A DNA stretch of 63,978 nt, the filler included, from Candidatus Woesearchaeota archaeon (GTDB lineage: Archaea > Nanobdellota > Nanobdellia > Woesearchaeales > CG1-02-33-12): assembly GCA_018399355.1 (NCBI GenBank). It is 6 parts of 6 records of this genome, joined end to end, with 100 filler letters (N's around TTAATTAATTAA, not from the genome) between each part and the next. Parts side by side here need not be neighbours in the genome. Positions count along the whole stretch, not along the records: positions 12,739 to 24,999 come from JAGYOA010000028.1; 5 more parts are not named here. One strand, given 5' to 3'. The notes under the pieces were generated by a model. The model searched no databases and was not told where the DNA came from. It saw only the letters and a list, made by a program, of their open reading frames with translations. Below, piece by piece: positions 1 to 63,978 of the stretch (position 1 is the first letter of the stretch; each line of letters begins with the position of its first letter). The position numbers and the translations under genes were made by a program.

Positions 1-69
1 CAAAAAATATAAAAGAACTTAAAAATAATAATATTATATTAATATATTTATTCAAGATTACCAGCGCAT

Positions 70-2241
70 TTAACCGCCTGCGAATCCTGCTTCTAAAACC
101 GTTGTTGCAACAAAGTTGAAAAACAAGGTAACTATGAATGCTATAAATATGTAAAGTATTGTGCTTTTTATTAAATTCTGTCCAATTAAATATCTTTCAT
201 TAAGGGAATCTGAGCCGTTTTCAACACCATTTGCAAGTATTGTAAGAATATAAACAATCTGAACAACATACAACCCAACAATTATCTGGAAATAATAGGT
301 TGGCATTCCATCACCAAACATGCTTTCCATTCCGCCGGCGCCCATTGCAGCATCCCCTGATTCTGCTGCAAGGTCTCCCACTTGTGTTCCAAGCTTCTGC
401 AGGATTGTTGTAACCATGGATGTTATTCCAACAACAACCCCTGCAATTGCAGGAGCCATAAAAGATATCTGTGACTTCATTGATGATATAACATCTGCAA
501 GAAGATCCTTTAACCTTTCATCAACTCTGTGTATTTCCTTGATATACCTGGAAACATTTGTAAGCGCCTGTGCAGCAACCATGGGCCCTTTCTTAATGGC
601 CTGTATAAGCACCTTCATTGAGCTTTCTATTATGTTGGAAGGATAAAATAATATTGCCCCTGATTTTTCGTTGAATATTGCTTCCTTAACACCCATGCCG
701 AGCTTGGTTATATTCATGTTGACTACCTGAAAAAAGCTTCCGGAAGTGGTATCTCTCATTACATCCGCAACCTTACTGAATGCAATTTCAGCAGGAATTC
801 CATCCCCTAATCTGTTTCCAAGCTGGAACAGTGCTGATGCAAACTCATTCTCAAGCTTTTTTGTCTGCTCTCTTATCTTAATAAGGTTTTTTGACCTTAT
901 ATTATGGTATATTCCTATGCTTAATCCAAAAGCAAGGGTTATGAAAAAGCTCAGCAAAGCAGCTCCTAATCCAAAAGGCCCGACTATTTTTTCAACCATT
1001 GGACCTTCCTTGGCGACACTCACATGATAGTCAAGAAAATGGAATCCTGCAATTGGTGGAGGGTCAACAAAACCTGGGATAAGAGGAAGTATAACTGGAA
1101 GAATTCCAATGAAAAAAAGAAATACTCCAATAAATACACTCAAAAAAAGAGGGTTTATTCTCATCTCTGCCGGTCCTATTTTAAGAATGATATTCTTGTA
1201 TTTTGCAAGCTCGGGATTGGACTGAGATAAATCTGTTTCACCATAGCCCGTAGGTCTTTTTGAAAGGATTACTTTGCCGAAATAATAAACAATTATAGGT
1301 AGACTTACATTATAAATAACAGCTATATGGTACCATTTCACTGTTTCCATAAAGCTGACTATAAGAGGGAGTATAACCAGTCCAAGAAGAGGCATTATGA
1401 CTCCAAGCATATGAAGCGTCTGCATCGGAGACTGTAAATTATGGGCGTAATGAAGCATCTTCTCGTATGTTCCTTCAAGCATGACATCAAGAGCCCTATC
1501 AACTAAAGCCAATCTCCTGTCTTCAGACGGCTCATAAAGCGATGACTCAACAAGATGAAAGGATTCTATGAACTCTATGTTCCATTTTCTCCATGTCTCA
1601 AGATAGAGATCAAGGGCTTCTTTTACTGACTCATACTTTTCTGATTCAACGTCCCACAATATTTTTTTCAAATCCAAAGACAATGGGGGAGCGATATGCT
1701 CTGCTGCAAATGCTATTGCTCCCTCAAGATTCGATGTATGCCTCATGTACGTAACAACATAGAATATGCACTGGACCATCTGGTTGCTTGCCTTTAACCT
1801 CCAGTTGTTTGCTAAAAACTCAGGAAGTTTTCTAAGGACCATCATGAGAATAAGACCAACCAATATGAAATAAAAAACAAAAAAGAATGACTGAAATATG
1901 AAAAAGCTGATAAGGCTTCCAAAAAGCATTAAAACAAGGGGAGCAAATATCGCAAAGCTTTCTGTTCCTGAAGGAGTTACATTAAGGTGGCATATGCTTA
2001 TTGATTCCTCTAAAACTTCAGCGGTTTTTTTATCTGGCTTAAGCTTTAGAATGTTTTCGCTGGTTTTGCAAAGCTTTTCGTAAATGTTAAGCTCATTAGG
2101 AAGGTATTCTTTTTTGAAATCTGTGTACTCTTTTGATGACACCTCCTGCACTTTATAATTACCAGCAGAAATGTTCAACTCCTCATTTAGCTTCTCCTTA
2201 TACTTGTCAAGTATCTTTTTTAGTTCCTGGTCTTCTTCCAT
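70..2241 (-). CDS. TadC/ArlJ-like polytopic membrane platform protein (two type II secretion F-like repeats)
   Basis: 723 aa with many TM segments and two T2SS-F-like cytoplasmic repeats (TSNLEGAIAFAA; GDGIPAEIAFSKVA); lies 4 nt downstream of a secretion ATPase. Confidence 0.75.
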   Translation of the reverse strand: MEEDQELKKILDKYKEKLNEELNISAGNYKVQEVSSKEYTDFKKEYLPNELNIYEKLCKTSENILKLKPDKKTAEVLEESISICHLNVTPSGTESFAIFAPLVLMLFGSLISFFIFQSFFFVFYFILVGLILMMVLRKLPEFLANNWRLKASNQMVQCIFYVVTYMRHTSNLEGAIAFAAEHIAPPLSLDLKKILWDVESEKYESVKEALDLYLETWRKWNIEFIESFHLVESSLYEPSEDRRLALVDRALDVMLEGTYEKMLHYAHNLQSPMQTLHMLGVIMPLLGLVILPLIVSFMETVKWYHIAVIYNVSLPIIVYYFGKVILSKRPTGYGETDLSQSNPELAKYKNIILKIGPAEMRINPLFLSVFIGVFLFFIGILPVILPLIPGFVDPPPIAGFHFLDYHVSVAKEGPMVEKIVGPFGLGAALLSFFITLAFGLSIGIYHNIRSKNLIKIREQTKKLENEFASALFQLGNRLGDGIPAEIAFSKVADVMRDTTSGSFFQVVNMNITKLGMGVKEAIFNEKSGAILFYPSNIIESSMKVLIQAIKKGPMVAAQALTNVSRYIKEIHRVDERLKDLLADVISSMKSQISFMAPAIAGVVVGITSMVTTILQKLGTQVGDLAAESGDAAMGAGGMESMFGDGMPTYYFQIIVGLYVVQIVYILTILANGVENGSDSLNERYLIGQNLIKSTILYIFIAFIVTLFFNFVATTVLEAGFAGG

Positions 2242-2245
2242 AAAG

Positions 2246-4534
2246 TTATTTGGCTTTTTTGCTTTTCAATTCCTTTTTCAGCCATTCCTCCCATTCATTT
2301 AATATCCTTTTGCTGTCCAGAGAGCCTATCTCTTCATGAATTTTGTCAGAAATTCTATGGAATTCATCATTTGAATTTATTACAAAATCAGCCTCAAGTA
2401 TATTAGGCATTTTAAGCTTGTTGGAATAATCAAAAAGCATTTTTTTTGTGTTTGCCCTCAGCATTATATTGCTCCATACAGCATCCCAGTCAGATGCCCA
2501 TTCTTTAACGTTTCCAGCAATTGCCTTTAAAATATCTGAATCGCCGTTTATTACATCCTTACTCGGCTCAAGCTGGTCATTTTTTGGATCGTATTTCATT
2601 AAATCAGAAAACCCTCCTTCAATCATAGGATCATTCTCCCAGTGTTTCCTGACTTCTGTGATTTCAGTTACTCTTCTCCATTTGTGGAGGCCGTCAGGGC
2701 TTTTTATTGGGTTTGCAACAACTATCAGATCTGTTGCCTTGAAAGATGTCTTCGGAACTTTAAGGTCATTTACAACCCTGTCGTAAACTCCATACGGGGA
2801 ATCACCGTGGATTGTTCCTGCAACAACATTTGCCAGAGCGCCGACACGCATTGCTTCATAAAGAGCAAGCGCTTCTGTACTTCTTACTTCTCCAACAATC
2901 AGACATGAATCACCCATTCTCAATGTTGTCCTTATTCCCTCATCAGCAGAAACCTCTGTTGTTCCCTTGGTCATTGCTGCAGCAACTTTCATGGATTGAA
3001 TGTTATATCCTAATTTCCTTAAAGAACCTACGGGAAGCTCTAATGTATCCTCAATAGTTATAATTCTGTATTTTCTCATTATCTCTACCATGACTGCCCC
3101 AAGCAGACTTGATTTTCCTGCTGACCTTGTTCCTGCAACAAGTATTGTTCTTGAGCCGTCTATAACAAAGCTTAACAGGCCTGCGGCCAAAGGAGAAATC
3201 ATCCTGTTTTTTATAAATAAAGGCAGTGTCCATGGCTTATCTCTGTGTCTTCTAAAAGCGTATGCAAGCCCACTTGGATTGAGGGGAGCAGATATAACTG
3301 CTACTCTCGCTCTTGCATTGGGTATTGTTAATTCTGTATCAAGGATTGGATTTGCCTCGTCAAGAGGCCTACCTGAAAGCATTCTTAATTTAGATGCCCA
3401 TGACTCTGATTCTGTTCTTGTTGGAATAATATTTGTTGAGCATTCTCCAAACTCCTGGTGGACTATAAATATTGGTGTCTGCCCCATTGGACTGTTTATT
3501 GTTATATCCTGCACTTTATCGTCCTGAAGCAAAACTTCAATTAATCCAAATCCAACAGTATATCTAACTAAAATATTTGTCAGCTCCTCAACATCTTTTG
3601 ATTTCAGGGTTAGGTTGCTGTGCTCTGCAAGGTCTTCTATTAAATCATGGCCTATGTTGTAAAAAACCTGCCTCATTCTCTCAGGATTGACAAATTCTGA
3701 CTGCTTTGGCTGGTATTCGGAAATTATCTTTCTTGCCTTGTCAAGAAGGTCATATTTCTCTTCTGATATCTTGAATTCAGGAGGAAGTATATGATAAAGA
3801 TACTGCACTGTGTCAGGAACATCAAATATTGTTACCTCATTTTCTCCTATCATATAACTTGCAAGCTCATCTCCCTCTGAAGGATATGAGGCCATTAGTT
3901 TAGTGAACATAAAATCCGGCTTTATTGTGGGAGAGAAAATCTGCCTGTAAACACTTCTATCCCCTATTTTAAAACCTGCTATATAAGGCTTTGCAAGGGT
4001 AATTAATTTTGTTTTATCAAGAACTGAGATAATATAATTTAATATTGATATGAATTTTTTTTCGCAATGAATGCACTCCTCATTTGATGTTTTTTCAATA
4101 TTTATCTTTTCTCTTCTTAAGGTCCTTTTAAGCTCAACATATGCTCCGACAGGATCGCTCATAAGCAGATTAAAGATTATATCCTTTATCCTTGAGTACC
4201 TGTAGTTTGCGCATTTAGTGCATCCAGAATCAGATGCAAAGTTCATGTACTCAAAAAGCTTTTTCTGTCTGGCTATTTTTTTATATGCCTTTGATATTTC
4301 AACTAAAATCTGGGCCTGGTCATAATCATACTCATAATCCCTTTTCTGCGAGAAAACAATTTTTGTAACATTTCCAGATTCTATAAGCTTTGCTATTGTT
4401 TTTGACATGCATTGAGGGTTGTCCTCTAAAGAAGGAAGAAATGTGCATTTCTCACAGTTTACCTTCAGTATTGCCTCGTCTCCCTCTCTTATAACTTCAT
4501 AAGAACAGATTTTTTTACCCTTGAACAACGCCAT
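2246..4534 (-). CDS. Type II/IV secretion (VirB11/TadA/ArlI-family) ATPase with long Cys-containing N-terminal region
   Basis: Walker A GTRSAGKS, Asp box TIEDTLEL, Walker B LIVGEVR, His box GTIHG; N-terminal CEKC, CTKC and CIHC pairs. Confidence 0.9.
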   Translation of the reverse strand: MALFKGKKICSYEVIREGDEAILKVNCEKCTFLPSLEDNPQCMSKTIAKLIESGNVTKIVFSQKRDYEYDYDQAQILVEISKAYKKIARQKKLFEYMNFASDSGCTKCANYRYSRIKDIIFNLLMSDPVGAYVELKRTLRREKINIEKTSNEECIHCEKKFISILNYIISVLDKTKLITLAKPYIAGFKIGDRSVYRQIFSPTIKPDFMFTKLMASYPSEGDELASYMIGENEVTIFDVPDTVQYLYHILPPEFKISEEKYDLLDKARKIISEYQPKQSEFVNPERMRQVFYNIGHDLIEDLAEHSNLTLKSKDVEELTNILVRYTVGFGLIEVLLQDDKVQDITINSPMGQTPIFIVHQEFGECSTNIIPTRTESESWASKLRMLSGRPLDEANPILDTELTIPNARARVAVISAPLNPSGLAYAFRRHRDKPWTLPLFIKNRMISPLAAGLLSFVIDGSRTILVAGTRSAGKSSLLGAVMVEIMRKYRIITIEDTLELPVGSLRKLGYNIQSMKVAAAMTKGTTEVSADEGIRTTLRMGDSCLIVGEVRSTEALALYEAMRVGALANVVAGTIHGDSPYGVYDRVVNDLKVPKTSFKATDLIVVANPIKSPDGLHKWRRVTEITEVRKHWENDPMIEGGFSDLMKYDPKNDQLEPSKDVINGDSDILKAIAGNVKEWASDWDAVWSNIMLRANTKKMLFDYSNKLKMPNILEADFVINSNDEFHRISDKIHEEIGSLDSKRILNEWEEWLKKELKSKKAK

Positions 4535-4535
4535 C

Positions 4536-4685
4536 TTAACTTTTATTCTCCTCCTCTTTTTTAAGAAGCCTTATAGCAACCTCTATAAGGTGCGATTTAT
4601 TCCTATATTTAAGATTATCCTTAAGCTGAGAACTAATCCAGTAAACTAGCTTTTTGTCAATGGTTGCGCTTATTGGCTTTTTCAT
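4536..4685 (-). CDS. Small ribbon-helix-helix (CopG/Arc-like) DNA-binding protein, 49 aa; absent from ORF track
   Basis: Manual translation MKKPISATIDKKLVYWISSQLKDNLKYRNKSHLIEVAIRLLKKEEENKS; beta-strand ISATID followed by helices with the YRNKSHLIEVAI pattern; stop is 1 nt before the ATPase ATG. Confidence 0.7.
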   Translation of the reverse strand: MKKPISATIDKKLVYWISSQLKDNLKYRNKSHLIEVAIRLLKKEEENKS

Positions 4686-4728
4686 ATTATAAAATATATT
4701 TAATGTTTTTTATATTATTTTATAATAT
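4684..4728. promoter_or_regulatory. 13-bp perfect inverted repeat over the RHH start/promoter; candidate operator
   Basis: ATATTATAAAATA (4684-4696) and TATTTTATAATAT (4716-4728); further TTATAATAT copy at 4751-4759; all A/T, so chance is not excluded. Confidence 0.35.
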
Positions 4729-4815
4729 AATACCTATTTAAATTTTTCGATTATAATATACTACTTTACCGTGCTAACATAAGATTTATTATTAAGAGTG
4801 TTTATATTGTTAATT

Positions 4816-5199
4816 ATGGAGCAAGAAACACAAGAACAAAGCCCTAGAATTATGAATGTATCAACATTGATAAACAGTGTAAACAGACGCGTTAGGGTTC
4901 TTGAAGAAAGAAATAATCATTTACAGAGAAAAACAGAAGTTATTGAAGACAATATGATAAACAACCACAAAGAAGTTTCTGAAAAAATAAAAAAAATGAA
5001 TGAAGATGTAAAAGAAATAAAAAGAAATTTTGAAGAGGTAAAGGAAAGCATGAACCTTCTTGTAAGAGAAATCCAGTCAAAGGCAAAAAAGGATGATGTT
5101 GATTATTTAAAAAAATATATTGATCTTTGGAACCCTACTGATTTTGTTACCAACAATGAATTAGACAAAGCTGTTAAGAGGATATTAGGCAAGAAATAG
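4816..5199 (+). CDS. Coiled-coil hypothetical protein
   Basis: Heptad pattern throughout, C-terminal YIDLWNP; ATG 4816 lies about 30 nt after a TTTATTA box (probably leaderless). Confidence 0.7.
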   Translation: MEQETQEQSPRIMNVSTLINSVNRRVRVLEERNNHLQRKTEVIEDNMINNHKEVSEKIKKMNEDVKEIKRNFEEVKESMNLLVREIQSKAKKDDVDYLKKYIDLWNPTDFVTNNELDKAVKRILGKK

Positions 5200-5246
5200 A
5201 AAATTTTAAAAAGTCTCTGAGAAAACAATACAGTTAAGGTGAAATA

Positions 5247-5945
5247 ATGGCCTTATTCGGCTCAAAAAAAGGTGAAGAGGAAAACAATCAGGAATATGCA
5301 AACGCTGACCCTGTTGAACTAGTTCTGCAGATGCGAGATCAGGGGCTTTCCAACAACCAGATAATTTCAAGCATGCAGAGAGAAGGATACCAAACAACTC
5401 AGATTTTTGATGCAATGAACCAGGCCGATTTAAAGAGGGCAAACGGAGCTCCTGAGGAGCAAAACCAGTTCTCGCAGCAGCAATTTCAGCAGCAAATATC
5501 GCCTAATGAATTAATGTATCCTGATGAGCAGCAGCAATTTCAGCAGCCAAATCAGAATGTTCAGCAGGAAGTTTACAGCCAGCCAACTTATGACCAGGAA
5601 GATGCAACAAAAATAGAAGAGCTTGTTGAGGCAATTGTTGAAGAAAAATGGATTGACCTTGTAAAGGATGTAAAAAAGGTTATAGAATGGAAGTCAACTG
5701 TTGATTCAGATATTGCGTCAATAAAGCAGGAAGTTGATGACTTAAAGGAAAGCTTTAATTCTTTGCAGAAAAACATAATAGGAAAAATAGATGAGTATGA
5801 CAGGAATATATCCAGTGCAAGCACAAACATAAAGGCAATGGAAAATGTTTTTCAAAAGTCAATTCCAAGGTTCACTGAAAACATAAACGAGCTTTCAAGA
5901 ACAGTGGAAGATTTAAGAAACATGCATAATAAAAAGAAAAAGTAA
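5247..5945 (+). CDS. Hypothetical protein: helical N-domain, Gln-rich linker, C-terminal coiled coil
   Basis: 232-aa ORF with AAGGTGA RBS; QQQFQQ repeats; IEELVEAIVEEKW followed by heptads. Confidence 0.75.
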   Translation: MALFGSKKGEEENNQEYANADPVELVLQMRDQGLSNNQIISSMQREGYQTTQIFDAMNQADLKRANGAPEEQNQFSQQQFQQQISPNELMYPDEQQQFQQPNQNVQQEVYSQPTYDQEDATKIEELVEAIVEEKWIDLVKDVKKVIEWKSTVDSDIASIKQEVDDLKESFNSLQKNIIGKIDEYDRNISSASTNIKAMENVFQKSIPRFTENINELSRTVEDLRNMHNKKKK

Positions 5946-5953
5946 TTCTAATT

Positions 5954-6529
5954 TTATTTCATTATAATCTGCTGGGCTTCTCTCGATATAAAAGTCATTG
6001 CAAACGCCCCTATAATAAGGATTAATACTAATCCCAACAATTTTGGATGTGTTAAAGTTCCAACAAGGGCATCCTCTCCTTTTGTTCCAACTTCTGAGTT
6101 TTTTCCAGATATATTCATTTCACCGTTTTCTGTGGTTTCAGCTGTTCCTGAAAAAAAAGTTTTTCCAAGGGTTGAAAGGATTATTATAAGGATTATTATA
6201 AGCAGAAATGTTCTTGTGCCTCCTTCTGAGCCCATTATGCTTCTTACATCTGCATCATTTGCACCCATAAACCTATAAATTAGCAAGATAAAAAACAGAA
6301 AGAAAATTATAACAACAAAAGTTGGTGTTATAATGCTTATTATATCCCTTGTTGAGCTTGAGAAAATAACTAAAACAGCTATAAGAAACGCCAATATGGC
6401 GCTAAGATTCTTGTTTTCAGTGGGAAACTTTGTGGCCTGCATAACTGCAAAAACCAGAACAAAAAGGAATAAAAAGTAGAATATTATGTTGAAATATTCA
6501 AGCATTCCCATATCTAAAAAAGTTGCCAT
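5954..6529 (-). CDS. Polytopic membrane protein, paralog 3 of tandem triplet
   Basis: About 5 TM segments; N-terminal IIFYFLFLFVLVFAVMQAT aligns with the two neighbours. Confidence 0.8.
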   Translation of the reverse strand: MATFLDMGMLEYFNIIFYFLFLFVLVFAVMQATKFPTENKNLSAILAFLIAVLVIFSSSTRDIISIITPTFVVIIFFLFFILLIYRFMGANDADVRSIMGSEGGTRTFLLIIILIIILSTLGKTFFSGTAETTENGEMNISGKNSEVGTKGEDALVGTLTHPKLLGLVLILIIGAFAMTFISREAQQIIMK

Positions 6530-6534
6530 TTTTA

Positions 6535-7080
6535 CTATGGTTTTTTAACCACTAAATCTCTAAGTGGTTTAAATAAACCTTCTCCTCCACCTGTTACTGC
6601 AGCTATTACTATTCCAAAAACAAGCAAAACAAGCACAACGCTTAATGTATCTGAATCAATGTTAAACCAGTTGAACTTCGCCCACCATCCAGCTGAAAGA
6701 CCAAATAAATATATGACTACTGCAAATGCTATAAAAAGTATCCATCCTGAATTATTATCTTTTGTTTGATATCCAAAAACTCCTGAAAGCATTAATACCA
6801 TTATTATTGCAACTAAAACAAGGGCAATATCAGGAAGGAAACTGTTTATTATTAAAACAGCATTTTTTCCATGGGGATAGGTTCCCATTATGTGCGGAAT
6901 AACAACAACCATGGCAAGAACTAATGCTATAATTGTGTTAAACCTTTTACTGTCTTGTCCAAATATCATTGACTTTTGCAAAACTGCAAAAACAAGTGTA
7001 AATATAAGCAGGAACGGAAGCATTACATCAAGCATTCCCCAGCTTTCAAGTGTTTGAAAGACCTCGACTAAATTGGCCAT
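6535..7080 (-). CDS. Polytopic membrane protein, paralog 2 of tandem triplet
   Basis: About 5 TM segments; GMLDVMLPFLLIFTLVFAVLQKS; GGAGG RBS. Confidence 0.85.
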   Translation of the reverse strand: MANLVEVFQTLESWGMLDVMLPFLLIFTLVFAVLQKSMIFGQDSKRFNTIIALVLAMVVVIPHIMGTYPHGKNAVLIINSFLPDIALVLVAIIMVLMLSGVFGYQTKDNNSGWILFIAFAVVIYLFGLSAGWWAKFNWFNIDSDTLSVVLVLLVFGIVIAAVTGGGEGLFKPLRDLVVKKP

Positions 7081-7096
7081 TTTTTAACCTCCTTTT

Positions 7097-7675
7097 TTAT
7101 TCTTCTTTTTTTTCTTTTTTCGGACCGCCGGATTTGGTTATCCAGCCCATTATTAGTATAACAAAAAATATGAGTATTAGAGATGCAACCCAATCAGTGT
7201 TCCACTTGGTGCTCATGAAATCCATTATCCATCCCAGCCATGACTGGCCGCTTTCTGTTTTTATTGCATTGAGGAATATCCCGATTATTCCAACAAACAT
7301 TATAATAGTGAATATTCCTGTCCATGGTTTTTCAAGGAAAAAACCTTCTTCTTTTTCCTGAGCAAATGAACCAACGAGCATAAGGAAAAGTATTGAAAGC
7401 AACAAAAGTATGACGACCTGAGATGAAACTGTTGTTATCACCTCAACAAGCTTTGACGATGCCACAACAAAAAAAGCAACAACAAAAGCAACCATTGCAT
7501 CCAGGTTCTTTTTTGTGTATTTTTTATTGTCAACCTTGTCATATCCAAAAATCGCTGTTTTTTCAAGTATTGCAAAAACAATTGTGAATACAAGAAGGAA
7601 TGGAAGGATAACATCATATATCCCAAGCTTGGCCATAAAATCAATTGTTCCTCTGAATACAGATTGCTCAACCAT
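7097..7675 (-). CDS. Polytopic membrane protein, paralog 1 of tandem triplet
   Basis: About 5 TM segments; GIYDVILPFLLVFTIVFAILEKT; own TTTATATA box at about 7700-7707 on the minus strand. Confidence 0.85.
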   Translation of the reverse strand: MVEQSVFRGTIDFMAKLGIYDVILPFLLVFTIVFAILEKTAIFGYDKVDNKKYTKKNLDAMVAFVVAFFVVASSKLVEVITTVSSQVVILLLLSILFLMLVGSFAQEKEEGFFLEKPWTGIFTIIMFVGIIGIFLNAIKTESGQSWLGWIMDFMSTKWNTDWVASLILIFFVILIMGWITKSGGPKKEKKEE

Positions 7676-7733
7676 CCTGTATTATCAGTAGTTGAAGTAT
7701 ATATAAAGTTTTCGCTTTTTAAAGAGGAAGTTT

Positions 7734-8498
7734 TCAACTTTTTATGAAAACGCGCTGATAGTTCATGAATATATTGTTTGCAACTTCTTGCTTATCCATG
7801 AATTTTATTTCAGCTATTTTATTTATTGTTCGAATTATGAAAGCCGGCTCATTTCTTTTATCTTTGAATGGGCTAAGAAAAGGAGCATCTGTTTCTGTTA
7901 AAATTTGGCTTAGGTCAACAATTTCAACCATTTTCTGGAATTGTTGTGATCTCACTATATTGGTTGGAACTGAAAAATAATATTTAAGTTTTGCAGCTTT
8001 TTTTATCAAGTTAATTTTTCCGCTGAAACAATGAAGAACAACTTTTTCAGCTTTTTCTTTTTCAAGTATTTCAATTGTTTCCTGTTCTGCTTTTCTTGTG
8101 TGCACTATTATCGGCTTTTTGATTTTTTTTGCAAGTTTTATTATTTTTTTGAATGCGCTAATTTGTCTTTGCTTTTGTTTTTCATCATCATTGTATTTAA
8201 AATCCAGTCCTACTTCTCCAACTGCTATTATTTTATTTTTATTTTTCTCAATGAATTTTATTTCATTTTCTATTTCTCCATCACTCATTTCATTGACATA
8301 TTCAGGATAAAGGCCGAGAGCAGCCTTAACAATATCATACTTTTCGCTTATTTCAAGAACCTTTAAGTTGCTTTCATGATTAATTCCGTTAGTAATAATA
8401 GCCTTTACTCCTTGTTTTTTGGCCCTCTGAATAACTTCATCTAAGTCAGAATCAAATTCTTTCATATCAAGATGGGCATGAACATCAACTAATAACAT
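7734..8498 (-). CDS. tatD: TatD-family metal-dependent DNase
   Basis: DVHAHL, AVGEVGLD, VHTR, LHCFSG and ETDAPF motifs. Confidence 0.92.
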   Translation of the reverse strand: MLLVDVHAHLDMKEFDSDLDEVIQRAKKQGVKAIITNGINHESNLKVLEISEKYDIVKAALGLYPEYVNEMSDGEIENEIKFIEKNKNKIIAVGEVGLDFKYNDDEKQKQRQISAFKKIIKLAKKIKKPIIVHTRKAEQETIEILEKEKAEKVVLHCFSGKINLIKKAAKLKYYFSVPTNIVRSQQFQKMVEIVDLSQILTETDAPFLSPFKDKRNEPAFIIRTINKIAEIKFMDKQEVANNIFMNYQRVFIKS

Positions 8499-8535
8499 AA
8501 AAAGAAAAATTGTTCTTTTTTATTTAAAGCTTTGT

Positions 8536-9561
8536 TTAATCAACAATAACTGTGTCTAATTTGTCAAGATTGCAGAAGTCAGTTGAGTATGTGTAGGCCC
8601 CTGCATTCAGAAAAACAATTTTATCTTTAACTTTTGGATTTTCAAGATAAACCCTATATCTAAATATATCCATTGAATCAGGAGTGCATCCTTTTATAAC
8701 ATAAGGAGTTCCATTTTTTAATTCATTTTCAATCAGCAATCTTATATCTGCAACAAAGGTATCCATTGCAGAATTGAAAACAGAGCAGTTGATAACAATA
8801 TTATTATCATATATATTGATAATCTCTGCTTCAAGCTTTGCACAAGGGGCAGCAATAAAACGCCCGGGCTCTGAAATCATTTCTATGTTGTAAGAATTAA
8901 GCCATTCCTTAAGCTCTTTTATTTTTTTAAATATTAAATCCTCGACATTATCATTGTAGTTTCTATAACCCACAGGCATTCCCCCTCCAATGTTAACAAT
9001 ATCTATATTTTTCATTGTTTCATCAGAAATTGATTTGCTTAATTCATATTTCAATGACCATTCTCCTATGTTTTGTGTTTTTCTGTGAAAGTGTATACCA
9101 AGCTTTCCTATATTTTTGTTCTCCCTCAGTTCAGGAATAAGCTTATTAACTTGTGAAGAATAAAGTCCGTAAACATAGTGCTTTCCTGTTTTTACTGTGT
9201 TTTCCTTTAACCTCATTCTCAAAAGAAGGTTTATTTTCTTTTTATTTTTAGAAATATAATCAAGCAAAACCTCTAAATCATTCTCATTGTCAACAACAAA
9301 GTTTTCAACCTGGTTTTCAAACAAAATATCAAGGTCTTTATCATTCCATGCCTGTGCAAAAAACCATATTCTTTTCTTATCTTTAATATAATTTAAGGAT
9401 TTCATAAAATGCACTGAAAAAAAGCATTTTGTTTTTTCTTCAAGAATTTCAGCAACGATTGGATTTGTCTTTACGCTGTATGAAACAATGTCTGAAATTT
9501 TTTTTATCTTATTGTACTGCTCAATAACCTTTGACCTTGAAAGTATGAACCTTGCCTTCAT
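8536..9561 (-). CDS. PLP-dependent group IV (Orn/Lys/Arg/DAP-type) decarboxylase, divergent
   Basis: YSVKTNP (PLP lysine), HFH, NIGGG, EPGRF, GAYT; GCTPDSMD in place of GPTCDxxD. Confidence 0.8.
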   Translation of the reverse strand: MKARFILSRSKVIEQYNKIKKISDIVSYSVKTNPIVAEILEEKTKCFFSVHFMKSLNYIKDKKRIWFFAQAWNDKDLDILFENQVENFVVDNENDLEVLLDYISKNKKKINLLLRMRLKENTVKTGKHYVYGLYSSQVNKLIPELRENKNIGKLGIHFHRKTQNIGEWSLKYELSKSISDETMKNIDIVNIGGGMPVGYRNYNDNVEDLIFKKIKELKEWLNSYNIEMISEPGRFIAAPCAKLEAEIINIYDNNIVINCSVFNSAMDTFVADIRLLIENELKNGTPYVIKGCTPDSMDIFRYRVYLENPKVKDKIVFLNAGAYTYSTDFCNLDKLDTVIVD

Positions 9562-10496
9562 TCTATTACTCCTTCTTTTTTCAGTGTTTCCAGGGCTTTT
9601 ATCATAGCTATTGGAAATGTTATTGAAACATCTCCAATCACAGTTGCCTCATCTGCATCATCCTTTACTTTTCCCCATGATTTTGCCTCTTTTGTTGTTG
9701 CGCCGCTCATGCTTCCAGAAAAATGTCTTGCAGTAGTCATGTAAACAGCATAATTCATTCCTCCATTTAATAGACAGGAGAATATTGCATGATGCTTTGA
9801 AACCCCTCCTCCAAGAGAAATAACTCCCTTTCTTTCATCATGGCTTGTTGAAAAAAGTATATTTGCAAAATCCTTTACAACATCAACCACAAAATCAGGA
9901 TGTTTTTGCTGGAACATAAAAAGATGAAACCCAAAAGAGCCGTCTGTTATCGCAGGGCAGAATATTGGCACATTATTTTTTGCTGCCTGAAAAAGTATTG
10001 AATTTTCATCATCAATCATCAATCCAATCTCTTTCAATAATTCTGAAACAGGCCATCTTTTTTTCTTATCATAAAGCTTTTCAAGCATTGGCATTATCAT
10101 ATCCTCGAATTTTGCATAGCTCTCGTTCTTTATGAATAAATTTCCAACGCGGTTTACCCCTTTTTCATAAAGCTCTATATCATCTATATTAAAATCCCCT
10201 ATGATGAATTTTTCTCCTATTGCCTTCATTATGTCTTCCTCAAGACCACCTACAGTTGTAACAATCACATCAGCCATTTTAATATTAATAAGCTGGGCAA
10301 AAAATCCTCTTAATCCAGAAGTAACCATATTAGAAGTAAAGGTAAGAAATATCTTTACTCCCTCTTTTTTCATTTTAATGATTATATTAGAGGCCTTTTC
10401 AAGCTCAACTCCCTGAAATCCAACTTTACCTATTTTTTCCACTAATTCATTAACCTTCATTCTATATTCCCATTTAAAATCATTAACATTATCCAT
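9558..10496 (-). CDS. dys: Deoxyhypusine synthase-family protein
   Basis: FTSNMVTSGLR, GGLEEDIMK, PAITDGS, GSMSGA, EAKSWGK (catalytic Lys); GGAGTGG RBS before ATG 10496. Confidence 0.92.
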   Translation of the reverse strand: MDNVNDFKWEYRMKVNELVEKIGKVGFQGVELEKASNIIIKMKKEGVKIFLTFTSNMVTSGLRGFFAQLINIKMADVIVTTVGGLEEDIMKAIGEKFIIGDFNIDDIELYEKGVNRVGNLFIKNESYAKFEDMIMPMLEKLYDKKKRWPVSELLKEIGLMIDDENSILFQAAKNNVPIFCPAITDGSFGFHLFMFQQKHPDFVVDVVKDFANILFSTSHDERKGVISLGGGVSKHHAIFSCLLNGGMNYAVYMTTARHFSGSMSGATTKEAKSWGKVKDDADEATVIGDVSITFPIAMIKALETLKKEGVIE

Positions 10497-10666
10497 TATA
10501 ACCACTCCAAAAAGATATAGCTAAAACTACTAAAAAGAAAAAATCATGAACCCATTTTTCTTACTGAACTCATGTTAAAAAGGATAAAAAGGCAGTATTT
10601 AAGCTTTTCTATAATCGTGCAAAAGCTTTAAATATAATGCATAATTCTCTTGATATGGTGATAATT

Positions 10667-11086
10667 ATGGGTGTAATTGGAATTGATTTCAATAAAATAC
10701 AGGTTGAGAGAACAGGCAACCTAAAAGGAGAGATAAAGATAAACAACAATGTTTCTGTAAAAAGTATTGATAAGATAGATGTCCCAATGAAAAAAAGCGA
10801 CCAGGAAGGCTTAAGTTTTGGGTTTGAATTCACATCAACATATGAGCCAAAGGTTGGCAAAGTAACAATAAATGGAAGTGTCATTGCAGTTGAAGACAAG
10901 AAAATAGCAGAGCAGGCTGTAAAAGACTGGAAAAAAGACAAAAAAACGGAAAGCGATATTATGACAAAAGTGATGAATTCAATACTTGAAAAATGCCATA
11001 TTGAATCATTGATTTTGAGCAGGGAAGTTAAACTGCCTCCGCCAATACCTTTGCCAAAAGTAAAGGCGAAAGAAAAACAAGAATAA
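10667..11086 (+). CDS. Conserved archaeal hypothetical protein (beta-rich) upstream of cdc48
   Basis: GGTGA RBS before ATG 10667; C-terminal LSREVKLPPPIPLP. Confidence 0.7.
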   Translation: MGVIGIDFNKIQVERTGNLKGEIKINNNVSVKSIDKIDVPMKKSDQEGLSFGFEFTSTYEPKVGKVTINGSVIAVEDKKIAEQAVKDWKKDKKTESDIMTKVMNSILEKCHIESLILSREVKLPPPIPLPKVKAKEKQE

Positions 11087-11141
11087 AACCAAAACATTTA
11101 TTTATTACTTTTAATTCTTATACTTTCAGTTAGGGGGTAAA

Positions 11142-12638
11142 ATGTCAGAAAAAGAGATAAAACTAAAGGTTATTGAGGCCCTTCCGGATGATGTAAACAA
11201 GGGCATAGTAAAGATTGATTCAGATTTGCTTCCAAAAATAGATTTAAGGTTAGGTGATATTGTAAGAATCAAGGGTGAAAGAGAAACTGTTGCAATAGTT
11301 GAAAGAGGATATCCTGGTGATAAAGGTCTTAACCTTATAAGAATGGATGGAATAACAAGAAGAAATGCAAAAACAGGCATTGGAGAGGTTGTTTCTGTTT
11401 CAAAGGCAGATGTAAAAGAGGCAAAAAAAATAATAATTGCACCTGCAAGCAAAGGGCTTGTTGTTAATGCTCCTCCCCATATATTCAAGCAGGGGCTTAT
11501 TGGAAAAGCAGTAACCAAGGGAGATATAATCTCTTTAGGCTATAGCTCTCAAAGAAGAAAAAGTGAGGAAATTGATGATATTTATGATATGATAAGCAAG
11601 AGCATGATGGGATTTGGATTAGGAAGCATCAAGTTTGTTGTTGCTGACGCAAACCCAAAGGGGGAGGTTGTCATATCAGAGCTTACAGAAGTAGTATTTA
11701 ATCCAGAGGCAGTAGAAATAAAAGAGGAAAAATTTCTTGAAGTAACTTATGATGATATAGGCGGGCTGAAAGATGAAATCAGCAAGGTAAGAGAGATGGT
11801 TGAGCTTCCTTTAAAGCATCCTGAATTATTTGAAAGATTGGGAATAGATCCTCCAAAAGGAGTATTACTTCATGGCTCACCTGGAACAGGAAAAACATTA
11901 CTGGCCAAAGCAGTTGCAAATGAAACAAACTCTCATTTTTTATTGATTAATGGCCCAGAGATAATGAGCAAGTTTTATGGTGAATCAGAGGGAAACTTAA
12001 GGAAAAAGTTTGAGGAGGCAGAAAAAAATGCGCCATCCATAATTTTCATAGACGAGATAGATGCAATCGCCCCAAAAAGAGAGGAATCTCGGGGAGAGGT
12101 TGAAAGAAGGGTTGTTGCTCAATTGCTTGCTTTAATGGACGGGCTTAATGCCCGCGGAAAGGTAGTTGTTATTGCAGCAACAAACATTCCAAATGCGATT
12201 GACATTGCATTAAGAAGGCCGGGAAGATTTGACAGAGAAATAGAAATAGGAATTCCAAGCAAAGAAGGCAGGGAAGACATACTAAAGATACATACAAGGA
12301 ATATGCCTTTGGCAAAAAATGTCAATATTAAAGAGATAGCCAACAAAACATACGGCTTTGTTGGAGCAGATTTAGCAGCATTGTCAAAAGAAGCTGCTAT
12401 GATAGTGTTGAGAAGGCTCTTGCCGGAAATCAAGATAAGGGAAGACAACACCATACCTAAAGAAATACTTGAGAAATTAAAGATAACAAGAAAAGATTTT
12501 AATTCAGCATTAAAAGTAGTAAGGCCTTCTGCATTAAGGGAAGTTTTGGTTGAGGTTCCTGATGTTAAATGGGATGATATTGGCGGTTTAGATGAACAAG
12601 TAAAAAAAGAAAGAGAGATCTATTTTATAGAAAATGTG
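11142..12638 (+). CDS. cdc48: Cdc48/VCP-family AAA+ ATPase, truncated by contig end at the start of D2
   Basis: N-domain [12 protein letters not shown]1 [39 protein letters not shown]2 starts VKWDDIGGL. Confidence 0.93.
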
Positions 12639-12738
12639 NNNNNNNNNNNNNNNNNNNNNNNNNNNNNNNNNNNNNNNNNNNNTTAATTAATTAANNNNNN
12701 NNNNNNNNNNNNNNNNNNNNNNNNNNNNNNNNNNNNNN
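12639..12738. other. Artificial contig spacer
   Basis: 44 N + TTAATTAATTAA (stops in all frames) + 44 N; identical at five sites. Confidence 0.98.
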
Positions 12739-12739
12739 T

Positions 12740-13519
12740 GTTGTTCATGAAAAAGAAAAAAAAGCTTATGATATTTTAATACAGAAAAAAATAATAAGGG
12801 ATAATGATGCCGAGCCTGTCGTAAGAGTTGCCTTAAGAAATATAAGGGATTTTGCTATACCCCTAAAAGTCAAGATTAAGGATAATGAGGAAATATTCTG
12901 GAAATGGTATCTCACAACAAACCAGGAAGCAGAAACTATAATAAGAGGGATGATAAATGAAAATGAAGAAAAACCAGCCCAGGAGCAAAACAATCTAGAA
13001 GAACAACCAGAACTAGAACAAAAAGAAGAGAAAAAAGAACAAGTTAAGGAACAGGAAAAAACAGAAGAAAAACCTGATAATGAAAAAGAAAAAACAGAGA
13101 AAGAAGAGGTAAAGGAAAAGAAACAAACAGAAAAACAAGATAAAAAAGAAAATTTTTATCATGAGAAAAAAGAAGAGGATAAAAGCAAATTTATTGATAA
13201 AACATCACAAGATCCTTTTCTTAAGGAAATAAAAAGATTCCTTGAAAAAAACAATATTGAATTAGTTGAAAGTAAAATATTAAAAAAGAACTCTGAGCTT
13301 GAATTGATATTAGAGCTTCCCAGCTCTGTCGGGACATTAAATTATTACTGCATGGCAAAAAACAAAAAAAGAATAACTGACGCTGACTTAAGCTCTGCTT
13401 TTGTGCAGGGCCAGCTGAAAAAGCTCCCTGTACTAGTGATTATCAAAGGAGAGATAACAAAAAAGGCAAAAGAAATGCTTTCAAAAGAGTTTAAAGGAAT
13501 GAAAATAAAAAAGATATAA
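12740..13519 (+). CDS. 5'-truncated conserved hypothetical protein with Glu/Lys-rich linker
   Basis: Frame is open from the contig start (VVHEKEKKAYDIL...EPVVRVALRNIRDFAIPL...FWKWY) into ORF 12950-13519; ends 1 nt before fen. Confidence 0.75.
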   Translation, partial: VVHEKEKKAYDILIQKKIIRDNDAEPVVRVALRNIRDFAIPLKVKIKDNEEIFWKWYLTTNQEAETIIRGMINENEEKPAQEQNNLEEQPELEQKEEKKEQVKEQEKTEEKPDNEKEKTEKEEVKEKKQTEKQDKKENFYHEKKEEDKSKFIDKTSQDPFLKEIKRFLEKNNIELVESKILKKNSELELILELPSSVGTLNYYCMAKNKKRITDADLSSAFVQGQLKKLPVLVIIKGEITKKAKEMLSKEFKGMKIKKI

Positions 13520-13520
13520 A

Positions 13521-14552
13521 ATGGGGACACAGATAAAGTCCATTCTTGAGGCAAGGGAAATATCAATTGATGATTTAAAAGGAAAAACCTTGGTTGTTGA
13601 TTCCTATAATCTTCTTTATCAGTTTATTACAACTATTCGCGGAAGAGACGGCTCTTTATTAATGGATTCAAGGGGAAATGTAACCTCTCATCTTATTGGA
13701 ATTTTTTCAAGAATAACAAAAATGATGCAAAAAGAGATAAGATTTGTTTTTGTTTTTGATGGAGAAGCTCCAAAATTAAAGCAAAGGGAAAGGGAAAGAA
13801 GAAAAGAAATTAAGATTGATGCAGAGAAAAAATACCAGAATGCAGTTAAAGAGGAAAATGTGGAGGATATGAAAAAATATGCTGCAAGAACATCAAGATT
13901 AACAAAAGATATGATTAATGATGCAAAAGAGCTTATTGATGCCCTTGGGCTGCCTATTATCGATGCCCCTTCAGAAGGGGAGGCCCAGGCATCATACATG
14001 GTTAAAAACCAAGATGCAGATTATTGTGTTTCGCAGGACTTTGATACTATTTTGTTTGGGTGTCCTTATCTTATAAGAAATCTTTCAATTGCAGGAAAAA
14101 GAAAGGGAAAGGGATTGTCATACACGACCATAAATCCTGAGATGATAAATCTTTCTGAAAACCTAAATAATCTTGGTATTGACCAGAACCAGCTTATTGC
14201 TCTTGGAATGCTTGTTGGAACTGATTATAATAAGGAAGGTATAAAGGGAATAGGCCCAAAAAATGCCCTAAAGCTTGTAAAAGAGTATGGCTCTGACTTT
14301 GAAAATTTGTTTAAAAAGGTTAATTGGAATGAAATTGTTGAAACTAAATGGAAAGAAATATTTAACTTATTTGTAGATATGCCTGTAAAAAAAGACTATA
14401 ATTTAGAATGGAAAAAACCTAATAAGGAAAAGATAATTAAAATTCTTGTTGATGATCATGATTTTTCTATGGAAAGAGTTAAAAGCACTGTTGAAAAGCT
14501 TTTAAAAGAGAATCATAAAAAACAGCAAAAGGGATTAGGGGACTTTTTTTAA
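13521..14552 (+). CDS. fen: Flap endonuclease 1
   Basis: VDSYNLLYQF, FVFDG, APSEGEAQA, SQDFD, GTDYN, GIGPK; C-terminal PIP box QKGLGDFF. Confidence 0.96.
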   Translation: MGTQIKSILEAREISIDDLKGKTLVVDSYNLLYQFITTIRGRDGSLLMDSRGNVTSHLIGIFSRITKMMQKEIRFVFVFDGEAPKLKQRERERRKEIKIDAEKKYQNAVKEENVEDMKKYAARTSRLTKDMINDAKELIDALGLPIIDAPSEGEAQASYMVKNQDADYCVSQDFDTILFGCPYLIRNLSIAGKRKGKGLSYTTINPEMINLSENLNNLGIDQNQLIALGMLVGTDYNKEGIKGIGPKNALKLVKEYGSDFENLFKKVNWNEIVETKWKEIFNLFVDMPVKKDYNLEWKKPNKEKIIKILVDDHDFSMERVKSTVEKLLKENHKKQQKGLGDFF

Positions 14553-14553
14553 A

Positions 14554-15417
14554 ATGGAATGGTATTTTTTTGCAATAACAACTGCTGTTCTTGTTTCAAT
14601 TTACACTTTAGTTGAAAAAAAAGCTTTGATGAAAGAACATGCAATGGAATTTTCTACTGTTCTTGCTATATTTAATTTTTTGATTTCTCTTTTTCTTATT
14701 CCTTTTATTAATATAGACTTTCCAATAAGTCTTCTTGGCTTAATGTACCTTGCTTCATTAATGGGGTCTATTGGGTTTCTGCATATTGCAAAGGCAATAA
14801 AACACATGGATGTATCTTTGGTTGCTCCGCTTACAACATTCAGCCCTGCTTTTGTGGTTGTTTTGGCTTATTTTATTCTAGGTGAGAGGGTAACACTTAT
14901 CCAGATTGGAGGAATAGTTTTGCTTATAATGGGCTCTTTCCTTCTTGAATCAAAAAACCATGGAACAATAAAAATATTTACGAGAACTTTCAAATCAAAT
15001 TATTTTTATTATATGTTTTTTGCATTAACCTTGTATGGATTTTGCGCAATAATAGATAAATTTGTATTAAAAACAGTTTCACCAGTAACCTATCTTCCAA
15101 TAATTAATTTATTTCTTGCATTGAATTTTATTATTTTTATAAGTGTATTTCACAATGGGTTTCAGGGAATAAAAAATGGGATAAAAAGCAATGGCAAATG
15201 GATTTTTTTAGTTGCTGTTTTGATATCGTTATCAAGGCTTTCTCAGTATCAGGCCTTTTCAATGGCCTATGTAAGCCTTGTGATCCCAATAAAAAGGATG
15301 TCTGCCTTCTTTGCCACATTGATAGGGGGCAAAATATTCCACGAAAAAAACCTTGCTAAGAGAATTTTTGCCTGCATTATAATGCTCTGCGGCGCTTTTC
15401 TTGTTATTTTAGGTTAA
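14554..15417 (+). CDS. EamA/DMT-family transporter
   Basis: About 10 TM segments in two repeats; AIKHMDVSLVAPL, ILGERVT, IFHEK. Confidence 0.85.
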   Translation: MEWYFFAITTAVLVSIYTLVEKKALMKEHAMEFSTVLAIFNFLISLFLIPFINIDFPISLLGLMYLASLMGSIGFLHIAKAIKHMDVSLVAPLTTFSPAFVVVLAYFILGERVTLIQIGGIVLLIMGSFLLESKNHGTIKIFTRTFKSNYFYYMFFALTLYGFCAIIDKFVLKTVSPVTYLPIINLFLALNFIIFISVFHNGFQGIKNGIKSNGKWIFLVAVLISLSRLSQYQAFSMAYVSLVIPIKRMSAFFATLIGGKIFHEKNLAKRIFACIIMLCGAFLVILG

Positions 15418-15448
15418 ATTTAAATACTGTTTATTGATATTTTATTTT

Positions 15449-17239
15449 ATGTTGTCGTTAAAAGTTCCTTTGAAAAAAGCAGAGCAGGTTAAAAAATACC
15501 TAATAAACAATAATCTTTTTGATAAGGAAAGGGTTTTTGAAAAAAACAAAAATTTCATATATTTCCCAATTCTTGAAAAAAATAATTTAAAGAAGAAATT
15601 CAGTTTTGTTGATTTTACAAACAAAGAATTAAAAAAAGTAAAGAAAGAAAGCATAACTGACTTATTAAATAAAAAACTAACAAAAGAAGAATTAAGCCTT
15701 GTTCCTTCTGCTTTTGATGTTATTGGAGATATAATAATTCTTGAAATAAAGCCAGGGCTTGAGAAAAAAGAGAAGATTGTTGCAGAGGCCTTCCTTAAAT
15801 TAAATAAAAACATAAAAACAGTTGCAAAAAAATCAGGAATTCATAAAGGTGTTTTCAGGACTCAAAAACTAAAGGTTTTAGCAGGTGAAAAAACAAAGGA
15901 AACCATACATATTGAAAACAATGTAAGAATAAAGCTTGATGTTGAGAAAGTTTACTTTTCCCCAAGATTGAGCAATGAAAGAAAGAGGATAATGAAAATT
16001 GTAAAGCCAAATGAATCAGTCTTAGTTATGTTTTCAGGATGTGGACCCTATCCTGCCGTGCTTTCAAAAAATACAAATGCAAAAGAAATTTATGGTGTTG
16101 AAATTAATCCAACAGCGCATAAATATGCAGTTGAAAATATTAAACTAAATAAATTAAGAAATGTTGAATTGTTTTTAGGTGATGTTAATGAGATTCTGCC
16201 TGAACTGGGCAAAGAAATGATTAGCTTAAAGTCAAGATGGCAAAAAAAGTATATTCATCCAAAGTTAAAGCAAAACCCTAAATTAATAGAATTTTACATG
16301 CCAGAAAAGGATATGGAATCAGAAAAAACCTTATTGAAAATAGACAAAACAATAAAAGAACTTTCAAAAAAGCAGATAAAGATAATGATTCATATGCCTT
16401 TTAGTTATAAAGGAGAATATATAGGTCTTTCAAAAAATAAGAATAATTCAAAAAAATCATTTGAATGCATAAAAAGGCTTGATTGGCTTTCTAAAAATAA
16501 TTCTAATGTAATTGGATTTGTTTTTCATCCTTTAGGTGAAAATTTTAATTTAGAAAATTACAGTGAAAAATATTTCTTTGAAAATTTAGATTATCTTGAA
16601 AAACAGAATCTCCTTGATAATCTTTATCTGGAAAACTGCCCTGGGCCTATTTTTGGTTCAAATAAAGATATATTAAATGTTATAAAAAAATCAAAGTTAA
16701 GGCATATGTGCTTTGACTTTGCACATTATATGATAAGCAATAAAAAGATAAGTGTAAAAGACTACAAAAATATCTCATCAGAGATTGATGTTTATTCTCA
16801 TGTTGTGAACCATAAACTGAATAATAAAGAGCACTGCTGCAGACTAAGAGAGGGAGATATTGATTTTAAGGAATTTGCAGAGCATATTGATAAAGGATGC
16901 ATTGAAGTTTACAGCAAAAGCGAGATTGAGGCAGAAGAACAAATAGATGACTGGAAGTATTTTTTATCAATAAAGCCAAGAAAAAAGTTTGACAGGATAT
17001 TAATGCCTCTGCCAAAGTCAGCAGAGGATTTTCTCGAGCTGGCCTTAAAATCAATAAAAAAACAAGGAATAATACACTTCTATGACTTTCTAAATGAGAA
17101 TGAGTTTTATAAGGCCAAAGAAAAGATAATAAAGGCCTGCAAAAAGGCAAAAAAGAAATGCAAGATTTTAAGAATTGTCAAGTGCGGCCAACACGCCCCT
17201 CATGTTTTCAGAATTTGTGTGGATTTTAAGGTTTGTTAA
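15449..17239 (+). CDS. trm5: Trm5-family tRNA (m1G37) methyltransferase with inserted xylose-isomerase/AP-endonuclease-2 TIM-barrel domain
   Basis: FDVIGDI, VYFSPRLSNER, MFSGCGPY, VEINP, GDV, then a ~258-aa insert, then FDRILMPLPK, GIIHFYDF, RICVDF. Confidence 0.85.
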   Translation: MLSLKVPLKKAEQVKKYLINNNLFDKERVFEKNKNFIYFPILEKNNLKKKFSFVDFTNKELKKVKKESITDLLNKKLTKEELSLVPSAFDVIGDIIILEIKPGLEKKEKIVAEAFLKLNKNIKTVAKKSGIHKGVFRTQKLKVLAGEKTKETIHIENNVRIKLDVEKVYFSPRLSNERKRIMKIVKPNESVLVMFSGCGPYPAVLSKNTNAKEIYGVEINPTAHKYAVENIKLNKLRNVELFLGDVNEILPELGKEMISLKSRWQKKYIHPKLKQNPKLIEFYMPEKDMESEKTLLKIDKTIKELSKKQIKIMIHMPFSYKGEYIGLSKNKNNSKKSFECIKRLDWLSKNNSNVIGFVFHPLGENFNLENYSEKYFFENLDYLEKQNLLDNLYLENCPGPIFGSNKDILNVIKKSKLRHMCFDFAHYMISNKKISVKDYKNISSEIDVYSHVVNHKLNNKEHCCRLREGDIDFKEFAEHIDKGCIEVYSKSEIEAEEQIDDWKYFLSIKPRKKFDRILMPLPKSAEDFLELALKSIKKQGIIHFYDFLNENEFYKAKEKIIKACKKAKKKCKILRIVKCGQHAPHVFRICVDFKVC

Positions 17240-17607
17240 AACCAGAATATGCTTCTAAATGTAATTCCTAGTATTGTTGCAATAAGTCCAAAAATAAAAT
17301 TAAAGACAACTATAAAGGCAAGGTGTATCAACCAAACAAGAGCTGCCTTATACCACTTTAATCTAAAAACTTCATGATATATCCATATCAAAATAATAAA
17401 AGCTATTAAAGCTCCCCATGTTCTGAAAAGAAAGTTTATGATTGAAACTATTATTCCTGAAATCAGGGTTACAATTGCTGTCTTAAAAAGAGTTGTTTTT
17501 CCATTAAGCAGCTTAACAGCAAAGTACAAAGGAAGAGCTGAAATTAGGAATATAATTATCAATATAAGAAATGCAATTATTACTGCTGTTGTTATTATCC
17601 CTATCAT
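17236..17607 (-). CDS. Small polytopic membrane protein
   Basis: 123 aa, about 4 TM segments. Confidence 0.7.
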   Translation of the reverse strand: MIGIITTAVIIAFLILIIIFLISALPLYFAVKLLNGKTTLFKTAIVTLISGIIVSIINFLFRTWGALIAFIILIWIYHEVFRLKWYKAALVWLIHLAFIVVFNFIFGLIATILGITFRSIFWF

Positions 17608-17834
17608 TTTTTAATCAATTTATTATTCTTTTTTTGTTCAGTTCCACCTATACCAATAGTAAACAAAGTAAACGAAACCAGTATAAATATTGCCCCAAGA
17701 GAATAACCTTGCGGGGAAGGCGATTTTGGAAGGCCAATAACTGCTCCAGTTATATTTGCCTGTAAATTAACTAATAAAGATAATCCAAAAACCAAAAAAA
17801 CAAAACTTAGTATAGATGCTGTTTTCTTTTCCAT
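17604..17834 (-). CDS. Small two-TM protein with ITGAVIG motif
   Basis: MEKK start, TM, NITGAVIG, TM; overlaps the downstream gene by ATGA. Confidence 0.6.
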   Translation of the reverse strand: MEKKTASILSFVFLVFGLSLLVNLQANITGAVIGLPKSPSPQGYSLGAIFILVSFTLFTIGIGGTEQKKNNKLIKK

Positions 17835-17923
17835 TATAGGTATATATGGGTTAATCATATATATAAAACTTTCTAGACTTTAATAGAGATAATTATATAT
17901 ATAATATAAACTTCTTTTATACT

Positions 17924-17996
17924 GGCGTGTGCGATGAATTGGTGAACACCAACTGACGAAAGGATGATGAACGGAAGTAACTCATGAGCACATGCC
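17924..17996 (+). ncRNA. Box C/D guide sRNA
   Basis: Terminal stem GGCGTGTGC/GCACATGCC; C GCGATGA 17931-37; D' CTGA 17953-56; C-GAAA-G loop; C' ATGATGA 17964-70; D ATGA 17984-87; TTATATAT box at 17893-17900. Confidence 0.75.
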
Positions 17997-18028
17997 TTTC
18001 AATAATAATGAGAAAAATAAAATAAGAA

Positions 18029-19810
18029 TCAAACAACAAACTTGCCTTTCTTTATTATCCAGTGCATTTTATTGTCTTTATCAAGGCCGTATATATCCAT
18101 TTTCTGCTTTGGTGAGTTAATCACAATATCCCAATGATACAATGTTTTCCTGTCAGGGTCAAAACCCATGCCCAATGCAATATGAATCATCCTTGCTATT
18201 TTTTCATTAACAATCAGATAATCAGAAAGTTTTGCATGTGGATTAAGGTTGACTGCAAACTCTCCAATATAATTAAAGCATCTTTTGTACATATCTGTCA
18301 TTGATTTAGGAAGGGCCTTATTTTTTTCTATTCCTTTTATCTTTTTTATAACATCCTTTTTCTGTTTTTTAATCTTGTCAACTATATTTTTTGGGCCGTC
18401 AATTATTCTGTAAATGTTATCTTTCACTTTTATAACTAAGGGCTTTCCCTTGTCAAGGCGATAGCTCTGGTCAATGTTTATCACAACATCTCCAACAAAC
18501 AATCCTTCTAGTTTTTCTGGTGTTACAAATACCTCTCCTGAAGGAAAATTAGCATAAAGACCTGTTTTAAGCCCTGTTTCCTTGTAATACTGCTTGTCTA
18601 TCTTTGAGGTTACATCAGAATCAGATGCAATAAAATACCTTCTTTTGTTTTTCTCACCAACTAAATGCACTGTGATGTCTGTTTTAAGACCTTTAATTTC
18701 CTTTCCAATAACCCTTATTTTCTCGCACTTGTCAAGTATTGATTTTATCTTGCTGCTCCTCTTCCTTATTGTTTCATAGTTAACATTGCATGTTTCAATA
18801 AAAATATCTATAGGGAGTGTTTCTGTCATTGCATATCTCATCATAGGGTCACGACTTTCATATTTTGTCTGTGCTTCATATCTGTCTTTAAGCATCATCT
18901 GCCCGGGGCTCATCCATCTTGACTTTTTGTTTAAGGTTGGATAACCAATATTCTCTCCAAAAAACATCTTTCCAGAATATCCCTTTCCATGTATTCCAAA
19001 TCCTGCATCAACAAACTCCATTTTATTTGATTCAATTAATGGAGAAAGTTTTTTGAATTTCTTGAAAACAGCTTCATCAACATTTTTATCAATCTCACAT
19101 CCTGTTAAGGTGGATTTTAAATCAACTGTTCTCATGCTTTTTGCAACCATTGAAAATCTGTTTGTTGATGCTCCCAAAGAAACATCAGCTTTCATCTTTT
19201 TTGCCTGAAAGGCCATTGCCATCGCAATATCATAAGACCCAAGATAATCATTTAATGGAAGTTCTAGATCTTCTTTTTTGGGTATTAGTTCAAAGGTTAT
19301 TCCAATCCTCTCATTTTTCTTTAAATCATAACCTTTCTTAAGGATTGTTTTTGCAGTTTCAACAAGCTCATTCCATCTGTATTTTTTATGCCAATCGTAT
19401 TTATACCCTAAATCAATTGTTCCCTTAAATCCATTTTTTCCTGATTCTATGAAAAACTCAGGTTTTTTGAATATATCCTTGAAAGCCTTTGTTTTTGTTC
19501 TTCTATTAACTTCCTTTATAAAAGAGTCAAGTGCTTTTGTCTTATTTGTCTTAAGGCCTTTCTTTAAATCATCATAAGCCTGCCATATATTTTTCAGGAT
19601 CTCAAGATTTTGTGATTTTTCATTCTTTACAACAACATGCATATCTGCATTAAGGTTATGTACTGCCCTGCTTAAAGGGGCCAGAGAATAAAATGATTTT
19701 TCATTCTTTAAATCACAGACAACAAACAAAATCTTATTCTCAATCTTGCCTTTCAGCTGCTTTTCATAATAATTCACATTGCTGTTGAATTTTCTTTTAT
19801 TGTATTTCAT
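18029..19810 (-). CDS. M29/aminopeptidase T-like metallopeptidase with long N-terminal region
   Basis: NFPSGEVFVTP, IGEFAVNLNP, EKIARMIHIALG, HWDIVI. Confidence 0.7.
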   Translation of the reverse strand: MKYNKRKFNSNVNYYEKQLKGKIENKILFVVCDLKNEKSFYSLAPLSRAVHNLNADMHVVVKNEKSQNLEILKNIWQAYDDLKKGLKTNKTKALDSFIKEVNRRTKTKAFKDIFKKPEFFIESGKNGFKGTIDLGYKYDWHKKYRWNELVETAKTILKKGYDLKKNERIGITFELIPKKEDLELPLNDYLGSYDIAMAMAFQAKKMKADVSLGASTNRFSMVAKSMRTVDLKSTLTGCEIDKNVDEAVFKKFKKLSPLIESNKMEFVDAGFGIHGKGYSGKMFFGENIGYPTLNKKSRWMSPGQMMLKDRYEAQTKYESRDPMMRYAMTETLPIDIFIETCNVNYETIRKRSSKIKSILDKCEKIRVIGKEIKGLKTDITVHLVGEKNKRRYFIASDSDVTSKIDKQYYKETGLKTGLYANFPSGEVFVTPEKLEGLFVGDVVINIDQSYRLDKGKPLVIKVKDNIYRIIDGPKNIVDKIKKQKKDVIKKIKGIEKNKALPKSMTDMYKRCFNYIGEFAVNLNPHAKLSDYLIVNEKIARMIHIALGMGFDPDRKTLYHWDIVINSPKQKMDIYGLDKDNKMHWIIKKGKFVV

Positions 19811-20477
19811 AATTCATCAACCTCTTTTCGCTTTTTGTTAATATTATTGGTTTTTGTCTTAAAAGAATTGTGTCCTCAATCCTGATTCCATAATTCCTAA
19901 GATATATGCCTGGTTCAATAGTAAAGGCCATACCTTTATCAAGCTTTTCATTTGACTTGATACTTATGTAAGGTTTTTCATGAATTCTTTTTCCAAGCCC
20001 GTGGCCTGTGCTGTGAATCATCTTCTTATTATATCTTTTAAGATGCTTTCTTGCCTCATTAGCTATATCTTTACATAAAACTCCTGGCTTTAATTTTTTT
20101 ATTGCGCTTGTCTGTGATTTCAAAACCATGTTGTAAAGCTGTTTTTCTTTTTTTGAAGGTTTTCCAATAAAAATAGTCCGAGTCATATCAGAGCAGTATC
20201 CATTATACTTAACACCAAAGTCAATAACGCAGAATCCCCTTGATAAATCCTTGTTGTTTTCCTCATAATGAGGATTAGAAGCGCTTTTTCCGGATGCAAC
20301 TATTGGTTTAAAAGACTGCTTAAGCTTTCTTTTTTTTATTTCTTGTTTAATAAATCCTGCTATATCTGACTCATTTTTAAAATTAAAATTTTTAATCATC
20401 TTTTTGAATATAGAATCAGTTATTATACATGCCTTTTTTATGTTTTTTATTTCTTCTTTTGTTTTTATCTTTGCCAT
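19797..20477 (-). CDS. M24B Xaa-Pro peptidase, catalytic domain only
   Basis: IDFG..Y.SDMTRT, HSTGHGLG..IHE.P, TIEPGIY, GIRIED. Confidence 0.9.
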   Translation of the reverse strand: MAKIKTKEEIKNIKKACIITDSIFKKMIKNFNFKNESDIAGFIKQEIKKRKLKQSFKPIVASGKSASNPHYEENNKDLSRGFCVIDFGVKYNGYCSDMTRTIFIGKPSKKEKQLYNMVLKSQTSAIKKLKPGVLCKDIANEARKHLKRYNKKMIHSTGHGLGKRIHEKPYISIKSNEKLDKGMAFTIEPGIYLRNYGIRIEDTILLRQKPIILTKSEKRLMNYEIQ

Positions 20478-20519
20478 TTTAAGCAAAGAATTATAAATCA
20501 TTAAAAAATCTTTGTTTTT

Positions 20520-21722
20520 ATGTTAAAGAAATACAAGCTGAAAAACGGAATGAGAATAATTGAGCTGAAAAGAAAATCAGATATTGTTACTGTACAAATC
20601 AATGTTAATGTTGGCTCAATAAATGAGACAAAAAAAATAAGAGGAATATCCCATTTTATTGAACATATACTTTTTGAGGGAACGAAGAAAAGGAGTTCTG
20701 AGGAGATTGCAAACAGCATTGAAAGCTTAGGAGGGCAGCTTCTTGCATACACTTCAGATGAAAACACGTGTTTTTTTGTCAAAATAAAAAAGGAATATTT
20801 TGAAAAAGCCCTTGATATTTTGTCAGATATTCTTATTAATCCTTGTTTTGAAAAAAAGTTAATTGAAAAGGAAAGAAAGATAATATTAAGCGAGGTAAGC
20901 ATGGTTAAGGACCAGCCACTGCACTACCAGTTTGTGTTATTTTCACAGGCATTATTTGATAAGTTTCCAGCAAAAAACCCAATATATGGAAGTGTTGAAA
21001 CAGTTAAGTCAATAACAAGAAAAAATTTGATTGATTATCATAAAAAATTTTACACTGCTCCAAACATGATATTAAGTGTTGTGGGAGATGTAAAAAACTG
21101 TAAGGAAAAAGTAAAGAAATATTTTGAAAAAACAAATAAGAGTAAAGTAAAAATATTGTTTAAGGAAGAGAAAAAGAACAGAAAAAAAACAATAACAGAA
21201 AAAAGGAAAATCAATCAAAGCTATGCGGTTTTAGGTTATAAGATTCCTAAAAGAAACAATAGAGATTCATATGTATTTGATGTTATAAGAGCTGTTCTTG
21301 GCCGCGGCCTTTCAGGAAAGCTTTTTAGGGAGATTAGGGTTAAGTACGGCCTTGCATATGATGTTGGTGTTTACAATGAGCCTGGAATAAATTATGGTAT
21401 TTTTGCTGTTTATTTCTCAACAGACAAGAAAAACATAAAACAATGCATAGAGATAACCTTAAATGAGTTTAAAAAACTTAAAAATATAACAAAAAAAGAA
21501 TTAGATGAGGCAAAAAAGTTTATTGAAGGAGAATTTGCAGTGAATAATGAGGACAGCCAGAGGTTAGCAGCTAACTTAAACAAGTGGGAAATTTCATCAA
21601 AAGCAGAAGACTGCCTTGATTATGTAAAACAAATAAAGGAAGTTTCAATAAAAGATATATCAATAATAGCTGAAAAATACCTAAATGAAAAATATTCTAT
21701 TGCTGTAATAGAACAATCATGA
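20520..21722 (+). CDS. M16 (pitrilysin/insulinase) zinc peptidase
   Basis: Inverted zinc motif GISHFIEHILFEGT; KLFREIRVKYGLAY. Confidence 0.92.
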   Translation: MLKKYKLKNGMRIIELKRKSDIVTVQINVNVGSINETKKIRGISHFIEHILFEGTKKRSSEEIANSIESLGGQLLAYTSDENTCFFVKIKKEYFEKALDILSDILINPCFEKKLIEKERKIILSEVSMVKDQPLHYQFVLFSQALFDKFPAKNPIYGSVETVKSITRKNLIDYHKKFYTAPNMILSVVGDVKNCKEKVKKYFEKTNKSKVKILFKEEKKNRKKTITEKRKINQSYAVLGYKIPKRNNRDSYVFDVIRAVLGRGLSGKLFREIRVKYGLAYDVGVYNEPGINYGIFAVYFSTDKKNIKQCIEITLNEFKKLKNITKKELDEAKKFIEGEFAVNNEDSQRLAANLNKWEISSKAEDCLDYVKQIKEVSIKDISIIAEKYLNEKYSIAVIEQS

Positions 21723-22796
21723 TTATCTTGTAACTTTGAAGCTCCTTACTTTCTCAAGAAGCTCTTTGGCCTTCTTATTTTTCTCAAAATGATCCCTTAC
21801 AGGCCTTACAATCTCATTAAGATAATAAGCTGTTGCTTTTTTTAAGTCAACAGGATGCAAATCACCTGAGCTAAAAACTTTAACAAGCTCATCATAACTG
21901 TTTATTTCTAAATCTCCTCCAAACTTTTCAGGCCTTACAATACTCATTGTTTTAAACTTTTCAAATATAATATATTTTGCATATTCCATTAATGGATTCT
22001 CTTCAACTATTTTTTCAGAGCAATATGCCTTGTTTATTTTTCTATTTATATCCTGTTCTGTGTCTGTCATGAATATTGCGCTATCAGGCTTTGATTTCGA
22101 CATCTTTAAGTCAATTCCGCGCTCAGCCCCTGTGCTTGCACTTGTTGGTTTTCCCAAACCCATAAGCATATGATGGCTTACAACAACTGGTTTTCCCCAG
22201 TTAAGCTTTGGGCCAACTTCACGGGCAAGCATATTGACCTTTCTTTGATCCATACCAAGCTGGGCTATATCTGCCTCTAATTCAAATATATCAGCACACT
22301 GCATACAAGGATATAATATTTGAGAGGCCTGCTGTACATCACCATCATTTCTTCCCATAATCTGGCCGCATCTTGTTATTCTTTTCACAGTTGTGTTTCT
22401 TGCAATCTGCATTACCCTTTTCCAATAATCCATGTTATTTACTATATCTGATGCCCTTAGAAATTTAACCTTATCAACATTCATTCCGCATGCTTTCCAC
22501 ACTTCTATAAGATAATCGCCGCAAATCTGTATTTTGCTTAGGTCTCCACCAAGCTTGTTGTTTGCCCATCCGTGCCAGTCAGCAGCGTACATTTTAAAAT
22601 TAACACCTGCATCAACCATCTTATTAACATTTATTGCTCTCATTACGCCCTGGGCTATGTGAATTTGGCCTGAAGGCTCAAAACCGTCATAAGCTATTGG
22701 ATGCTCTTTTGTCTGAAAAATCTCTTTAAGCTCCTCTTCTGTGACTATTTCCTCTCCAACCTGCTTTACAAGCTCAATTTTTTTGTTTATATCCAT
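21723..22796 (-). CDS. tyrS: Tyrosyl-tRNA synthetase
   Basis: YDGFEPSG, HIAQ, YPCMQCADI, GMDQRK, KMSKS. Confidence 0.95.
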   Translation of the reverse strand: MDINKKIELVKQVGEEIVTEEELKEIFQTKEHPIAYDGFEPSGQIHIAQGVMRAINVNKMVDAGVNFKMYAADWHGWANNKLGGDLSKIQICGDYLIEVWKACGMNVDKVKFLRASDIVNNMDYWKRVMQIARNTTVKRITRCGQIMGRNDGDVQQASQILYPCMQCADIFELEADIAQLGMDQRKVNMLAREVGPKLNWGKPVVVSHHMLMGLGKPTSASTGAERGIDLKMSKSKPDSAIFMTDTEQDINRKINKAYCSEKIVEENPLMEYAKYIIFEKFKTMSIVRPEKFGGDLEINSYDELVKVFSSGDLHPVDLKKATAYYLNEIVRPVRDHFEKNKKAKELLEKVRSFKVTR

Positions 22797-22827
22797 TTCA
22801 ACCAATATTAAGAATTAAAAGCAAATA

Positions 22828-23106
22828 TTAAAATGTTTTTGTTTTAAAGTTGAAAGAAAGCTGATTAGGACTTTTCTTTTTGATTTGCTCATAAACTTTT
22901 TTATGTTTATTGTATTCGCAAACAAAATTATAATTTACCTTGAAAAAAGGGTCTTCTTTAATCCTTCTTCTATATTTTCCATCTAATTCTGTTAATGGTT
23001 CCTGAATACTGCAATAAACCCCTTCATCATCATTCACAGAATATATTGGTTTTCCCTTACCTCTTTTTATACATAAATCACAAAGATCACTGATTTCTTT
23101 TTTCAT
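22828..23106 (-). CDS. Small hypothetical protein with four Cys
   Basis: CDLC...C...C; C-terminal QLSFNF. Confidence 0.55.
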   Translation of the reverse strand: MKKEISDLCDLCIKRGKGKPIYSVNDDEGVYCSIQEPLTELDGKYRRRIKEDPFFKVNYNFVCEYNKHKKVYEQIKKKSPNQLSFNFKTKTF

Positions 23107-23204
23107 AAAAAAAGGCTTAGCTAAATAATATTAAAAGGTTTTTATTTAAGAAAATATTTTTTAGAAAAGTGGTTTTATAATTTATATTAAAAATTAAATT
23201 TAAT

Positions 23205-24131
23205 TTATACAAATTCTTTATTATCTAAAACATTGGCCTCTTTATAATCTCTTTTTAGTAAATTAGATTGTTTCTCTCCTGATCCTGATTCTATAAACGT
23301 GTTAAATCCTTCTTTGATTGCTTTTTTTAGGGATTTTTCCCATTGCACTGTTTTGTATATCTGTCCAACCAAAGACTCTTTTATTTCGTCTGGTTCTGTT
23401 ATAAAGTCTCCGTTCAAGTTGGAAATATAAGGAATTTTTGGCTTATTGATTTTGATATCTTCTAATACTTTCCTCATTTTGTCTGCAGCAGGTTTCATAA
23501 TGCTTGAATGAAAAGGCCCCTCAACATTAAGATAAACTACTTTTTTGATGTTTTCTTGGTTTTTGAGATGTTCTACTGTGTTTACCAAGGCATTATTATT
23601 CCCAGATATTATTATTTGTGATGGAGAATTTATATTTGCAATCTCAACAATATCTTTTTCTGATGAATATTTACAACACACTTCTTTAACCAAATCAACT
23701 AGTTTTGGATTATTGTTTAAAACAGCTGCCATGTAAGAAGTGCCTGGCTTTATCTTTTTTTTAGGTATGCATTCACTCATTAATTTTGCCCTTTTGCTTG
23801 CTAAGGTTATTGAATCTTCCAATGATATTACTTCTGAGGCAGCTAAAGCAGAGTATTCCCCAATAGAATGTCCAAGATTTAATAAACATGGAACTTTCTC
23901 TTTTAAAACATAAAAATGAGCCATATTGTTTAATAGAATGGCTGGCTGGCAATGAATTGTTTTCTTTAGTTCTTCTTTTGGGCCATTAAACATCAAATTG
24001 GTGATATCATACCCTAAAATCTCATTACCTTTATCAAAAATTTCCTTAACAGAATCATATTTTTTATACAATTCTTCTCCCATATGTTTAGATTGAGAGC
24101 CCTGGCCTGGAAAAACATAACTTATTTTCAT
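23205..24131 (-). CDS. fabD: Malonyl-CoA:ACP transacylase (bacterial type)
   Basis: VFPGQGSQ, QPAI, GHSIGEY (catalytic Ser), conserved Arg in SKRAKLM, ANINSPSQIIISG, GPFHS. Confidence 0.9.
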   Translation of the reverse strand: MKISYVFPGQGSQSKHMGEELYKKYDSVKEIFDKGNEILGYDITNLMFNGPKEELKKTIHCQPAILLNNMAHFYVLKEKVPCLLNLGHSIGEYSALAASEVISLEDSITLASKRAKLMSECIPKKKIKPGTSYMAAVLNNNPKLVDLVKEVCCKYSSEKDIVEIANINSPSQIIISGNNNALVNTVEHLKNQENIKKVVYLNVEGPFHSSIMKPAADKMRKVLEDIKINKPKIPYISNLNGDFITEPDEIKESLVGQIYKTVQWEKSLKKAIKEGFNTFIESGSGEKQSNLLKRDYKEANVLDNKEFV

Positions 24132-24207
24132 TAATAAACCTCTTTTGTTTTTGATTTTTAATATATAAATAACTTTGTAAATTTAATTAATAAACAAGAA
24201 AAATTAA

Positions 24208-24999
24208 TTACTTAAGGTCTTTCCAAATTGAGTCAAACATCTTGCTCATTGCTGAAGCAAATACTGGTGTTTTAACCCATACTCCAAAATCATAGCTTGG
24301 ATGAATATCTTTGTCATCCATTGCCATAAACCATAAATCCTTATTGTCAATCACACAAAATCTGGCATTCATATCTTTTATATTTCTTAGTTCAGCAAAT
24401 TTAGAAAGTTCTTCTGTTATTTTTTTGGAATTATTTTCTATTGGTGCAGCAATCTTTATTTTAACACCATTTTCGCTTAATTTTTTAAGGGTTTTTTTAA
24501 GAATTTTATTTTTTCTTTCAAGACCTTCTGCTGTTGTCATAAGAAAAACATTTTCAGTTGCATTTTTCATAAGCATATCTAAATGGTTATATGAATTCTG
24601 CCTTCCCTTTAATGAACCTGAAAAGTCATTTGGCTCTATCATCTTAACGCCGTTTGTAAACAATGCATTAAGCTCATTTAAAACTCCTGATGATTTTATA
24701 TTATCAAGAAGCTTTCTTTTATGATTTGTATCTTCATCAATCTTTTTCTTTATTCTTTCAATAACCTCTTCTGGCTGCACAGCAATATATTTTATAGGCT
24801 TTCCAACCTTCATTATAATAAATCCTTTTCTTTCCAATGACTCTAGAACATCATAACTTCTTGACCTTGGAACATTTGCAATATCACTTAACTCTCCTGC
24901 TGTTGAAACACCTCTTGATAAAAGTGCAGTCCAAAGCTTTGATTCATAGCTGTTCAACCCAAAATCCTTTATTTTCATTAAAAAATCCTTTTTTACAAT
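24208..24999 (-). CDS. TrmB-family transcriptional regulator; start codon cut by contig end
   Basis: GLNSYE..., STAGELSDIANVPRSRSYDVLESLERKG wHTH; frame open to the contig edge (IVKKDFLMK). Confidence 0.88.
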   Translation of the reverse strand: MVKKDFLMKIKDFGLNSYESKLWTALLSRGVSTAGELSDIANVPRSRSYDVLESLERKGFIIMKVGKPIKYIAVQPEEVIERIKKKIDEDTNHKRKLLDNIKSSGVLNELNALFTNGVKMIEPNDFSGSLKGRQNSYNHLDMLMKNATENVFLMTTAEGLERKNKILKKTLKKLSENGVKIKIAAPIENNSKKITEELSKFAELRNIKDMNARFCVIDNKDLWFMAMDDKDIHPSYDFGVWVKTPVFASAMSKMFDSIWKDLK

Positions 25000-25099
25000 N
25001 NNNNNNNNNNNNNNNNNNNNNNNNNNNNNNNNNNNNNNNNNNNTTAATTAATTAANNNNNNNNNNNNNNNNNNNNNNNNNNNNNNNNNNNNNNNNNNNN
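25000..25099. other. Artificial contig spacer
   Basis: 44 N + TTAATTAATTAA + 44 N. Confidence 0.98.
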
Positions 25100-25108
25100 T
25101 ATCATCAT

Positions 25109-25744
25109 TTATTTCAAAACCTTTCCTGTTTTCATGAACCACATATAAAGGTCAAGCTCTGCAGAATTCATATTAAGCTTTTTTGCGAGGGCATTAAAAA
25201 TATCCTCAATCTCAATATATTTTTTTCTTGTAATTGATTTTGGAATTTCCTTTATTAATTTATTTTCCTTCATAACTCTGAGGATATGCCTGTCTATTAT
25301 TGCAATTTTTTTATAGCCAACATTTCTCATAAAATGGCTTGCCTCCTTAAAACCAAGGCCCTTTATATTGTCAGCAAGCCATTGCCTTGCTTTTTTCTCT
25401 CCTTCTTTATTTGTTAAACTAATTATCTTGTCCTTTATGTCAATATGCTCTCTTGCACAGATAATATATTTTGCCTTGTTGTTGTGAAAGCGGTGCTTGT
25501 TTTTTCTTATTGTATCTTTTATTTTATCATGCGAATATTCACAAAAACCTTTTGATTTTAATTCATCCTGAATTTTAAGCCCTGTAACTGCCTTGGAATT
25601 AGCAGTTAAGATGCAAAAGCAAAGTTCTGAAAACCACTCTTTTGTGTTTTTATCTTTAAAGCTTTCAAATTCCTTTAATCTTTTGTCTACAGTTTTCCTC
25701 AATTTAGAATTTTTTAAGTTTTTTATTTCATCAATTAATTTCAT
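25109..25744 (-). CDS. ogg: 8-oxoguanine DNA glycosylase/AP lyase (archaeal Ogg2 type)
   Basis: ELCFCILTAN, HRFHNNKA, IKGLGFKEASHFMRNVG, IIDRHILR, C-terminal LDLYMWFMKTGKVLK. Confidence 0.93.
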   Translation of the reverse strand: MKLIDEIKNLKNSKLRKTVDKRLKEFESFKDKNTKEWFSELCFCILTANSKAVTGLKIQDELKSKGFCEYSHDKIKDTIRKNKHRFHNNKAKYIICAREHIDIKDKIISLTNKEGEKKARQWLADNIKGLGFKEASHFMRNVGYKKIAIIDRHILRVMKENKLIKEIPKSITRKKYIEIEDIFNALAKKLNMNSAELDLYMWFMKTGKVLK

Positions 25745-25763
25745 GTTAAGAAAAATAAAAAAA

Positions 25764-26147
25764 TCAGTTCACCCAAAGTCCGTGCACATTGCAGAGTATT
25801 CTTGCCTTTAATCCCTCAGTGTTTGGGATACAGAATTCTGCCTCTGGCTTATCCCCTGCTTTTAGACGTTTTCCAACCATTACATTGCCATCCTTAATAA
25901 CCTGTATTAATTCAATATGATGCTTTTCTTCCATTGGATGAGGTATAAAACCAACCTTTACCTTTATTCCCTCTTCTGTTGTTTCTATAACAGGAACATG
26001 TTTCTCTTTTCCTTCCTGTCCCTCTGTGTGCTCTTCAAGAAGATTCATAGGCTGTCCGCAGCATACTAGTTCACCAACACCATTTTCAATTACAGAAACA
26101 AGATTTCCGCATATTTCGCATTTATACATCTGACCAACTTCAGTCAT
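25764..26147 (-). CDS. dfx: Desulfoferrodoxin (2Fe superoxide reductase)
   Basis: YKCEICGN...CCGQPM, EKHVP, HPMEEKHHI, CNVHGLW. Confidence 0.95.
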   Translation of the reverse strand: MTEVGQMYKCEICGNLVSVIENGVGELVCCGQPMNLLEEHTEGQEGKEKHVPVIETTEEGIKVKVGFIPHPMEEKHHIELIQVIKDGNVMVGKRLKAGDKPEAEFCIPNTEGLKARILCNVHGLWVN

Positions 26148-26189
26148 ATTACCACCCCAAATTAAAAAATTATAAAGAAATATAAAAAC

Positions 26190-26435
26190 TTATTCTTTTT
26201 CGGTTTTTTCAATCTCTTTTTCTATTGCAGGCTTGTCAAAACCAACAATTATCTTTCCGTTTATCTCTATTTGTGGAACTCCCATCTGTCCTGATTTTGA
26301 TATCATTTCCTTTGCTTTCTCCTGGTCTTTTGAGACATCAAATTCCTCAAAAGATATGTTTTTTTCTTTGAGAAAATCCTTCAATACATTGCACCAGGGG
26401 CACATCGGTGTTGAGTATACTTTTATTTCTGCCAT
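26190..26435 (-). CDS. Glutaredoxin/NrdH-like redoxin
   Basis: YSTPMCPWC, GQMGVPQI, IVGFD. Confidence 0.92.
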   Translation of the reverse strand: MAEIKVYSTPMCPWCNVLKDFLKEKNISFEEFDVSKDQEKAKEMISKSGQMGVPQIEINGKIIVGFDKPAIEKEIEKTEKE

Positions 26436-26444
26436 TTTTCCTCC

Positions 26445-26990
26445 TTATTCACAGCATTCACATCCTTCTTCAAAGCACATGCACTCTGGCTCATAGTACT
26501 CTTTTGGATGTTTGCATGATGGACACTCTTCTGGCGGTTCTGTTCCCTCATGAACATATCCGCACTTAGAGCATTTCCACCTTATTGGTTTTTGTCTTTT
26601 GTAAACAGTTCCTTTTTCAACCATTTCCAAGAGCTTTTTGTATCTCTTTTCATGATTTTCCTCTACTTCGGCAATTTCTGTGAAAAGTTTTGCAGCTTCT
26701 TCATTACCTTCCTCTTCTGCCTCTTTTTTCATTCTTGGATACATCTTTGTATGCTCAAAATTCTCTCCCTCAATTGCTGCCTTTAAATTTGCCTTTGTGT
26801 CTCCTATTCCTTTTAAAAGCTTGAACTCGTCTTTAGCATGCTGAGATTCATTGATTGCAGTTTCCTCAAATATTTTGGCAATATAATGATATCCCTGTTT
26901 TCTTGCGACCTTTGCAAAATAATCATATTTGTTTCTTGCCTGGCTCTCCCCAGAAAAAGCTTCTTTTAGATTTTCTTCTGTTTTGCTCAT
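26445..26990 (-). CDS. rbr: Rubrerythrin
   Basis: AFSGESQA..Y, E..H twice, rubredoxin-like WKCSKCGY...CPSCKHP. Confidence 0.95.
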   Translation of the reverse strand: MSKTEENLKEAFSGESQARNKYDYFAKVARKQGYHYIAKIFEETAINESQHAKDEFKLLKGIGDTKANLKAAIEGENFEHTKMYPRMKKEAEEEGNEEAAKLFTEIAEVEENHEKRYKKLLEMVEKGTVYKRQKPIRWKCSKCGYVHEGTEPPEECPSCKHPKEYYEPECMCFEEGCECCE

Positions 26991-27167
26991 TCTACCAACC
27001 CCCTAGAAGTTTAAATAAAGTAATTTCCTAATCATATTTAAACCTATTGAAAAAAAAGCAAAACCTAAAAAAGAGATAAATTTACTACTTACATGTAATA
27101 ACAAAATAGAAAGATTTATATACTAGTTTTACTTATAATCTTAATATATAATGGAGGTGTTAATAAA

Positions 27168-27806
27168 ATGGTAAATGCTTTAATTGATAAATTAAATGAT
27201 GAGGATATTCAGGAAGTTAAAGATAGAAGAGAAATGGTGGAAAACAAAATAGATAGAATGGTTTGGCCTTTTGGTGGTATTGACAGTTATGCAATAGGTA
27301 ATGTCTCATATATTGAGGATGGAAAAGAGGTTACTGAAAGAGTTAAATGGCAAAAGGCTTATGAGCTTGCTGAAAAGAAAAATGAAGGTAAAATTTATAA
27401 TATAAAGATTTTGCCACATGACTTAGGAAAACTTCTTGGATCAGTTGACCGTTCTTTAGGAGCAGCCTTAAGCACATCTCCAAGAAATGTAAATGGAAAA
27501 ATAAAACATGCAGTAGAATCAATAAGTATGCTTTATATCTTAGGAGAAAAACATTCTCAAGAATTCACTGACAAAATTAAGGAAGGGCTTAAAAGTGGAA
27601 AAAATCCCTCAGTCGCAGAAGCAATAGGAACTATGCTTCTAGGATATAATATGATGGATATGTATGATGGTATTTTTGGTAAGAGATTCGAAAATATAAA
27701 TGACAAATATAATCAAGATAGGGACCCATTAACATCAAAAATAGAAGAGTGTAACATAAGAAAGGGAAAGAATGTAGTAGATTATATTGGTTATTTAAGA
27801 AAATAA
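27168..27806 (+). CDS. Hypothetical protein
   Basis: 212-aa ORF; GAAAGATTTATA BRE/TATA at about 27109-27120 and GGAGGTG RBS; no motif recognised. Confidence 0.7.
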   Translation: MVNALIDKLNDEDIQEVKDRREMVENKIDRMVWPFGGIDSYAIGNVSYIEDGKEVTERVKWQKAYELAEKKNEGKIYNIKILPHDLGKLLGSVDRSLGAALSTSPRNVNGKIKHAVESISMLYILGEKHSQEFTDKIKEGLKSGKNPSVAEAIGTMLLGYNMMDMYDGIFGKRFENINDKYNQDRDPLTSKIEECNIRKGKNVVDYIGYLRK

Positions 27807-27863
27807 TTTTTTTTTATTTTCTAACACAAAAACTTTATATATTGGGCCTATTTCTTTTAGAGA

Positions 27864-29552
27864 ATGGAAATAAAGGAAACTATATTAAAATACGCACTTC
27901 AGAATGCTGTAAAGTTCAATGGGAAGGCCAATCCTGGAACGATTATAGGCAAGCTTTTAATGGAAGATGAAAGCCTTAAAAGCAAAATAAAAGAGCTTAG
28001 CAAGGATATTCAAACTACTGTAAAAGAAGTTAATAAGCTTTCATTGGAAGAGCAGAAAGAAAAATTAAAGAAGATTGCTCCTGAAATGCTTGAGAAAAAG
28101 AAAGCTGAGAAAAAAGGCCTTCCAGAGTTAAAAAATGCTATTATAGGAAAGGTCGTAACAAGGATTCCACCAGAGCCTTCTAAATATAATCACATTGGGC
28201 ATGCATTAAGCTTCTTATTGAATTACCTTTACGCTAAAAAATATAATGGAAAAGCAGTTTTAAGGTTTGAAGATACTAATCCCTTGGCATCAAAGCAGGA
28301 GTATGTTGATGCAATGAAAAAAGATGTTCTTGAATATTTAAATATAAATCCGGACAAGATTGTTTATGTCTCAGATGATATGCCAAAGTTCTATGAGCTT
28401 GCAGAACAGCTAATAAAAAAAGGAGAAGCCTATGTCTGCTTTTGTGAGAGAAATAAAATGAGAGACCTAAGGCATAAAGGTTTGCCCTGCGATTGCAGAA
28501 AAAATTCCCCTGAGAAAAATCTTGAAGAATGGAAAAAAATGTTAAACAAAGAATACAAAGAGGGAGATTGCGTCTTAAGATTAAAGATTGATTTAGAATC
28601 AGACAACCATGTTATGCGCGACCCTGTTATTTTCAGGCTATGCTATACAGAGCACTACAGACAGAAAAACAAGTATAATGTCTGGCCAATGTATGATTTT
28701 GAAAATGCGGTTGAGGAGGAGTTTTGTGGTGTAACCCACATCCTAAGAAGCGCAGAGTTTGGAAAGATGAGGATTGAGCTTCAGGATTATATAAAAGACT
28801 TATTTGGATTTAAAAGACAGGAAGTCATACAATATGGCCGCTTTAATGTTGTTGGAGCAATAACACAGGGAAGAGAGATAAGGGAATTAATCTCAGAAAA
28901 AAAAGTCATAGGATGGGATGATCCAAGACTTGTTACATTAAGGGCATTAAAAAGAAGAGGAATAAAACCAGAGATGTTCTATGAGCTTGCTTTAAAGGTT
29001 GGATTATCAAAGACACCAACAAATATTGACTGGAGTGTTATATCCTCAATAAACAGAAAGATTGTTGATGCGAGCGTAAACAGGTATTTTTTTATAGAAA
29101 ATCCAGAAAAAATAAAAATAAAAAACTCTCCGGAAAAGGAAATAAAAATAAAGCTTCATCCAGAGCAAGAAGAGAGAGGAACAAGAGATTTAAGAATAAA
29201 TGAAAATTTCTACATCTCAAAAAATGATTTGAAGGATTTAAAGCAGGGCAAGTTATACAGGCTAATGCACGCATTTAATTTCAAAAAACAAAAAGAAGGA
29301 TTTGTCTTTGATTCAGAAGAGCTTGAGAACTACAGACAGCATGGAGAAAAGATAATGCACTGGCTACCAAAAGATGAAGATCTTGTTGATGTTGAAGTTT
29401 TAATGCCTGATGCTAAAATTATAAAAGGGGTTGCAGAACCTTCTGTAAAAAACATAAAAATAGACGAGGTAGTGCAGTTTGAGCGTTTTGGATTCTGCAA
29501 ATTAGACGAGATAAAAGAAAATAAGCTTATCTTTTGGTATACGCATGATTAG
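27864..29552 (+). CDS. gltX: Glutamyl-tRNA synthetase (archaeal type)
   Basis: TRIPPEPS..HIGH, LRFEDTNP, RDPVIFR, WPMYDF, GWDDPRLVT, QFERFGF. Confidence 0.96.
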   Translation: MEIKETILKYALQNAVKFNGKANPGTIIGKLLMEDESLKSKIKELSKDIQTTVKEVNKLSLEEQKEKLKKIAPEMLEKKKAEKKGLPELKNAIIGKVVTRIPPEPSKYNHIGHALSFLLNYLYAKKYNGKAVLRFEDTNPLASKQEYVDAMKKDVLEYLNINPDKIVYVSDDMPKFYELAEQLIKKGEAYVCFCERNKMRDLRHKGLPCDCRKNSPEKNLEEWKKMLNKEYKEGDCVLRLKIDLESDNHVMRDPVIFRLCYTEHYRQKNKYNVWPMYDFENAVEEEFCGVTHILRSAEFGKMRIELQDYIKDLFGFKRQEVIQYGRFNVVGAITQGREIRELISEKKVIGWDDPRLVTLRALKRRGIKPEMFYELALKVGLSKTPTNIDWSVISSINRKIVDASVNRYFFIENPEKIKIKNSPEKEIKIKLHPEQEERGTRDLRINENFYISKNDLKDLKQGKLYRLMHAFNFKKQKEGFVFDSEELENYRQHGEKIMHWLPKDEDLVDVEVLMPDAKIIKGVAEPSVKNIKIDEVVQFERFGFCKLDEIKENKLIFWYTHD

Positions 29553-29599
29553 AAAGATTTATAAAAACTTTAAAGTTCTTTTTATTGAGGTGATATAAT

Positions 29600-29782
29600 A
29601 TGTCTGAGATGATAATTGTAAAAGCAAAAATAAAGGAATTTGCAAAACACGGTAATGACAAGTTAAATGTTTCTGGTGAATTTGCAGAAGAGCTTGACAA
29701 GAGAGTTAAGTGCCTTATTGAGGAAGCATGCAGAAGAGCTAAAGAAAATAACAGAAACACTGTAATGAAAAAAGACCTTTAA
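29600..29782 (+). CDS. Histone-fold protein with truncated alpha-3
   Basis: IVKAKIKE...NVSGEF...L...V..LIEEACRRAKENNRNTVMKKDL, stopping at the R-x-T-x-x-x-x-D clamp; GAGGTGA RBS and TTTATAAA box. Confidence 0.85.
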   Translation: MSEMIIVKAKIKEFAKHGNDKLNVSGEFAEELDKRVKCLIEEACRRAKENNRNTVMKKDL

Positions 29783-30042
29783 GTAATTTCTTCTAACTTA
29801 TTTTTTATTAAGTTAAGATGTATTTTTAGGTTATCAAGCCTTACATCATCCTTGTTTTCTTTTTTTAATTTTGTGTAGGTTGATTCAAGCAGACTTATTT
29901 TCTGCTTTATCGTGCTGATTCTTTTGATTTTCAGGTATTCTTTATTTTCCTTGTTTTCTTTGATTCTGATTCCTGCATTCAAAAGAAGTTTTGTCATTTT
30001 TTGTATAGCAGAAATATTAAAATCAATATTATGAGATTCCAT
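29779..30042 (-). CDS. Small basic helical hypothetical protein
   Basis: 87-aa ORF starting 2 nt after the upstream stop. Confidence 0.55.
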   Translation of the reverse strand: MESHNIDFNISAIQKMTKLLLNAGIRIKENKENKEYLKIKRISTIKQKISLLESTYTKLKKENKDDVRLDNLKIHLNLIKNKLEEIT

Positions 30043-30044
30043 TT

Positions 30045-30950
30045 TTACTGACTGGTTTCCTCTTCGTTGCCCTGAGAAAATTCAAAATCATCATCTGTTT
30101 CAGGTACAGAGGGTAGTCCAGATTCCCTCATTCTGTTAAGATTAGGCTCTTCCCTTGTTACTGGTTGTATTGGAAGGGGAGTGTTTGATGTTTTTTTATT
30201 TACTCTGAGTATCTTGTATTTGCGGTCTATTCTAGGCTCACTTGAACTTCTATGGCTGGAAATTTTTGGAAGATATTCCCTAAGCATCTCAGTTATTGCA
30301 AGTATTCCTTTTGCCATAATTCTGTTTTGCTCAACAAGAGGCTTTAAGTCAGCAGGGTTTTTTTGCATCTGTTGATTTTCATAAGGCTCATAAGCAATGT
30401 CTTTTGCAGTTGTGAAAAGTTCAACAAGCTTGCCCATTGACATAGAAAGATTATCCATTGAATCCCTTAGTTCCTTGTTCTGGGCTGTCTTTACTTTGAT
30501 TGTTTTTGTTTTCGAGAGCTCTTTTTTCAGGTCTTTTATTTCAGTTGTCAGCTTGACTAACTCTGTTTTGTTGTTAATTAGTTCTTTTATTCCTTTATCA
30601 TAAGTATTTTTTTTTGTATTTGTTTTTTCTTTAAGCTGTTCTTTTAAATTTTTTATTTCTTTTTTTAATTTGCTTAATGCTTTTTTATTGTCTGTTAACT
30701 CTTTTAATTTTTTATTGTAATTGCTTTTTGTTTTTGGTGTTTTTGTAAGCTTTTCCCTTAAGTTTTTTATCTCGTTATTTAAGTTATTCAGCTGTATTTT
30801 ATTATCTATTATTTGTTTTATTTTTTCATTGTAATCTTTTTTTTCTTCAACATTTTTTGTTTTTTCAAGCTCTTTTTTCAGGACTTTTATTTCATTCTTT
30901 ACATTGCTTATCTTTTTTTTAGAACTAGACTCATTGCTTTTTTTAGCCAT
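30045..30950 (-). CDS. Coiled-coil protein with internal 38-40-aa repeats
   Basis: EIKxLxxxL...YxKxIKxxxxNKxxL repeated about 3.4 times; C-terminal EQNRIMAKGIL. Confidence 0.7.
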   Translation of the reverse strand: MAKKSNESSSKKKISNVKNEIKVLKKELEKTKNVEEKKDYNEKIKQIIDNKIQLNNLNNEIKNLREKLTKTPKTKSNYNKKLKELTDNKKALSKLKKEIKNLKEQLKEKTNTKKNTYDKGIKELINNKTELVKLTTEIKDLKKELSKTKTIKVKTAQNKELRDSMDNLSMSMGKLVELFTTAKDIAYEPYENQQMQKNPADLKPLVEQNRIMAKGILAITEMLREYLPKISSHRSSSEPRIDRKYKILRVNKKTSNTPLPIQPVTREEPNLNRMRESGLPSVPETDDDFEFSQGNEEETSQ

Positions 30951-31027
30951 TATACTACCACCATTTTCATTGACTGTTTTAGATACAGCTTAGTTTATAA
31001 ATATTTCGCTTTAAATAAGAAAAAAAA

Positions 31028-32665
31028 TTAATATCCTGGAGGCATTCCGCCAGGAGGCATTCCAGGAGGCATTCCCTCACCCTTACCTGAGCTTGCAATA
31101 ACATCATCTATCCTTAAAATCATTATTGCTGACTCGCTTGCAGACTGCACTGCCTGTGTTTTTATTTTCAGTGGCTCAATAACTGATGATTCCCATGCAT
31201 CAATTATTTTTCCTGTGAAAACGTCTATTCCTGCCCATTTCTTTCCCTTGTCATGCATTGCCTTAAGCTCTGTTAAAATATTTATTGAATCTAAACCCCC
31301 ATTTTCAGCAAGTGTTTTTGGTATTATTTCTATTGCATCTGCAAATGCCTCAACTGCTAATTGTTCTCTTCCACTTAATGAGTTTGAGAATTCTTTTAGT
31401 TGCTTTGAAAGCTCTATCTCTGTCGAGCCAGCTCCTCCAACAATCTTTCCTGTGGTTAAAGCTGCTGAAACATCGCCTATTGCATCCTCTAATGCTCTCT
31501 TCACCTCATCAACAACGTGCTCTGTTCCTCCTCTTATAAGGATTGTCACTGCTTTAGCTTCCTTGCAGTCTTCTACGTAGGTCATCTGCTCATCACCCAC
31601 TTTCTTCTCCTGCACAATTCCTGCTTTGCCTAAATCAGATTCAGATGCATCATCAAGGTTGGTTATTACCTTTGCGCCTGTTGCCCTTGCAAGCTTTTCC
31701 ATGTCGCTTTTCTTGACTCTTCTTGCAGCATATATGCCTTTTTTTGCAAGGAAGTGCTGCGCCATGTCATCAATCCCTTTCTGACAGAACACAACATTTG
31801 CCTTTGTTTTTGCTATGTCTTCAACCATCTCTTTTATTATATGCTCTTCCTGGTCTAAAAATGCCTGCATCTGGCTTGGGTCTGTGATTTGTATTTTTGC
31901 GTCTGTTTCTGTGCTTTTTACTTCTACTGCTGAGTCTAATAAAAGAATTTTTGCGTTTTCAACTGACAAGGGCATTCCTGAATGAACCCTTTCCTTATCG
32001 AGAATTATTCCCTGTACAAGCTCTGTGTCTTCTATACCTCCTCCTACTTTTTTCTCTAGCTTTATGTTTTCCTTGCTTATTATTATTTTTTGTTTTTCCT
32101 TATCCATAACCTGTTTTAATGCAGTTACGCAAAGCTCTGCAAGCTTTTCCTTTGCTGTCTCAGCCCCTTTTCCAGTCATTGCTGTAACTGCAATGTGCTT
32201 AAGAGATTCTGTGTCGTTTTCTGTTATGTCTTCTGATATTTTGTTAAGAATTTCATGTGATTTTTCAGCTGCTATCCTATAGCCTTTGGCAATAACAGTT
32301 GGGTGTATGTTTTCCTCAAGGAGCTCTTCAGCGTTTTTCAAAAGCTCTCCTGCCAAGACAACTGCTGTTGTTGTTCCATCCCCCACTTCATCTTCCTGGG
32401 TTTTTGCAACCTCTACAATCATTTTTGCAGCAGGGTGTTCTATGCTCATCTCATCAAGTATTGTGACGCCGTCATTTGTGACTATGACATCTCCCAATGA
32501 GTCAACAAGCATCTTGTCCATTCCTTTTGGGCCAAGAGTTGTCCTTACAGTTTCTGCCACGAGCTTTGCTGCCATTATATTGTTTCTTTGTGCATTTTTT
32601 CCAGTAGTTCTCTGTGAACCTTCTGATAGAATAAATATTGGTTGCATTTGGTTGTTTTCTGCCAT
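31028..32665 (-). CDS. ths: Thermosome (group II chaperonin) subunit
   Basis: [37 protein letters not shown] tail. Confidence 0.97.
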
Positions 32666-32777
32666 GTTTACTACCTCCGCTTTTTGTTAAAAATAGTAGA
32701 AAAAGTAAACAACCAGTTCTATATAAATCTAACGGTTTTTAGAACTTCAGACATAAATACAGTTTTTTTAATTTTAA

Positions 32778-33485
32778 TTAAAAATCAACAGATTCAGAAA
32801 AAATTTTTCTTATGAACTCAACAAATAACTGCCAAAGTGTCGTTGACTTTGTTATGGTTTTCTCTATTTCTTCTTCGCGGTATCTTTCTATTGTTATATT
32901 CCTTGTAACATTAATGTACTCTGTTGTGTAGTTGCATACATTGTGGATTGGAGCATCAACATTGGCATATGCCCAGTAGTTTGCATAAAGATTTCTTTTT
33001 TCAGTGTATGATGTCAAAACTGCTGTCTCGCCAGGATTAAATTTCTTCTTCATTAGATAGCTGTGCATTTCTGCTGAATCCCAGGGAAGCCTGTCTTCAA
33101 CAGACTCATAGGGCTTTTTGTGATACGCATCATAAGGATAAACATCATTGTCAAAAAAGGCAAACTCAACAGTAAATTCTCCGCTTTTATTCTCATTGTT
33201 GGTGAGTTTGAAATTGGGTGAAACATAGCCTTCCCTGTCATCATTCCATCCCAACCACTCATAAGTCCAGTTAAACTCTTTTTCAAAGCATACTTCAGTT
33301 ATCTCCGGCTCTTTTGTTGTGTATTCCTCCGACACAAGATAAGGCACGCTTTCATTAACCACTTCTTCTCTTGTTACATTAACCCTTATTATGTTAAGTA
33401 TAATATGAATTAAGATAAGGATGATTATAACAGAGATTATCCTTCTCCTCCTTAATCTTATCTCCTCTTTTTCAGAACTGTCCAT
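32778..33485 (-). CDS. Membrane-anchored extracellular hypothetical protein
   Basis: RRRR followed by an N-terminal TM; several N-x-S/T sequons. Confidence 0.7.
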   Translation of the reverse strand: MDSSEKEEIRLRRRRIISVIIILILIHIILNIIRVNVTREEVVNESVPYLVSEEYTTKEPEITEVCFEKEFNWTYEWLGWNDDREGYVSPNFKLTNNENKSGEFTVEFAFFDNDVYPYDAYHKKPYESVEDRLPWDSAEMHSYLMKKKFNPGETAVLTSYTEKRNLYANYWAYANVDAPIHNVCNYTTEYINVTRNITIERYREEEIEKTITKSTTLWQLFVEFIRKIFSESVDF

Positions 33486-33530
33486 TAAAGCTTAAATAAA
33501 TGTTGGTATATTTAAAATTTTAGGATTTAT

Positions 33531-35336
33531 TTAGGATAAACCTGAAAAATAAGCTACAAGATTTTTCTTTCTCCTTTCAGGGGGAAGTAAAAGCGCTATG
33601 CCTTGATCTACCCTATTCTTGTATTTTTCAATTGGAACTTCATGAAAACCTACTCTTATATCAACCATCTTTTTTGATTTAAGCATGCCTTCAGGAAGCT
33701 CTGAAGATGCATAAGCCCTGTTTGAGTTAAATTTATCCTTACTAAATCTTTTTGATGTTTCATTTGCATACAATAAAAGCTGTTCGATCATGCATGTTCC
33801 TTCCTGCTCTTTTCCAAATCTCCTCATAGAACTGTGTATTATATAATCAATGTTTGAAGATAAAATAGAGTAATCAATCATTATGGGAAAGCTGACAAGG
33901 TCATATGACTTAAGACCATCCTTTATATGATTATTTTTCCTGTAAACCCTGCTTTCGCACAGTTTCTTAAAGCGATAGTTTGCATATTGTGCAGAAGTTG
34001 AATCCTGACCATGGTCAAATATTATATTTGAAAGCTTCTCATTGGTGTCTAATCTGTCACCAATAACAGCACCAATTATTCTAGAATTAACAGCCATCTT
34101 ACTTGGGATATAATCCTTTCCTCTGAATGTATCTGGCATGTAACCTGCTAATGTTAAAGCAATATCATCAGATATGCCCTTTCCTAGCTTCCTCCTTATG
34201 TAAATATTTTCCCATTCTCCTACAGCTTTAAATATATCAAGACCATAATTTTCTTTAATTAAATCCCAACTAAGTTTTCCTCCATTTCTTCTCTCGATTC
34301 CGGCAAAATCAAGTTTTTTTATTTTTTTGATCATCTTAAGCTCGCTGAAAACAGAAATCATCTTATCAGGATCCAGTAATTGCAATAATCTAGAATATGG
34401 ATAATTTCTTTTTGAAAGCTCTTTCAAAGAAGAGACATATTTGCTTGTTTCTGAAATGTTTCCTGCAATAGTAATGCCATTACCCATCTCAAAAAGATAC
34501 TTCTTAAAGCCCTCATCTCTTAAATAGTCAACATCCATCCATCCTGAGAGCATAAAGCCACGAAGAAACTCAAGCATGTCTATGTTGTATGTTTCGTTGA
34601 ATTTGAGACCAAGAAGATTCTTCCCTTTACTTATTGTCATATATTTATTTTTTAAAGGATCTTCAAAATATTTTCCAATAAACCTCATAAGTTTATCGAT
34701 ATCTTTCTGAACCCTTTTTCTAAACACTGTGGGTTGGAAATAGTCTGGTTTTTTTATTGAAAATTTTGGACTTATTTTATTGACATCGCCATAATCAGAA
34801 ATAGCATTAAGTATGTGATTAACTGTTGTATTCGGAAAATATAATTTATATCCATTTTCATCAACAAAAGCCCCATGGCCGTTGGCTGCGTGGCCAGTTA
34901 TTGCTAGTATCCATGAATAAACCTTAGAATCAAGAGTAGAATACAATATATCCTCTCCTACTAAGCCGCAGAAATCATCTTGTATTTTTTCTTTTGGTGC
35001 TATCTGGTCTTTCCAAAGGCCTTTGATAAAAGTAACACCATCTTTATTCGAAGAAGCAATGAATCTTATAATATCTGTAATCTGTTTTGGTTCTAAATTG
35101 TTAATTTCTTTTAAAATTTTTGTTTCGGGGTTAGTTAAGTCTATTCTATTCGAGTGATACATATATTTATTTGCTAATTTAATAAAATTAATTGCATGTT
35201 TTTTAGGATTATCATTATTTTCGTTATTAGAATCATCCGGGTTTATATTAATATTTCCTGACTTGATTGATCTCACTAATTGTTCAACGATATCAGATAA
35301 TTCAACCTCTTTATTTAAGTCACTGTTCATTATCAC
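33531..35336 (-). CDS. Large soluble hypothetical protein (about 600 aa)
   Basis: Long ORF; no family motif recognised. Confidence 0.7.
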   Translation of the reverse strand: MIMNSDLNKEVELSDIVEQLVRSIKSGNININPDDSNNENNDNPKKHAINFIKLANKYMYHSNRIDLTNPETKILKEINNLEPKQITDIIRFIASSNKDGVTFIKGLWKDQIAPKEKIQDDFCGLVGEDILYSTLDSKVYSWILAITGHAANGHGAFVDENGYKLYFPNTTVNHILNAISDYGDVNKISPKFSIKKPDYFQPTVFRKRVQKDIDKLMRFIGKYFEDPLKNKYMTISKGKNLLGLKFNETYNIDMLEFLRGFMLSGWMDVDYLRDEGFKKYLFEMGNGITIAGNISETSKYVSSLKELSKRNYPYSRLLQLLDPDKMISVFSELKMIKKIKKLDFAGIERRNGGKLSWDLIKENYGLDIFKAVGEWENIYIRRKLGKGISDDIALTLAGYMPDTFRGKDYIPSKMAVNSRIIGAVIGDRLDTNEKLSNIIFDHGQDSTSAQYANYRFKKLCESRVYRKNNHIKDGLKSYDLVSFPIMIDYSILSSNIDYIIHSSMRRFGKEQEGTCMIEQLLLYANETSKRFSKDKFNSNRAYASSELPEGMLKSKKMVDIRVGFHEVPIEKYKNRVDQGIALLLPPERRKKNLVAYFSGLS

Positions 35337-35538
35337 TAATTTTTTAAATTAACTTATTTATATTTCTTTATTTGCTACATAATAAACTTTATAATTGTTA
35401 TTTTAATTAGCAGAAATATTTAAATACAACTGCATCTTGATAATATCTTGCGCGAATGAATTCTCTAAAATTTGATTTAATAAATAAAACAGAAAATTTC
35501 AAATACTATTGAAGAAATAATATTAAAAAGGTATAACA

Positions 35539-36102
35539 ATGGAAGTTTATCTAATTACAAGTAATCCTGAAAAACTGGCTATTGCACGAAGTTTTTTAGG
35601 TATTGATGTAGAAGCAAAAGATATTGAATGCCCTGAAATACAAGATAATGATGTTGCTAAGATTGCTGCTTTTTCAGCTAAATGGGCTGCTAATAAACTT
35701 AAAGTTCCTGTCATAAAGAATGACTGCGCGCTGGAAATAGAAGCGCTTAATGGTTTTCCCGGTCCATTCGTTGCTTATGTAGAAAGATGGGTTAAGGAAG
35801 ATGGATTTCTTCGAATAATGAAAGGCATTGATAATCGTAATGCCAAATACAATGATGCAACTGCTTTTTGTATTCCTGGTAAAGAACCAATAGTTTTTAC
35901 CTCGACCACTGAAGGGATGATTTTAAAAGAAAAACAAGGCAAATATGGATGGGGGCTTGACAAGATTTTTGCTGTAAAAGGAGATAATAAATCAATGGCA
36001 ACATATCCTGATAATGAAAGAATAAATTTATTCAATAATGAACATTGGATTAAAACAGGCAATGCAATCAAAGAATCTTTGGAAAATAAAAAAACTAATT
36101 AA
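35539..36102 (+). CDS. HAM1/RdgB-family non-canonical NTP pyrophosphatase, divergent
   Basis: ITSNPEK, PEIQ, ALNGFPGPF, EG...G.YGWGLD.IF; lacks C-terminal SHR. Confidence 0.82.
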   Translation: MEVYLITSNPEKLAIARSFLGIDVEAKDIECPEIQDNDVAKIAAFSAKWAANKLKVPVIKNDCALEIEALNGFPGPFVAYVERWVKEDGFLRIMKGIDNRNAKYNDATAFCIPGKEPIVFTSTTEGMILKEKQGKYGWGLDKIFAVKGDNKSMATYPDNERINLFNNEHWIKTGNAIKESLENKKTN

Positions 36103-36149
36103 TTTGATAATAACTAAATTTTTAAATGTATAATAATTAATCTAAAAGA

Positions 36150-36608
36150 ATGAAGAAAGACTGTATTTTTTGCAGGATTGTGAATGGGGAGGCTCCATGC
36201 CATAATATATGGGAGGACGATAAACACCTAGCATTTCTGTCAATATTTCCAAACACGGATGGTTTTTCAGTTGTGATTCCAAAAAAGCACTATTCAAGCT
36301 ATGCTTTTGACCTTCCAGATGATGTTTTGTGTGATTTAATAATTGCAGCAAAAAAAGTTGCAAAACTTATTGATTCTAAATTAGAAGATGTAGGCAGAAC
36401 AGGGATGATTCTTGAGGGATTCGGAGTTGACCATGTCCATGCAAAACTGTTTCCAATGCATGGCACTGCAAGCATGGAAAAATGGAAGGAGATTAAATCT
36501 GATGTAGATAAATTCTTTGATAAATATGAAGGGTATATCTCTTCTCATGACTACAAAAGAGAAGATGATGAAAAGCTAAGAAAGCTTGCAGAAAAAATAA
36601 GAAACTAG
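36150..36608 (+). CDS. HIT-family nucleotide hydrolase
   Basis: DCIFCRIV, FLSIFP..G..VVIPKKH, HVHAK variant of HxHxH. Confidence 0.88.
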   Translation: MKKDCIFCRIVNGEAPCHNIWEDDKHLAFLSIFPNTDGFSVVIPKKHYSSYAFDLPDDVLCDLIIAAKKVAKLIDSKLEDVGRTGMILEGFGVDHVHAKLFPMHGTASMEKWKEIKSDVDKFFDKYEGYISSHDYKREDDEKLRKLAEKIRN

Positions 36609-36633
36609 TTTTGGGTATATTTACTAATGCCCC

Positions 36634-36733
36634 NNNNNNNNNNNNNNNNNNNNNNNNNNNNNNNNNNNNNNNNNNNNTTAATTAATTAANNNNNNNNNNN
36701 NNNNNNNNNNNNNNNNNNNNNNNNNNNNNNNNN
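36634..36733. other. Artificial contig spacer
   Basis: 44 N + TTAATTAATTAA + 44 N. Confidence 0.98.
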
Positions 36734-36871
36734 TTTAATCTTATTGAAACTGCTTTGGTTAGTTTTATTTCTATCATTATTATCTGAGAATGCCGCCTGT
36801 TTTAGGTTGGCGAACCTTTACCGATAGAAATAAATATAAACAAATAAAAATTCACAAGAAGGGATGAGAAA

Positions 36872-39800
36872 ATGGATAAAAAATACGATTTCAAAAAAAT
36901 AGAAAAAGACACTCTTGATTTTTGGAGAAAAAACAAGGATAAGATTTATGATTCATTCCAGGAAAACAATAAAGAGAAAAAGCCGTTGTTTTCATGGCTA
37001 GAGGGACCTCCAACTGCAAATGCCCCCCCTGGATTGCATCATGTTGAGGCTCGTGTATCAAAAGATGTTCTATGCAGATATAATTTTATGAAGGGTTTTG
37101 CAGTGCCGAGAAAAGGAGGATGGGACTGCCATGGCCTTCCTGTTGAAATACAAGTGCAGAAAAAGCTAAACCTTAAGACAAGGAAAGATATTGAAAAATT
37201 TGGGGTTAGCAAGTTTATTGAAACATGCAAAAAGGATGTTTTTTCTTATGTAAAAGAATGGTCAGATATGACTGAGAAGATGGCCTTCTGGGTTGATTTG
37301 GATAATCCTTACAAGACAATGGACACGAGCTTTATGGAAAGCGAATGGTGGGCATTAAAACAATTGTTTGATAAAGGCTTAATTTACCGCGGGCACAAGG
37401 TCGTCCCCTATAGCGTTGGATGTGAAACTCCATTATCCAGCCATGAGGTTGCCCTAGGCTATAAGGAAGTTGAGGACATGACCGTAACTGTAAGGTTTAA
37501 GGCAAAAGATGATGTTTACAAAAAAATACCAGGGCTTGAAAAAGATAAAAAGCTTTATTTTTTAGTATGGACAACAACACCATGGACACTTCCAAGCAAT
37601 CTTTCAATAGCTGTTGGCCAGGATTTAGAATATTCAGTTATTGAAACAAATTTCTCAGAAGAAAACAAGGAAAAAGTATATTATGTTATAGCAAAAGACC
37701 TTGTTGAAAGATATTTTCCTGATAAGGAAGGAAGAAAAATAATAAAGACAATAAAAGGAAAAGAGCTTAATGGCCTTGGTTATGAGCCATTGTTTAGCTA
37801 TTTTAAAGATAAGGTAAAAGATTCATTCAGGTTTATTTTAGCAGATTTTGTGACAACAGAAGAGGGAACAGGATTAGTGCATCAAGCCCCTGCATTTGGA
37901 GAGGAAGATTATGATATATGCAAAAAAGAAGGGATTGGTTTTGTAAACCCTGTTGACCTGGAAGGAAAGTTCACAGAAGAAGTGCCTGAATACAAAGGAA
38001 AATTTGTAAAAGAGTGCGATGAAGATATAATAGAAAGGCTGAAAAAAGAAGAAAAACTGTTTGTCCAGTATCCAGTAAAACATACTTATCCATTCTGCTG
38101 GAGAACAGGATGCCCTCTAATTTACTATGCAATGGACGCCTGGTTTGTTTCTGTTTCAAAATTCAGAGAGAAACTTGTAAAGCATAACAACAATGTTAAC
38201 TGGTATCCTGAAAGCTTTAAGGATGGAAGATTTGGAAACTTTATAAAAGAGGCAAAGGACTGGGCATTATCGAGAAACAAATTCTGGGGAACACCCTTAA
38301 ATATATGGGTATGCGAAGACGAGAAATGCAACCATATGGAATCAATAGGAAGTATTGACGAGCTTGAAGAAAAAACAGGAAAGAGAGTAGATGATTTGCA
38401 TATTGGTTCAGTTGACCCTTTAACATACAAATGCCCAAAATGCGGCAGCATAATGAAAAGAACACCAGAGGTCATTGACTGCTGGTTTGATTCTGGCTCT
38501 GCACAGTTTGCGCAATTCCACTATCCATTTGAAAATAAGGAATTGTTTGAAAAAAGATTTCCTTATGATTTTATCTCAGAATCAATTGACCAAACCCGCG
38601 GCTGGTTTTACACACTGCATGTTTTGGCAGTTTTATTATTTGACAATTTAAGCTATAAGGATGTTGCTGTCACAGGGCTTTTATGCGACGAGAATGGAGA
38701 GAAGATGTCAAAATCAAAGGGCAATATTCTAAAGCCGGATGATGTTTTTGATGAGTATGGTGTTGATGCTGTAAGGTTATTAATGTGCTCTTATCCTCTG
38801 GGAAATAATGTTAAAGTTGGATTATCAATTTTTAATGAAATGATAATGCCTTTCTTTAACATACTATGGAACTCTTATTATTACGCATCTTCATACATAA
38901 ATCATTTTAACCTTAAGGATACAAAAGCAGAGCCAAAAAATGTTGAAGACAAGTGGATAATCTCAAAAATGAACTCGACAATAAAGAACGTTGAGGAATA
39001 CATGAAAGATTATGACTATGCGCATGCAACAGAGGCAATAAGAAACTTTACAGTAAATGATTTCTCAAGAACATACATAAAATTTGTAAGAGAAAGAACG
39101 CAGGAAGAGGATAAAGAGTTAGCATATACATTCAGCTATGTAATTGAGAGATTAATAAAGATAATGGCGCCATTCACTCCTTATGTATCAGAATATATCT
39201 ATAAGGATTTTATGGATAAAAAAGAGTGGAGTGTTCATTTTGACGAGTGGCCAAGGCATGAAAAGATAAATGAGAACCTTGAGAAAGAATTTGATTATGC
39301 ATTGGAGATAGTGCAGGCAGTTCTTGCTGCAAGAGAAAAAGCCCAGATTGGAATAAGGTGGCCATTAAGAAAAGCAGTGATACAGAAAACAAAAGAGCAC
39401 TCTAAAAAGCTTTCAAAGGATGTTGAAGAGCTTATTTTATCGCACACAAACATAAAAGAGATTGAATTCTCAGATAATTTTGAGCTTGAATACGACTTTA
39501 AAGTAAATTACAAGAATATAGGGAAGGATTACGGCCAGGAAACTGCAAATGTAATTGAAATAATGAACAGCAACAAGGAAAAAATATTGGACGCAGTAAA
39601 AAAAGGAAAAGAAAAAATCTCCTTAAATGATAAGGAGATTAAAATAAAAGAATACCTTAACATAATGAAAGTTGTGCCTGAGCCGTTTGCATTAGGTGAA
39701 GCTAAGGACTTTGATGCTTACCTTGACAAGACAATGACTCCTGAGCTTGAGGAAGAGGGATATTTCAGGGAGCTTACCAGGAGAATCCAGAGCATAAGGA

Positions 39801-40006
39801 AAGATTCTAAGCTTGATAAGAAAGACAGGATAGAGCTTTACCTTAATCTTGATGCAGAGTTTGAAAAATACGTCAAGAACAATCTAAAAGAACTTAACCT
39901 TAAGGTCGGCTCAAAAAAGACAGAATTTGAAATTCCATCAGGATTAAAAACACAAAAGGAAGAAGTTAAAAAGAAGGAATTTATAATTGGAATAAAGAAA
40001 ATTTAA
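36872..40006 (+). CDS. ileS: Isoleucyl-tRNA synthetase (IleRS2 type)
   Basis: EGPPTAN, GLHH, GWDCHGLPVE, WTTTPWTLPSN, GTGLVHQAP, DQTRGWFY, KMSKSKGN. Confidence 0.96.
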   Translation: MDKKYDFKKIEKDTLDFWRKNKDKIYDSFQENNKEKKPLFSWLEGPPTANAPPGLHHVEARVSKDVLCRYNFMKGFAVPRKGGWDCHGLPVEIQVQKKLNLKTRKDIEKFGVSKFIETCKKDVFSYVKEWSDMTEKMAFWVDLDNPYKTMDTSFMESEWWALKQLFDKGLIYRGHKVVPYSVGCETPLSSHEVALGYKEVEDMTVTVRFKAKDDVYKKIPGLEKDKKLYFLVWTTTPWTLPSNLSIAVGQDLEYSVIETNFSEENKEKVYYVIAKDLVERYFPDKEGRKIIKTIKGKELNGLGYEPLFSYFKDKVKDSFRFILADFVTTEEGTGLVHQAPAFGEEDYDICKKEGIGFVNPVDLEGKFTEEVPEYKGKFVKECDEDIIERLKKEEKLFVQYPVKHTYPFCWRTGCPLIYYAMDAWFVSVSKFREKLVKHNNNVNWYPESFKDGRFGNFIKEAKDWALSRNKFWGTPLNIWVCEDEKCNHMESIGSIDELEEKTGKRVDDLHIGSVDPLTYKCPKCGSIMKRTPEVIDCWFDSGSAQFAQFHYPFENKELFEKRFPYDFISESIDQTRGWFYTLHVLAVLLFDNLSYKDVAVTGLLCDENGEKMSKSKGNILKPDDVFDEYGVDAVRLLMCSYPLGNNVKVGLSIFNEMIMPFFNILWNSYYYASSYINHFNLKDTKAEPKNVEDKWIISKMNSTIKNVEEYMKDYDYAHATEAIRNFTVNDFSRTYIKFVRERTQEEDKELAYTFSYVIERLIKIMAPFTPYVSEYIYKDFMDKKEWSVHFDEWPRHEKINENLEKEFDYALEIVQAVLAAREKAQIGIRWPLRKAVIQKTKEHSKKLSKDVEELILSHTNIKEIEFSDNFELEYDFKVNYKNIGKDYGQETANVIEIMNSNKEKILDAVKKGKEKISLNDKEIKIKEYLNIMKVVPEPFALGEAKDFDAYLDKTMTPELEEEGYFRELTRRIQSIRKDSKLDKKDRIELYLNLDAEFEKYVKNNLKELNLKVGSKKTEFEIPSGLKTQKEEVKKKEFIIGIKKI

Positions 40007-40012
40007 TTTTTT

Positions 40013-40393
40013 TTATTGAACTAAAACAGCGTTTATAGTTCCTTCCTGGCCGGGCCTGTTGGTTATTTTAGCCTTTCCCTTATCAGTTTCAATAACACTA
40101 CCATTTGTCATGATATTTCTTCTTACAAAATGCCTGTTTGAAGGAGTTTCTACAACAGAAACTATTTTTGCCTTTGTGTATTTTCCTGTTTTTCTGTCCA
40201 TAACATTTGCAATGTTTTCATTTAGAAGGATCATCTTATTATTTCCGCCGCGTGTTCTAATCAGCTTTGATTTCTTTTCATCTACCTTAGTTAAGGAGGG
40301 AACTCTGCCTTGCTCATACATCCTTTTTCCTCGGTTTCCCTTATATCTTGAGCTTGTCGACTTTCTTTTTGATCTTCTTTGACTTATTACCAT
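40013..40393 (-). CDS. rps8e: Ribosomal protein eS8
   Basis: IRTRGGNNK, NRHFVRRNIMTNG, TNRPGQEGTINAVL. Confidence 0.95.
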   Translation of the reverse strand: MVISQRRSKRKSTSSRYKGNRGKRMYEQGRVPSLTKVDEKKSKLIRTRGGNNKMILLNENIANVMDRKTGKYTKAKIVSVVETPSNRHFVRRNIMTNGSVIETDKGKAKITNRPGQEGTINAVLVQ

Positions 40394-40514
40394 AAACATA
40401 GGGATTTTAAGATTATTTATAAGCTTTTTGCTTGTTTTGATTTTTTTTATAGTAAGATTTATATATGCCTCCCACATTCCATATTATGTTTTTATTTTTT
40501 GGAGGGTGTTTTAA

Positions 40515-40793
40515 ATGGAAGATTCAAGACCGCTTGATGCGTTAAACAAAGCAAGAAACAAAAGAGTAATGGTTGAGTTAAAGAATGGAAGGCAGTATAT
40601 TGGAAAACTAAATGCTTTTGACATACACATAAATGTTGTTTTAGAGGATGCAGAGGAGCATGTAGAGGAATATGCTGAAAAAGAAGTTGACGGAAAAAAA
40701 ATTCAGGTAAGGACAGGAAACAAAGTAATGAACAGAAAACTTGGAGTTGTCTTTATTAGGGGAGACACAATAATAATGATATCTCCTGCATAA
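40515..40793 (+). CDS. Sm-like archaeal protein (Lsm/SmAP1)
   Basis: RPLDAL, VELKNGR..G.L.AFDIHINVVLEDAEE, FIRGD; directly upstream of rpl37e. Confidence 0.93.
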   Translation: MEDSRPLDALNKARNKRVMVELKNGRQYIGKLNAFDIHINVVLEDAEEHVEEYAEKEVDGKKIQVRTGNKVMNRKLGVVFIRGDTIIMISPA

Positions 40794-40815
40794 AATCAGT
40801 TGTTAATTAAAGAAA

Positions 40816-40986
40816 ATGTCAAAAGGAACAGCATCAATGGGCAAGAAGAGCGGCAAGAAAAACATGATAAAGTGCCGCAGATGTGGTGAAAGAACATATC
40901 ACATAAGAAAAAAAACCTGCTCTTCATGCGGATTTGGAAAGTCAGCAAAGCTTAGGGATTACGCCTGGAAAAGAAAAAAAGAATAA
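40816..40986 (+). CDS. rpl37e: Ribosomal protein eL37, 56 aa; absent from ORF track
   Basis: Manual translation [56 protein letters not shown]. Confidence 0.95.
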
Positions 40987-40991
40987 TTCTA

Positions 40992-41915
40992 TCAAAACAA
41001 TCTTTTTCTCCATAGAATTAAAACTCCTATTAGCGAGAGGGCTAATGAAATGCTCATGGTTATTGCAAATGCATAAGGTGAATTCTGGAAGGGAAGCTGT
41101 ATATTCATTCCATAAATACTTGAAACTAATGTTGGAAGCATTAAAACGAGTGTTATTGATGTGAGAATCTTCATTACGGTGTTGAGATTGTTTGATATAA
41201 CAGATGAGAAAGTATCTGTCATATTGTTTATGATATTTGTGTATATGCTTGTCATCTCTATTGCCTGTTTGTTCTCTTCAATCATCTCATCCAAAAGTTC
41301 AAGGTCATGCTCATATCTTGTAAAAACCTTTGTTTTTGTAAGCCTTTCAATAAGAAATTGGTTTCCTCTCAGGGAAGTGCTGAAGTAAACCAATGATTTT
41401 TGTATATTAGATATATGAAGTATATCTTCATTCCTTGCAACATCTTTTAGTCCTTCCTGAATCAAATGAAGTTTCTTGTTTATTTCATTCAGGTATCTTA
41501 AGTAAATTCTAGCAGAAACAAGCAGCATAACAAGGGTTGTTTGTATTTTCTTTGACGTGGATATTTTTCTTTTCTTTAATTCATTCACAACATCATTTTC
41601 CTTAAAGCAGATTGTTATCAAATGGTTTTCAAGGATTATTATTCCAAGAGGTATTGTTGAATATTCAACCTCTGAATTACTTTCATTTCTCTGAGGAGTT
41701 CTTGCTATTATAAAAAGATTGTCTCCCTCTTTTTCCATATCAGGTATCTCATCAACATCTCTTAAAGAGGATAAAAAATGATTTGGAATTTCAATGATTG
41801 AGCTTATTTTTGAAAGCTCTTTTTTTGTTGGAGAAATAAGGTTTATCCATGAGCCCTTTGAGGACTTCTTTATTTTTTTTAGCTCACCATTTAATGAATT
41901 TAATATCTCAATCAT
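40992..41915 (-). CDS. corA: CorA-family Mg2+ transporter
   Basis: N.VMKILT...PTLVSSIYGMN signature and two C-terminal TMs. Confidence 0.93.
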   Translation of the reverse strand: MIEILNSLNGELKKIKKSSKGSWINLISPTKKELSKISSIIEIPNHFLSSLRDVDEIPDMEKEGDNLFIIARTPQRNESNSEVEYSTIPLGIIILENHLITICFKENDVVNELKKRKISTSKKIQTTLVMLLVSARIYLRYLNEINKKLHLIQEGLKDVARNEDILHISNIQKSLVYFSTSLRGNQFLIERLTKTKVFTRYEHDLELLDEMIEENKQAIEMTSIYTNIINNMTDTFSSVISNNLNTVMKILTSITLVLMLPTLVSSIYGMNIQLPFQNSPYAFAITMSISLALSLIGVLILWRKRLF

Positions 41916-42000
41916 AAAAAAAAATAATATCCTTCCATATTTAAATAATTGCTTTTAAACAAAAAGCTTTTTATACACTATATATGTTACTGTTTTTTAT

Positions 42001-42084
42001 GCGGGGATGCCGGAGCGGTCAAACGGGACAGGCTTAGGACCTGTTAGCTTAGTGCTTACGGGGGTTCGAATCCCTTTCCCCGCA
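42001..42084 (+). tRNA. tRNA-Leu(TAG); no intron, CCA not encoded
   Basis: Acceptor GCGGGGA/TCCCCGC, anticodon arm ACAGG-CTTAGGA-CCTGT, long variable arm, GGTTCGAATCC. Confidence 0.95.
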
Positions 42085-42233
42085 TATATAACAAAAAATT
42101 TAAATTATAAATAAGCTTTTATAAAGATAAATAAGGCTTAAATGAGCCTATTTTAAATAAAAAAGTTTTTATAGACTCATATAAAGTTTTATAATAACTC
42201 ATAAAGCTTTTAGGTAAGCTTCAGTAAAGTATA

Positions 42234-42297
42234 TTTATAAATAAAAACGTATTCTATATCTTATCGAGCACGGGTTATATGCCTGTGCTATTCGATA
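42234..42297 (+). promoter_or_regulatory. S-layer gene TATA box and 5'-UTR stem-loop
   Basis: TTTATAAATA 42234-43; TATCGA-GCACGGGT/GCCTGTGC-TCGATA hairpin 42262-97. Confidence 0.6.
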
Positions 42298-42341
42298 TAG
42301 CCGAAAAAAAAACAAAAAAAATACACGGAGGTGTATACGCT

Positions 42342-44633
42342 ATGAAAAAAGCAATAAAAAGAATAGTTGCTTTAGGAACAGGAGCAACAATGCTTGGGGC
42401 TACTATTCTTGGAGCAGTGGCTACAGCTGATTTAGCTAATTATCCAGCGCCATTTATAGAAGGCGGCATGTATAATGCTATAGCTGTAGTTGGAGATGAT
42501 TCGAGTGCCGAAGACTCCATTGGTGTTTCAGATGTTTTAGTTGGCCTTCAAGGTCAGGCATCTACAACAACAGCAACAACACAGATAGATGGAGATGCAT
42601 ACAAGATAGCTAAGAGCTCAAACGAGCTTAACCTGAATGAGCAGTTATCAAGCATCTTGTCAGCAGTGACAAAAGATGAGTTAAATGCCCTTGCAGATGG
42701 AAGTGTAGTAAACTCACAGGGAACATTTACATACAACCAGTATGTTGAATTGCCTGATGCACAAGTTGTCTATGATGTAGACACATATCAGTCAGATGAC
42801 CCTGCACTATACCTTAAATTTGCAGATGGCGCAAATGCATACAAGTATAAGCTGACCTTTCCAACTGCGCTTGAGTCTGATATTGATGATACAACTCTTT
42901 CAGACTTAGTAGACAAAAAGATAACAATGCTTGGAAAAGAGTTTACCATTATAGATGCAGACAACTCAACAGGTGCTATAGAAATGATGGCAGGAGCTGT
43001 CCAGGATGTGTTAACAGAAGAGGAATCAAAAACATACACAGTTGATGGCATTGACTACAATGTTGAAGTATTGACAATAACAAGTGTTGCTCCATTGAAA
43101 GTAAAGTTTATGGTAAATGGCGAGACAACAACTTCTATAGAAGCAGGAGAAACAGCAAGGCTTGGTGATGGAACAGAGATTGGAGTTAGAGAGATTCTTC
43201 CAAACAAAGCAGGATACCTAGACATGGTTGAGTTATACCTTGGAGCTGAGAAAGTAACACTTAAAGACGAAGGATTTGATGGAAGCGGATCACTTGAAGT
43301 TGGAACAGACACTATTTCAGATGTTACAGTAGAGATATCTGGAAGCACATCTGCTGCAACCATAAGCAAGATAGAAGTTTATTGGGAAGCTGCAGAGGAT
43401 TACTTTGTTCCAGTTGGATCAAAGCTGTCAGACGAGCTTGAAAGCGATTACAAGGATAACTTGTTTTTAAGAAACCTTGACTTTGAGTTTATTGATGTTG
43501 ACTTTGGCAGCACAGAAGAAGTAAGATTGGATGGCGGCTCAGATGAAATGAAGTTAAGGGTTCCAACAAGAACAGGTGGAGACTTAGACTTCTATGCTTT
43601 CTACTACAATGGATCTAATATGACTTTGGGAAGAAACGCCGATAGAGCATTAATTACAAGTGATTCAGCAAGTGAAAATATCACAAGAAACGACCAGTTT
43701 ATCCTTAACACAGATGTATACAGCCACTTGATGGAAGTAAGTAGAATTGACTCAGACAAGGTAACTTTTAGGAATGTAGGAACAGGCCAGACATTTGAGG
43801 TATCAACAAGCAGCAGCGCAGGAGAGTTTTACCTTGATGGATACCAATACGTGTTTTCAGTTCATGGAACTGATTCAATTACAATGGATAACGGCCTTAA
43901 TAACACAATATACACTCCATCTGAGTCATATGTTACAGTATCAACTGATGGAATAAACGGAACAGTAACATTCACAGAAGAAGACACCACCTATGGAGAG
44001 ACCATAACAATAGATGTAATCTACGATTCCTCAGAGATACAGTGCGACACACCATCATCAGCAACAGGTCTTACCTTGAAGTCATGGGACAGCAAGGATA
44101 ACTACGAAGACGGATATACTGCATGGGGAACACATGTTGCGCAGGACACAGACCAAGACGACAATCCAGTAACAATAACCTATCCAGTAGAGCAAGCAAT
44201 AGCAGATGTTTACATTGCAAGCGGAGTTATAACTACAACACCTGGAGGAGAAACACCAGGAGAAACAATTGATGTAGGCTCAGCAATGCTTGACATAGAA
44301 GTTGCAGACTGGAAAGCGCAGAATGTTATTGTTGTTGGCGGACCATGTGTCAACAGGGTAGCAGCTGGACTAATGGGATTTGAATACCCATCAAATGAAT
44401 GCGCAGATGGCTTCGAAGAAGGCAAAGCATGGATTAAGCTTTTCGAAGGCTTAGAAGGCCAGGAAGACAATGTTGCTTTGTTGATTGCAGGTTATTCTTC
44501 AGCTGATACAAGGAGAGCATGCACAGTTATGGGTAACTATAAAGACTATGCAGATGACCTTGAAGGCAAAATGGTTGAAATGACTGCAACCTCTGATACC
44601 GACATCAGTCTTTCTGTACCAGAAATAGAATAA
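42342..44633 (+). CDS. Major S-layer protein (Methanococcales/Thermococcales-like N- and C-terminal modules)
   Basis: GGAGGTG RBS; signal MKKAIKRIVALGTGATMLGAT; DLANYPAPF, VVG..S...D; C-terminal NVIVVGGPCVN and LLIAG....DTR; acidic, Thr-rich. Confidence 0.88.
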   Translation: MKKAIKRIVALGTGATMLGATILGAVATADLANYPAPFIEGGMYNAIAVVGDDSSAEDSIGVSDVLVGLQGQASTTTATTQIDGDAYKIAKSSNELNLNEQLSSILSAVTKDELNALADGSVVNSQGTFTYNQYVELPDAQVVYDVDTYQSDDPALYLKFADGANAYKYKLTFPTALESDIDDTTLSDLVDKKITMLGKEFTIIDADNSTGAIEMMAGAVQDVLTEEESKTYTVDGIDYNVEVLTITSVAPLKVKFMVNGETTTSIEAGETARLGDGTEIGVREILPNKAGYLDMVELYLGAEKVTLKDEGFDGSGSLEVGTDTISDVTVEISGSTSAATISKIEVYWEAAEDYFVPVGSKLSDELESDYKDNLFLRNLDFEFIDVDFGSTEEVRLDGGSDEMKLRVPTRTGGDLDFYAFYYNGSNMTLGRNADRALITSDSASENITRNDQFILNTDVYSHLMEVSRIDSDKVTFRNVGTGQTFEVSTSSSAGEFYLDGYQYVFSVHGTDSITMDNGLNNTIYTPSESYVTVSTDGINGTVTFTEEDTTYGETITIDVIYDSSEIQCDTPSSATGLTLKSWDSKDNYEDGYTAWGTHVAQDTDQDDNPVTITYPVEQAIADVYIASGVITTTPGGETPGETIDVGSAMLDIEVADWKAQNVIVVGGPCVNRVAAGLMGFEYPSNECADGFEEGKAWIKLFEGLEGQEDNVALLIAGYSSADTRRACTVMGNYKDYADDLEGKMVEMTATSDTDISLSVPEIE

Positions 44634-44671
44634 AGCTGAATAAGCTTTTTTTCTTTTTTTATTTATTTTTT
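44633..44671 (+). terminator. Short hairpin plus oligo-T tract after the S-layer gene
   Basis: AAGCT-GAATA-AGCTT then TTTTTTTCTTTTTTT. Confidence 0.5.
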
Positions 44672-44709
44672 CAGAAAGTTTTAAATATTCTATCTGCTTA
44701 ATAATTTAA

Positions 44710-45273
44710 ATGTTGCAAATTAAAAAATCTAAAAAAATGATTTTCTTTGTTATGCTTATACTTCTTTCCTCTTTTGTTATATCAACAAGGCAATTTGACT
44801 TATTGGATTATCCAATCCCCTTTGTTGTTAATGGTTCATCTGGAAACACCTTGATTATTGTAGGTGAGAATTCAAAAGCAGAGGACACTCTTGGAGCAAT
44901 TGAGATAGCAAACAGCTTAGAGCTAAATATAAGTTCAGAATTAATAGTCTTAGACACACAAATAAGAAGTGTTAAAGAAAGCAACGCAATAGTTGTTGGA
45001 GGTCCATGTGTAAACATAGCTGCAGCAGAACTTCTAGGTTTTCCTGATAATTGTGATAATGGATTTTATTCAGGCAAGTCAAAGATTAAGTTGTTTCAGG
45101 GAATGGAAGGCCAAAACGGAAATGTGGCCTTGCTAGTGGCAGGATACAGTGCGATGGATACAAGGCTTGCATGCAGTGTTTTATCCAACTATAAGGATTA
45201 TAACTTCAATGGAAAAGAGATTGAAACAGCTGGCAGCATTTTAAATGATATGGTTCTTAACTCAGTTGATTAA
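44710..45273 (+). CDS. Mini S-layer protein (signal/anchor plus fused N- and C-terminal S-layer modules only)
   Basis: DLLDYPIPF, IVGENSKAED, NAIVVGGPCVN, LLVAGYSAMDTR. Confidence 0.8.
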   Translation: MLQIKKSKKMIFFVMLILLSSFVISTRQFDLLDYPIPFVVNGSSGNTLIIVGENSKAEDTLGAIEIANSLELNISSELIVLDTQIRSVKESNAIVVGGPCVNIAAAELLGFPDNCDNGFYSGKSKIKLFQGMEGQNGNVALLVAGYSAMDTRLACSVLSNYKDYNFNGKEIETAGSILNDMVLNSVD

Positions 45274-45361
45274 ATTATTCTTATCGGAATATTGTTTTCA
45301 GCAACCTTTTTATAATGGCTAATTAAATTTTCTTTTATAAAAACCAAAGGGGTAGATAAAA

Positions 45362-46591
45362 ATGAGCAGTAAAAAATATTTATTCACTTCTGAAAGCGTT
45401 ACAGAAGGCCACCCAGACAAAGTATGCGACCAGATTTCTGATGCATTTTTAGATGCTGTTTACAGCACAGATGTAAACGGAAGGGTTGCTGTTGAAACAA
45501 TGGTCACAACAGGGCTTGTTATAGTTGCAGGAGAGGTAACCACTGATGCTTATGTTGAAGTGCAGGACATAGTAAGAAACACATTAAAAGATATTGGATA
45601 TGACAAACCTGAATATGGGTTTAATTACTGCGATGTTGCTGTTCTTAACTCAATACACAGCCAGAGCCCTGATATTTCACAGGGCGTTACAGAAACAGAA
45701 AATCGTGAGCAGGGGGCAGGAGACCAGGGAATGATGTTTGGTTATGCATCAAATGAAACAAAAGAGATGATGCCCTTGCCAATTGTTCTTGCACACAAGC
45801 TCTGCATGAAACTATCAGAAGTAAGGAAAAATAAGACTCTTGATTACCTGAGGCCGGATGGAAAGTCACAGGTGACTGTTGAATACAACAATGGATTTCC
45901 TGCAAAGGTAAAGACTGTTGTCATTGCTGCACAGCATGATAAAGATATCAGTGCTGAAAAAGTAAAACAGGATGTTATTGAAAAAGTTATAAAACCGATA
46001 TGCAGAGACTATATTGATGAGGAAACAAACTACCATGTTAATTCAACCGGGAGATTTGTAATAGGCGGTCCACCAGCAGACACTGGATTAACCGGAAGAA
46101 AGATTATAGTTGATACTTACGGCGGCCATGGCTCTCACGGCGGCGGATGCTTTTCCGGAAAAGATCCAAGCAAGGTGGACAGGTCAGCATCTTATATGGC
46201 AAGATATGTTGCAAAGAACGTTGTTGCAGCCGGGTTATCTGATAAATGTGAAATACAGGTTGCATACAGCATAGGGGTTGCAGAGCCAGTCTCAATATTG
46301 ATAAACACCTTTGGAACAAATAAAATACCTGAAGAGAAGATAGAGGAGCTTGTCAGAAATAATTTTAGCTTCAAGCCTGCAAACATAATAAAAAAGCTTG
46401 ACTTAAGAAGGCCAATATACAGGAAAACAGCTGCCTACGGCCATTTTGGAAGAGACGACCCTGATTTTACATGGGAGAAGACAGATAAAGCAGAAACTTT
46501 GAGAAAGGAAGCTGGCCTTGAAGAAAAAGCAAAAATTCCTGCAGATAAGGAAGAGCTTGAAAAAACACCCACTCCAAACGGAGGGGTTTAA
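45362..46591 (+). CDS. metK: S-adenosylmethionine synthetase, bacterial/eukaryotic type
   Basis: [56 protein letters not shown]. Confidence 0.96.
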
Positions 46592-47058
46592 ATCATTTCT
46601 TTTATTTTTTTCTGATATTCTTCAATTTTTTTATTTGTTAATCTTGATATAAAATCAAACAGTTCCTTGTTGAAACTCTCTGCTTTCTTAACAGACTCAA
46701 TAACCTCTTTTTTTGCTATTATAGAATCTGTGTAGTATTGTTTGTCTACTCTTTCTTTTTTTGCAAAAGAAATATCTGAATCATCAATATTAAATAATTC
46801 TTTTAGTATGATAATTGAAGCAGAATGATTTTCGCATTTTATCCCTACTTTGAACATCAATGCTGATAACATATGGTACATGCTGTAATAAATCAATGAA
46901 ACAGATTCTTCTAATCTGTTGTTTTGTAAAAGAATTTTAGCAGAAATAAGGTTGCTTTCTGATTTTTTGATATAAGAATCTTTTATTTCTTCACTTGGAA
47001 CAATAAACTGCAGCTTTTTTTCATTGTACACCCTTGTCAAGAAATTGATTTTTTTCAT
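46588..47058 (-). CDS. HEPN-domain protein
   Basis: YYSMYH..SAL, CENH, ERVDKQY (R-x4-Y); overlaps the MNT gene. Confidence 0.8.
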
Positions 47059-47581
47059 AGTAATGCTCAATGCCCTTTATTACTACATGGTATTTATCTA
47101 TCTCTTTGATGAGGTTATCCTTTTTATTATACGTTCCAATCTTAATGCTTAGTTTTGAATCAGTTAAGCTCAATTCTTTTTTTAGTTTTTTATTTCTGGT
47201 TTCAATGAAAATATCAATATCGCTTTCTTTTTTTGCGATTCCTTTTGCATATGAGCCAAAAAGCAATGCTAATTTTATTCTTTTGTCTTTTTGGATTTTT
47301 TCAACAATACTTCTTAGTTCAGGATATTTGGATATTGTTTTAACTAAATTATAATTTTCAGCTATAAAAATATATGCCCTTGATTCAATTGTTTTTTTCA
47401 GAAAATAGACTTGATTTTTTCCTTGTTTCGTAAAATCAACAACATTTTTATCTGAGAGCTGTTTTATCTTCCTGACTATCATCATATGGTTTATTTTAAG
47501 CTCTTCAGCAATTTTTCTTATATGATATTTTCCTTTTAACAATAATTTTACTATCTCTAATTTGTAATCTTTTTGTTCCAT
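47021..47581 (-). CDS. HTH-fused minimal nucleotidyltransferase (MNT antitoxin-like)
   Basis: HIRKIAEELKINHM HTH; LLFGSYAKG.AKKESDIDIF. Confidence 0.88.
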   Translation of the reverse strand: MEQKDYKLEIVKLLLKGKYHIRKIAEELKINHMMIVRKIKQLSDKNVVDFTKQGKNQVYFLKKTIESRAYIFIAENYNLVKTISKYPELRSIVEKIQKDKRIKLALLFGSYAKGIAKKESDIDIFIETRNKKLKKELSLTDSKLSIKIGTYNKKDNLIKEIDKYHVVIKGIEHYYEKNQFLDKGVQ

Positions 47582-47601
47582 ATGTAATATTTATGTTACA
47601 T
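47582..47601. promoter_or_regulatory. Palindromic operator between TATA box and MNT start
   Basis: ATGTAATATTTATGTTACAT (8 of 9 pairs); TTTATAA at 47604-47610. Confidence 0.55.
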
Positions 47602-47625
47602 TATTTATAAATTTTTCTGTTTTAA

Positions 47626-47725
47626 NNNNNNNNNNNNNNNNNNNNNNNNNNNNNNNNNNNNNNNNNNNNTTAATTAATTAANNNNNNNNNNNNNNNNNNN
47701 NNNNNNNNNNNNNNNNNNNNNNNNN
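47626..47725. other. Artificial contig spacer
   Basis: 44 N + TTAATTAATTAA + 44 N. Confidence 0.98.
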
Positions 47726-47759
47726 AATAATTTTGCTCCTTGAAAGAAGACAGAAATAA

Positions 47760-47996
47760 CTACTTTTCAGATATTTCTAAAATCTTTTCTCTGCTCTTCA
47801 TTCCTTTTAATATTCTGACTTTTTTCTTTAGTGCTTTTGAAAGAAATTTCACAAGTTCAATATTTGCCTTATTTTCATGCGCAGGGGCCTTAACGTCAAT
47901 TCGATATGTCTTCTTTCCATCATCAAACTCAACAATCTTATTACAACTAGAATTAGGTTTCAAAATAACCCTGACATTGCCTTTCATTGCTTCCAT
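47760..47996 (-). CDS. DUF167/UPF0235 (YggU-like) protein
   Basis: V.LKPNS, VKAPAHENKANIELVKFLSK, GMKSREK; TGATG overlap with tfs. Confidence 0.88.
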   Translation of the reverse strand: MEAMKGNVRVILKPNSSCNKIVEFDDGKKTYRIDVKAPAHENKANIELVKFLSKALKKKVRILKGMKSREKILEISEK

Positions 47997-48316
47997 CAGC
48001 TGTAGTCTCGCCATACATGGCCGCACTTTGTGCATTTAAGGAATTTTGTTTCTGGTTCATCACCTGCCCTTGTCTGCAAAAGCCAGTAATAAGCTTTTTT
48101 GTTTTCACATTTCGGGCATTCTGCATCCATTACAGGAAGGCTTTTTGATGATTCATCACTTTCAACTATATCAATGTCTTTCGTATTCTTTGCTTTTTCA
48201 ACTATCTTTGCTTCTTGTAATTCCTTGTTCACATAGCTGCATCTCGGGCATGCCATTACTCTTTTTCCATCTACTTTTTTCGGCACAAGCAATGAGCCAC
48301 ATTTTGGACAAAACAT
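47996..48316 (-). CDS. tfs: Transcription factor S
   Basis: MFCPKCGS, CPKC...QTRAGDEPET.F.KCTKC. Confidence 0.95.
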   Translation of the reverse strand: MFCPKCGSLLVPKKVDGKRVMACPRCSYVNKELQEAKIVEKAKNTKDIDIVESDESSKSLPVMDAECPKCENKKAYYWLLQTRAGDEPETKFLKCTKCGHVWRDYS

Positions 48317-48325
48317 TTTTCACCT

Positions 48326-48925
48326 TTATTTACCAATAAATATATTTATGAAATCAACAAACCATATCTTTATGTATCCAAGATAAGGTATCTTAAACAC
48401 AGCCTTTCCAATAACCTGTTTTTCTGATATCCTTGTCTCATCAATGTCAAAATTGCTTATTGAGCTAGGATTATTATCCCCTTTTGTCTGGAAGTAATAT
48501 TCTCCGTATTCCTCCCATTTCCTTACAATCCTGTGTATTACTGGATCAGGCTGCCTCGCTTTAAACACAATAACATCGCCTACTTTTAAATCTTGCGGAG
48601 AAACACCTTTAAGTATTATTATATCTCCCTTGTTAAATCCATTTTTAAGGGTATAACTGTTGAATTCCTGCTTTGTTATGTCCTCATTTTCATACCACTC
48701 ACGGTTTATATCCCACCAATTATCAAAGTCCAACTTATTATGCTCCATACTTTCACTCACAACAGCGACTATAGGATATCCTGTTCCAAGCATAAGCCCA
48801 AGCCCTGGATAAACTATAAACTTAATCAAGATGAATGCTAAAATTATATTGACAATCCAGCTCCATATACTATTGTCTTCCCATATAAAATACCATATTT
48901 TTTTCCATATACTCCTTTTATCCAT
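48326..48925 (-). CDS. Signal peptidase I (Sec11/SPC18 type)
   Basis: N-terminal TM, VVSESMEH, GDVIVF, PVIHRIV, TKGDNN, IPYLGY. Confidence 0.92.
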   Translation of the reverse strand: MDKRSIWKKIWYFIWEDNSIWSWIVNIILAFILIKFIVYPGLGLMLGTGYPIVAVVSESMEHNKLDFDNWWDINREWYENEDITKQEFNSYTLKNGFNKGDIIILKGVSPQDLKVGDVIVFKARQPDPVIHRIVRKWEEYGEYYFQTKGDNNPSSISNFDIDETRISEKQVIGKAVFKIPYLGYIKIWFVDFINIFIGK

Positions 48926-49007
48926 TGTAATTGGTTTTAAGGCATTCAAATAAAAAACTATCGTTTTTACAAATAGTTATTTATACAAGAACTCATTTGT
49001 TTAAAAT

Positions 49008-50021
49008 ATGGATAAATGTTGTAATTGCGGTAAAAACAATGTATTTTTGGAGGGGCTTTGCAAAAAATGCTATAATGAAAAGAATCCATTAGTTGTTTCA
49101 TTTAAGCCCGTTAAGATACTTGTATGCTTTGGATGCAAAAAATATTTCTTAAAGGGAAAGTGGACAGGATTCAGGAAAATAGAGGAAATGGCAAAAAAAG
49201 TTCTTCAGGACAGGATAATCTTTAATGAAAAAGCAGACATAAGCTCTTTTAAAATTCAAACAATCATACCAAAACACAGCATAGGTCAAAATGTAAAAGT
49301 TGACTTTAAGGCAATTCTGACCGTTTTTGGAGTTTACAAAGGCAAATCAAATTCAATAAAAGAAGAATATGAGATGAAATCAAGAATAATTTACATACTC
49401 TGCCCAAGATGCAGCAAATTCAAAAGCGGATATTTTGAGGGAATATTGCAGTTAAGAGATGTTGATCAAGATGTTATTGATTATGCACTTGAAAAATTAA
49501 AGCAAAGCGAGAAAAGAGGAATATTTCTTTCAAAAAAGAAAAAAGTAAAAAACGGCCTTGATTTGTATTTAACAAAGAAAGGCTACATCCATGAGCTTGG
49601 CCAGGAGCTTTTAAAGAAATTCGGCGGAGAGAAAAAAGCGAGCAGAAAGCTTTTTTCAAGGAACAAACAGACCAGCAGAGATATTTATCGCATTAATGTA
49701 CTTTTCAGACAGTCAAAATTCAGAAAAGGTGATATTATAAGCATTGATGGAGAGCCATTTAAGGTTAGCGATATAACAAGCAGGATTAAAATTAAAAGCC
49801 TTAAAACAGGCAATATAAGCTCTTTTTTTTTAAAAGATATACATGCTAAAAATAGCGAAGAGGTAAAAGAAACAGTTGTTTCATCTGTTTTCCCTGAGTT
49901 AAAAATTATTAATCCATACACATTTCAGGCAGAAAAGCCGGCAAACTATAAAGACAAAAATTTCAAGATAGGAGAAAAAATTAAGGTTGTTGTTGTTAAT
50001 GAAAAAATCTGGATAGTTTAA
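49008..50021 (+). CDS. nmd3: Nmd3-family ribosome biogenesis protein
   Basis: Four CxxC pairs; GYFEGILQLR. Confidence 0.88.
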   Translation: MDKCCNCGKNNVFLEGLCKKCYNEKNPLVVSFKPVKILVCFGCKKYFLKGKWTGFRKIEEMAKKVLQDRIIFNEKADISSFKIQTIIPKHSIGQNVKVDFKAILTVFGVYKGKSNSIKEEYEMKSRIIYILCPRCSKFKSGYFEGILQLRDVDQDVIDYALEKLKQSEKRGIFLSKKKKVKNGLDLYLTKKGYIHELGQELLKKFGGEKKASRKLFSRNKQTSRDIYRINVLFRQSKFRKGDIISIDGEPFKVSDITSRIKIKSLKTGNISSFFLKDIHAKNSEEVKETVVSSVFPELKIINPYTFQAEKPANYKDKNFKIGEKIKVVVVNEKIWIV

Positions 50022-50611
50022 AAATATATTCTTAGAAGATGCATTACAGTCCCTGCAACCAATGGAACTGTTATATTATCATCAACTATCCTTTCCTGCA
50101 TCTTTATTTCAATTGTTTCTGCTGCCATTGCTGTAAATGATGCAACAAAGGCATATAAAGGGCTTACAAAAAACATTGCCCCAATAAATCCTGCAATAGC
50201 CCCTGCAACATTTCCTTCTATTGACTTAAGGCAGTTAAGCGGATTTTTTCTTCTGCCTATGTGCCATCCAACTAAATGGGAAAATGAATCCCCAAATGTA
50301 AGTATCATTATTGATGCCAATGCAATGTTTTTTTCAAAAAGCTGCAATACAAGAAGGCATCCAATAAAAAAAGCTATTGTCCCTCTGCCAGGAAATTTAT
50401 CTATTGTTTCTTTCCTTTCAAATATATTCAAAAATTGCTGTATGACAGGTATTTTGTATTTTTTGCTTAAAATAGAAAGAATTATTCCTGCTATTAATAC
50501 AATAAAAATAATTAATGAGTTTATTATGTTATAGTTTAGTAAAGCAACAATTGTCAATCCAAGACATATATGGAATGCCTGCCTTCTTATCTCGAATTTG
50601 TTAATTTCCAT
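50018..50611 (-). CDS. Dolichol/phytol kinase-like (CTP-transferase family) membrane protein
   Basis: RRQAFHI, FGDSFSHLVG, KSIEG, DDNITVP. Confidence 0.85.
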   Translation of the reverse strand: MEINKFEIRRQAFHICLGLTIVALLNYNIINSLIIFIVLIAGIILSILSKKYKIPVIQQFLNIFERKETIDKFPGRGTIAFFIGCLLVLQLFEKNIALASIMILTFGDSFSHLVGWHIGRRKNPLNCLKSIEGNVAGAIAGFIGAMFFVSPLYAFVASFTAMAAETIEIKMQERIVDDNITVPLVAGTVMHLLRIYF

Positions 50612-51144
50612 TTTCTTTTCTTTAAGCTTATTACAAACATACTTGTGAAATACCCTATTAAAGCGCCCGCTACTATATCACTCAGATGATGAACTCCTAT
50701 ATAAATCCTGCTGAATGCTATTAAAAACACAAAAATTACCCAAATCAATTTTCCTTTCGGATGCTCTTTTATTAATATGGGAAGCATTGCGAATGCAACT
50801 GCAGCATGGGTGCTTGGAAATGAATAATCATTGAATCCAAGCAAAAAGATCATCTCTATGCTGTTTGGCCTAGGTCTTGCAAAAGCGAACTTAAGAATGT
50901 AGGTTATTAAATAAGCAGCTGTTGTGCTTATGAAAAAAGGAAAAACCCATTCCAGCTTTTTTTTGCTGATTAAGATTATTGCAATTATTATCAAGGCTAT
51001 AGCTGCTATTGAAAATAAGTTTACAAAAAGATGCGAAACGTAATCAAAAACAGGATTTTCAATAAAAGGAATTAACTGAAATGTTAAATTATCAAGCAGA
51101 AAGGCAAAAGCAACTATTACAAATGAAATTATTATTTTTTTTAT
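50587..51144 (-). CDS. PAP2-family phosphatase; start codon uncertain
   Basis: KFAFARPRP, SFPSTHA, SRIYIGVHHLSDI; frame open and hydrophobic upstream to ATA at 51144. Confidence 0.8.
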   Translation of the reverse strand: MKKIIISFVIVAFAFLLDNLTFQLIPFIENPVFDYVSHLFVNLFSIAAIALIIIAIILISKKKLEWVFPFFISTTAAYLITYILKFAFARPRPNSIEMIFLLGFNDYSFPSTHAAVAFAMLPILIKEHPKGKLIWVIFVFLIAFSRIYIGVHHLSDIVAGALIGYFTSMFVISLKKRKWKLTNSR

Positions 51145-51602
51145 GTTGTGAATCGTAAAACACCTGTGCTTAATATTGTTACAATTATGCCTGCTATCAG
51201 CACCCCAATGATATTTGCTATTATGAACTTTTTGAATTTTAAGCCGAGTATGTATGCCCCTAATGCGCCAGTATAAACTCCTGAGCCTGGAAGAGGAATG
51301 CCTATGAATATTGCAACTCCTATTTCGCCGTATTTTTCAACATAGCCATGTATCTTTTTTTGGGTCCTCAACACTATTTTCCTGTATGGGATCTCAATTA
51401 TCTTGAATCTTAAAAAGAAATTGATGAATTTGTCAAGCATGAGGTAAACTAAAATACCTAAAAGCATATTTGCTATGACACAGACTATGAAAACAGTGGG
51501 CCAAGCAATCTTTAAGATATTTATGCCATAGGGTATGCTGGCCCTAAGCTCAAGAAAAGGAAGCATTGTTATAAGTATAAGATAGGCTATCTGATTGAAC
51601 AT
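51141..51602 (-). CDS. COG2426 small multidrug-export-like membrane protein
   Basis: LPFLELRASIP, FIGIPLPGSGVYTG. Confidence 0.85.
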   Translation of the reverse strand: MFNQIAYLILITMLPFLELRASIPYGINILKIAWPTVFIVCVIANMLLGILVYLMLDKFINFFLRFKIIEIPYRKIVLRTQKKIHGYVEKYGEIGVAIFIGIPLPGSGVYTGALGAYILGLKFKKFIIANIIGVLIAGIIVTILSTGVLRFTT

Positions 51603-51637
51603 CTTTTTTAAAAAAAATAAGAAATATATAAAGGTTA

Positions 51638-54589
51638 TTAAATAACTGAAGCACTTAATGTTGTTTGTCCGCTTCCACAATAGCACTCATTTGTTTCTGT
51701 GTCACATAAAGGAGTGTCTTGTCCGACAACCTGGGGACATACTATTCCTTCACAATCCTCATCTGATTCACATGTTATAATTTCATTACCTTCTCCACTT
51801 TCTTCTTCGCAGTCATTATCATTTTCTGCATTACATCCAGGAGGACATTTTCCATCATTATCAAGACATAAATCATTGATAAAATATGTTCCCTTGCATT
51901 CTCCATTTTCAAAATCTCCTCCTTCAGTGTTGCATTCCCATTCCATGTTTTGGTTGAGTTCACATGAAACTTCTCCAGAACTGTAACTTCCCTGCTTCCA
52001 TTTTTCCAGCATTTCTGTTAAATCCGGCTCATCAAACCTGCATTCACCGTCTCTTCCCTCAAGAGCATCATAAATCTCATTTTGCTCATCAACTGTTTCT
52101 TGGGATATTTCTTCAGGAAACTCTAAATTAATGCTTTCTGTTTTTATGTAGAAGATACATTTTTCATCCTCAACACCCTTTATTTTGTAGGTGTAATTAT
52201 TTTTATGAAGAACTCCTAATATATTCACTTCAATATTATTATCCATCTCTGCAGGAATACATTCTTTTGATGCATCTATAAAGCAGTCGAAATCCTTTCC
52301 ACAGTCAATAGGACCCTGTTCATTATTGTCATCATCTTCAATATTTTCTCCTGGATGCGTTATTGTTATATCATTTAAATTTTCTCCGCTCACTACAACT
52401 TCTTGTCCTTCAAGGCCATATTCCTTGTAGTTTGCAAGCACCTTAGATGCAATCCTTGTTCTTAGTCCATCATTGCCGGCCACAAGTAATATAACCTTAT
52501 CTTCTTGGCCTTCTAATTCCTGGAATAATTTTATCTTTGCTTTTCCTTCCTCAAATCCATTTGTGCATTCTGCTTGATTTGCTGTTAAACCTAATAATTC
52601 TGCAGCTGCATTGTTTACGCATGGACCTCCAATAATTATTGTATTTTGAGAGTATATATTGGCAAGTTCAGTATCAAGTATTGCTGGAGGAATTTCAATT
52701 TGTTTATCATCACTTGTATCCCCTAATGATGAAAGAATGTCTGTTGCAGCAATTGTATCATCTGCTCTTGCGTTTACTCCAATAACCATGACAAAATTGG
52801 CTATGTTACTTTCTATAAAAGGATATGGGTAATCTGATAAGTCAACAGGTCTTTTTGTTTCCTGTTCTGGCATGCAGCACCTGCTCCAGAAAGGGCATAA
52901 ATAATCTTCTGTATAAATCTCTTGGTTTCTACATCCAAACAAAAACCTGCATTTGCCTCCCATCTCCTCACATGTTGTTTCTTCCTCTTCTTCAATGTTT
53001 TCAGGATGATACCAAACATTTAGGTATGCATCATCAAATCTTTTTTGGCCTATCTGATTTTCATCCTGTGCTTTAAGCAAAACACCTGACTTGTATTCTA
53101 TCAGATAATCCATTATTGAGGTTATATCAAAACTGTATTCTTTGTTTTCATTAATATCATTTGATGCAACAATAAATTCATCATATCTTGGAATATCATT
53201 CCATTTAACTTTATCAGGTGTCCAATCTTGAGTTACTCTATGAAGAGTTACTTTTTGATTCCCTGCATCTTCCATTTCTATGAGAGGAACATTGTTTATT
53301 ACAAGCTCTGCTTTTATTATTTCAAGGTTTTCAATATCACTTAATTCAAAATTTATCAGCGACCTTACTCTTTCTTCAGTAGGATGAACTCCTGTATAAA
53401 AGGCTATATCCCTATCATAATTTTCATCTGGAAATCTTTCATTAAGCATAAAATATTTTCCTTTTATTTTCATGGTTTCTGTTCCCTCAAGACTAATTGT
53501 TTCTTCTTGACAGTCTTCTGGGCAGTTGCATTCGTTTTCTCCTAAGCCACAGTTGCCATCTCCACAGTTTGTACATACAAATCCACTTCTGGAAACTATG
53601 CATCCTTCATCGTTGGAGGGATATGCATTTTTTACTTTTTCTAGTCCCTCACAACAGACATCATTGTTAGGATCTCCATCAAAAGTAGAACCTTCCTCAC
53701 CTTCTTTAACACAATTAACAACATTAGTTGGAAGACAATCTCCGTTTTCATTGCATTCATCTTCTCCTTCGCCCTGCATAACAATACATTTACCATCTGA
53801 GCACATTTTGTATGTTTCCTGTGTTTGGGGTTCGCCACTTGGATTATAATTATCATCAGGCCATATATACCCATAGCATTTTTTATTCTCATCTTCGCAT
53901 GTGTATTGTGGAAGTTCTGTGTATCTTGAGCAGGTTCTGCTTTCACGGCATACAATCAAATCATATTTTCTTTTGACTTCTGGACTTACACTATCCATAT
54001 TACAAGGGATTTCTTTTACTTCATCAACTTCTCCCTCTCCTGTTTCATCTTCATCAATATTTTCTTCTTCATCTTCTGTTACTTCTTTTTTGCAACAGCA
54101 CCATCCATCTTTTACATTTCCGAAAATATTTTTTTCTTCACATGTTGATGATGATTTTACTGGATAAAATATTCCACAAGGCCAAAATGTATGACAAGTG
54201 CATCCTTCTGGGCAGGTTTTAAGGGAATCATCATTGCTTCCTTCATTAACTTGTTCATTATCCTCTTCGCAACCTTCATCAATTCTTCCGTCGCAATCAT
54301 TATCTATCCCATCACAAACCTCGGGTTCTGGGATACATGTTTCTTCTTCAGGAGGTGATGCTGGTTCATCCGGAGGATTATCAGGATCTTGTTCTGTTAT
54401 TTGAGTTTCTTCCTTGCAGCAATAGTTCCTCATCTTAAGTAAACCGCATCTCCCATCTTGTTCATACTCACCTGCACAGGCCCCAAACTTGCATACACAA
54501 TCCTCTGCAAGAACACTGGGTGTTATTATTCCAAGAACAAAAATTCCAGCTAAAAAAATAAAGAACATCTTTCTTATCTTAATTTCCAT
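51638..54589 (-). CDS. Large secreted Cys-rich mosaic surface protein with DNRLRE-like and S-layer modules
   Basis: Signal peptide; EVCDGIDNDCDGRIDEGC; CGDGNC...NCPEDC; RSLINFELS...LHRVTQDW...FDIT; DLSDYPYPF...IIIGGPCVN; IDCGKDFDCF. Confidence 0.8.
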   Translation of the reverse strand: MEIKIRKMFFIFLAGIFVLGIITPSVLAEDCVCKFGACAGEYEQDGRCGLLKMRNYCCKEETQITEQDPDNPPDEPASPPEEETCIPEPEVCDGIDNDCDGRIDEGCEEDNEQVNEGSNDDSLKTCPEGCTCHTFWPCGIFYPVKSSSTCEEKNIFGNVKDGWCCCKKEVTEDEEENIDEDETGEGEVDEVKEIPCNMDSVSPEVKRKYDLIVCRESRTCSRYTELPQYTCEDENKKCYGYIWPDDNYNPSGEPQTQETYKMCSDGKCIVMQGEGEDECNENGDCLPTNVVNCVKEGEEGSTFDGDPNNDVCCEGLEKVKNAYPSNDEGCIVSRSGFVCTNCGDGNCGLGENECNCPEDCQEETISLEGTETMKIKGKYFMLNERFPDENYDRDIAFYTGVHPTEERVRSLINFELSDIENLEIIKAELVINNVPLIEMEDAGNQKVTLHRVTQDWTPDKVKWNDIPRYDEFIVASNDINENKEYSFDITSIMDYLIEYKSGVLLKAQDENQIGQKRFDDAYLNVWYHPENIEEEEETTCEEMGGKCRFLFGCRNQEIYTEDYLCPFWSRCCMPEQETKRPVDLSDYPYPFIESNIANFVMVIGVNARADDTIAATDILSSLGDTSDDKQIEIPPAILDTELANIYSQNTIIIGGPCVNNAAAELLGLTANQAECTNGFEEGKAKIKLFQELEGQEDKVILLVAGNDGLRTRIASKVLANYKEYGLEGQEVVVSGENLNDITITHPGENIEDDDNNEQGPIDCGKDFDCFIDASKECIPAEMDNNIEVNILGVLHKNNYTYKIKGVEDEKCIFYIKTESINLEFPEEISQETVDEQNEIYDALEGRDGECRFDEPDLTEMLEKWKQGSYSSGEVSCELNQNMEWECNTEGGDFENGECKGTYFINDLCLDNDGKCPPGCNAENDNDCEEESGEGNEIITCESDEDCEGIVCPQVVGQDTPLCDTETNECYCGSGQTTLSASVI

Positions 54590-54635
54590 TTACATCGCCT
54601 CTTGTTTTTTTGATTTAATTATAAGATGAATTTTA

Positions 54636-55124
54636 TCATGCCATGCCTACTGAAACACCATCACCCAGACCTTCCAGAGTTATCCTAAGTCTGTTGCCCG
54701 AAGGCTTAATGCATATGAAATTTTTGTTTTCTTCATTAACCTTTATCTTTCCAAGATTTATTGGGTCTATAGAGCCATCCCTGAAAATAAGAAAAAAATT
54801 GTTGTCTGTATCTTTTATAGAATCTTCTATTAAAGGATTATCACTGTTTATTGATTCATAAAGAGTGCCCTCTCCTTCTTGGAAAAAACAGACCTCAGTT
54901 ATTTTTGATGGAACAGTATATGTTTTTGTTTCAACAGAGCCATAATCTGAGCCCATGTTTTTAAAATCAGAATTAATTTTTGTCTTGAAATTTGCCATCT
55001 CAACCTGTTCAGACCTTTCAATTAAATCTTTCACAGCGTTATAACCAAATATAAGTATTGCCCCTGTTATCACAAGAGTGAGAATATAAACAAAAACCTG
55101 CCCCTGAATCTGCGCTTTCTTCAT
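54636..55124 (-). CDS. Type IV pilin-like protein (class III signal peptide)
   Basis: MKKA/QIQGQVFVYILTLVITGAILIFGY. Confidence 0.8.
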   Translation of the reverse strand: MKKAQIQGQVFVYILTLVITGAILIFGYNAVKDLIERSEQVEMANFKTKINSDFKNMGSDYGSVETKTYTVPSKITEVCFFQEGEGTLYESINSDNPLIEDSIKDTDNNFFLIFRDGSIDPINLGKIKVNEENKNFICIKPSGNRLRITLEGLGDGVSVGMA

Positions 55125-55166
55125 TTTATACCATTTTTGTATATTGGTATATTCTTTATTAATCCT

Positions 55167-56411
55167 TTAATATATAAAGATTTCTATTTTTTTTGCTTTT
55201 TCTTTTAGGTAAGGATCTTTTTTTATTACTTTCAAAAGCTCTCCCGGCTTTCTGTACTTCCTCTCAATCTCAGCGCATATTCTTTTTCCTTTTACAAATG
55301 CTTTCTTATGTTTTTTCTTGAAATCCTCTACATTATCTTTGCTTTTTAATGGAGGGCCAGTCCTAACTATATTTTCAGAAAGAGTTTCATCTTTAACTAT
55401 GAACCAAAAAAGAGCATCTTCTTTTTTGTCCCATTTCCATCCTTTTTCATAAACATTGAAATCATTTGAAACCAGTTTATTAAAAATATAATCAAAGGCC
55501 TTGAGCAATTTTGAGCCGACAACATCCTGCTTTCCCTTGACTGGCTTAACATTAACAAGAAGTAATTTTTTGCCTTTTGAGCTTTTCTTAAGTTCTTCAA
55601 CTGTAATTTCCCTTTTCCTGAAAAAACTTTCTGAAGGATTTTTTAAAAAATCTTCTGCTCTTTGCTTAAGCAATAAAAACTTTTCTTTGCTCAGAACAGC
55701 AGCAGCATTCCTTTCCGGTTGTATGGGGTCAATTACTATTAAAGAACTTATCTTTGATTTGTTTAATTCTTTCAGCGCCTTTCCCTTGTAATGGTTGTTG
55801 AAGTCAATAACATCATGTTCTTTCCATTTAACTGCGTTTTTTATTAAAGGCAAAAACCCCTTATAGTAAATAACCAGAATATCAATGACATGACCCGAAA
55901 ACCCCTTTACATAAGACTCAGCTCCATAAACATTTGCTGATTTGAAAAATGCCTTTGCCAGTCTTATTTCATCTGCCAGCTTAATATTTTTATTTATTTT
56001 TTTATTAACCCATTCAGCATGCAGCGGAGAACAGTCAGTTATATTCAACGCATCTTCAGCTTTTTTTATATCAAGAACAGGAATAATCTCAAAATTTATT
56101 CCGTTAACCTTAAAGTTAAAATAATCTCTTGAACCATGAATCCTTTCAACCTTGGAAAAATCTTCCAAAATCTTTTCAAGAATATTGGAAATATCTTTAT
56201 TTTTATAGGACATATCAAACTTTACAAATATATCGCAGTCATAGTCATCTTTCAAGAAAGTGCCTTTTGCAATAGAGCCGCCTAAAACAGCATTTGCCTT
56301 TATTTTTCTGTTTTTTATCTTGGAATTTATCTTTTCTTTTACAGCATTGCATTTATTAAGAACATCCTTTTGCGGTTTAATCTCTTCAATAACTCCTTTA
56401 AGCAATTTCAT
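55167..56411 (-). CDS. cca: Class I (archaeal) CCA-adding enzyme
   Basis: GGSIAKGTFL..DYDCDIF, VYGAESYVKGFSG, IDPIQPERNAAA. Confidence 0.92.
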   Translation of the reverse strand: MKLLKGVIEEIKPQKDVLNKCNAVKEKINSKIKNRKIKANAVLGGSIAKGTFLKDDYDCDIFVKFDMSYKNKDISNILEKILEDFSKVERIHGSRDYFNFKVNGINFEIIPVLDIKKAEDALNITDCSPLHAEWVNKKINKNIKLADEIRLAKAFFKSANVYGAESYVKGFSGHVIDILVIYYKGFLPLIKNAVKWKEHDVIDFNNHYKGKALKELNKSKISSLIVIDPIQPERNAAAVLSKEKFLLLKQRAEDFLKNPSESFFRKREITVEELKKSSKGKKLLLVNVKPVKGKQDVVGSKLLKAFDYIFNKLVSNDFNVYEKGWKWDKKEDALFWFIVKDETLSENIVRTGPPLKSKDNVEDFKKKHKKAFVKGKRICAEIERKYRKPGELLKVIKKDPYLKEKAKKIEIFIY

Positions 56412-56451
56412 GTACTGATTTAAACTTGCCCTCTATAAAAGCTTTATGTTT

Positions 56452-57543
56452 TTAAACAAGTCCGCCAAATACGCTTCCTATTATCGCAGAGAAGATGAAA
56501 AATAAAGTTATTGTGGTTGCTATAAACATAGGGATATATTTAACTCCTGCTTTTATCTCTCCTTTGCTTATTGTGGCTATTATTATTGATGAAAAAAAGG
56601 AAGTTATTATGAGGCATGTATAAGCAAATATTCTGAAATCATTCATTGAAACACCTGCTCCTGAAAAGCTAATTGAAAAGTTTGTTACTCCTGCAGGCAC
56701 ATCCATCTTTAGCATAAGATTATTTATTATGTCAAGGAGATAACTTGACAACGCAAAAAGCATTGGAGATGCAAATATGGTTGCAAAAGATATGAATATC
56801 ACATAAGTCATAACATTTGCAGCAAGTTCTTTTTTCATTATTTTTGATTCTTCAATGTCATTTGCAATCTTGTTGAGAAGTCCTCCTATCTCACCCCCTG
56901 CATTTATACCCTCTATAAGAAGATTTATTGAACGTTTTAAGGTTATTGAATCATATTTATTGGCAAATCTTTTCAATGCATCATCTAAATCTTCTCCACT
57001 CATAGTCTCTTTGGCAACAATCTCAATTTCATTTGCCAGAACTCCAAATTGGGGCCTTACAGCATACCACAATGCTCTATCAATAGGCATACCTGCCCTT
57101 ATATTCGCAGAAGTAAGCTGGAGAAAATCTGCGAGAACTTCCTCTATCCCAATTTTTCTTTTAAAAATTCTTAAATCAATTATTATATAAAATAATATCC
57201 ACAAACTTATAAGAACCACTGAAAATACTACAATCCAAACATAAAGCATTATGAGGGACAGATAAAAAAAACCTTCCTTTATATTGGTTGCAAACCAATA
57301 GATCATATAAAAAGATATTAGGAGGTTTATTACAATACAGATGTTAAATATAACCTTCGATACTTTTTTTGAGATAAAACTCATACCTGCTTTTTCAGTA
57401 TAGTATTTTAGCCTTGTACCATGATGCTCTGAAACCTTTTTTTTATTTTTCTTAGCATAAATCATGCGATACTCCTTTACCTTCTTCTCAGTATTCTCAT
57501 CTTTTTTCCCTATTTTATGAAAATTGAATAGTTTAAGTTTCAT
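56452..57543 (-). CDS. Type II secretion F-family (TadC-like) pilus platform protein
   Basis: LADFLQLTSANIRAGMPIDRAL, FGVLANEI, AGGEIGGLL. Confidence 0.88.
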   Translation of the reverse strand: MKLKLFNFHKIGKKDENTEKKVKEYRMIYAKKNKKKVSEHHGTRLKYYTEKAGMSFISKKVSKVIFNICIVINLLISFYMIYWFATNIKEGFFYLSLIMLYVWIVVFSVVLISLWILFYIIIDLRIFKRKIGIEEVLADFLQLTSANIRAGMPIDRALWYAVRPQFGVLANEIEIVAKETMSGEDLDDALKRFANKYDSITLKRSINLLIEGINAGGEIGGLLNKIANDIEESKIMKKELAANVMTYVIFISFATIFASPMLFALSSYLLDIINNLMLKMDVPAGVTNFSISFSGAGVSMNDFRIFAYTCLIITSFFSSIIIATISKGEIKAGVKYIPMFIATTITLFFIFSAIIGSVFGGLV

Positions 57544-58200
57544 ATTTCCACCGATGGCCTTGATGATTTTATTATTGAGAAGAACATAAATTGTATTAAT
57601 CCAAGACCGAAAGCTATTACCATCAGGGCAGCAAGATCAATATTTACAGATATAAATGTTGTAAGCACAATAAACATCGTTATTCCAAGTGAAGGAAGTA
57701 TCACTGCAATAACCATGAAAAACATTGCCAAGGGGTTAAGCTTTCTTCCATATTCCTTAACTTCTATTACCTGCTCCCTTGATATCTGGTCAAGTATGGT
57801 TGTCAAAGATTTTGATATGTCAGCTCCTGTTCTTAAAGAATTAAGAATCTGCCATAATACTTTTGTAAGGTTTGATGAAGGAGTTAATTCAATTGTTTCG
57901 TTTATTGCATCCTCCATTGATGTTCCCATAGAAACCCTGTCAATTATTTCCTTAAAATAACCCCCTATAACTTCATAATTCTTTGATACATTTATCATTG
58001 CATCATATAATGAAACCCCTGACTCAAGTTCTATTACCAAAAAACGACCTGCAAAAACAATCTCTTTACCTATCTCTTTACCCTTTCTCATTATTTTTAC
58101 ATCAGGCACCTTTATCATATAGTAAAACATAAATATATACATCAAAGGAAAGATAAAATATATAATTGTTGAAAGGGCTTCAAGCTGGGCTATTATAACA
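57540..58200 (-). CDS. Type II secretion F-family (TadB-like) protein, 5'-truncated
   Basis: ELESGVSLYDAM, GTSMEDA, LRTGADI; frame open to the contig edge. Confidence 0.85.
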
Positions 58201-58300
58201 NNNNNNNNNNNNNNNNNNNNNNNNNNNNNNNNNNNNNNNNNNNNTTAATTAATTAANNNNNNNNNNNNNNNNNNNNNNNNNNNNNNNNNNNNNNNNNNNN
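58201..58300. other. Artificial contig spacer
   Basis: 44 N + TTAATTAATTAA + 44 N. Confidence 0.98.
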
Positions 58301-58989
58301 TCTACAACATCTCCTGTTGTTTCATCTAATTTATAATAAGAAACTAAACTAGTGTTCAAATCCTCTGTCCAATCTGCCCATTCCTCAATTCTAACTTCTT
58401 CTTTATCATCAACTTGAAATGTAGGTATCCATTCAACTTTATCTCCTTTTTGAACATCTGTAAAAAGTCCAACAATTATTTTTTCTCCACTTTTAAAATC
58501 AAATTTATTTAAATTAATCCAATCAACTCTATCTTCAAAATGAGAACCTATTAATTTCTGTGTGCATACTTCAGTATTATTTTTAGAACTTTCATTATAA
58601 ACTTCTTTACAAATAGTTTCATAATCATTAACTCCAACTTGTTTAGTTCCTTTTATTTTATAATCAATATCCCTATTAATCTCTTGCATATTATTCTTTT
58701 TATCATATAAATCCATTTGAGAAACTAATATTTTTAAATCAGTTAAAGAATTAATTTCGTATTCAGCAACTTTCTGATAACCTCTTGGAACTTTATTATT
58801 AATAGGAGTTATTAATTTTAATTCAGCAACATCATCACTAAACCAACCAAAAACATCTATCCAATATTTATCTTTAATTGTAATTGTTTGAGTATCCTGA
58901 ACATCTTTGTAAAGTCCTGCACTAAGGTAACCTAAGTTCACAAAGATTAGTAGTATAAGTATACTCAAAATAAGATAGCTTTTTCTCAT
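58301..58989 (-). CDS. Secreted protein entering a LamG/concanavalin-like domain, 3'-truncated
   Basis: N-terminal hydrophobic signal; LNTSLVSYYKLDETTG just before the gap. Confidence 0.6.
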
Positions 58990-59510
58990 ATAAACCCCCC
59001 TCCTAACTCTCTATCTCTTAATGCACCTATAAATAAAAACACTCCTCCAAGTATTCCTATAACTGCACTCCAATATGGAAGATATTGCATTATAAAGTTT
59101 CCCATTGTAAATTCTGATAATGTTTCACCAAAAACTTCGTTACTCAACAGGGACATATATTCATTACTAATATAAACACTTACAATAATTGCAAGAATTG
59201 TCATTAGAATATAAACAATAAACCATGCAGGATGTTCTCTTACTAAAAAGTTATGGACTAAAATGCTAAATGCTCCTCCTGCAAGAATTAAGAAAGCAAT
59301 GATATTTAATCCACTTGCCATATCTCTTGTTACAGGCTCAAATACAGTTTCTGTTATATTTGTTATATTTAATTCCCCTACACTTCCAACTCCACTTAAT
59401 CCTTCATAAACTTGTGTGTGAAAATAATATAATCCTGCGAATACAAACAGAGTTACAAATGCAATTATTATCCAAACTATTCCATCCATAATTGAAGCTT
59501 TTTTATTCAT
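58986..59510 (-). CDS. Four-TM protein with class III (pilin-type) signal peptide
   Basis: MNKKA/SIMDGIVWIIIAFVTLFVFAG; HPAWF; ATGA overlaps at both ends. Confidence 0.7.
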   Translation of the reverse strand: MNKKASIMDGIVWIIIAFVTLFVFAGLYYFHTQVYEGLSGVGSVGELNITNITETVFEPVTRDMASGLNIIAFLILAGGAFSILVHNFLVREHPAWFIVYILMTILAIIVSVYISNEYMSLLSNEVFGETLSEFTMGNFIMQYLPYWSAVIGILGGVFLFIGALRDRELGGGFI

Positions 59511-59707
59511 ATTCTTGTTCTCTTTATTTCTTCATCTAACCAATTTGAGTTAAGCAATAATTCTTCTTGTCCTTTAACTCTTGTTAGTGCAAGTGTGATT
59601 CTTCTTTGCGAAACCATTATTCCTTTCAATGCTAACTTACTTTGTAGTTTCTCAATATACTCTTTAAATTTCTTATCTACTCTTATTCTTGCATCTCTTA
59701 CTCTCAT
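59507..59707 (-). CDS. Small basic, possibly RHH-like DNA-binding protein
   Basis: ARIRVDKKFKEYIEKL...SQRRIT; overlaps both neighbours. Confidence 0.55.
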   Translation of the reverse strand: MRVRDARIRVDKKFKEYIEKLQSKLALKGIMVSQRRITLALTRVKGQEELLLNSNWLDEEIKRTRI

Positions 59708-60519
59708 TTTTTAATCTCTAATCCTCTGAAGATTGCCTCCTGTAATTTAGTATCTGCGATTGTTGTAAGAATTATTATTGCAATAACAGCTATTGTTATT
59801 GGTGCTATTGAAACTAATAAAATCCAAAAGAACACATCAAAGAAAACAGGTGTGTCATCTAAGAACATAAAGTTCATAGCCATACTTCTTCCTACAAACA
59901 AAAGCAATATCATTAATAAATAGGATAAAAAGAAAAGTGCAGTTTTCTTTGTTCTATTTCTTGTTACTTCAACAATCACTCCTTCGCTGGTTGTGTAATT
60001 TCCCCATTCAATACTATTAAACCAAAAGAAACTACCTAAGAAAAGAACTAAAAGAATAAATAAAATTATTCCATACATTACTGCTTGTGAAACTGAAGGA
60101 GATTTTCCTCCTGCTGTTACTAAAAAAGTTCCTGCTAATGTTCCTCCTGCTCCCCCATTTTGACAATAAACTCCATAAGGATATTGTCCTGCATATGAAA
60201 AGTTAGAACCTAATATACAAACATTCCATCTATTTATTTTATATTCTGCATCATAAGTAAAAACCAACCTTCCTGTATCATTAAAGAAAAAGAAAGTGCA
60301 ATTAGATGTTTCATTTGTAATGCTTACACCATTAGTATTATTAGAAAGAAAAAAGTTATAGCAGTGATCCTCATTTAACTTTAAAATTTCTTGTTGTTCT
60401 TGAGTAATGATATATCCTTCTGGATAATTTTGGACTGTTGTTACAGGAGGAACAGAAGAAATAAAAGCCAAACTAAGAATAAATAAAAATACAAAGCTAA
60501 TTAAATTTTTTTTTTTCAA
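59704..60519 (-). CDS. Membrane glycoprotein-like protein (signal, extracellular domain, three TM)
   Basis: TTG start; sequons NNT, NET, NCT, NDT, NFS; three C-terminal TMs. Confidence 0.7.
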   Translation of the reverse strand: MKKKNLISFVFLFILSLAFISSVPPVTTVQNYPEGYIITQEQQEILKLNEDHCYNFFLSNNTNGVSITNETSNCTFFFFNDTGRLVFTYDAEYKINRWNVCILGSNFSYAGQYPYGVYCQNGGAGGTLAGTFLVTAGGKSPSVSQAVMYGIILFILLVLFLGSFFWFNSIEWGNYTTSEGVIVEVTRNRTKKTALFFLSYLLMILLLFVGRSMAMNFMFLDDTPVFFDVFFWILLVSIAPITIAVIAIIILTTIADTKLQEAIFRGLEIKK

Positions 60520-60520
60520 T

Positions 60521-61165
60521 TTATTTTATCCACGAGGTTGGTTTAAATAATGAAAATTTCTTTTGTGTTTGATTTAATCCTCCACCATAATTTCCCATTC
60601 CCATATTACCCATTCCAAGAGGCTCACTTTGAACAACACTTCTTGCTGTTCTTAATGAGTTTCTTTCTCCTCCTGATAAAGCTCGATTATAAGAAGCTTC
60701 AACTGTATTAGTTATATTCATTACAATCATAGGATAATGTTTCATTTTTTCTTTAGTATTCAAACCAAATTTCTGGTAATTATTAAATATAAAATCTGTT
60801 AAATAATCATGAAATTGTTTGCATCTTATTCTTATCTCCTCTTCTTTAAAATTAGATAATAAAATATTTTTATTTAAATACCATGCAAGTAAATTTAAAA
60901 TCTCATTAATTCCTGTTTCATTAAGAATCTGGTCTTTCTCTTCTGGAGCAACAAAATAAATTCTTCCTTTTTTATCTGACTTTGGAATGTGCTTTCTTAA
61001 TAAGTGTTCAATTCTTTCAAGTTCTTCATGAATATCTAATTGCCATCTAATTAAATTTTCTTGATCCTCATTTCTAAAAAAGGTTGGAGCATTATAATTA
61101 GGCTCGTCAATATATTCATAGTTCCCCCTATTTGGATTTGTTGTTTCATCATATAGTGTGTTCAT
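60521..61165 (-). CDS. Soluble helical hypothetical protein
   Basis: 214-aa ORF; WQLD...IEHLLR, LNKNILLSN, YNRALSGGER. Confidence 0.7.
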   Translation of the reverse strand: MNTLYDETTNPNRGNYEYIDEPNYNAPTFFRNEDQENLIRWQLDIHEELERIEHLLRKHIPKSDKKGRIYFVAPEEKDQILNETGINEILNLLAWYLNKNILLSNFKEEEIRIRCKQFHDYLTDFIFNNYQKFGLNTKEKMKHYPMIVMNITNTVEASYNRALSGGERNSLRTARSVVQSEPLGMGNMGMGNYGGGLNQTQKKFSLFKPTSWIK

Positions 61166-61180
61166 TTTTATATTTAAAAA

Positions 61181-63978
61181 TTATATCCCCCTTAAGATTT
61201 TCATTCCCAAAGCTTTCTCTGTAAAACCTTGTGCAAGAATTTTAATATCTTCTCCTTTTAATTCTTTTTTACTAACTCCTAATCTTCTTGTTTTAACTTT
61301 TGTTAAAGGGAAGTATAAGGAAGTTGTTGGAATTATTGGTTTAATAGGACTATAAATTTTTGTTGTTGTTATTGGTGTTTTTGGAACTGTTGGAACAGAA
61401 GCCATTTTCATTATTTGTTTTGAAGATAGTTTTTGTGCTTGTCTTGTTTTAAATATTTGTTTTGTTTGAGATACCTGTCTTGTTTCTGTTATCTGTCTTG
61501 TTCTTTGTTGGTTTAATTCTCTTTGTATATTTCTCTGACTTGTTAATTGTTTTGAAACTGATGTAAAACCTAAAATTGATGCTATTCCCAATGCTGTTTT
61601 CATTCCAACACCTTTCCCTTTAATATATTTTATGTTAGGGGATTTAACTTCTTGAATAGGAGGTTTAAATCTTTTCACATATTTTGTTGCAGGTTCTACA
61701 AAAACTTTCTGTTTAATTTTTCTTAATGAAACAAGAATTCCTCTTGCAGATTCTGGGACTTCTTTTTTTATTGTAGGTGTTCTTCTTTGTTTTGTATAAA
61801 CTCTATTAACTTCTTGCATTTTCTTAATCTCTCTATTAATTATTTCCCTTCTCAATTTTTCTACTTTTTTTGGAATTTTCAATGTTTTTATTTTTGGTTT
61901 TGTATAAATTTGAATGAACTCTCTTCCAACTCTTTGTTCTATTGATGTTCTTATCGTTGGACTTATTTTTTTAATATCAGCACTTTTTGTTCCTTTAGAT
62001 ATTCTCAATGAAACATCTATCTCTCTTGGTTTTCCAGACTCGATTGTTTGTGGAACTCTTGCTCTAACATCAAGATATTTTTTTCCACTTTTTAATTGAA
62101 CTCTTCCTTTTCTTGCACTTGCTTGAACAATATATTTAAATGAATATTTTTGTTTAGTTAAAGAGAAAACTCCTTTTTGTAAATCTTCTCTTTTTAAAAT
62201 ATCCACCTCTGTTTTTTTTACTCCTTTTATAGAAGGAAGTTCTTTATATTTTCCAATATGAGTAATTGGTTTTCCTGTTCCTTGTTGTTCATATCTAATT
62301 GCCTTTTTACCTTTTGAAATAACCTCATAGATATTTAGATCTTTTTTTAAATCTACTTTTTCAACTTGTTTAATTTTTTGTTTTTTTAATATTCCTCCAA
62401 GAGAATCATCTGTTCCAATTTTTCTAATTCCAACTTCTTTTATTTTTCCTCCTTTACCTATTTTTAAAAGTTTCATTTCTCCTTTTCTTGTTTGTAAATT
62501 AAGATCTATCTTCCTCAAATATTTTTTATTTATCTTTAATATTTCAGAATAAGATTTTTCTGTGAACTTTCCTTCTCCTTTAAAAACTTTTGGTTTTTGG
62601 GTAAATCTTCCGACATCTCTTAATTCTATTATTTTTAAATTAAACTCTCCTCTACCCAAATATTCTTTTTTAATAACTCTACCTTTTGGTCGAGTATATA
62701 ATTTTAAATATTCTTTCTTTCCAGAAGAACCAACTAATTTAAGAACTTTTATTCTTTCTTTAGTAGCATTATAAAAATCTTTTTCTTTTCCTTTTACTAT
62801 GTTTAATTCTGACTTTGTAAAAAATTTTAATGGAAAAGGTTTATATACTTTTGAGGATAAATAAGAACCTGCTTTTATTCCTGCACCCATTAAATAAAAT
62901 GTCTGTGTTGCTTTTCCAACAACACTCGCTTTCTCTTCTATTGTGGTTGCTTGTTCTATCCCTTTTTTTACATTGTAAGCATAAGCACCTGCTAATGTTA
63001 CTCCTCCAACAATAGCAACACCTTTTCCAACTGAATAAACTTTCGCAGGTAAATATAATTTCCCTGCTGTTCCAGCAGTTTTTATTCCAAAACCTACACC
63101 TGTTGCTAATGCTAAAGTTGAACCAAGATTAATTACACCTTTTACATCTTTTGGAACTTGTGCTTCAGCCCAACTCCTTCCTGCTCTTGATATTTTTGTT
63201 TGTTCAATTATGTTTGTGATGTCATATGCTTTTGTTCCTTTTTCAACACTAAATCCTTTTACAATTTTTTTATCTCCAACTTCTAAATAAGAAAAAAACT
63301 TAGCATCTCTCTTCGGAGAAACAATAATATCTTTAATTTCTTTTCCTGCTGTAAAAGTATCAACAGCAACACTCTTGACACTACTTCCAAATTTTTTATA
63401 ATCAAAAGGTTTTACTAATGCAGAAACCTCTCCACTCTTTTTTGATACCTCTCTTGGAATATAAACTGTTCCTGATTTTCCAACAGCTTCTTCTCCTCCA
63501 ATCATATACTCTGCAACCTGAATTGTTCTTTGTGATGCAGATGGAGTTCCTCCTTCTGTTGTAGTTGTAGTAATTCCTAATTCTTCTGATTCTTTTTTTG
63601 TAAGAAAAATTCCTCCTCCCTCTGCAATAACTTCTTCTCTCGAGGGCATTGTTGGAATAATGGGTTTAGAAACTTCTTGCTCAATCATTCGTGAAGTTGA
63701 TAATTCAGCTCCCCCTTCTGTAAATTTAACTTCTCTAATTTCTTCTCCTTTTGGAATTGGTTTTTTAAAAGTATATTTAACAGGAGTTTTTGTTTGAGCG
63801 TAAGGATCTCCTTTCTTATCATAAACAATTCTTCCTGTTTCTTTTCCTCCTTTATAAAAAACTTCTTTTTGTGTTTTTCCTTCATCTATTTCTTGAACAC
63901 TTCCCGTGAATTGAAACTGAGATTCTCTCGCTAACCTTCTGCTCTTTGCTGTATCTGGAACAAACTCTTGATAAACTC
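61181..63978 (-). CDS. Very large (>930 aa) Lys/Arg-rich protein, 5'-truncated by window edge
   Basis: Frame stays open upstream of 63688 to the window end; central Gly/Ala-rich hydrophobic helices; highly basic C-terminal half. Confidence 0.75.
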   Translation of the reverse strand, partial: VYQEFVPDTAKSRRLARESQFQFTGSVQEIDEGKTQKEVFYKGGKETGRIVYDKKGDPYAQTKTPVKYTFKKPIPKGEEIREVKFTEGGAELSTSRMIEQEVSKPIIPTMPSREEVIAEGGGIFLTKKESEELGITTTTTEGGTPSASQRTIQVAEYMIGGEEAVGKSGTVYIPREVSKKSGEVSALVKPFDYKKFGSSVKSVAVDTFTAGKEIKDIIVSPKRDAKFFSYLEVGDKKIVKGFSVEKGTKAYDITNIIEQTKISRAGRSWAEAQVPKDVKGVINLGSTLALATGVGFGIKTAGTAGKLYLPAKVYSVGKGVAIVGGVTLAGAYAYNVKKGIEQATTIEEKASVVGKATQTFYLMGAGIKAGSYLSSKVYKPFPLKFFTKSELNIVKGKEKDFYNATKERIKVLKLVGSSGKKEYLKLYTRPKGRVIKKEYLGRGEFNLKIIELRDVGRFTQKPKVFKGEGKFTEKSYSEILKINKKYLRKIDLNLQTRKGEMKLLKIGKGGKIKEVGIRKIGTDDSLGGILKKQKIKQVEKVDLKKDLNIYEVISKGKKAIRYEQQGTGKPITHIGKYKELPSIKGVKKTEVDILKREDLQKGVFSLTKQKYSFKYIVQASARKGRVQLKSGKKYLDVRARVPQTIESGKPREIDVSLRISKGTKSADIKKISPTIRTSIEQRVGREFIQIYTKPKIKTLKIPKKVEKLRREIINREIKKMQEVNRVYTKQRRTPTIKKEVPESARGILVSLRKIKQKVFVEPATKYVKRFKPPIQEVKSPNIKYIKGKGVGMKTALGIASILGFTSVSKQLTSQRNIQRELNQQRTRQITETRQVSQTKQIFKTRQAQKLSSKQIMKMASVPTVPKTPITTTKIYSPIKPIIPTTSLYFPLTKVKTRRLGVSKKELKGEDIKILAQGFTEKALGMKILRGI

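Follow-up and report, generated by a model that had tools for sequence, protein, structure and literature searches.

Trm5 is among the best-studied and most conserved of the tRNA-modification enzymes, and a Trm5-family gene of Candidatus Woesearchaeota archaeon (GCA_018399355.1) raises the question of why its SAM-binding domain should be interrupted by what looks like a second, metal-dependent enzyme. The gene lies in a stretch of 63,978 nucleotides that was analysed as a whole and is referred to here as the window. A first-pass annotation had placed a whole TIM barrel of ~258 aa (16211..16984) inside the SAM-binding domain of Trm5 and had read the product as a bifunctional enzyme coupling G37 methylation to a further step on tRNA, catalysed by a hydrolase, an epimerase or a nuclease/repair enzyme. 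Our analysis indicates that the product is a genuine two-enzyme polypeptide, in which a barrel of the endonuclease IV (Endo IV) family is nested in the organism's only Trm5-family methyltransferase. A whole second metalloenzyme within the Trm5 Rossmann fold, present in more than 100 lineages, lies outside the current picture of either Trm5 or the Endo IV family. What the barrel does, and how firmly each step of an answer can be stated, is considered below.

A complete TIM barrel nested in the methyltransferase domain

The gene occupies 15449..17239 (+ strand, as do all features described here) and encodes 596 aa from an ATG at 15449 to a stop codon at 17237-17239. The longest open frame, 15434..17239, is uninterrupted and would give 601 aa from a TTG; the ATG lies five codons past it and is the position, marked by ML..KVPLK, at which relatives and a 100%-identical database protein (P0003, 596 aa) begin. 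Residues are numbered below in the 601-aa frame. The protein starts with the Trm5 domains D1 (Pfam Trm5_N; 15458..15583, residues 9–50, E 2.2e-07) and D2 (Pfam TYW2_N_2; 15653..15895, residues 74–154, E 5.7e-23), followed by the N-terminal half of a class I methyltransferase domain (15902..16210, residues 157–259), which carries YFSPRLSNERKR (15953-15988), SAM motif I MFSGCGPY (16028-16051), VEINP (16097-16111) and GD (16178-16183); a short helix closes this half. The C-terminal half (16985..17236, residues 518–601) contains strand 4 (FDRILM), the catalytic-loop motif PLPK (17006-17017) and the remaining strands. Pfam matched the TRM5/TYW2 methyltransferase domain in two stretches (E 1.2e-46), the second of which, a PF02475 match, corresponds to profile positions 99–163, and a weak match to AP_endonuc_2 (residues 303–487) lay between them.

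The segment that separates the two halves (16211..16984; residues 260–517, 258 aa) is a complete (β/α)8 barrel of the xylose-isomerase/endonuclease IV type. All of the barrel motifs that had been listed for it are present, in frame and in the order given: IHMP (16388-16399), VFHP (16520-16531), LYLEN (16622-16636), CFDFAH (16709-16726), SHV (16796-16804), KEH (16826-16834), EGDIDF (16850-16867) and CIEV (16898-16909). The insert is flanked by GDVNEILPELG (16178-16210) and KFDRILMPLPK (16985-17017), with junctions that read ...PELG/KEMISLK and ...IKPRK/KFDRIL, and alignment with insert-free relatives (GDVxxVVPxLK/KFDRIxMPLPK) put the break point at the same place as in the window. The barrel is positioned in the loop between the short helix that follows strand 3 (helix C) and strand 4 of the Rossmann fold. 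It departs from that fold where strand 4 has its N-terminal end, on the face that in class I methyltransferases points away from the SAM/G37 pocket, a placement that weighs against an action of both active sites on one tRNA.

AlphaFold predicted the nested fold with high confidence, both for the whole protein (pLDDT 92.7, pTM 0.80) and for the insert alone, which was modelled as eight strand/helix repeats (pLDDT 93.6, pTM 0.91). In Foldseek searches, the whole model matched Trm5a and Trm5b of P. abyssi and Trm5 of M. jannaschii over about 600 columns (E 2e-30 to 3e-24), with TM scores to Trm5 structures of 0.68–0.76 when normalised to the target. The split Pfam match, the alignment, AlphaFold and Foldseek thus agree with the first-pass annotation on a whole barrel within the SAM-binding domain, and they provide a case from nature in which a methyltransferase fold accommodates a TIM barrel.

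Both Trm5 halves are intact, as had been claimed. Compared with archaeal Trm5 enzymes (Trm5b and Trm5a/Taw22; 5yac, 5hji, 5wt1, 2zzn and 2yx1), the host keeps the D1-D2-D3 layout and a class I SAM fold, along with the YFSPRLxxER motif, the SAM motifs and a loop of the form (N/P)LPK, but it has a 258-aa foreign domain between strand 3/helix C and strand 4. Residues Tyr174, Ser176, Arg178, Arg183, Arg185, Met199, Phe200, Gly202, Pro205, Glu223, Asn225 and Pro226 are invariant in 46 of 46 fused proteins, as are Met524, Pro525, Leu526, Pro527 and Lys528 in the C-terminal half, and Glu182 and Asp250 are conserved in at least 90% of them. Some fused proteins of 520–555 aa lack D1. The catalytic loop reads M-P-L-P-K, so that Leu-Pro-Lys is kept and the Asn of NLPK is replaced by Pro. 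This substitution, to which attention had been drawn together with the insert, is present but is a trait of the lineage rather than a correlate of the insertion: PLPK also occurs in insert-free Woesearchaeal Trm5, and other insert-free relatives carry NLPK or PAPH.

Membership of the host in the TRM5/TYW2 superfamily is not in doubt. Its NCBIfam scores, from a match split in two by the insert, lie below the equivalog cut-offs for both Trm5b (247.3 bits; cut-off 600) and Taw22 (225.8 bits; cut-off 550), and it was therefore assigned to neither. It is the sole Trm5/TYW2-family gene in a genome that is 97.5% complete, in which the other PF02475 matches are methyltransferases of the MTS and GCD14/TrmI families.

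Occurrence of the fusion

The fusion is neither an assembly artefact nor a singleton, because full-length homologs are numerous and contigs from other studies cross its junctions. One such contig (X2; 1371 nt, about 90% identical) covers 15956-17239 and with it both junctions, and two others, spanning 16158-16306 (X3) and 16625-17239 (X1), cross one each. Among the matches listed, 117 of 120 homologs were 504–611 aa long, and MAGs of Woesearchaeota/Nanoarchaeota supplied more than 100 protein clusters with the architecture. When 401 genomes of the phylum were sampled, 26 carried the barrel inside a frame of 521–642 aa, all of them in the order of the window genome, and three more carried it as a free-standing gene. 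The distribution is patchy within GTDB genera (2/3 in g9, 1/10 in g18). The first-pass annotation knew of no description of this architecture, and a literature search for a Trm5-nested barrel found none; it is widespread yet apparently undescribed.

Relationship of the barrel to endonuclease IV

The fold alone does not split Endo IV from the sugar epimerases, since structural scores for the insert model run from Z 22 to 17 across the superfamily. The best match was MJ1311 (3wqo; Z 22.0, 236 residues aligned), followed by the Endo IV structures of M. tuberculosis (5zhz, Z 20.5), T. maritima (2x7w, Z 19.6) and E. coli (Nfo, 1qtw, Z 19.1), with 234–244 residues aligned in the matches to this family. 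By profile, however, Endo IV is the nearest sequence relative of the insert. When a profile built from 34 inserts (A2) was searched against 177,635 PDB sequences, the only matches with E <0.01 were M. tuberculosis Endo IV (E 2e-07) and APN1 (E 0.004), and no sugar enzyme was found with E ≤1. A profile was needed for this comparison, as a single-sequence PDB search with the insert of the window gave nothing meaningful (best E 0.52).

The AP_endonuc_2 model PF01261 was matched by 27 of the 34 inserts at E ≤0.01 (best E 1.5e-16) and is present as a precomputed annotation on many fused homologs; the insert of the window scored 21.8 bits against a Pfam cut-off of 31.1. NCBIfam models gave no match for the insert of the window and either no match or a weak UvdE match for two other inserts. 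Because the nfo family models were unmatched, we file the insert on its sequence as Endo IV-like and not as Nfo. It has the same (β/α)8 barrel as members of the Endo IV family (Nfo, 1qtw; End, 5zhz; 2x7w; PfuAPE/PF0258; MJ1311, 3wqo), but it is not free-standing in the window, does not conserve the D229 position and carries an additional invariant Lys on strand 1 and Glu on strand 2. The archaeal Nfo homolog PF0258 (PfuAPE) is a proven AP endonuclease despite an identity to Nfo of only 13.5%, and MJ1311 is listed as its M. jannaschii counterpart (PMC2770678).

Metal ligands and selection

Most of the metal ligands of Endo IV appear to be retained in the barrel, as had been proposed. The ligand correspondence was taken from the A2 profile alignment to M. 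tuberculosis Endo IV, in which seven of the nine ligand positions never vary across the 34 inserts. The Endo IV-type ligand codons of the window (16391..16906) are those of His320 (16391-16393), His365 (16526-16528), Glu400 (16631-16633), Asp428 (16715-16717), His431 (16724-16726), His456 (16799-16801), His467 (16832-16834) and Glu491 (16904-16906), the columns of which correspond to H69, H109, E145, D179, H182, H216, H231 and E261 of Nfo. The eighth position, His467, is His in 27, Glu in four and Asp in three of the 34 inserts, and its equivalent is missing in one clade of free-standing homologs; the ninth, the Asp of D-x-H, is unconserved among the inserts. A third metal site may be lost, because the ninth ligand is unconserved and the eighth is variable or missing.

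Two further residues of the barrel, Lys266 (16229-16231, strand 1) and Glu286 (16289-16291, strand 2), are specific to the family and invariant in 34/34 sequences of A2 and likewise in the free-standing homologs, while Tyr454 is invariant in 34/34 fused forms and conserved in the free-standing ones. The catalytic residues of the insert stay invariant down to about 25% identity. In seven close pairs, dN/dS was 0.06–0.26 for the insert and 0.07–0.17 for the Trm5 part, and purifying selection on the insert is equal to that on Trm5. The conservation of the reading frame and the low dN/dS argue for translation of the insert and, with the invariant ligands and the many homologs, against a catalytically dead singleton. 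We regard the nested architecture, together with the predicted catalytic competence of the barrel, as very probable.

Free-standing barrels and the history of the insertion

The same barrel also forms a free-standing gene family of ~255–290 aa (for example P0139, P0156 and P0162; loci L093, L094 and L095). The family emerged from an exhaustive representative search with the insert profile, in which the best 150 of 576 matches included 37 fused and 70 free-standing full-length proteins; a word-indexed search with the profile returned only three truncated Trm5 fragments in the 131–501-aa range. The free-standing homologs, some of which come from the same archaeal order as the fused forms, cover the full profile and share the xIGLKS first strand and the same set of invariant residues (K, E, H, H, E, D/H, H, E). 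They differ from the fused forms in being separate genes that do not adjoin Trm5, and the sources give them no informative name. No conserved partner gene and no operon were found across three of their loci, where the neighbours are an RsmB/F methyltransferase and NFACT at the first; a P-type ATPase, an amidohydrolase and a diphthamide synthase at the second; and an FAD-binding protein, CMAS, SET and PheRS at the third. A P-type ATPase is near two of the three copies. Since the barrel occurs free-standing, at loci that have no common partner and do not adjoin Trm5, the fusion may be incidental.

No barrel homolog was found in four of five insert-free relatives tested, and Trm5 function therefore does not need the barrel. 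Taw1 was found in 307 of the 401 sampled genomes and in 25 of 29 barrel carriers, with no match in three fused (G109, G189 and G257) and one free (G292) carrier; a strict dependence of the barrel on the wyosine pathway was rejected because of these four. The barrel is thus a separable module, being a free-standing unlinked gene in some genomes, absent from most of the insert-free relatives tested and present in carriers with no Taw1 match. Of the bifunctional enzyme originally proposed, the two-in-one architecture and the ligands stand, but neither the coupling of G37 methylation to a second step nor an action on tRNA follows.

On a Trm5 tree built without the insert columns, the fused, free and absent states are intermixed. 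A single clade of fused forms was rejected on this tree (ΔlnL 433.7, p-AU 3.7e-64), and parsimony gave 15 changes of the fused state. In the barrel tree, two clades of free-standing barrels, one of 15 rows (support 99) and one of 36 rows (support 98), sit within the fused rows. At shallow depth the groupings of the insert tree are consistent with those of the host tree, and pairwise distances in the two correlate (Pearson 0.64). An insert of ~163 aa at the same Trm5 site in one genome (G046) showed no significant similarity to the barrel (E 1.7) and was not called a remnant. The free-standing family, the scattered states on the Trm5 tree, the PLPK motif of insert-free relatives and the lack of a strict dependence on Taw1 are new here. 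As the best reading, we infer an ancient insertion of the domain, followed by repeated loss and by fission, which added a separable Endo IV-type phosphodiesterase to Trm5. A free-standing barrel gene would have been inserted once into the Trm5 of an early Woesearchaeal lineage, the insert would later have disappeared repeatedly, or been swapped between alleles through recombination, and the barrel would at least twice have become a separate gene again.

Function of the nested barrel

In the mechanism that we favour, the Trm5 part would make m1G37, probably feeding the Taw1/Taw3 wyosine branch in this organism, and the two- or three-metal centre of the barrel would hydrolyse a phosphodiester or phosphomonoester, by analogy with Endo IV, UvdE and CbiR. 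Embedding in Trm5 would most likely place this hydrolase within reach of tRNA or RNA bound to Trm5, where it might, for example, heal ends or make an incision within or close to the anticodon loop. For the whole of this explanation, history, mechanism and architecture together, we estimate a probability of roughly 0.45. Its parts differ in strength: the barrel is probably a phosphodiesterase, while the tRNA or RNA bound by Trm5 is a tentative candidate for its substrate. The choice between hydrolase, epimerase and nuclease/repair enzyme had been left open in the first-pass annotation; on sequence evidence an epimerase appears less likely than a phosphodiesterase, because only Endo IV and APN1 were significant among solved structures and the Endo IV-type histidines are invariant.

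In a more specific and rather doubtful form of this mechanism, the barrel would be the first RNA-directed member of the Endo IV family, with Trm5 positioning the anticodon loop and the metal centre healing or incising the backbone at or beside position 37. The region of position 37 is where the canonical archaeal tRNA intron is located, where many anticodon-loop nucleases act and where the labile wyosine base lies. If this form were correct, host-dependent archaea would possess a built-in step of tRNA repair or quality control, which the free-standing homologs would perform in trans. More generally, action of the barrel on tRNA would bring RNA within the range of Endo IV chemistry and point to a DPANN-specific step of tRNA repair or processing. 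The three natural states, fused, free-standing and absent, are ready-made biochemical controls.

The strongest competing explanation, though an unlikely one, is that the barrel is a second DNA-repair AP endonuclease/3'-diesterase, merely attached to Trm5 in genome-reduced archaea and acting on DNA with no role in tRNA. It draws on the position of Endo IV and APN1 as nearest sequence relatives among solved structures and on the membership of MJ1311, the best structural match, in an archaeal family with the proven P. furiosus AP endonuclease (PMC2770678). Free-standing homologs that do not adjoin Trm5 also exist, and many relatives have no barrel, as would be expected of a redundant repair paralog. 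However, the window genome contains a separate PfuAPE-like AP endonuclease gene, as do three of five other fused genomes, and the barrel is therefore no replacement for the ordinary enzyme. This stand-alone paralog is a much more canonical Endo IV homolog, with 60 bits to the nfo model TIGR00587 (below its cut-off of 129.65) as against none for the insert, and the two are 25% identical over 174 residues. Lys266 and Glu286 are invariants peculiar to the insert, and a nested insertion under purifying selection in more than 100 lineages would be an odd home for an unrelated DNA enzyme. Should the barrel act on DNA after all, it would represent a striking gene fusion by domain nesting in reduced genomes.

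Somewhat less likely again is action on a small molecule or on a nucleoside or nucleotide, by a sugar isomerase/epimerase or a CbiR-like phosphodiesterase, possibly to make or remove a group on a modified-base precursor. Tagatose/psicose epimerases, UlaE and IolI, among others, have the same fold (Z 17–21; Foldseek E 1e-8 to 1e-6), and the E/D/H/E ligand set of sugar enzymes lies within the conserved set of the barrel. The free-standing homologs weakly match CbiR, a cobamide-remodelling phosphodiesterase (22–29 bits; cut-off 105), and the ESM Atlas neighbours of the barrel fall into 'TIM barrel / sugar phosphate isomerase' clusters, with members named 'sugar phosphate isomerase/epimerase'. These Atlas names are automatic and generic, however, and the profile search that matched Endo IV returned no sugar enzyme at E 1. 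In addition, His320, His365 and His431 are invariant, and we take their equivalents to be typical of Endo IV and UvdE and not of epimerases; moreover, DPANN genomes of 0.9 Mb such as these would be expected to encode very little sugar metabolism.

We consider it improbable that the insert is a selfish, homing-type element, that is, a nuclease gene in a conserved site of an essential gene that spreads by recombination and is tolerated because the ends of the barrel are adjacent. The patchy distribution within genera and the interleaving of fused and unfused Trm5 on the tree would suit such an element, as would an insertion site that never varies and is flanked by two catalytic motifs, the existence of free-standing relatives and the unrelated insert at the same site in G046. 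Against this, no near-identical inserts were seen in divergent hosts, and the divergence of the insert scales with that of its host. A dN/dS as low as the host's and invariant catalytic residues give no sign of the decay cycle of homing genes. Pfam found no Hint/intein, LAGLIDADG, HNH or GIY-YIG match, the junctions (G/KEM and PRK/KFD) lack the Cys/Ser/Thr and His-Asn of inteins, and we know of no homing nuclease with an Endo IV fold. Finally, it is very improbable that the barrel is no longer an enzyme but a structural or tRNA-binding module, for example one that widens or restricts the substrate range of Trm5: the loss of the ninth ligand, the variable eighth and the missing D1 of some fused proteins, which might call for a substitute binding surface, could be read in this way, but seven ligands together with Lys266, Glu286 and Tyr454, invariant in all 34 fused forms and conserved in the free ones, are hard to explain without catalysis.

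Genomic neighbourhood

Upstream of the fused gene lie a FEN1 flap endonuclease (13521-14552) and an EamA-family transporter (14554-15417). FEN1 was rejected as a functional partner, its position being plain synteny, as it lies next to Trm5 in two relatives, one fused (L096) and the other unfused (L099).

The window genome also encodes a split Endo IV-like barrel of Woesearchaeota (L004:79-1995, 638 aa), which belongs to the same superfamily and lineage and likewise contains a large domain insertion. Its topology is inverted relative to the Trm5 fusion, in which the barrel is the guest: the split barrel is itself the host, with an interruption of about 300 aa. The split barrel is a different paralog, and the A2 profile matches such frames weakly (for example in G164, E 3e-12). 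Its operon is located directly upstream of Taw3 in the window genome, and the last gene of the operon adjoins Taw3 in 12 of 24 Taw3 loci, a neighbourhood that gives weak circumstantial evidence of a link between Endo IV-like barrels and the enzymes acting on G37.

Architecture of the Trm5–barrel protein

The gene encoding Trm5 with the nested barrel lies on contig C21 of the 918-kb, 97.5% complete genome, where one reading frame is open across window 15434–17239. Positions 1–12638 of the window correspond to C20 and those from 12739 onward include C21 (window 16211 = C21:3473), and features are not to be read across these contig joins. ATG 15449 is the likely start, as this is where relatives and a database protein of identical sequence (596 aa) begin; residues are numbered here in the 601-aa frame counted from TTG 15434. 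Downstream, the opposite strand carries two small hydrophobic ORFs of 123 and 84 aa (17236–17858, −) and, beyond them, a 593-aa ORF (18029–19810, −) with only a marginal C-terminal match to Peptidase_M29.

In Pfam the protein matches Trm5_N, TYW2_N_2 and, in two separate stretches, the TRM5/TYW2 methyltransferase domain; the gap between these stretches holds a weak AP_endonuc_2 match. The NCBIfam models Trm5b (247 bits) and Taw22 (226 bits) each match in two stretches, far under cut-off. A coordinate check of the translated window recovered, in frame and in order, all of the barrel and Trm5 motifs listed in the first-pass annotation. Insert-free relatives read continuously through the junction (GDVxxVVPxLK-KFDRIxMPLPK), which places the 258 extra residues exactly at 16211–16984 (+).

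The nested architecture proposed in that annotation was borne out by AlphaFold2, which gave confident models of the whole protein (46-sequence alignment; pLDDT 92.7, pTM 0.80) and of the insert alone, a barrel of eight strand–helix units (34-sequence alignment; pLDDT 93.6, pTM 0.91). The whole model aligned to P. abyssi Trm5a and Trm5b and M. jannaschii Trm5 over ~600 columns, so that the alignment crosses the insert, which presumably leaves the Rossmann fold on the side away from the SAM pocket. In structure comparison the insert matched xylose-isomerase-like barrels, namely MJ1311 (3wqo, Z 22.0), the endonuclease IV (Endo IV) proteins of M. tuberculosis (Z 20.5) and T. maritima (Z 19.6), E. 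coli Nfo (Z 19.1) and sugar epimerases (Z 17–21). Structure by itself cannot discriminate between Endo IV and epimerase kin, but sequence can: a search of all PDB sequences with the insert profile gave just two matches below E 0.01, M. tuberculosis Endo IV (E 2e-07) and APN1 (E 0.004), and PF01261 was matched in 27 of 34 inserts. One report (PMC2770678) lists MJ1311 as the M. jannaschii counterpart of PF0258, an archaeal Nfo homolog that is a proven AP endonuclease despite sharing only 13.5% identity with Nfo; mutation of its His70, His110 and Glu261 abolishes activity.

Conserved residues and selection

The Trm5 motifs YFSPRL..ER, MFSGxxPY (the SAM loop), ExNP and MPLPK are invariant in 46/46 fused proteins, and K266, E286, H320, P322, H365, E400, D428, H431, Y454, H456 and E491 in 34/34 inserts. 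Profile alignment to Endo IV puts H320, H365, E400, D428/H431, H456 and H467 on ligand positions. Because the H467 position varies (His in 27 inserts, Glu in 4, Asp in 3) and the D-x-H pair lacks a conserved Asp, a two-metal site can safely be predicted from the conserved ligands, while a third metal is uncertain. In seven close pairs, dN/dS was 0.06–0.26 for the insert versus 0.07–0.17 for the Trm5 part. Some Trm5 proteins of this order have MPAPH, not MPLPK, as the catalytic loop (fused at locus L096, unfused at L100), and the unfused Trm5 of genome G327 has the canonical MNLPK; judged from these variants, the loop is unusually variable in the lineage.

Occurrence of fused and free-standing barrels

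Among the homologs listed, 117 of 120 are 504–611 aa long; the Woesearchaeota/Nanoarchaeota MAGs that encode them were obtained from many sources. The barrel lies within a 521–642-aa frame in 26 of 401 sampled genomes of the phylum, this one counted and all from its order, and forms a 263–275-aa gene in three more; the fused G359 and the weakly matching G321, both flagged as unpublished, are included in this tally, and nothing hinges on either. Both junctions are spanned by contigs from other studies which, with the recurrence of the architecture, clears the concern over an assembly artefact or singleton. Such proteins are already in public databases, some with both Pfam domains precomputed. 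A full-text literature search, its matches judged by listings and abstracts, found no description of the nested combination; the component families are known, and their nesting is new as far as the search reached. It should be of real interest to specialists in tRNA modification and DNA repair.

An exhaustive profile search with the barrel returned 576 representatives, 141 at E ≤ 1e-10. The best 150 of the 576 comprise 37 fused proteins, 70 free-standing barrels (217–293 aa, covering the whole profile) and 43 fragments or other forms. Free-standing barrels open with the xIGLKS strand, as the insert does, and keep its invariant residues. The barrel is a separable module: genomes with a free-standing barrel encode an ordinary 339–343-aa Trm5 elsewhere, and a barrel homolog was absent from four of five insert-free genomes examined. 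At two of three free-standing loci, the two coming from different families, a P-type cation ATPase gene adjoins the barrel gene (barrel L093:6056–6829 (−), ATPase L093:7325–10045 (+); barrel L094:5794–6603 (−), ATPase L094:3014–5566 (−), in genome G046), a neighbourhood that could reflect chance or shared synteny.

History of the insertion

In a Trm5 tree of 76 rows, built with the insert columns removed and five truncated loci excluded, fused and unfused proteins were interleaved, and parsimony gave 15 changes, at least five forced by well-supported branches. Constraining the 34 fused rows, a trait-defined group named after the tree was seen, as one group cost 433.7 log-likelihood units (p-AU 3.7e-64). 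The unfused L067 is 78–80% identical to its fused sister genes; the state also differs inside GTDB genera, such pairs being merely ~57–59% identical. When the barrel tree was rooted on the Endo IV-like protein of this genome, free-standing barrels made up the outermost rows, and clades of 15 and 36 free-standing rows, both well supported, fell among fused rows; parsimony gave six state changes, at least two forced by well-supported branches.

On the simplest account, the barrel would have entered this Trm5 site once, anciently; it would then have been lost repeatedly, or alleles would have been swapped by recombination in the flanking Trm5 sequence, and at least two fissions would have returned it to a separate gene. 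The insert and host trees share their shallow clades, and the distances in the two are correlated (Pearson 0.64, Spearman 0.23); no near-identical insert was seen in divergent hosts. A homing-like spread of the barrel, the usual signs of which were not seen, is improbable.

The 493-aa Trm5 of G046 (L103:1439–2920, −) carries a different insert of ~163 aa at the identical site. This insert has no His ligands, and its similarity to the barrel profile is not significant (E 1.7); G046 also has a separate, free-standing barrel gene. Possible readings are that the site is a hot spot for insertions or that this insert is an unrecognisable remnant of a barrel.

Predicted function

The genome encodes the wyosine enzymes Taw1 and Taw3 and, at 97.5% completeness, no other Trm5/TYW2-family gene, so the fused enzyme is the predicted supplier of m1G37 and probably starts the wyosine branch. 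Strict dependence of the barrel on this branch is rejected, as Taw1 was detected in 25 of 29 barrel-bearing genomes, versus 307 of 401 overall, in a tally that takes in the flagged genomes G332, G243, G321, G395, G242 and G359. Nor does the barrel stand in for an ordinary AP endonuclease: this genome also has one, as do three of five other fused genomes. To our knowledge, every His-rich protein of this fold with a characterised activity (Endo IV, UvdE and CbiR) is a phosphodiesterase. Given this, and the weak CbiR matches of free-standing barrels, we assign the barrel as a putative metal-dependent phosphodiesterase or phosphatase. Because the barrel is nested in Trm5, its most economical putative substrate would be tRNA or RNA.

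Other barrels of this fold in the genome

The 0.9-Mb genome encodes four barrels of this fold. Two stand-alone PF01261 barrels lie outside the window (L002:1459–2250 (−) and L003:1447–2205 (+)). Of these, a PfuAPE/Nfo-like protein of 263 aa scores 107 bits against PF01261 and 60 bits against TIGR00587, and the other, of 252 aa, adjoins an IspH-like ORF. The fourth, also outside the window, belongs to an operon on contig C1 (L004:79–1995 (+), L004:2056–2859 (+) and C1:12087–12626 (+)): a 638-aa Endo IV-like protein whose TIM barrel is divided by a ~300-aa insertion, with PF01261 matched at residues 475–563 only, comes first, then a 267-aa ORF that matches no Pfam family and, directly after it, Taw3/TYW3. 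Across 22 genomes of the order, 12 of 24 Taw3 loci have a same-strand homolog of the 267-aa ORF immediately upstream of Taw3; 10 of these homologs are complete and two run off the end of the locus. The split barrel was seen wherever the 1.5-kb flank extends far enough, namely in this genome, L113 and L123. An Endo IV-like barrel other than the Trm5 insert is thus syntenic with a wyosine enzyme.
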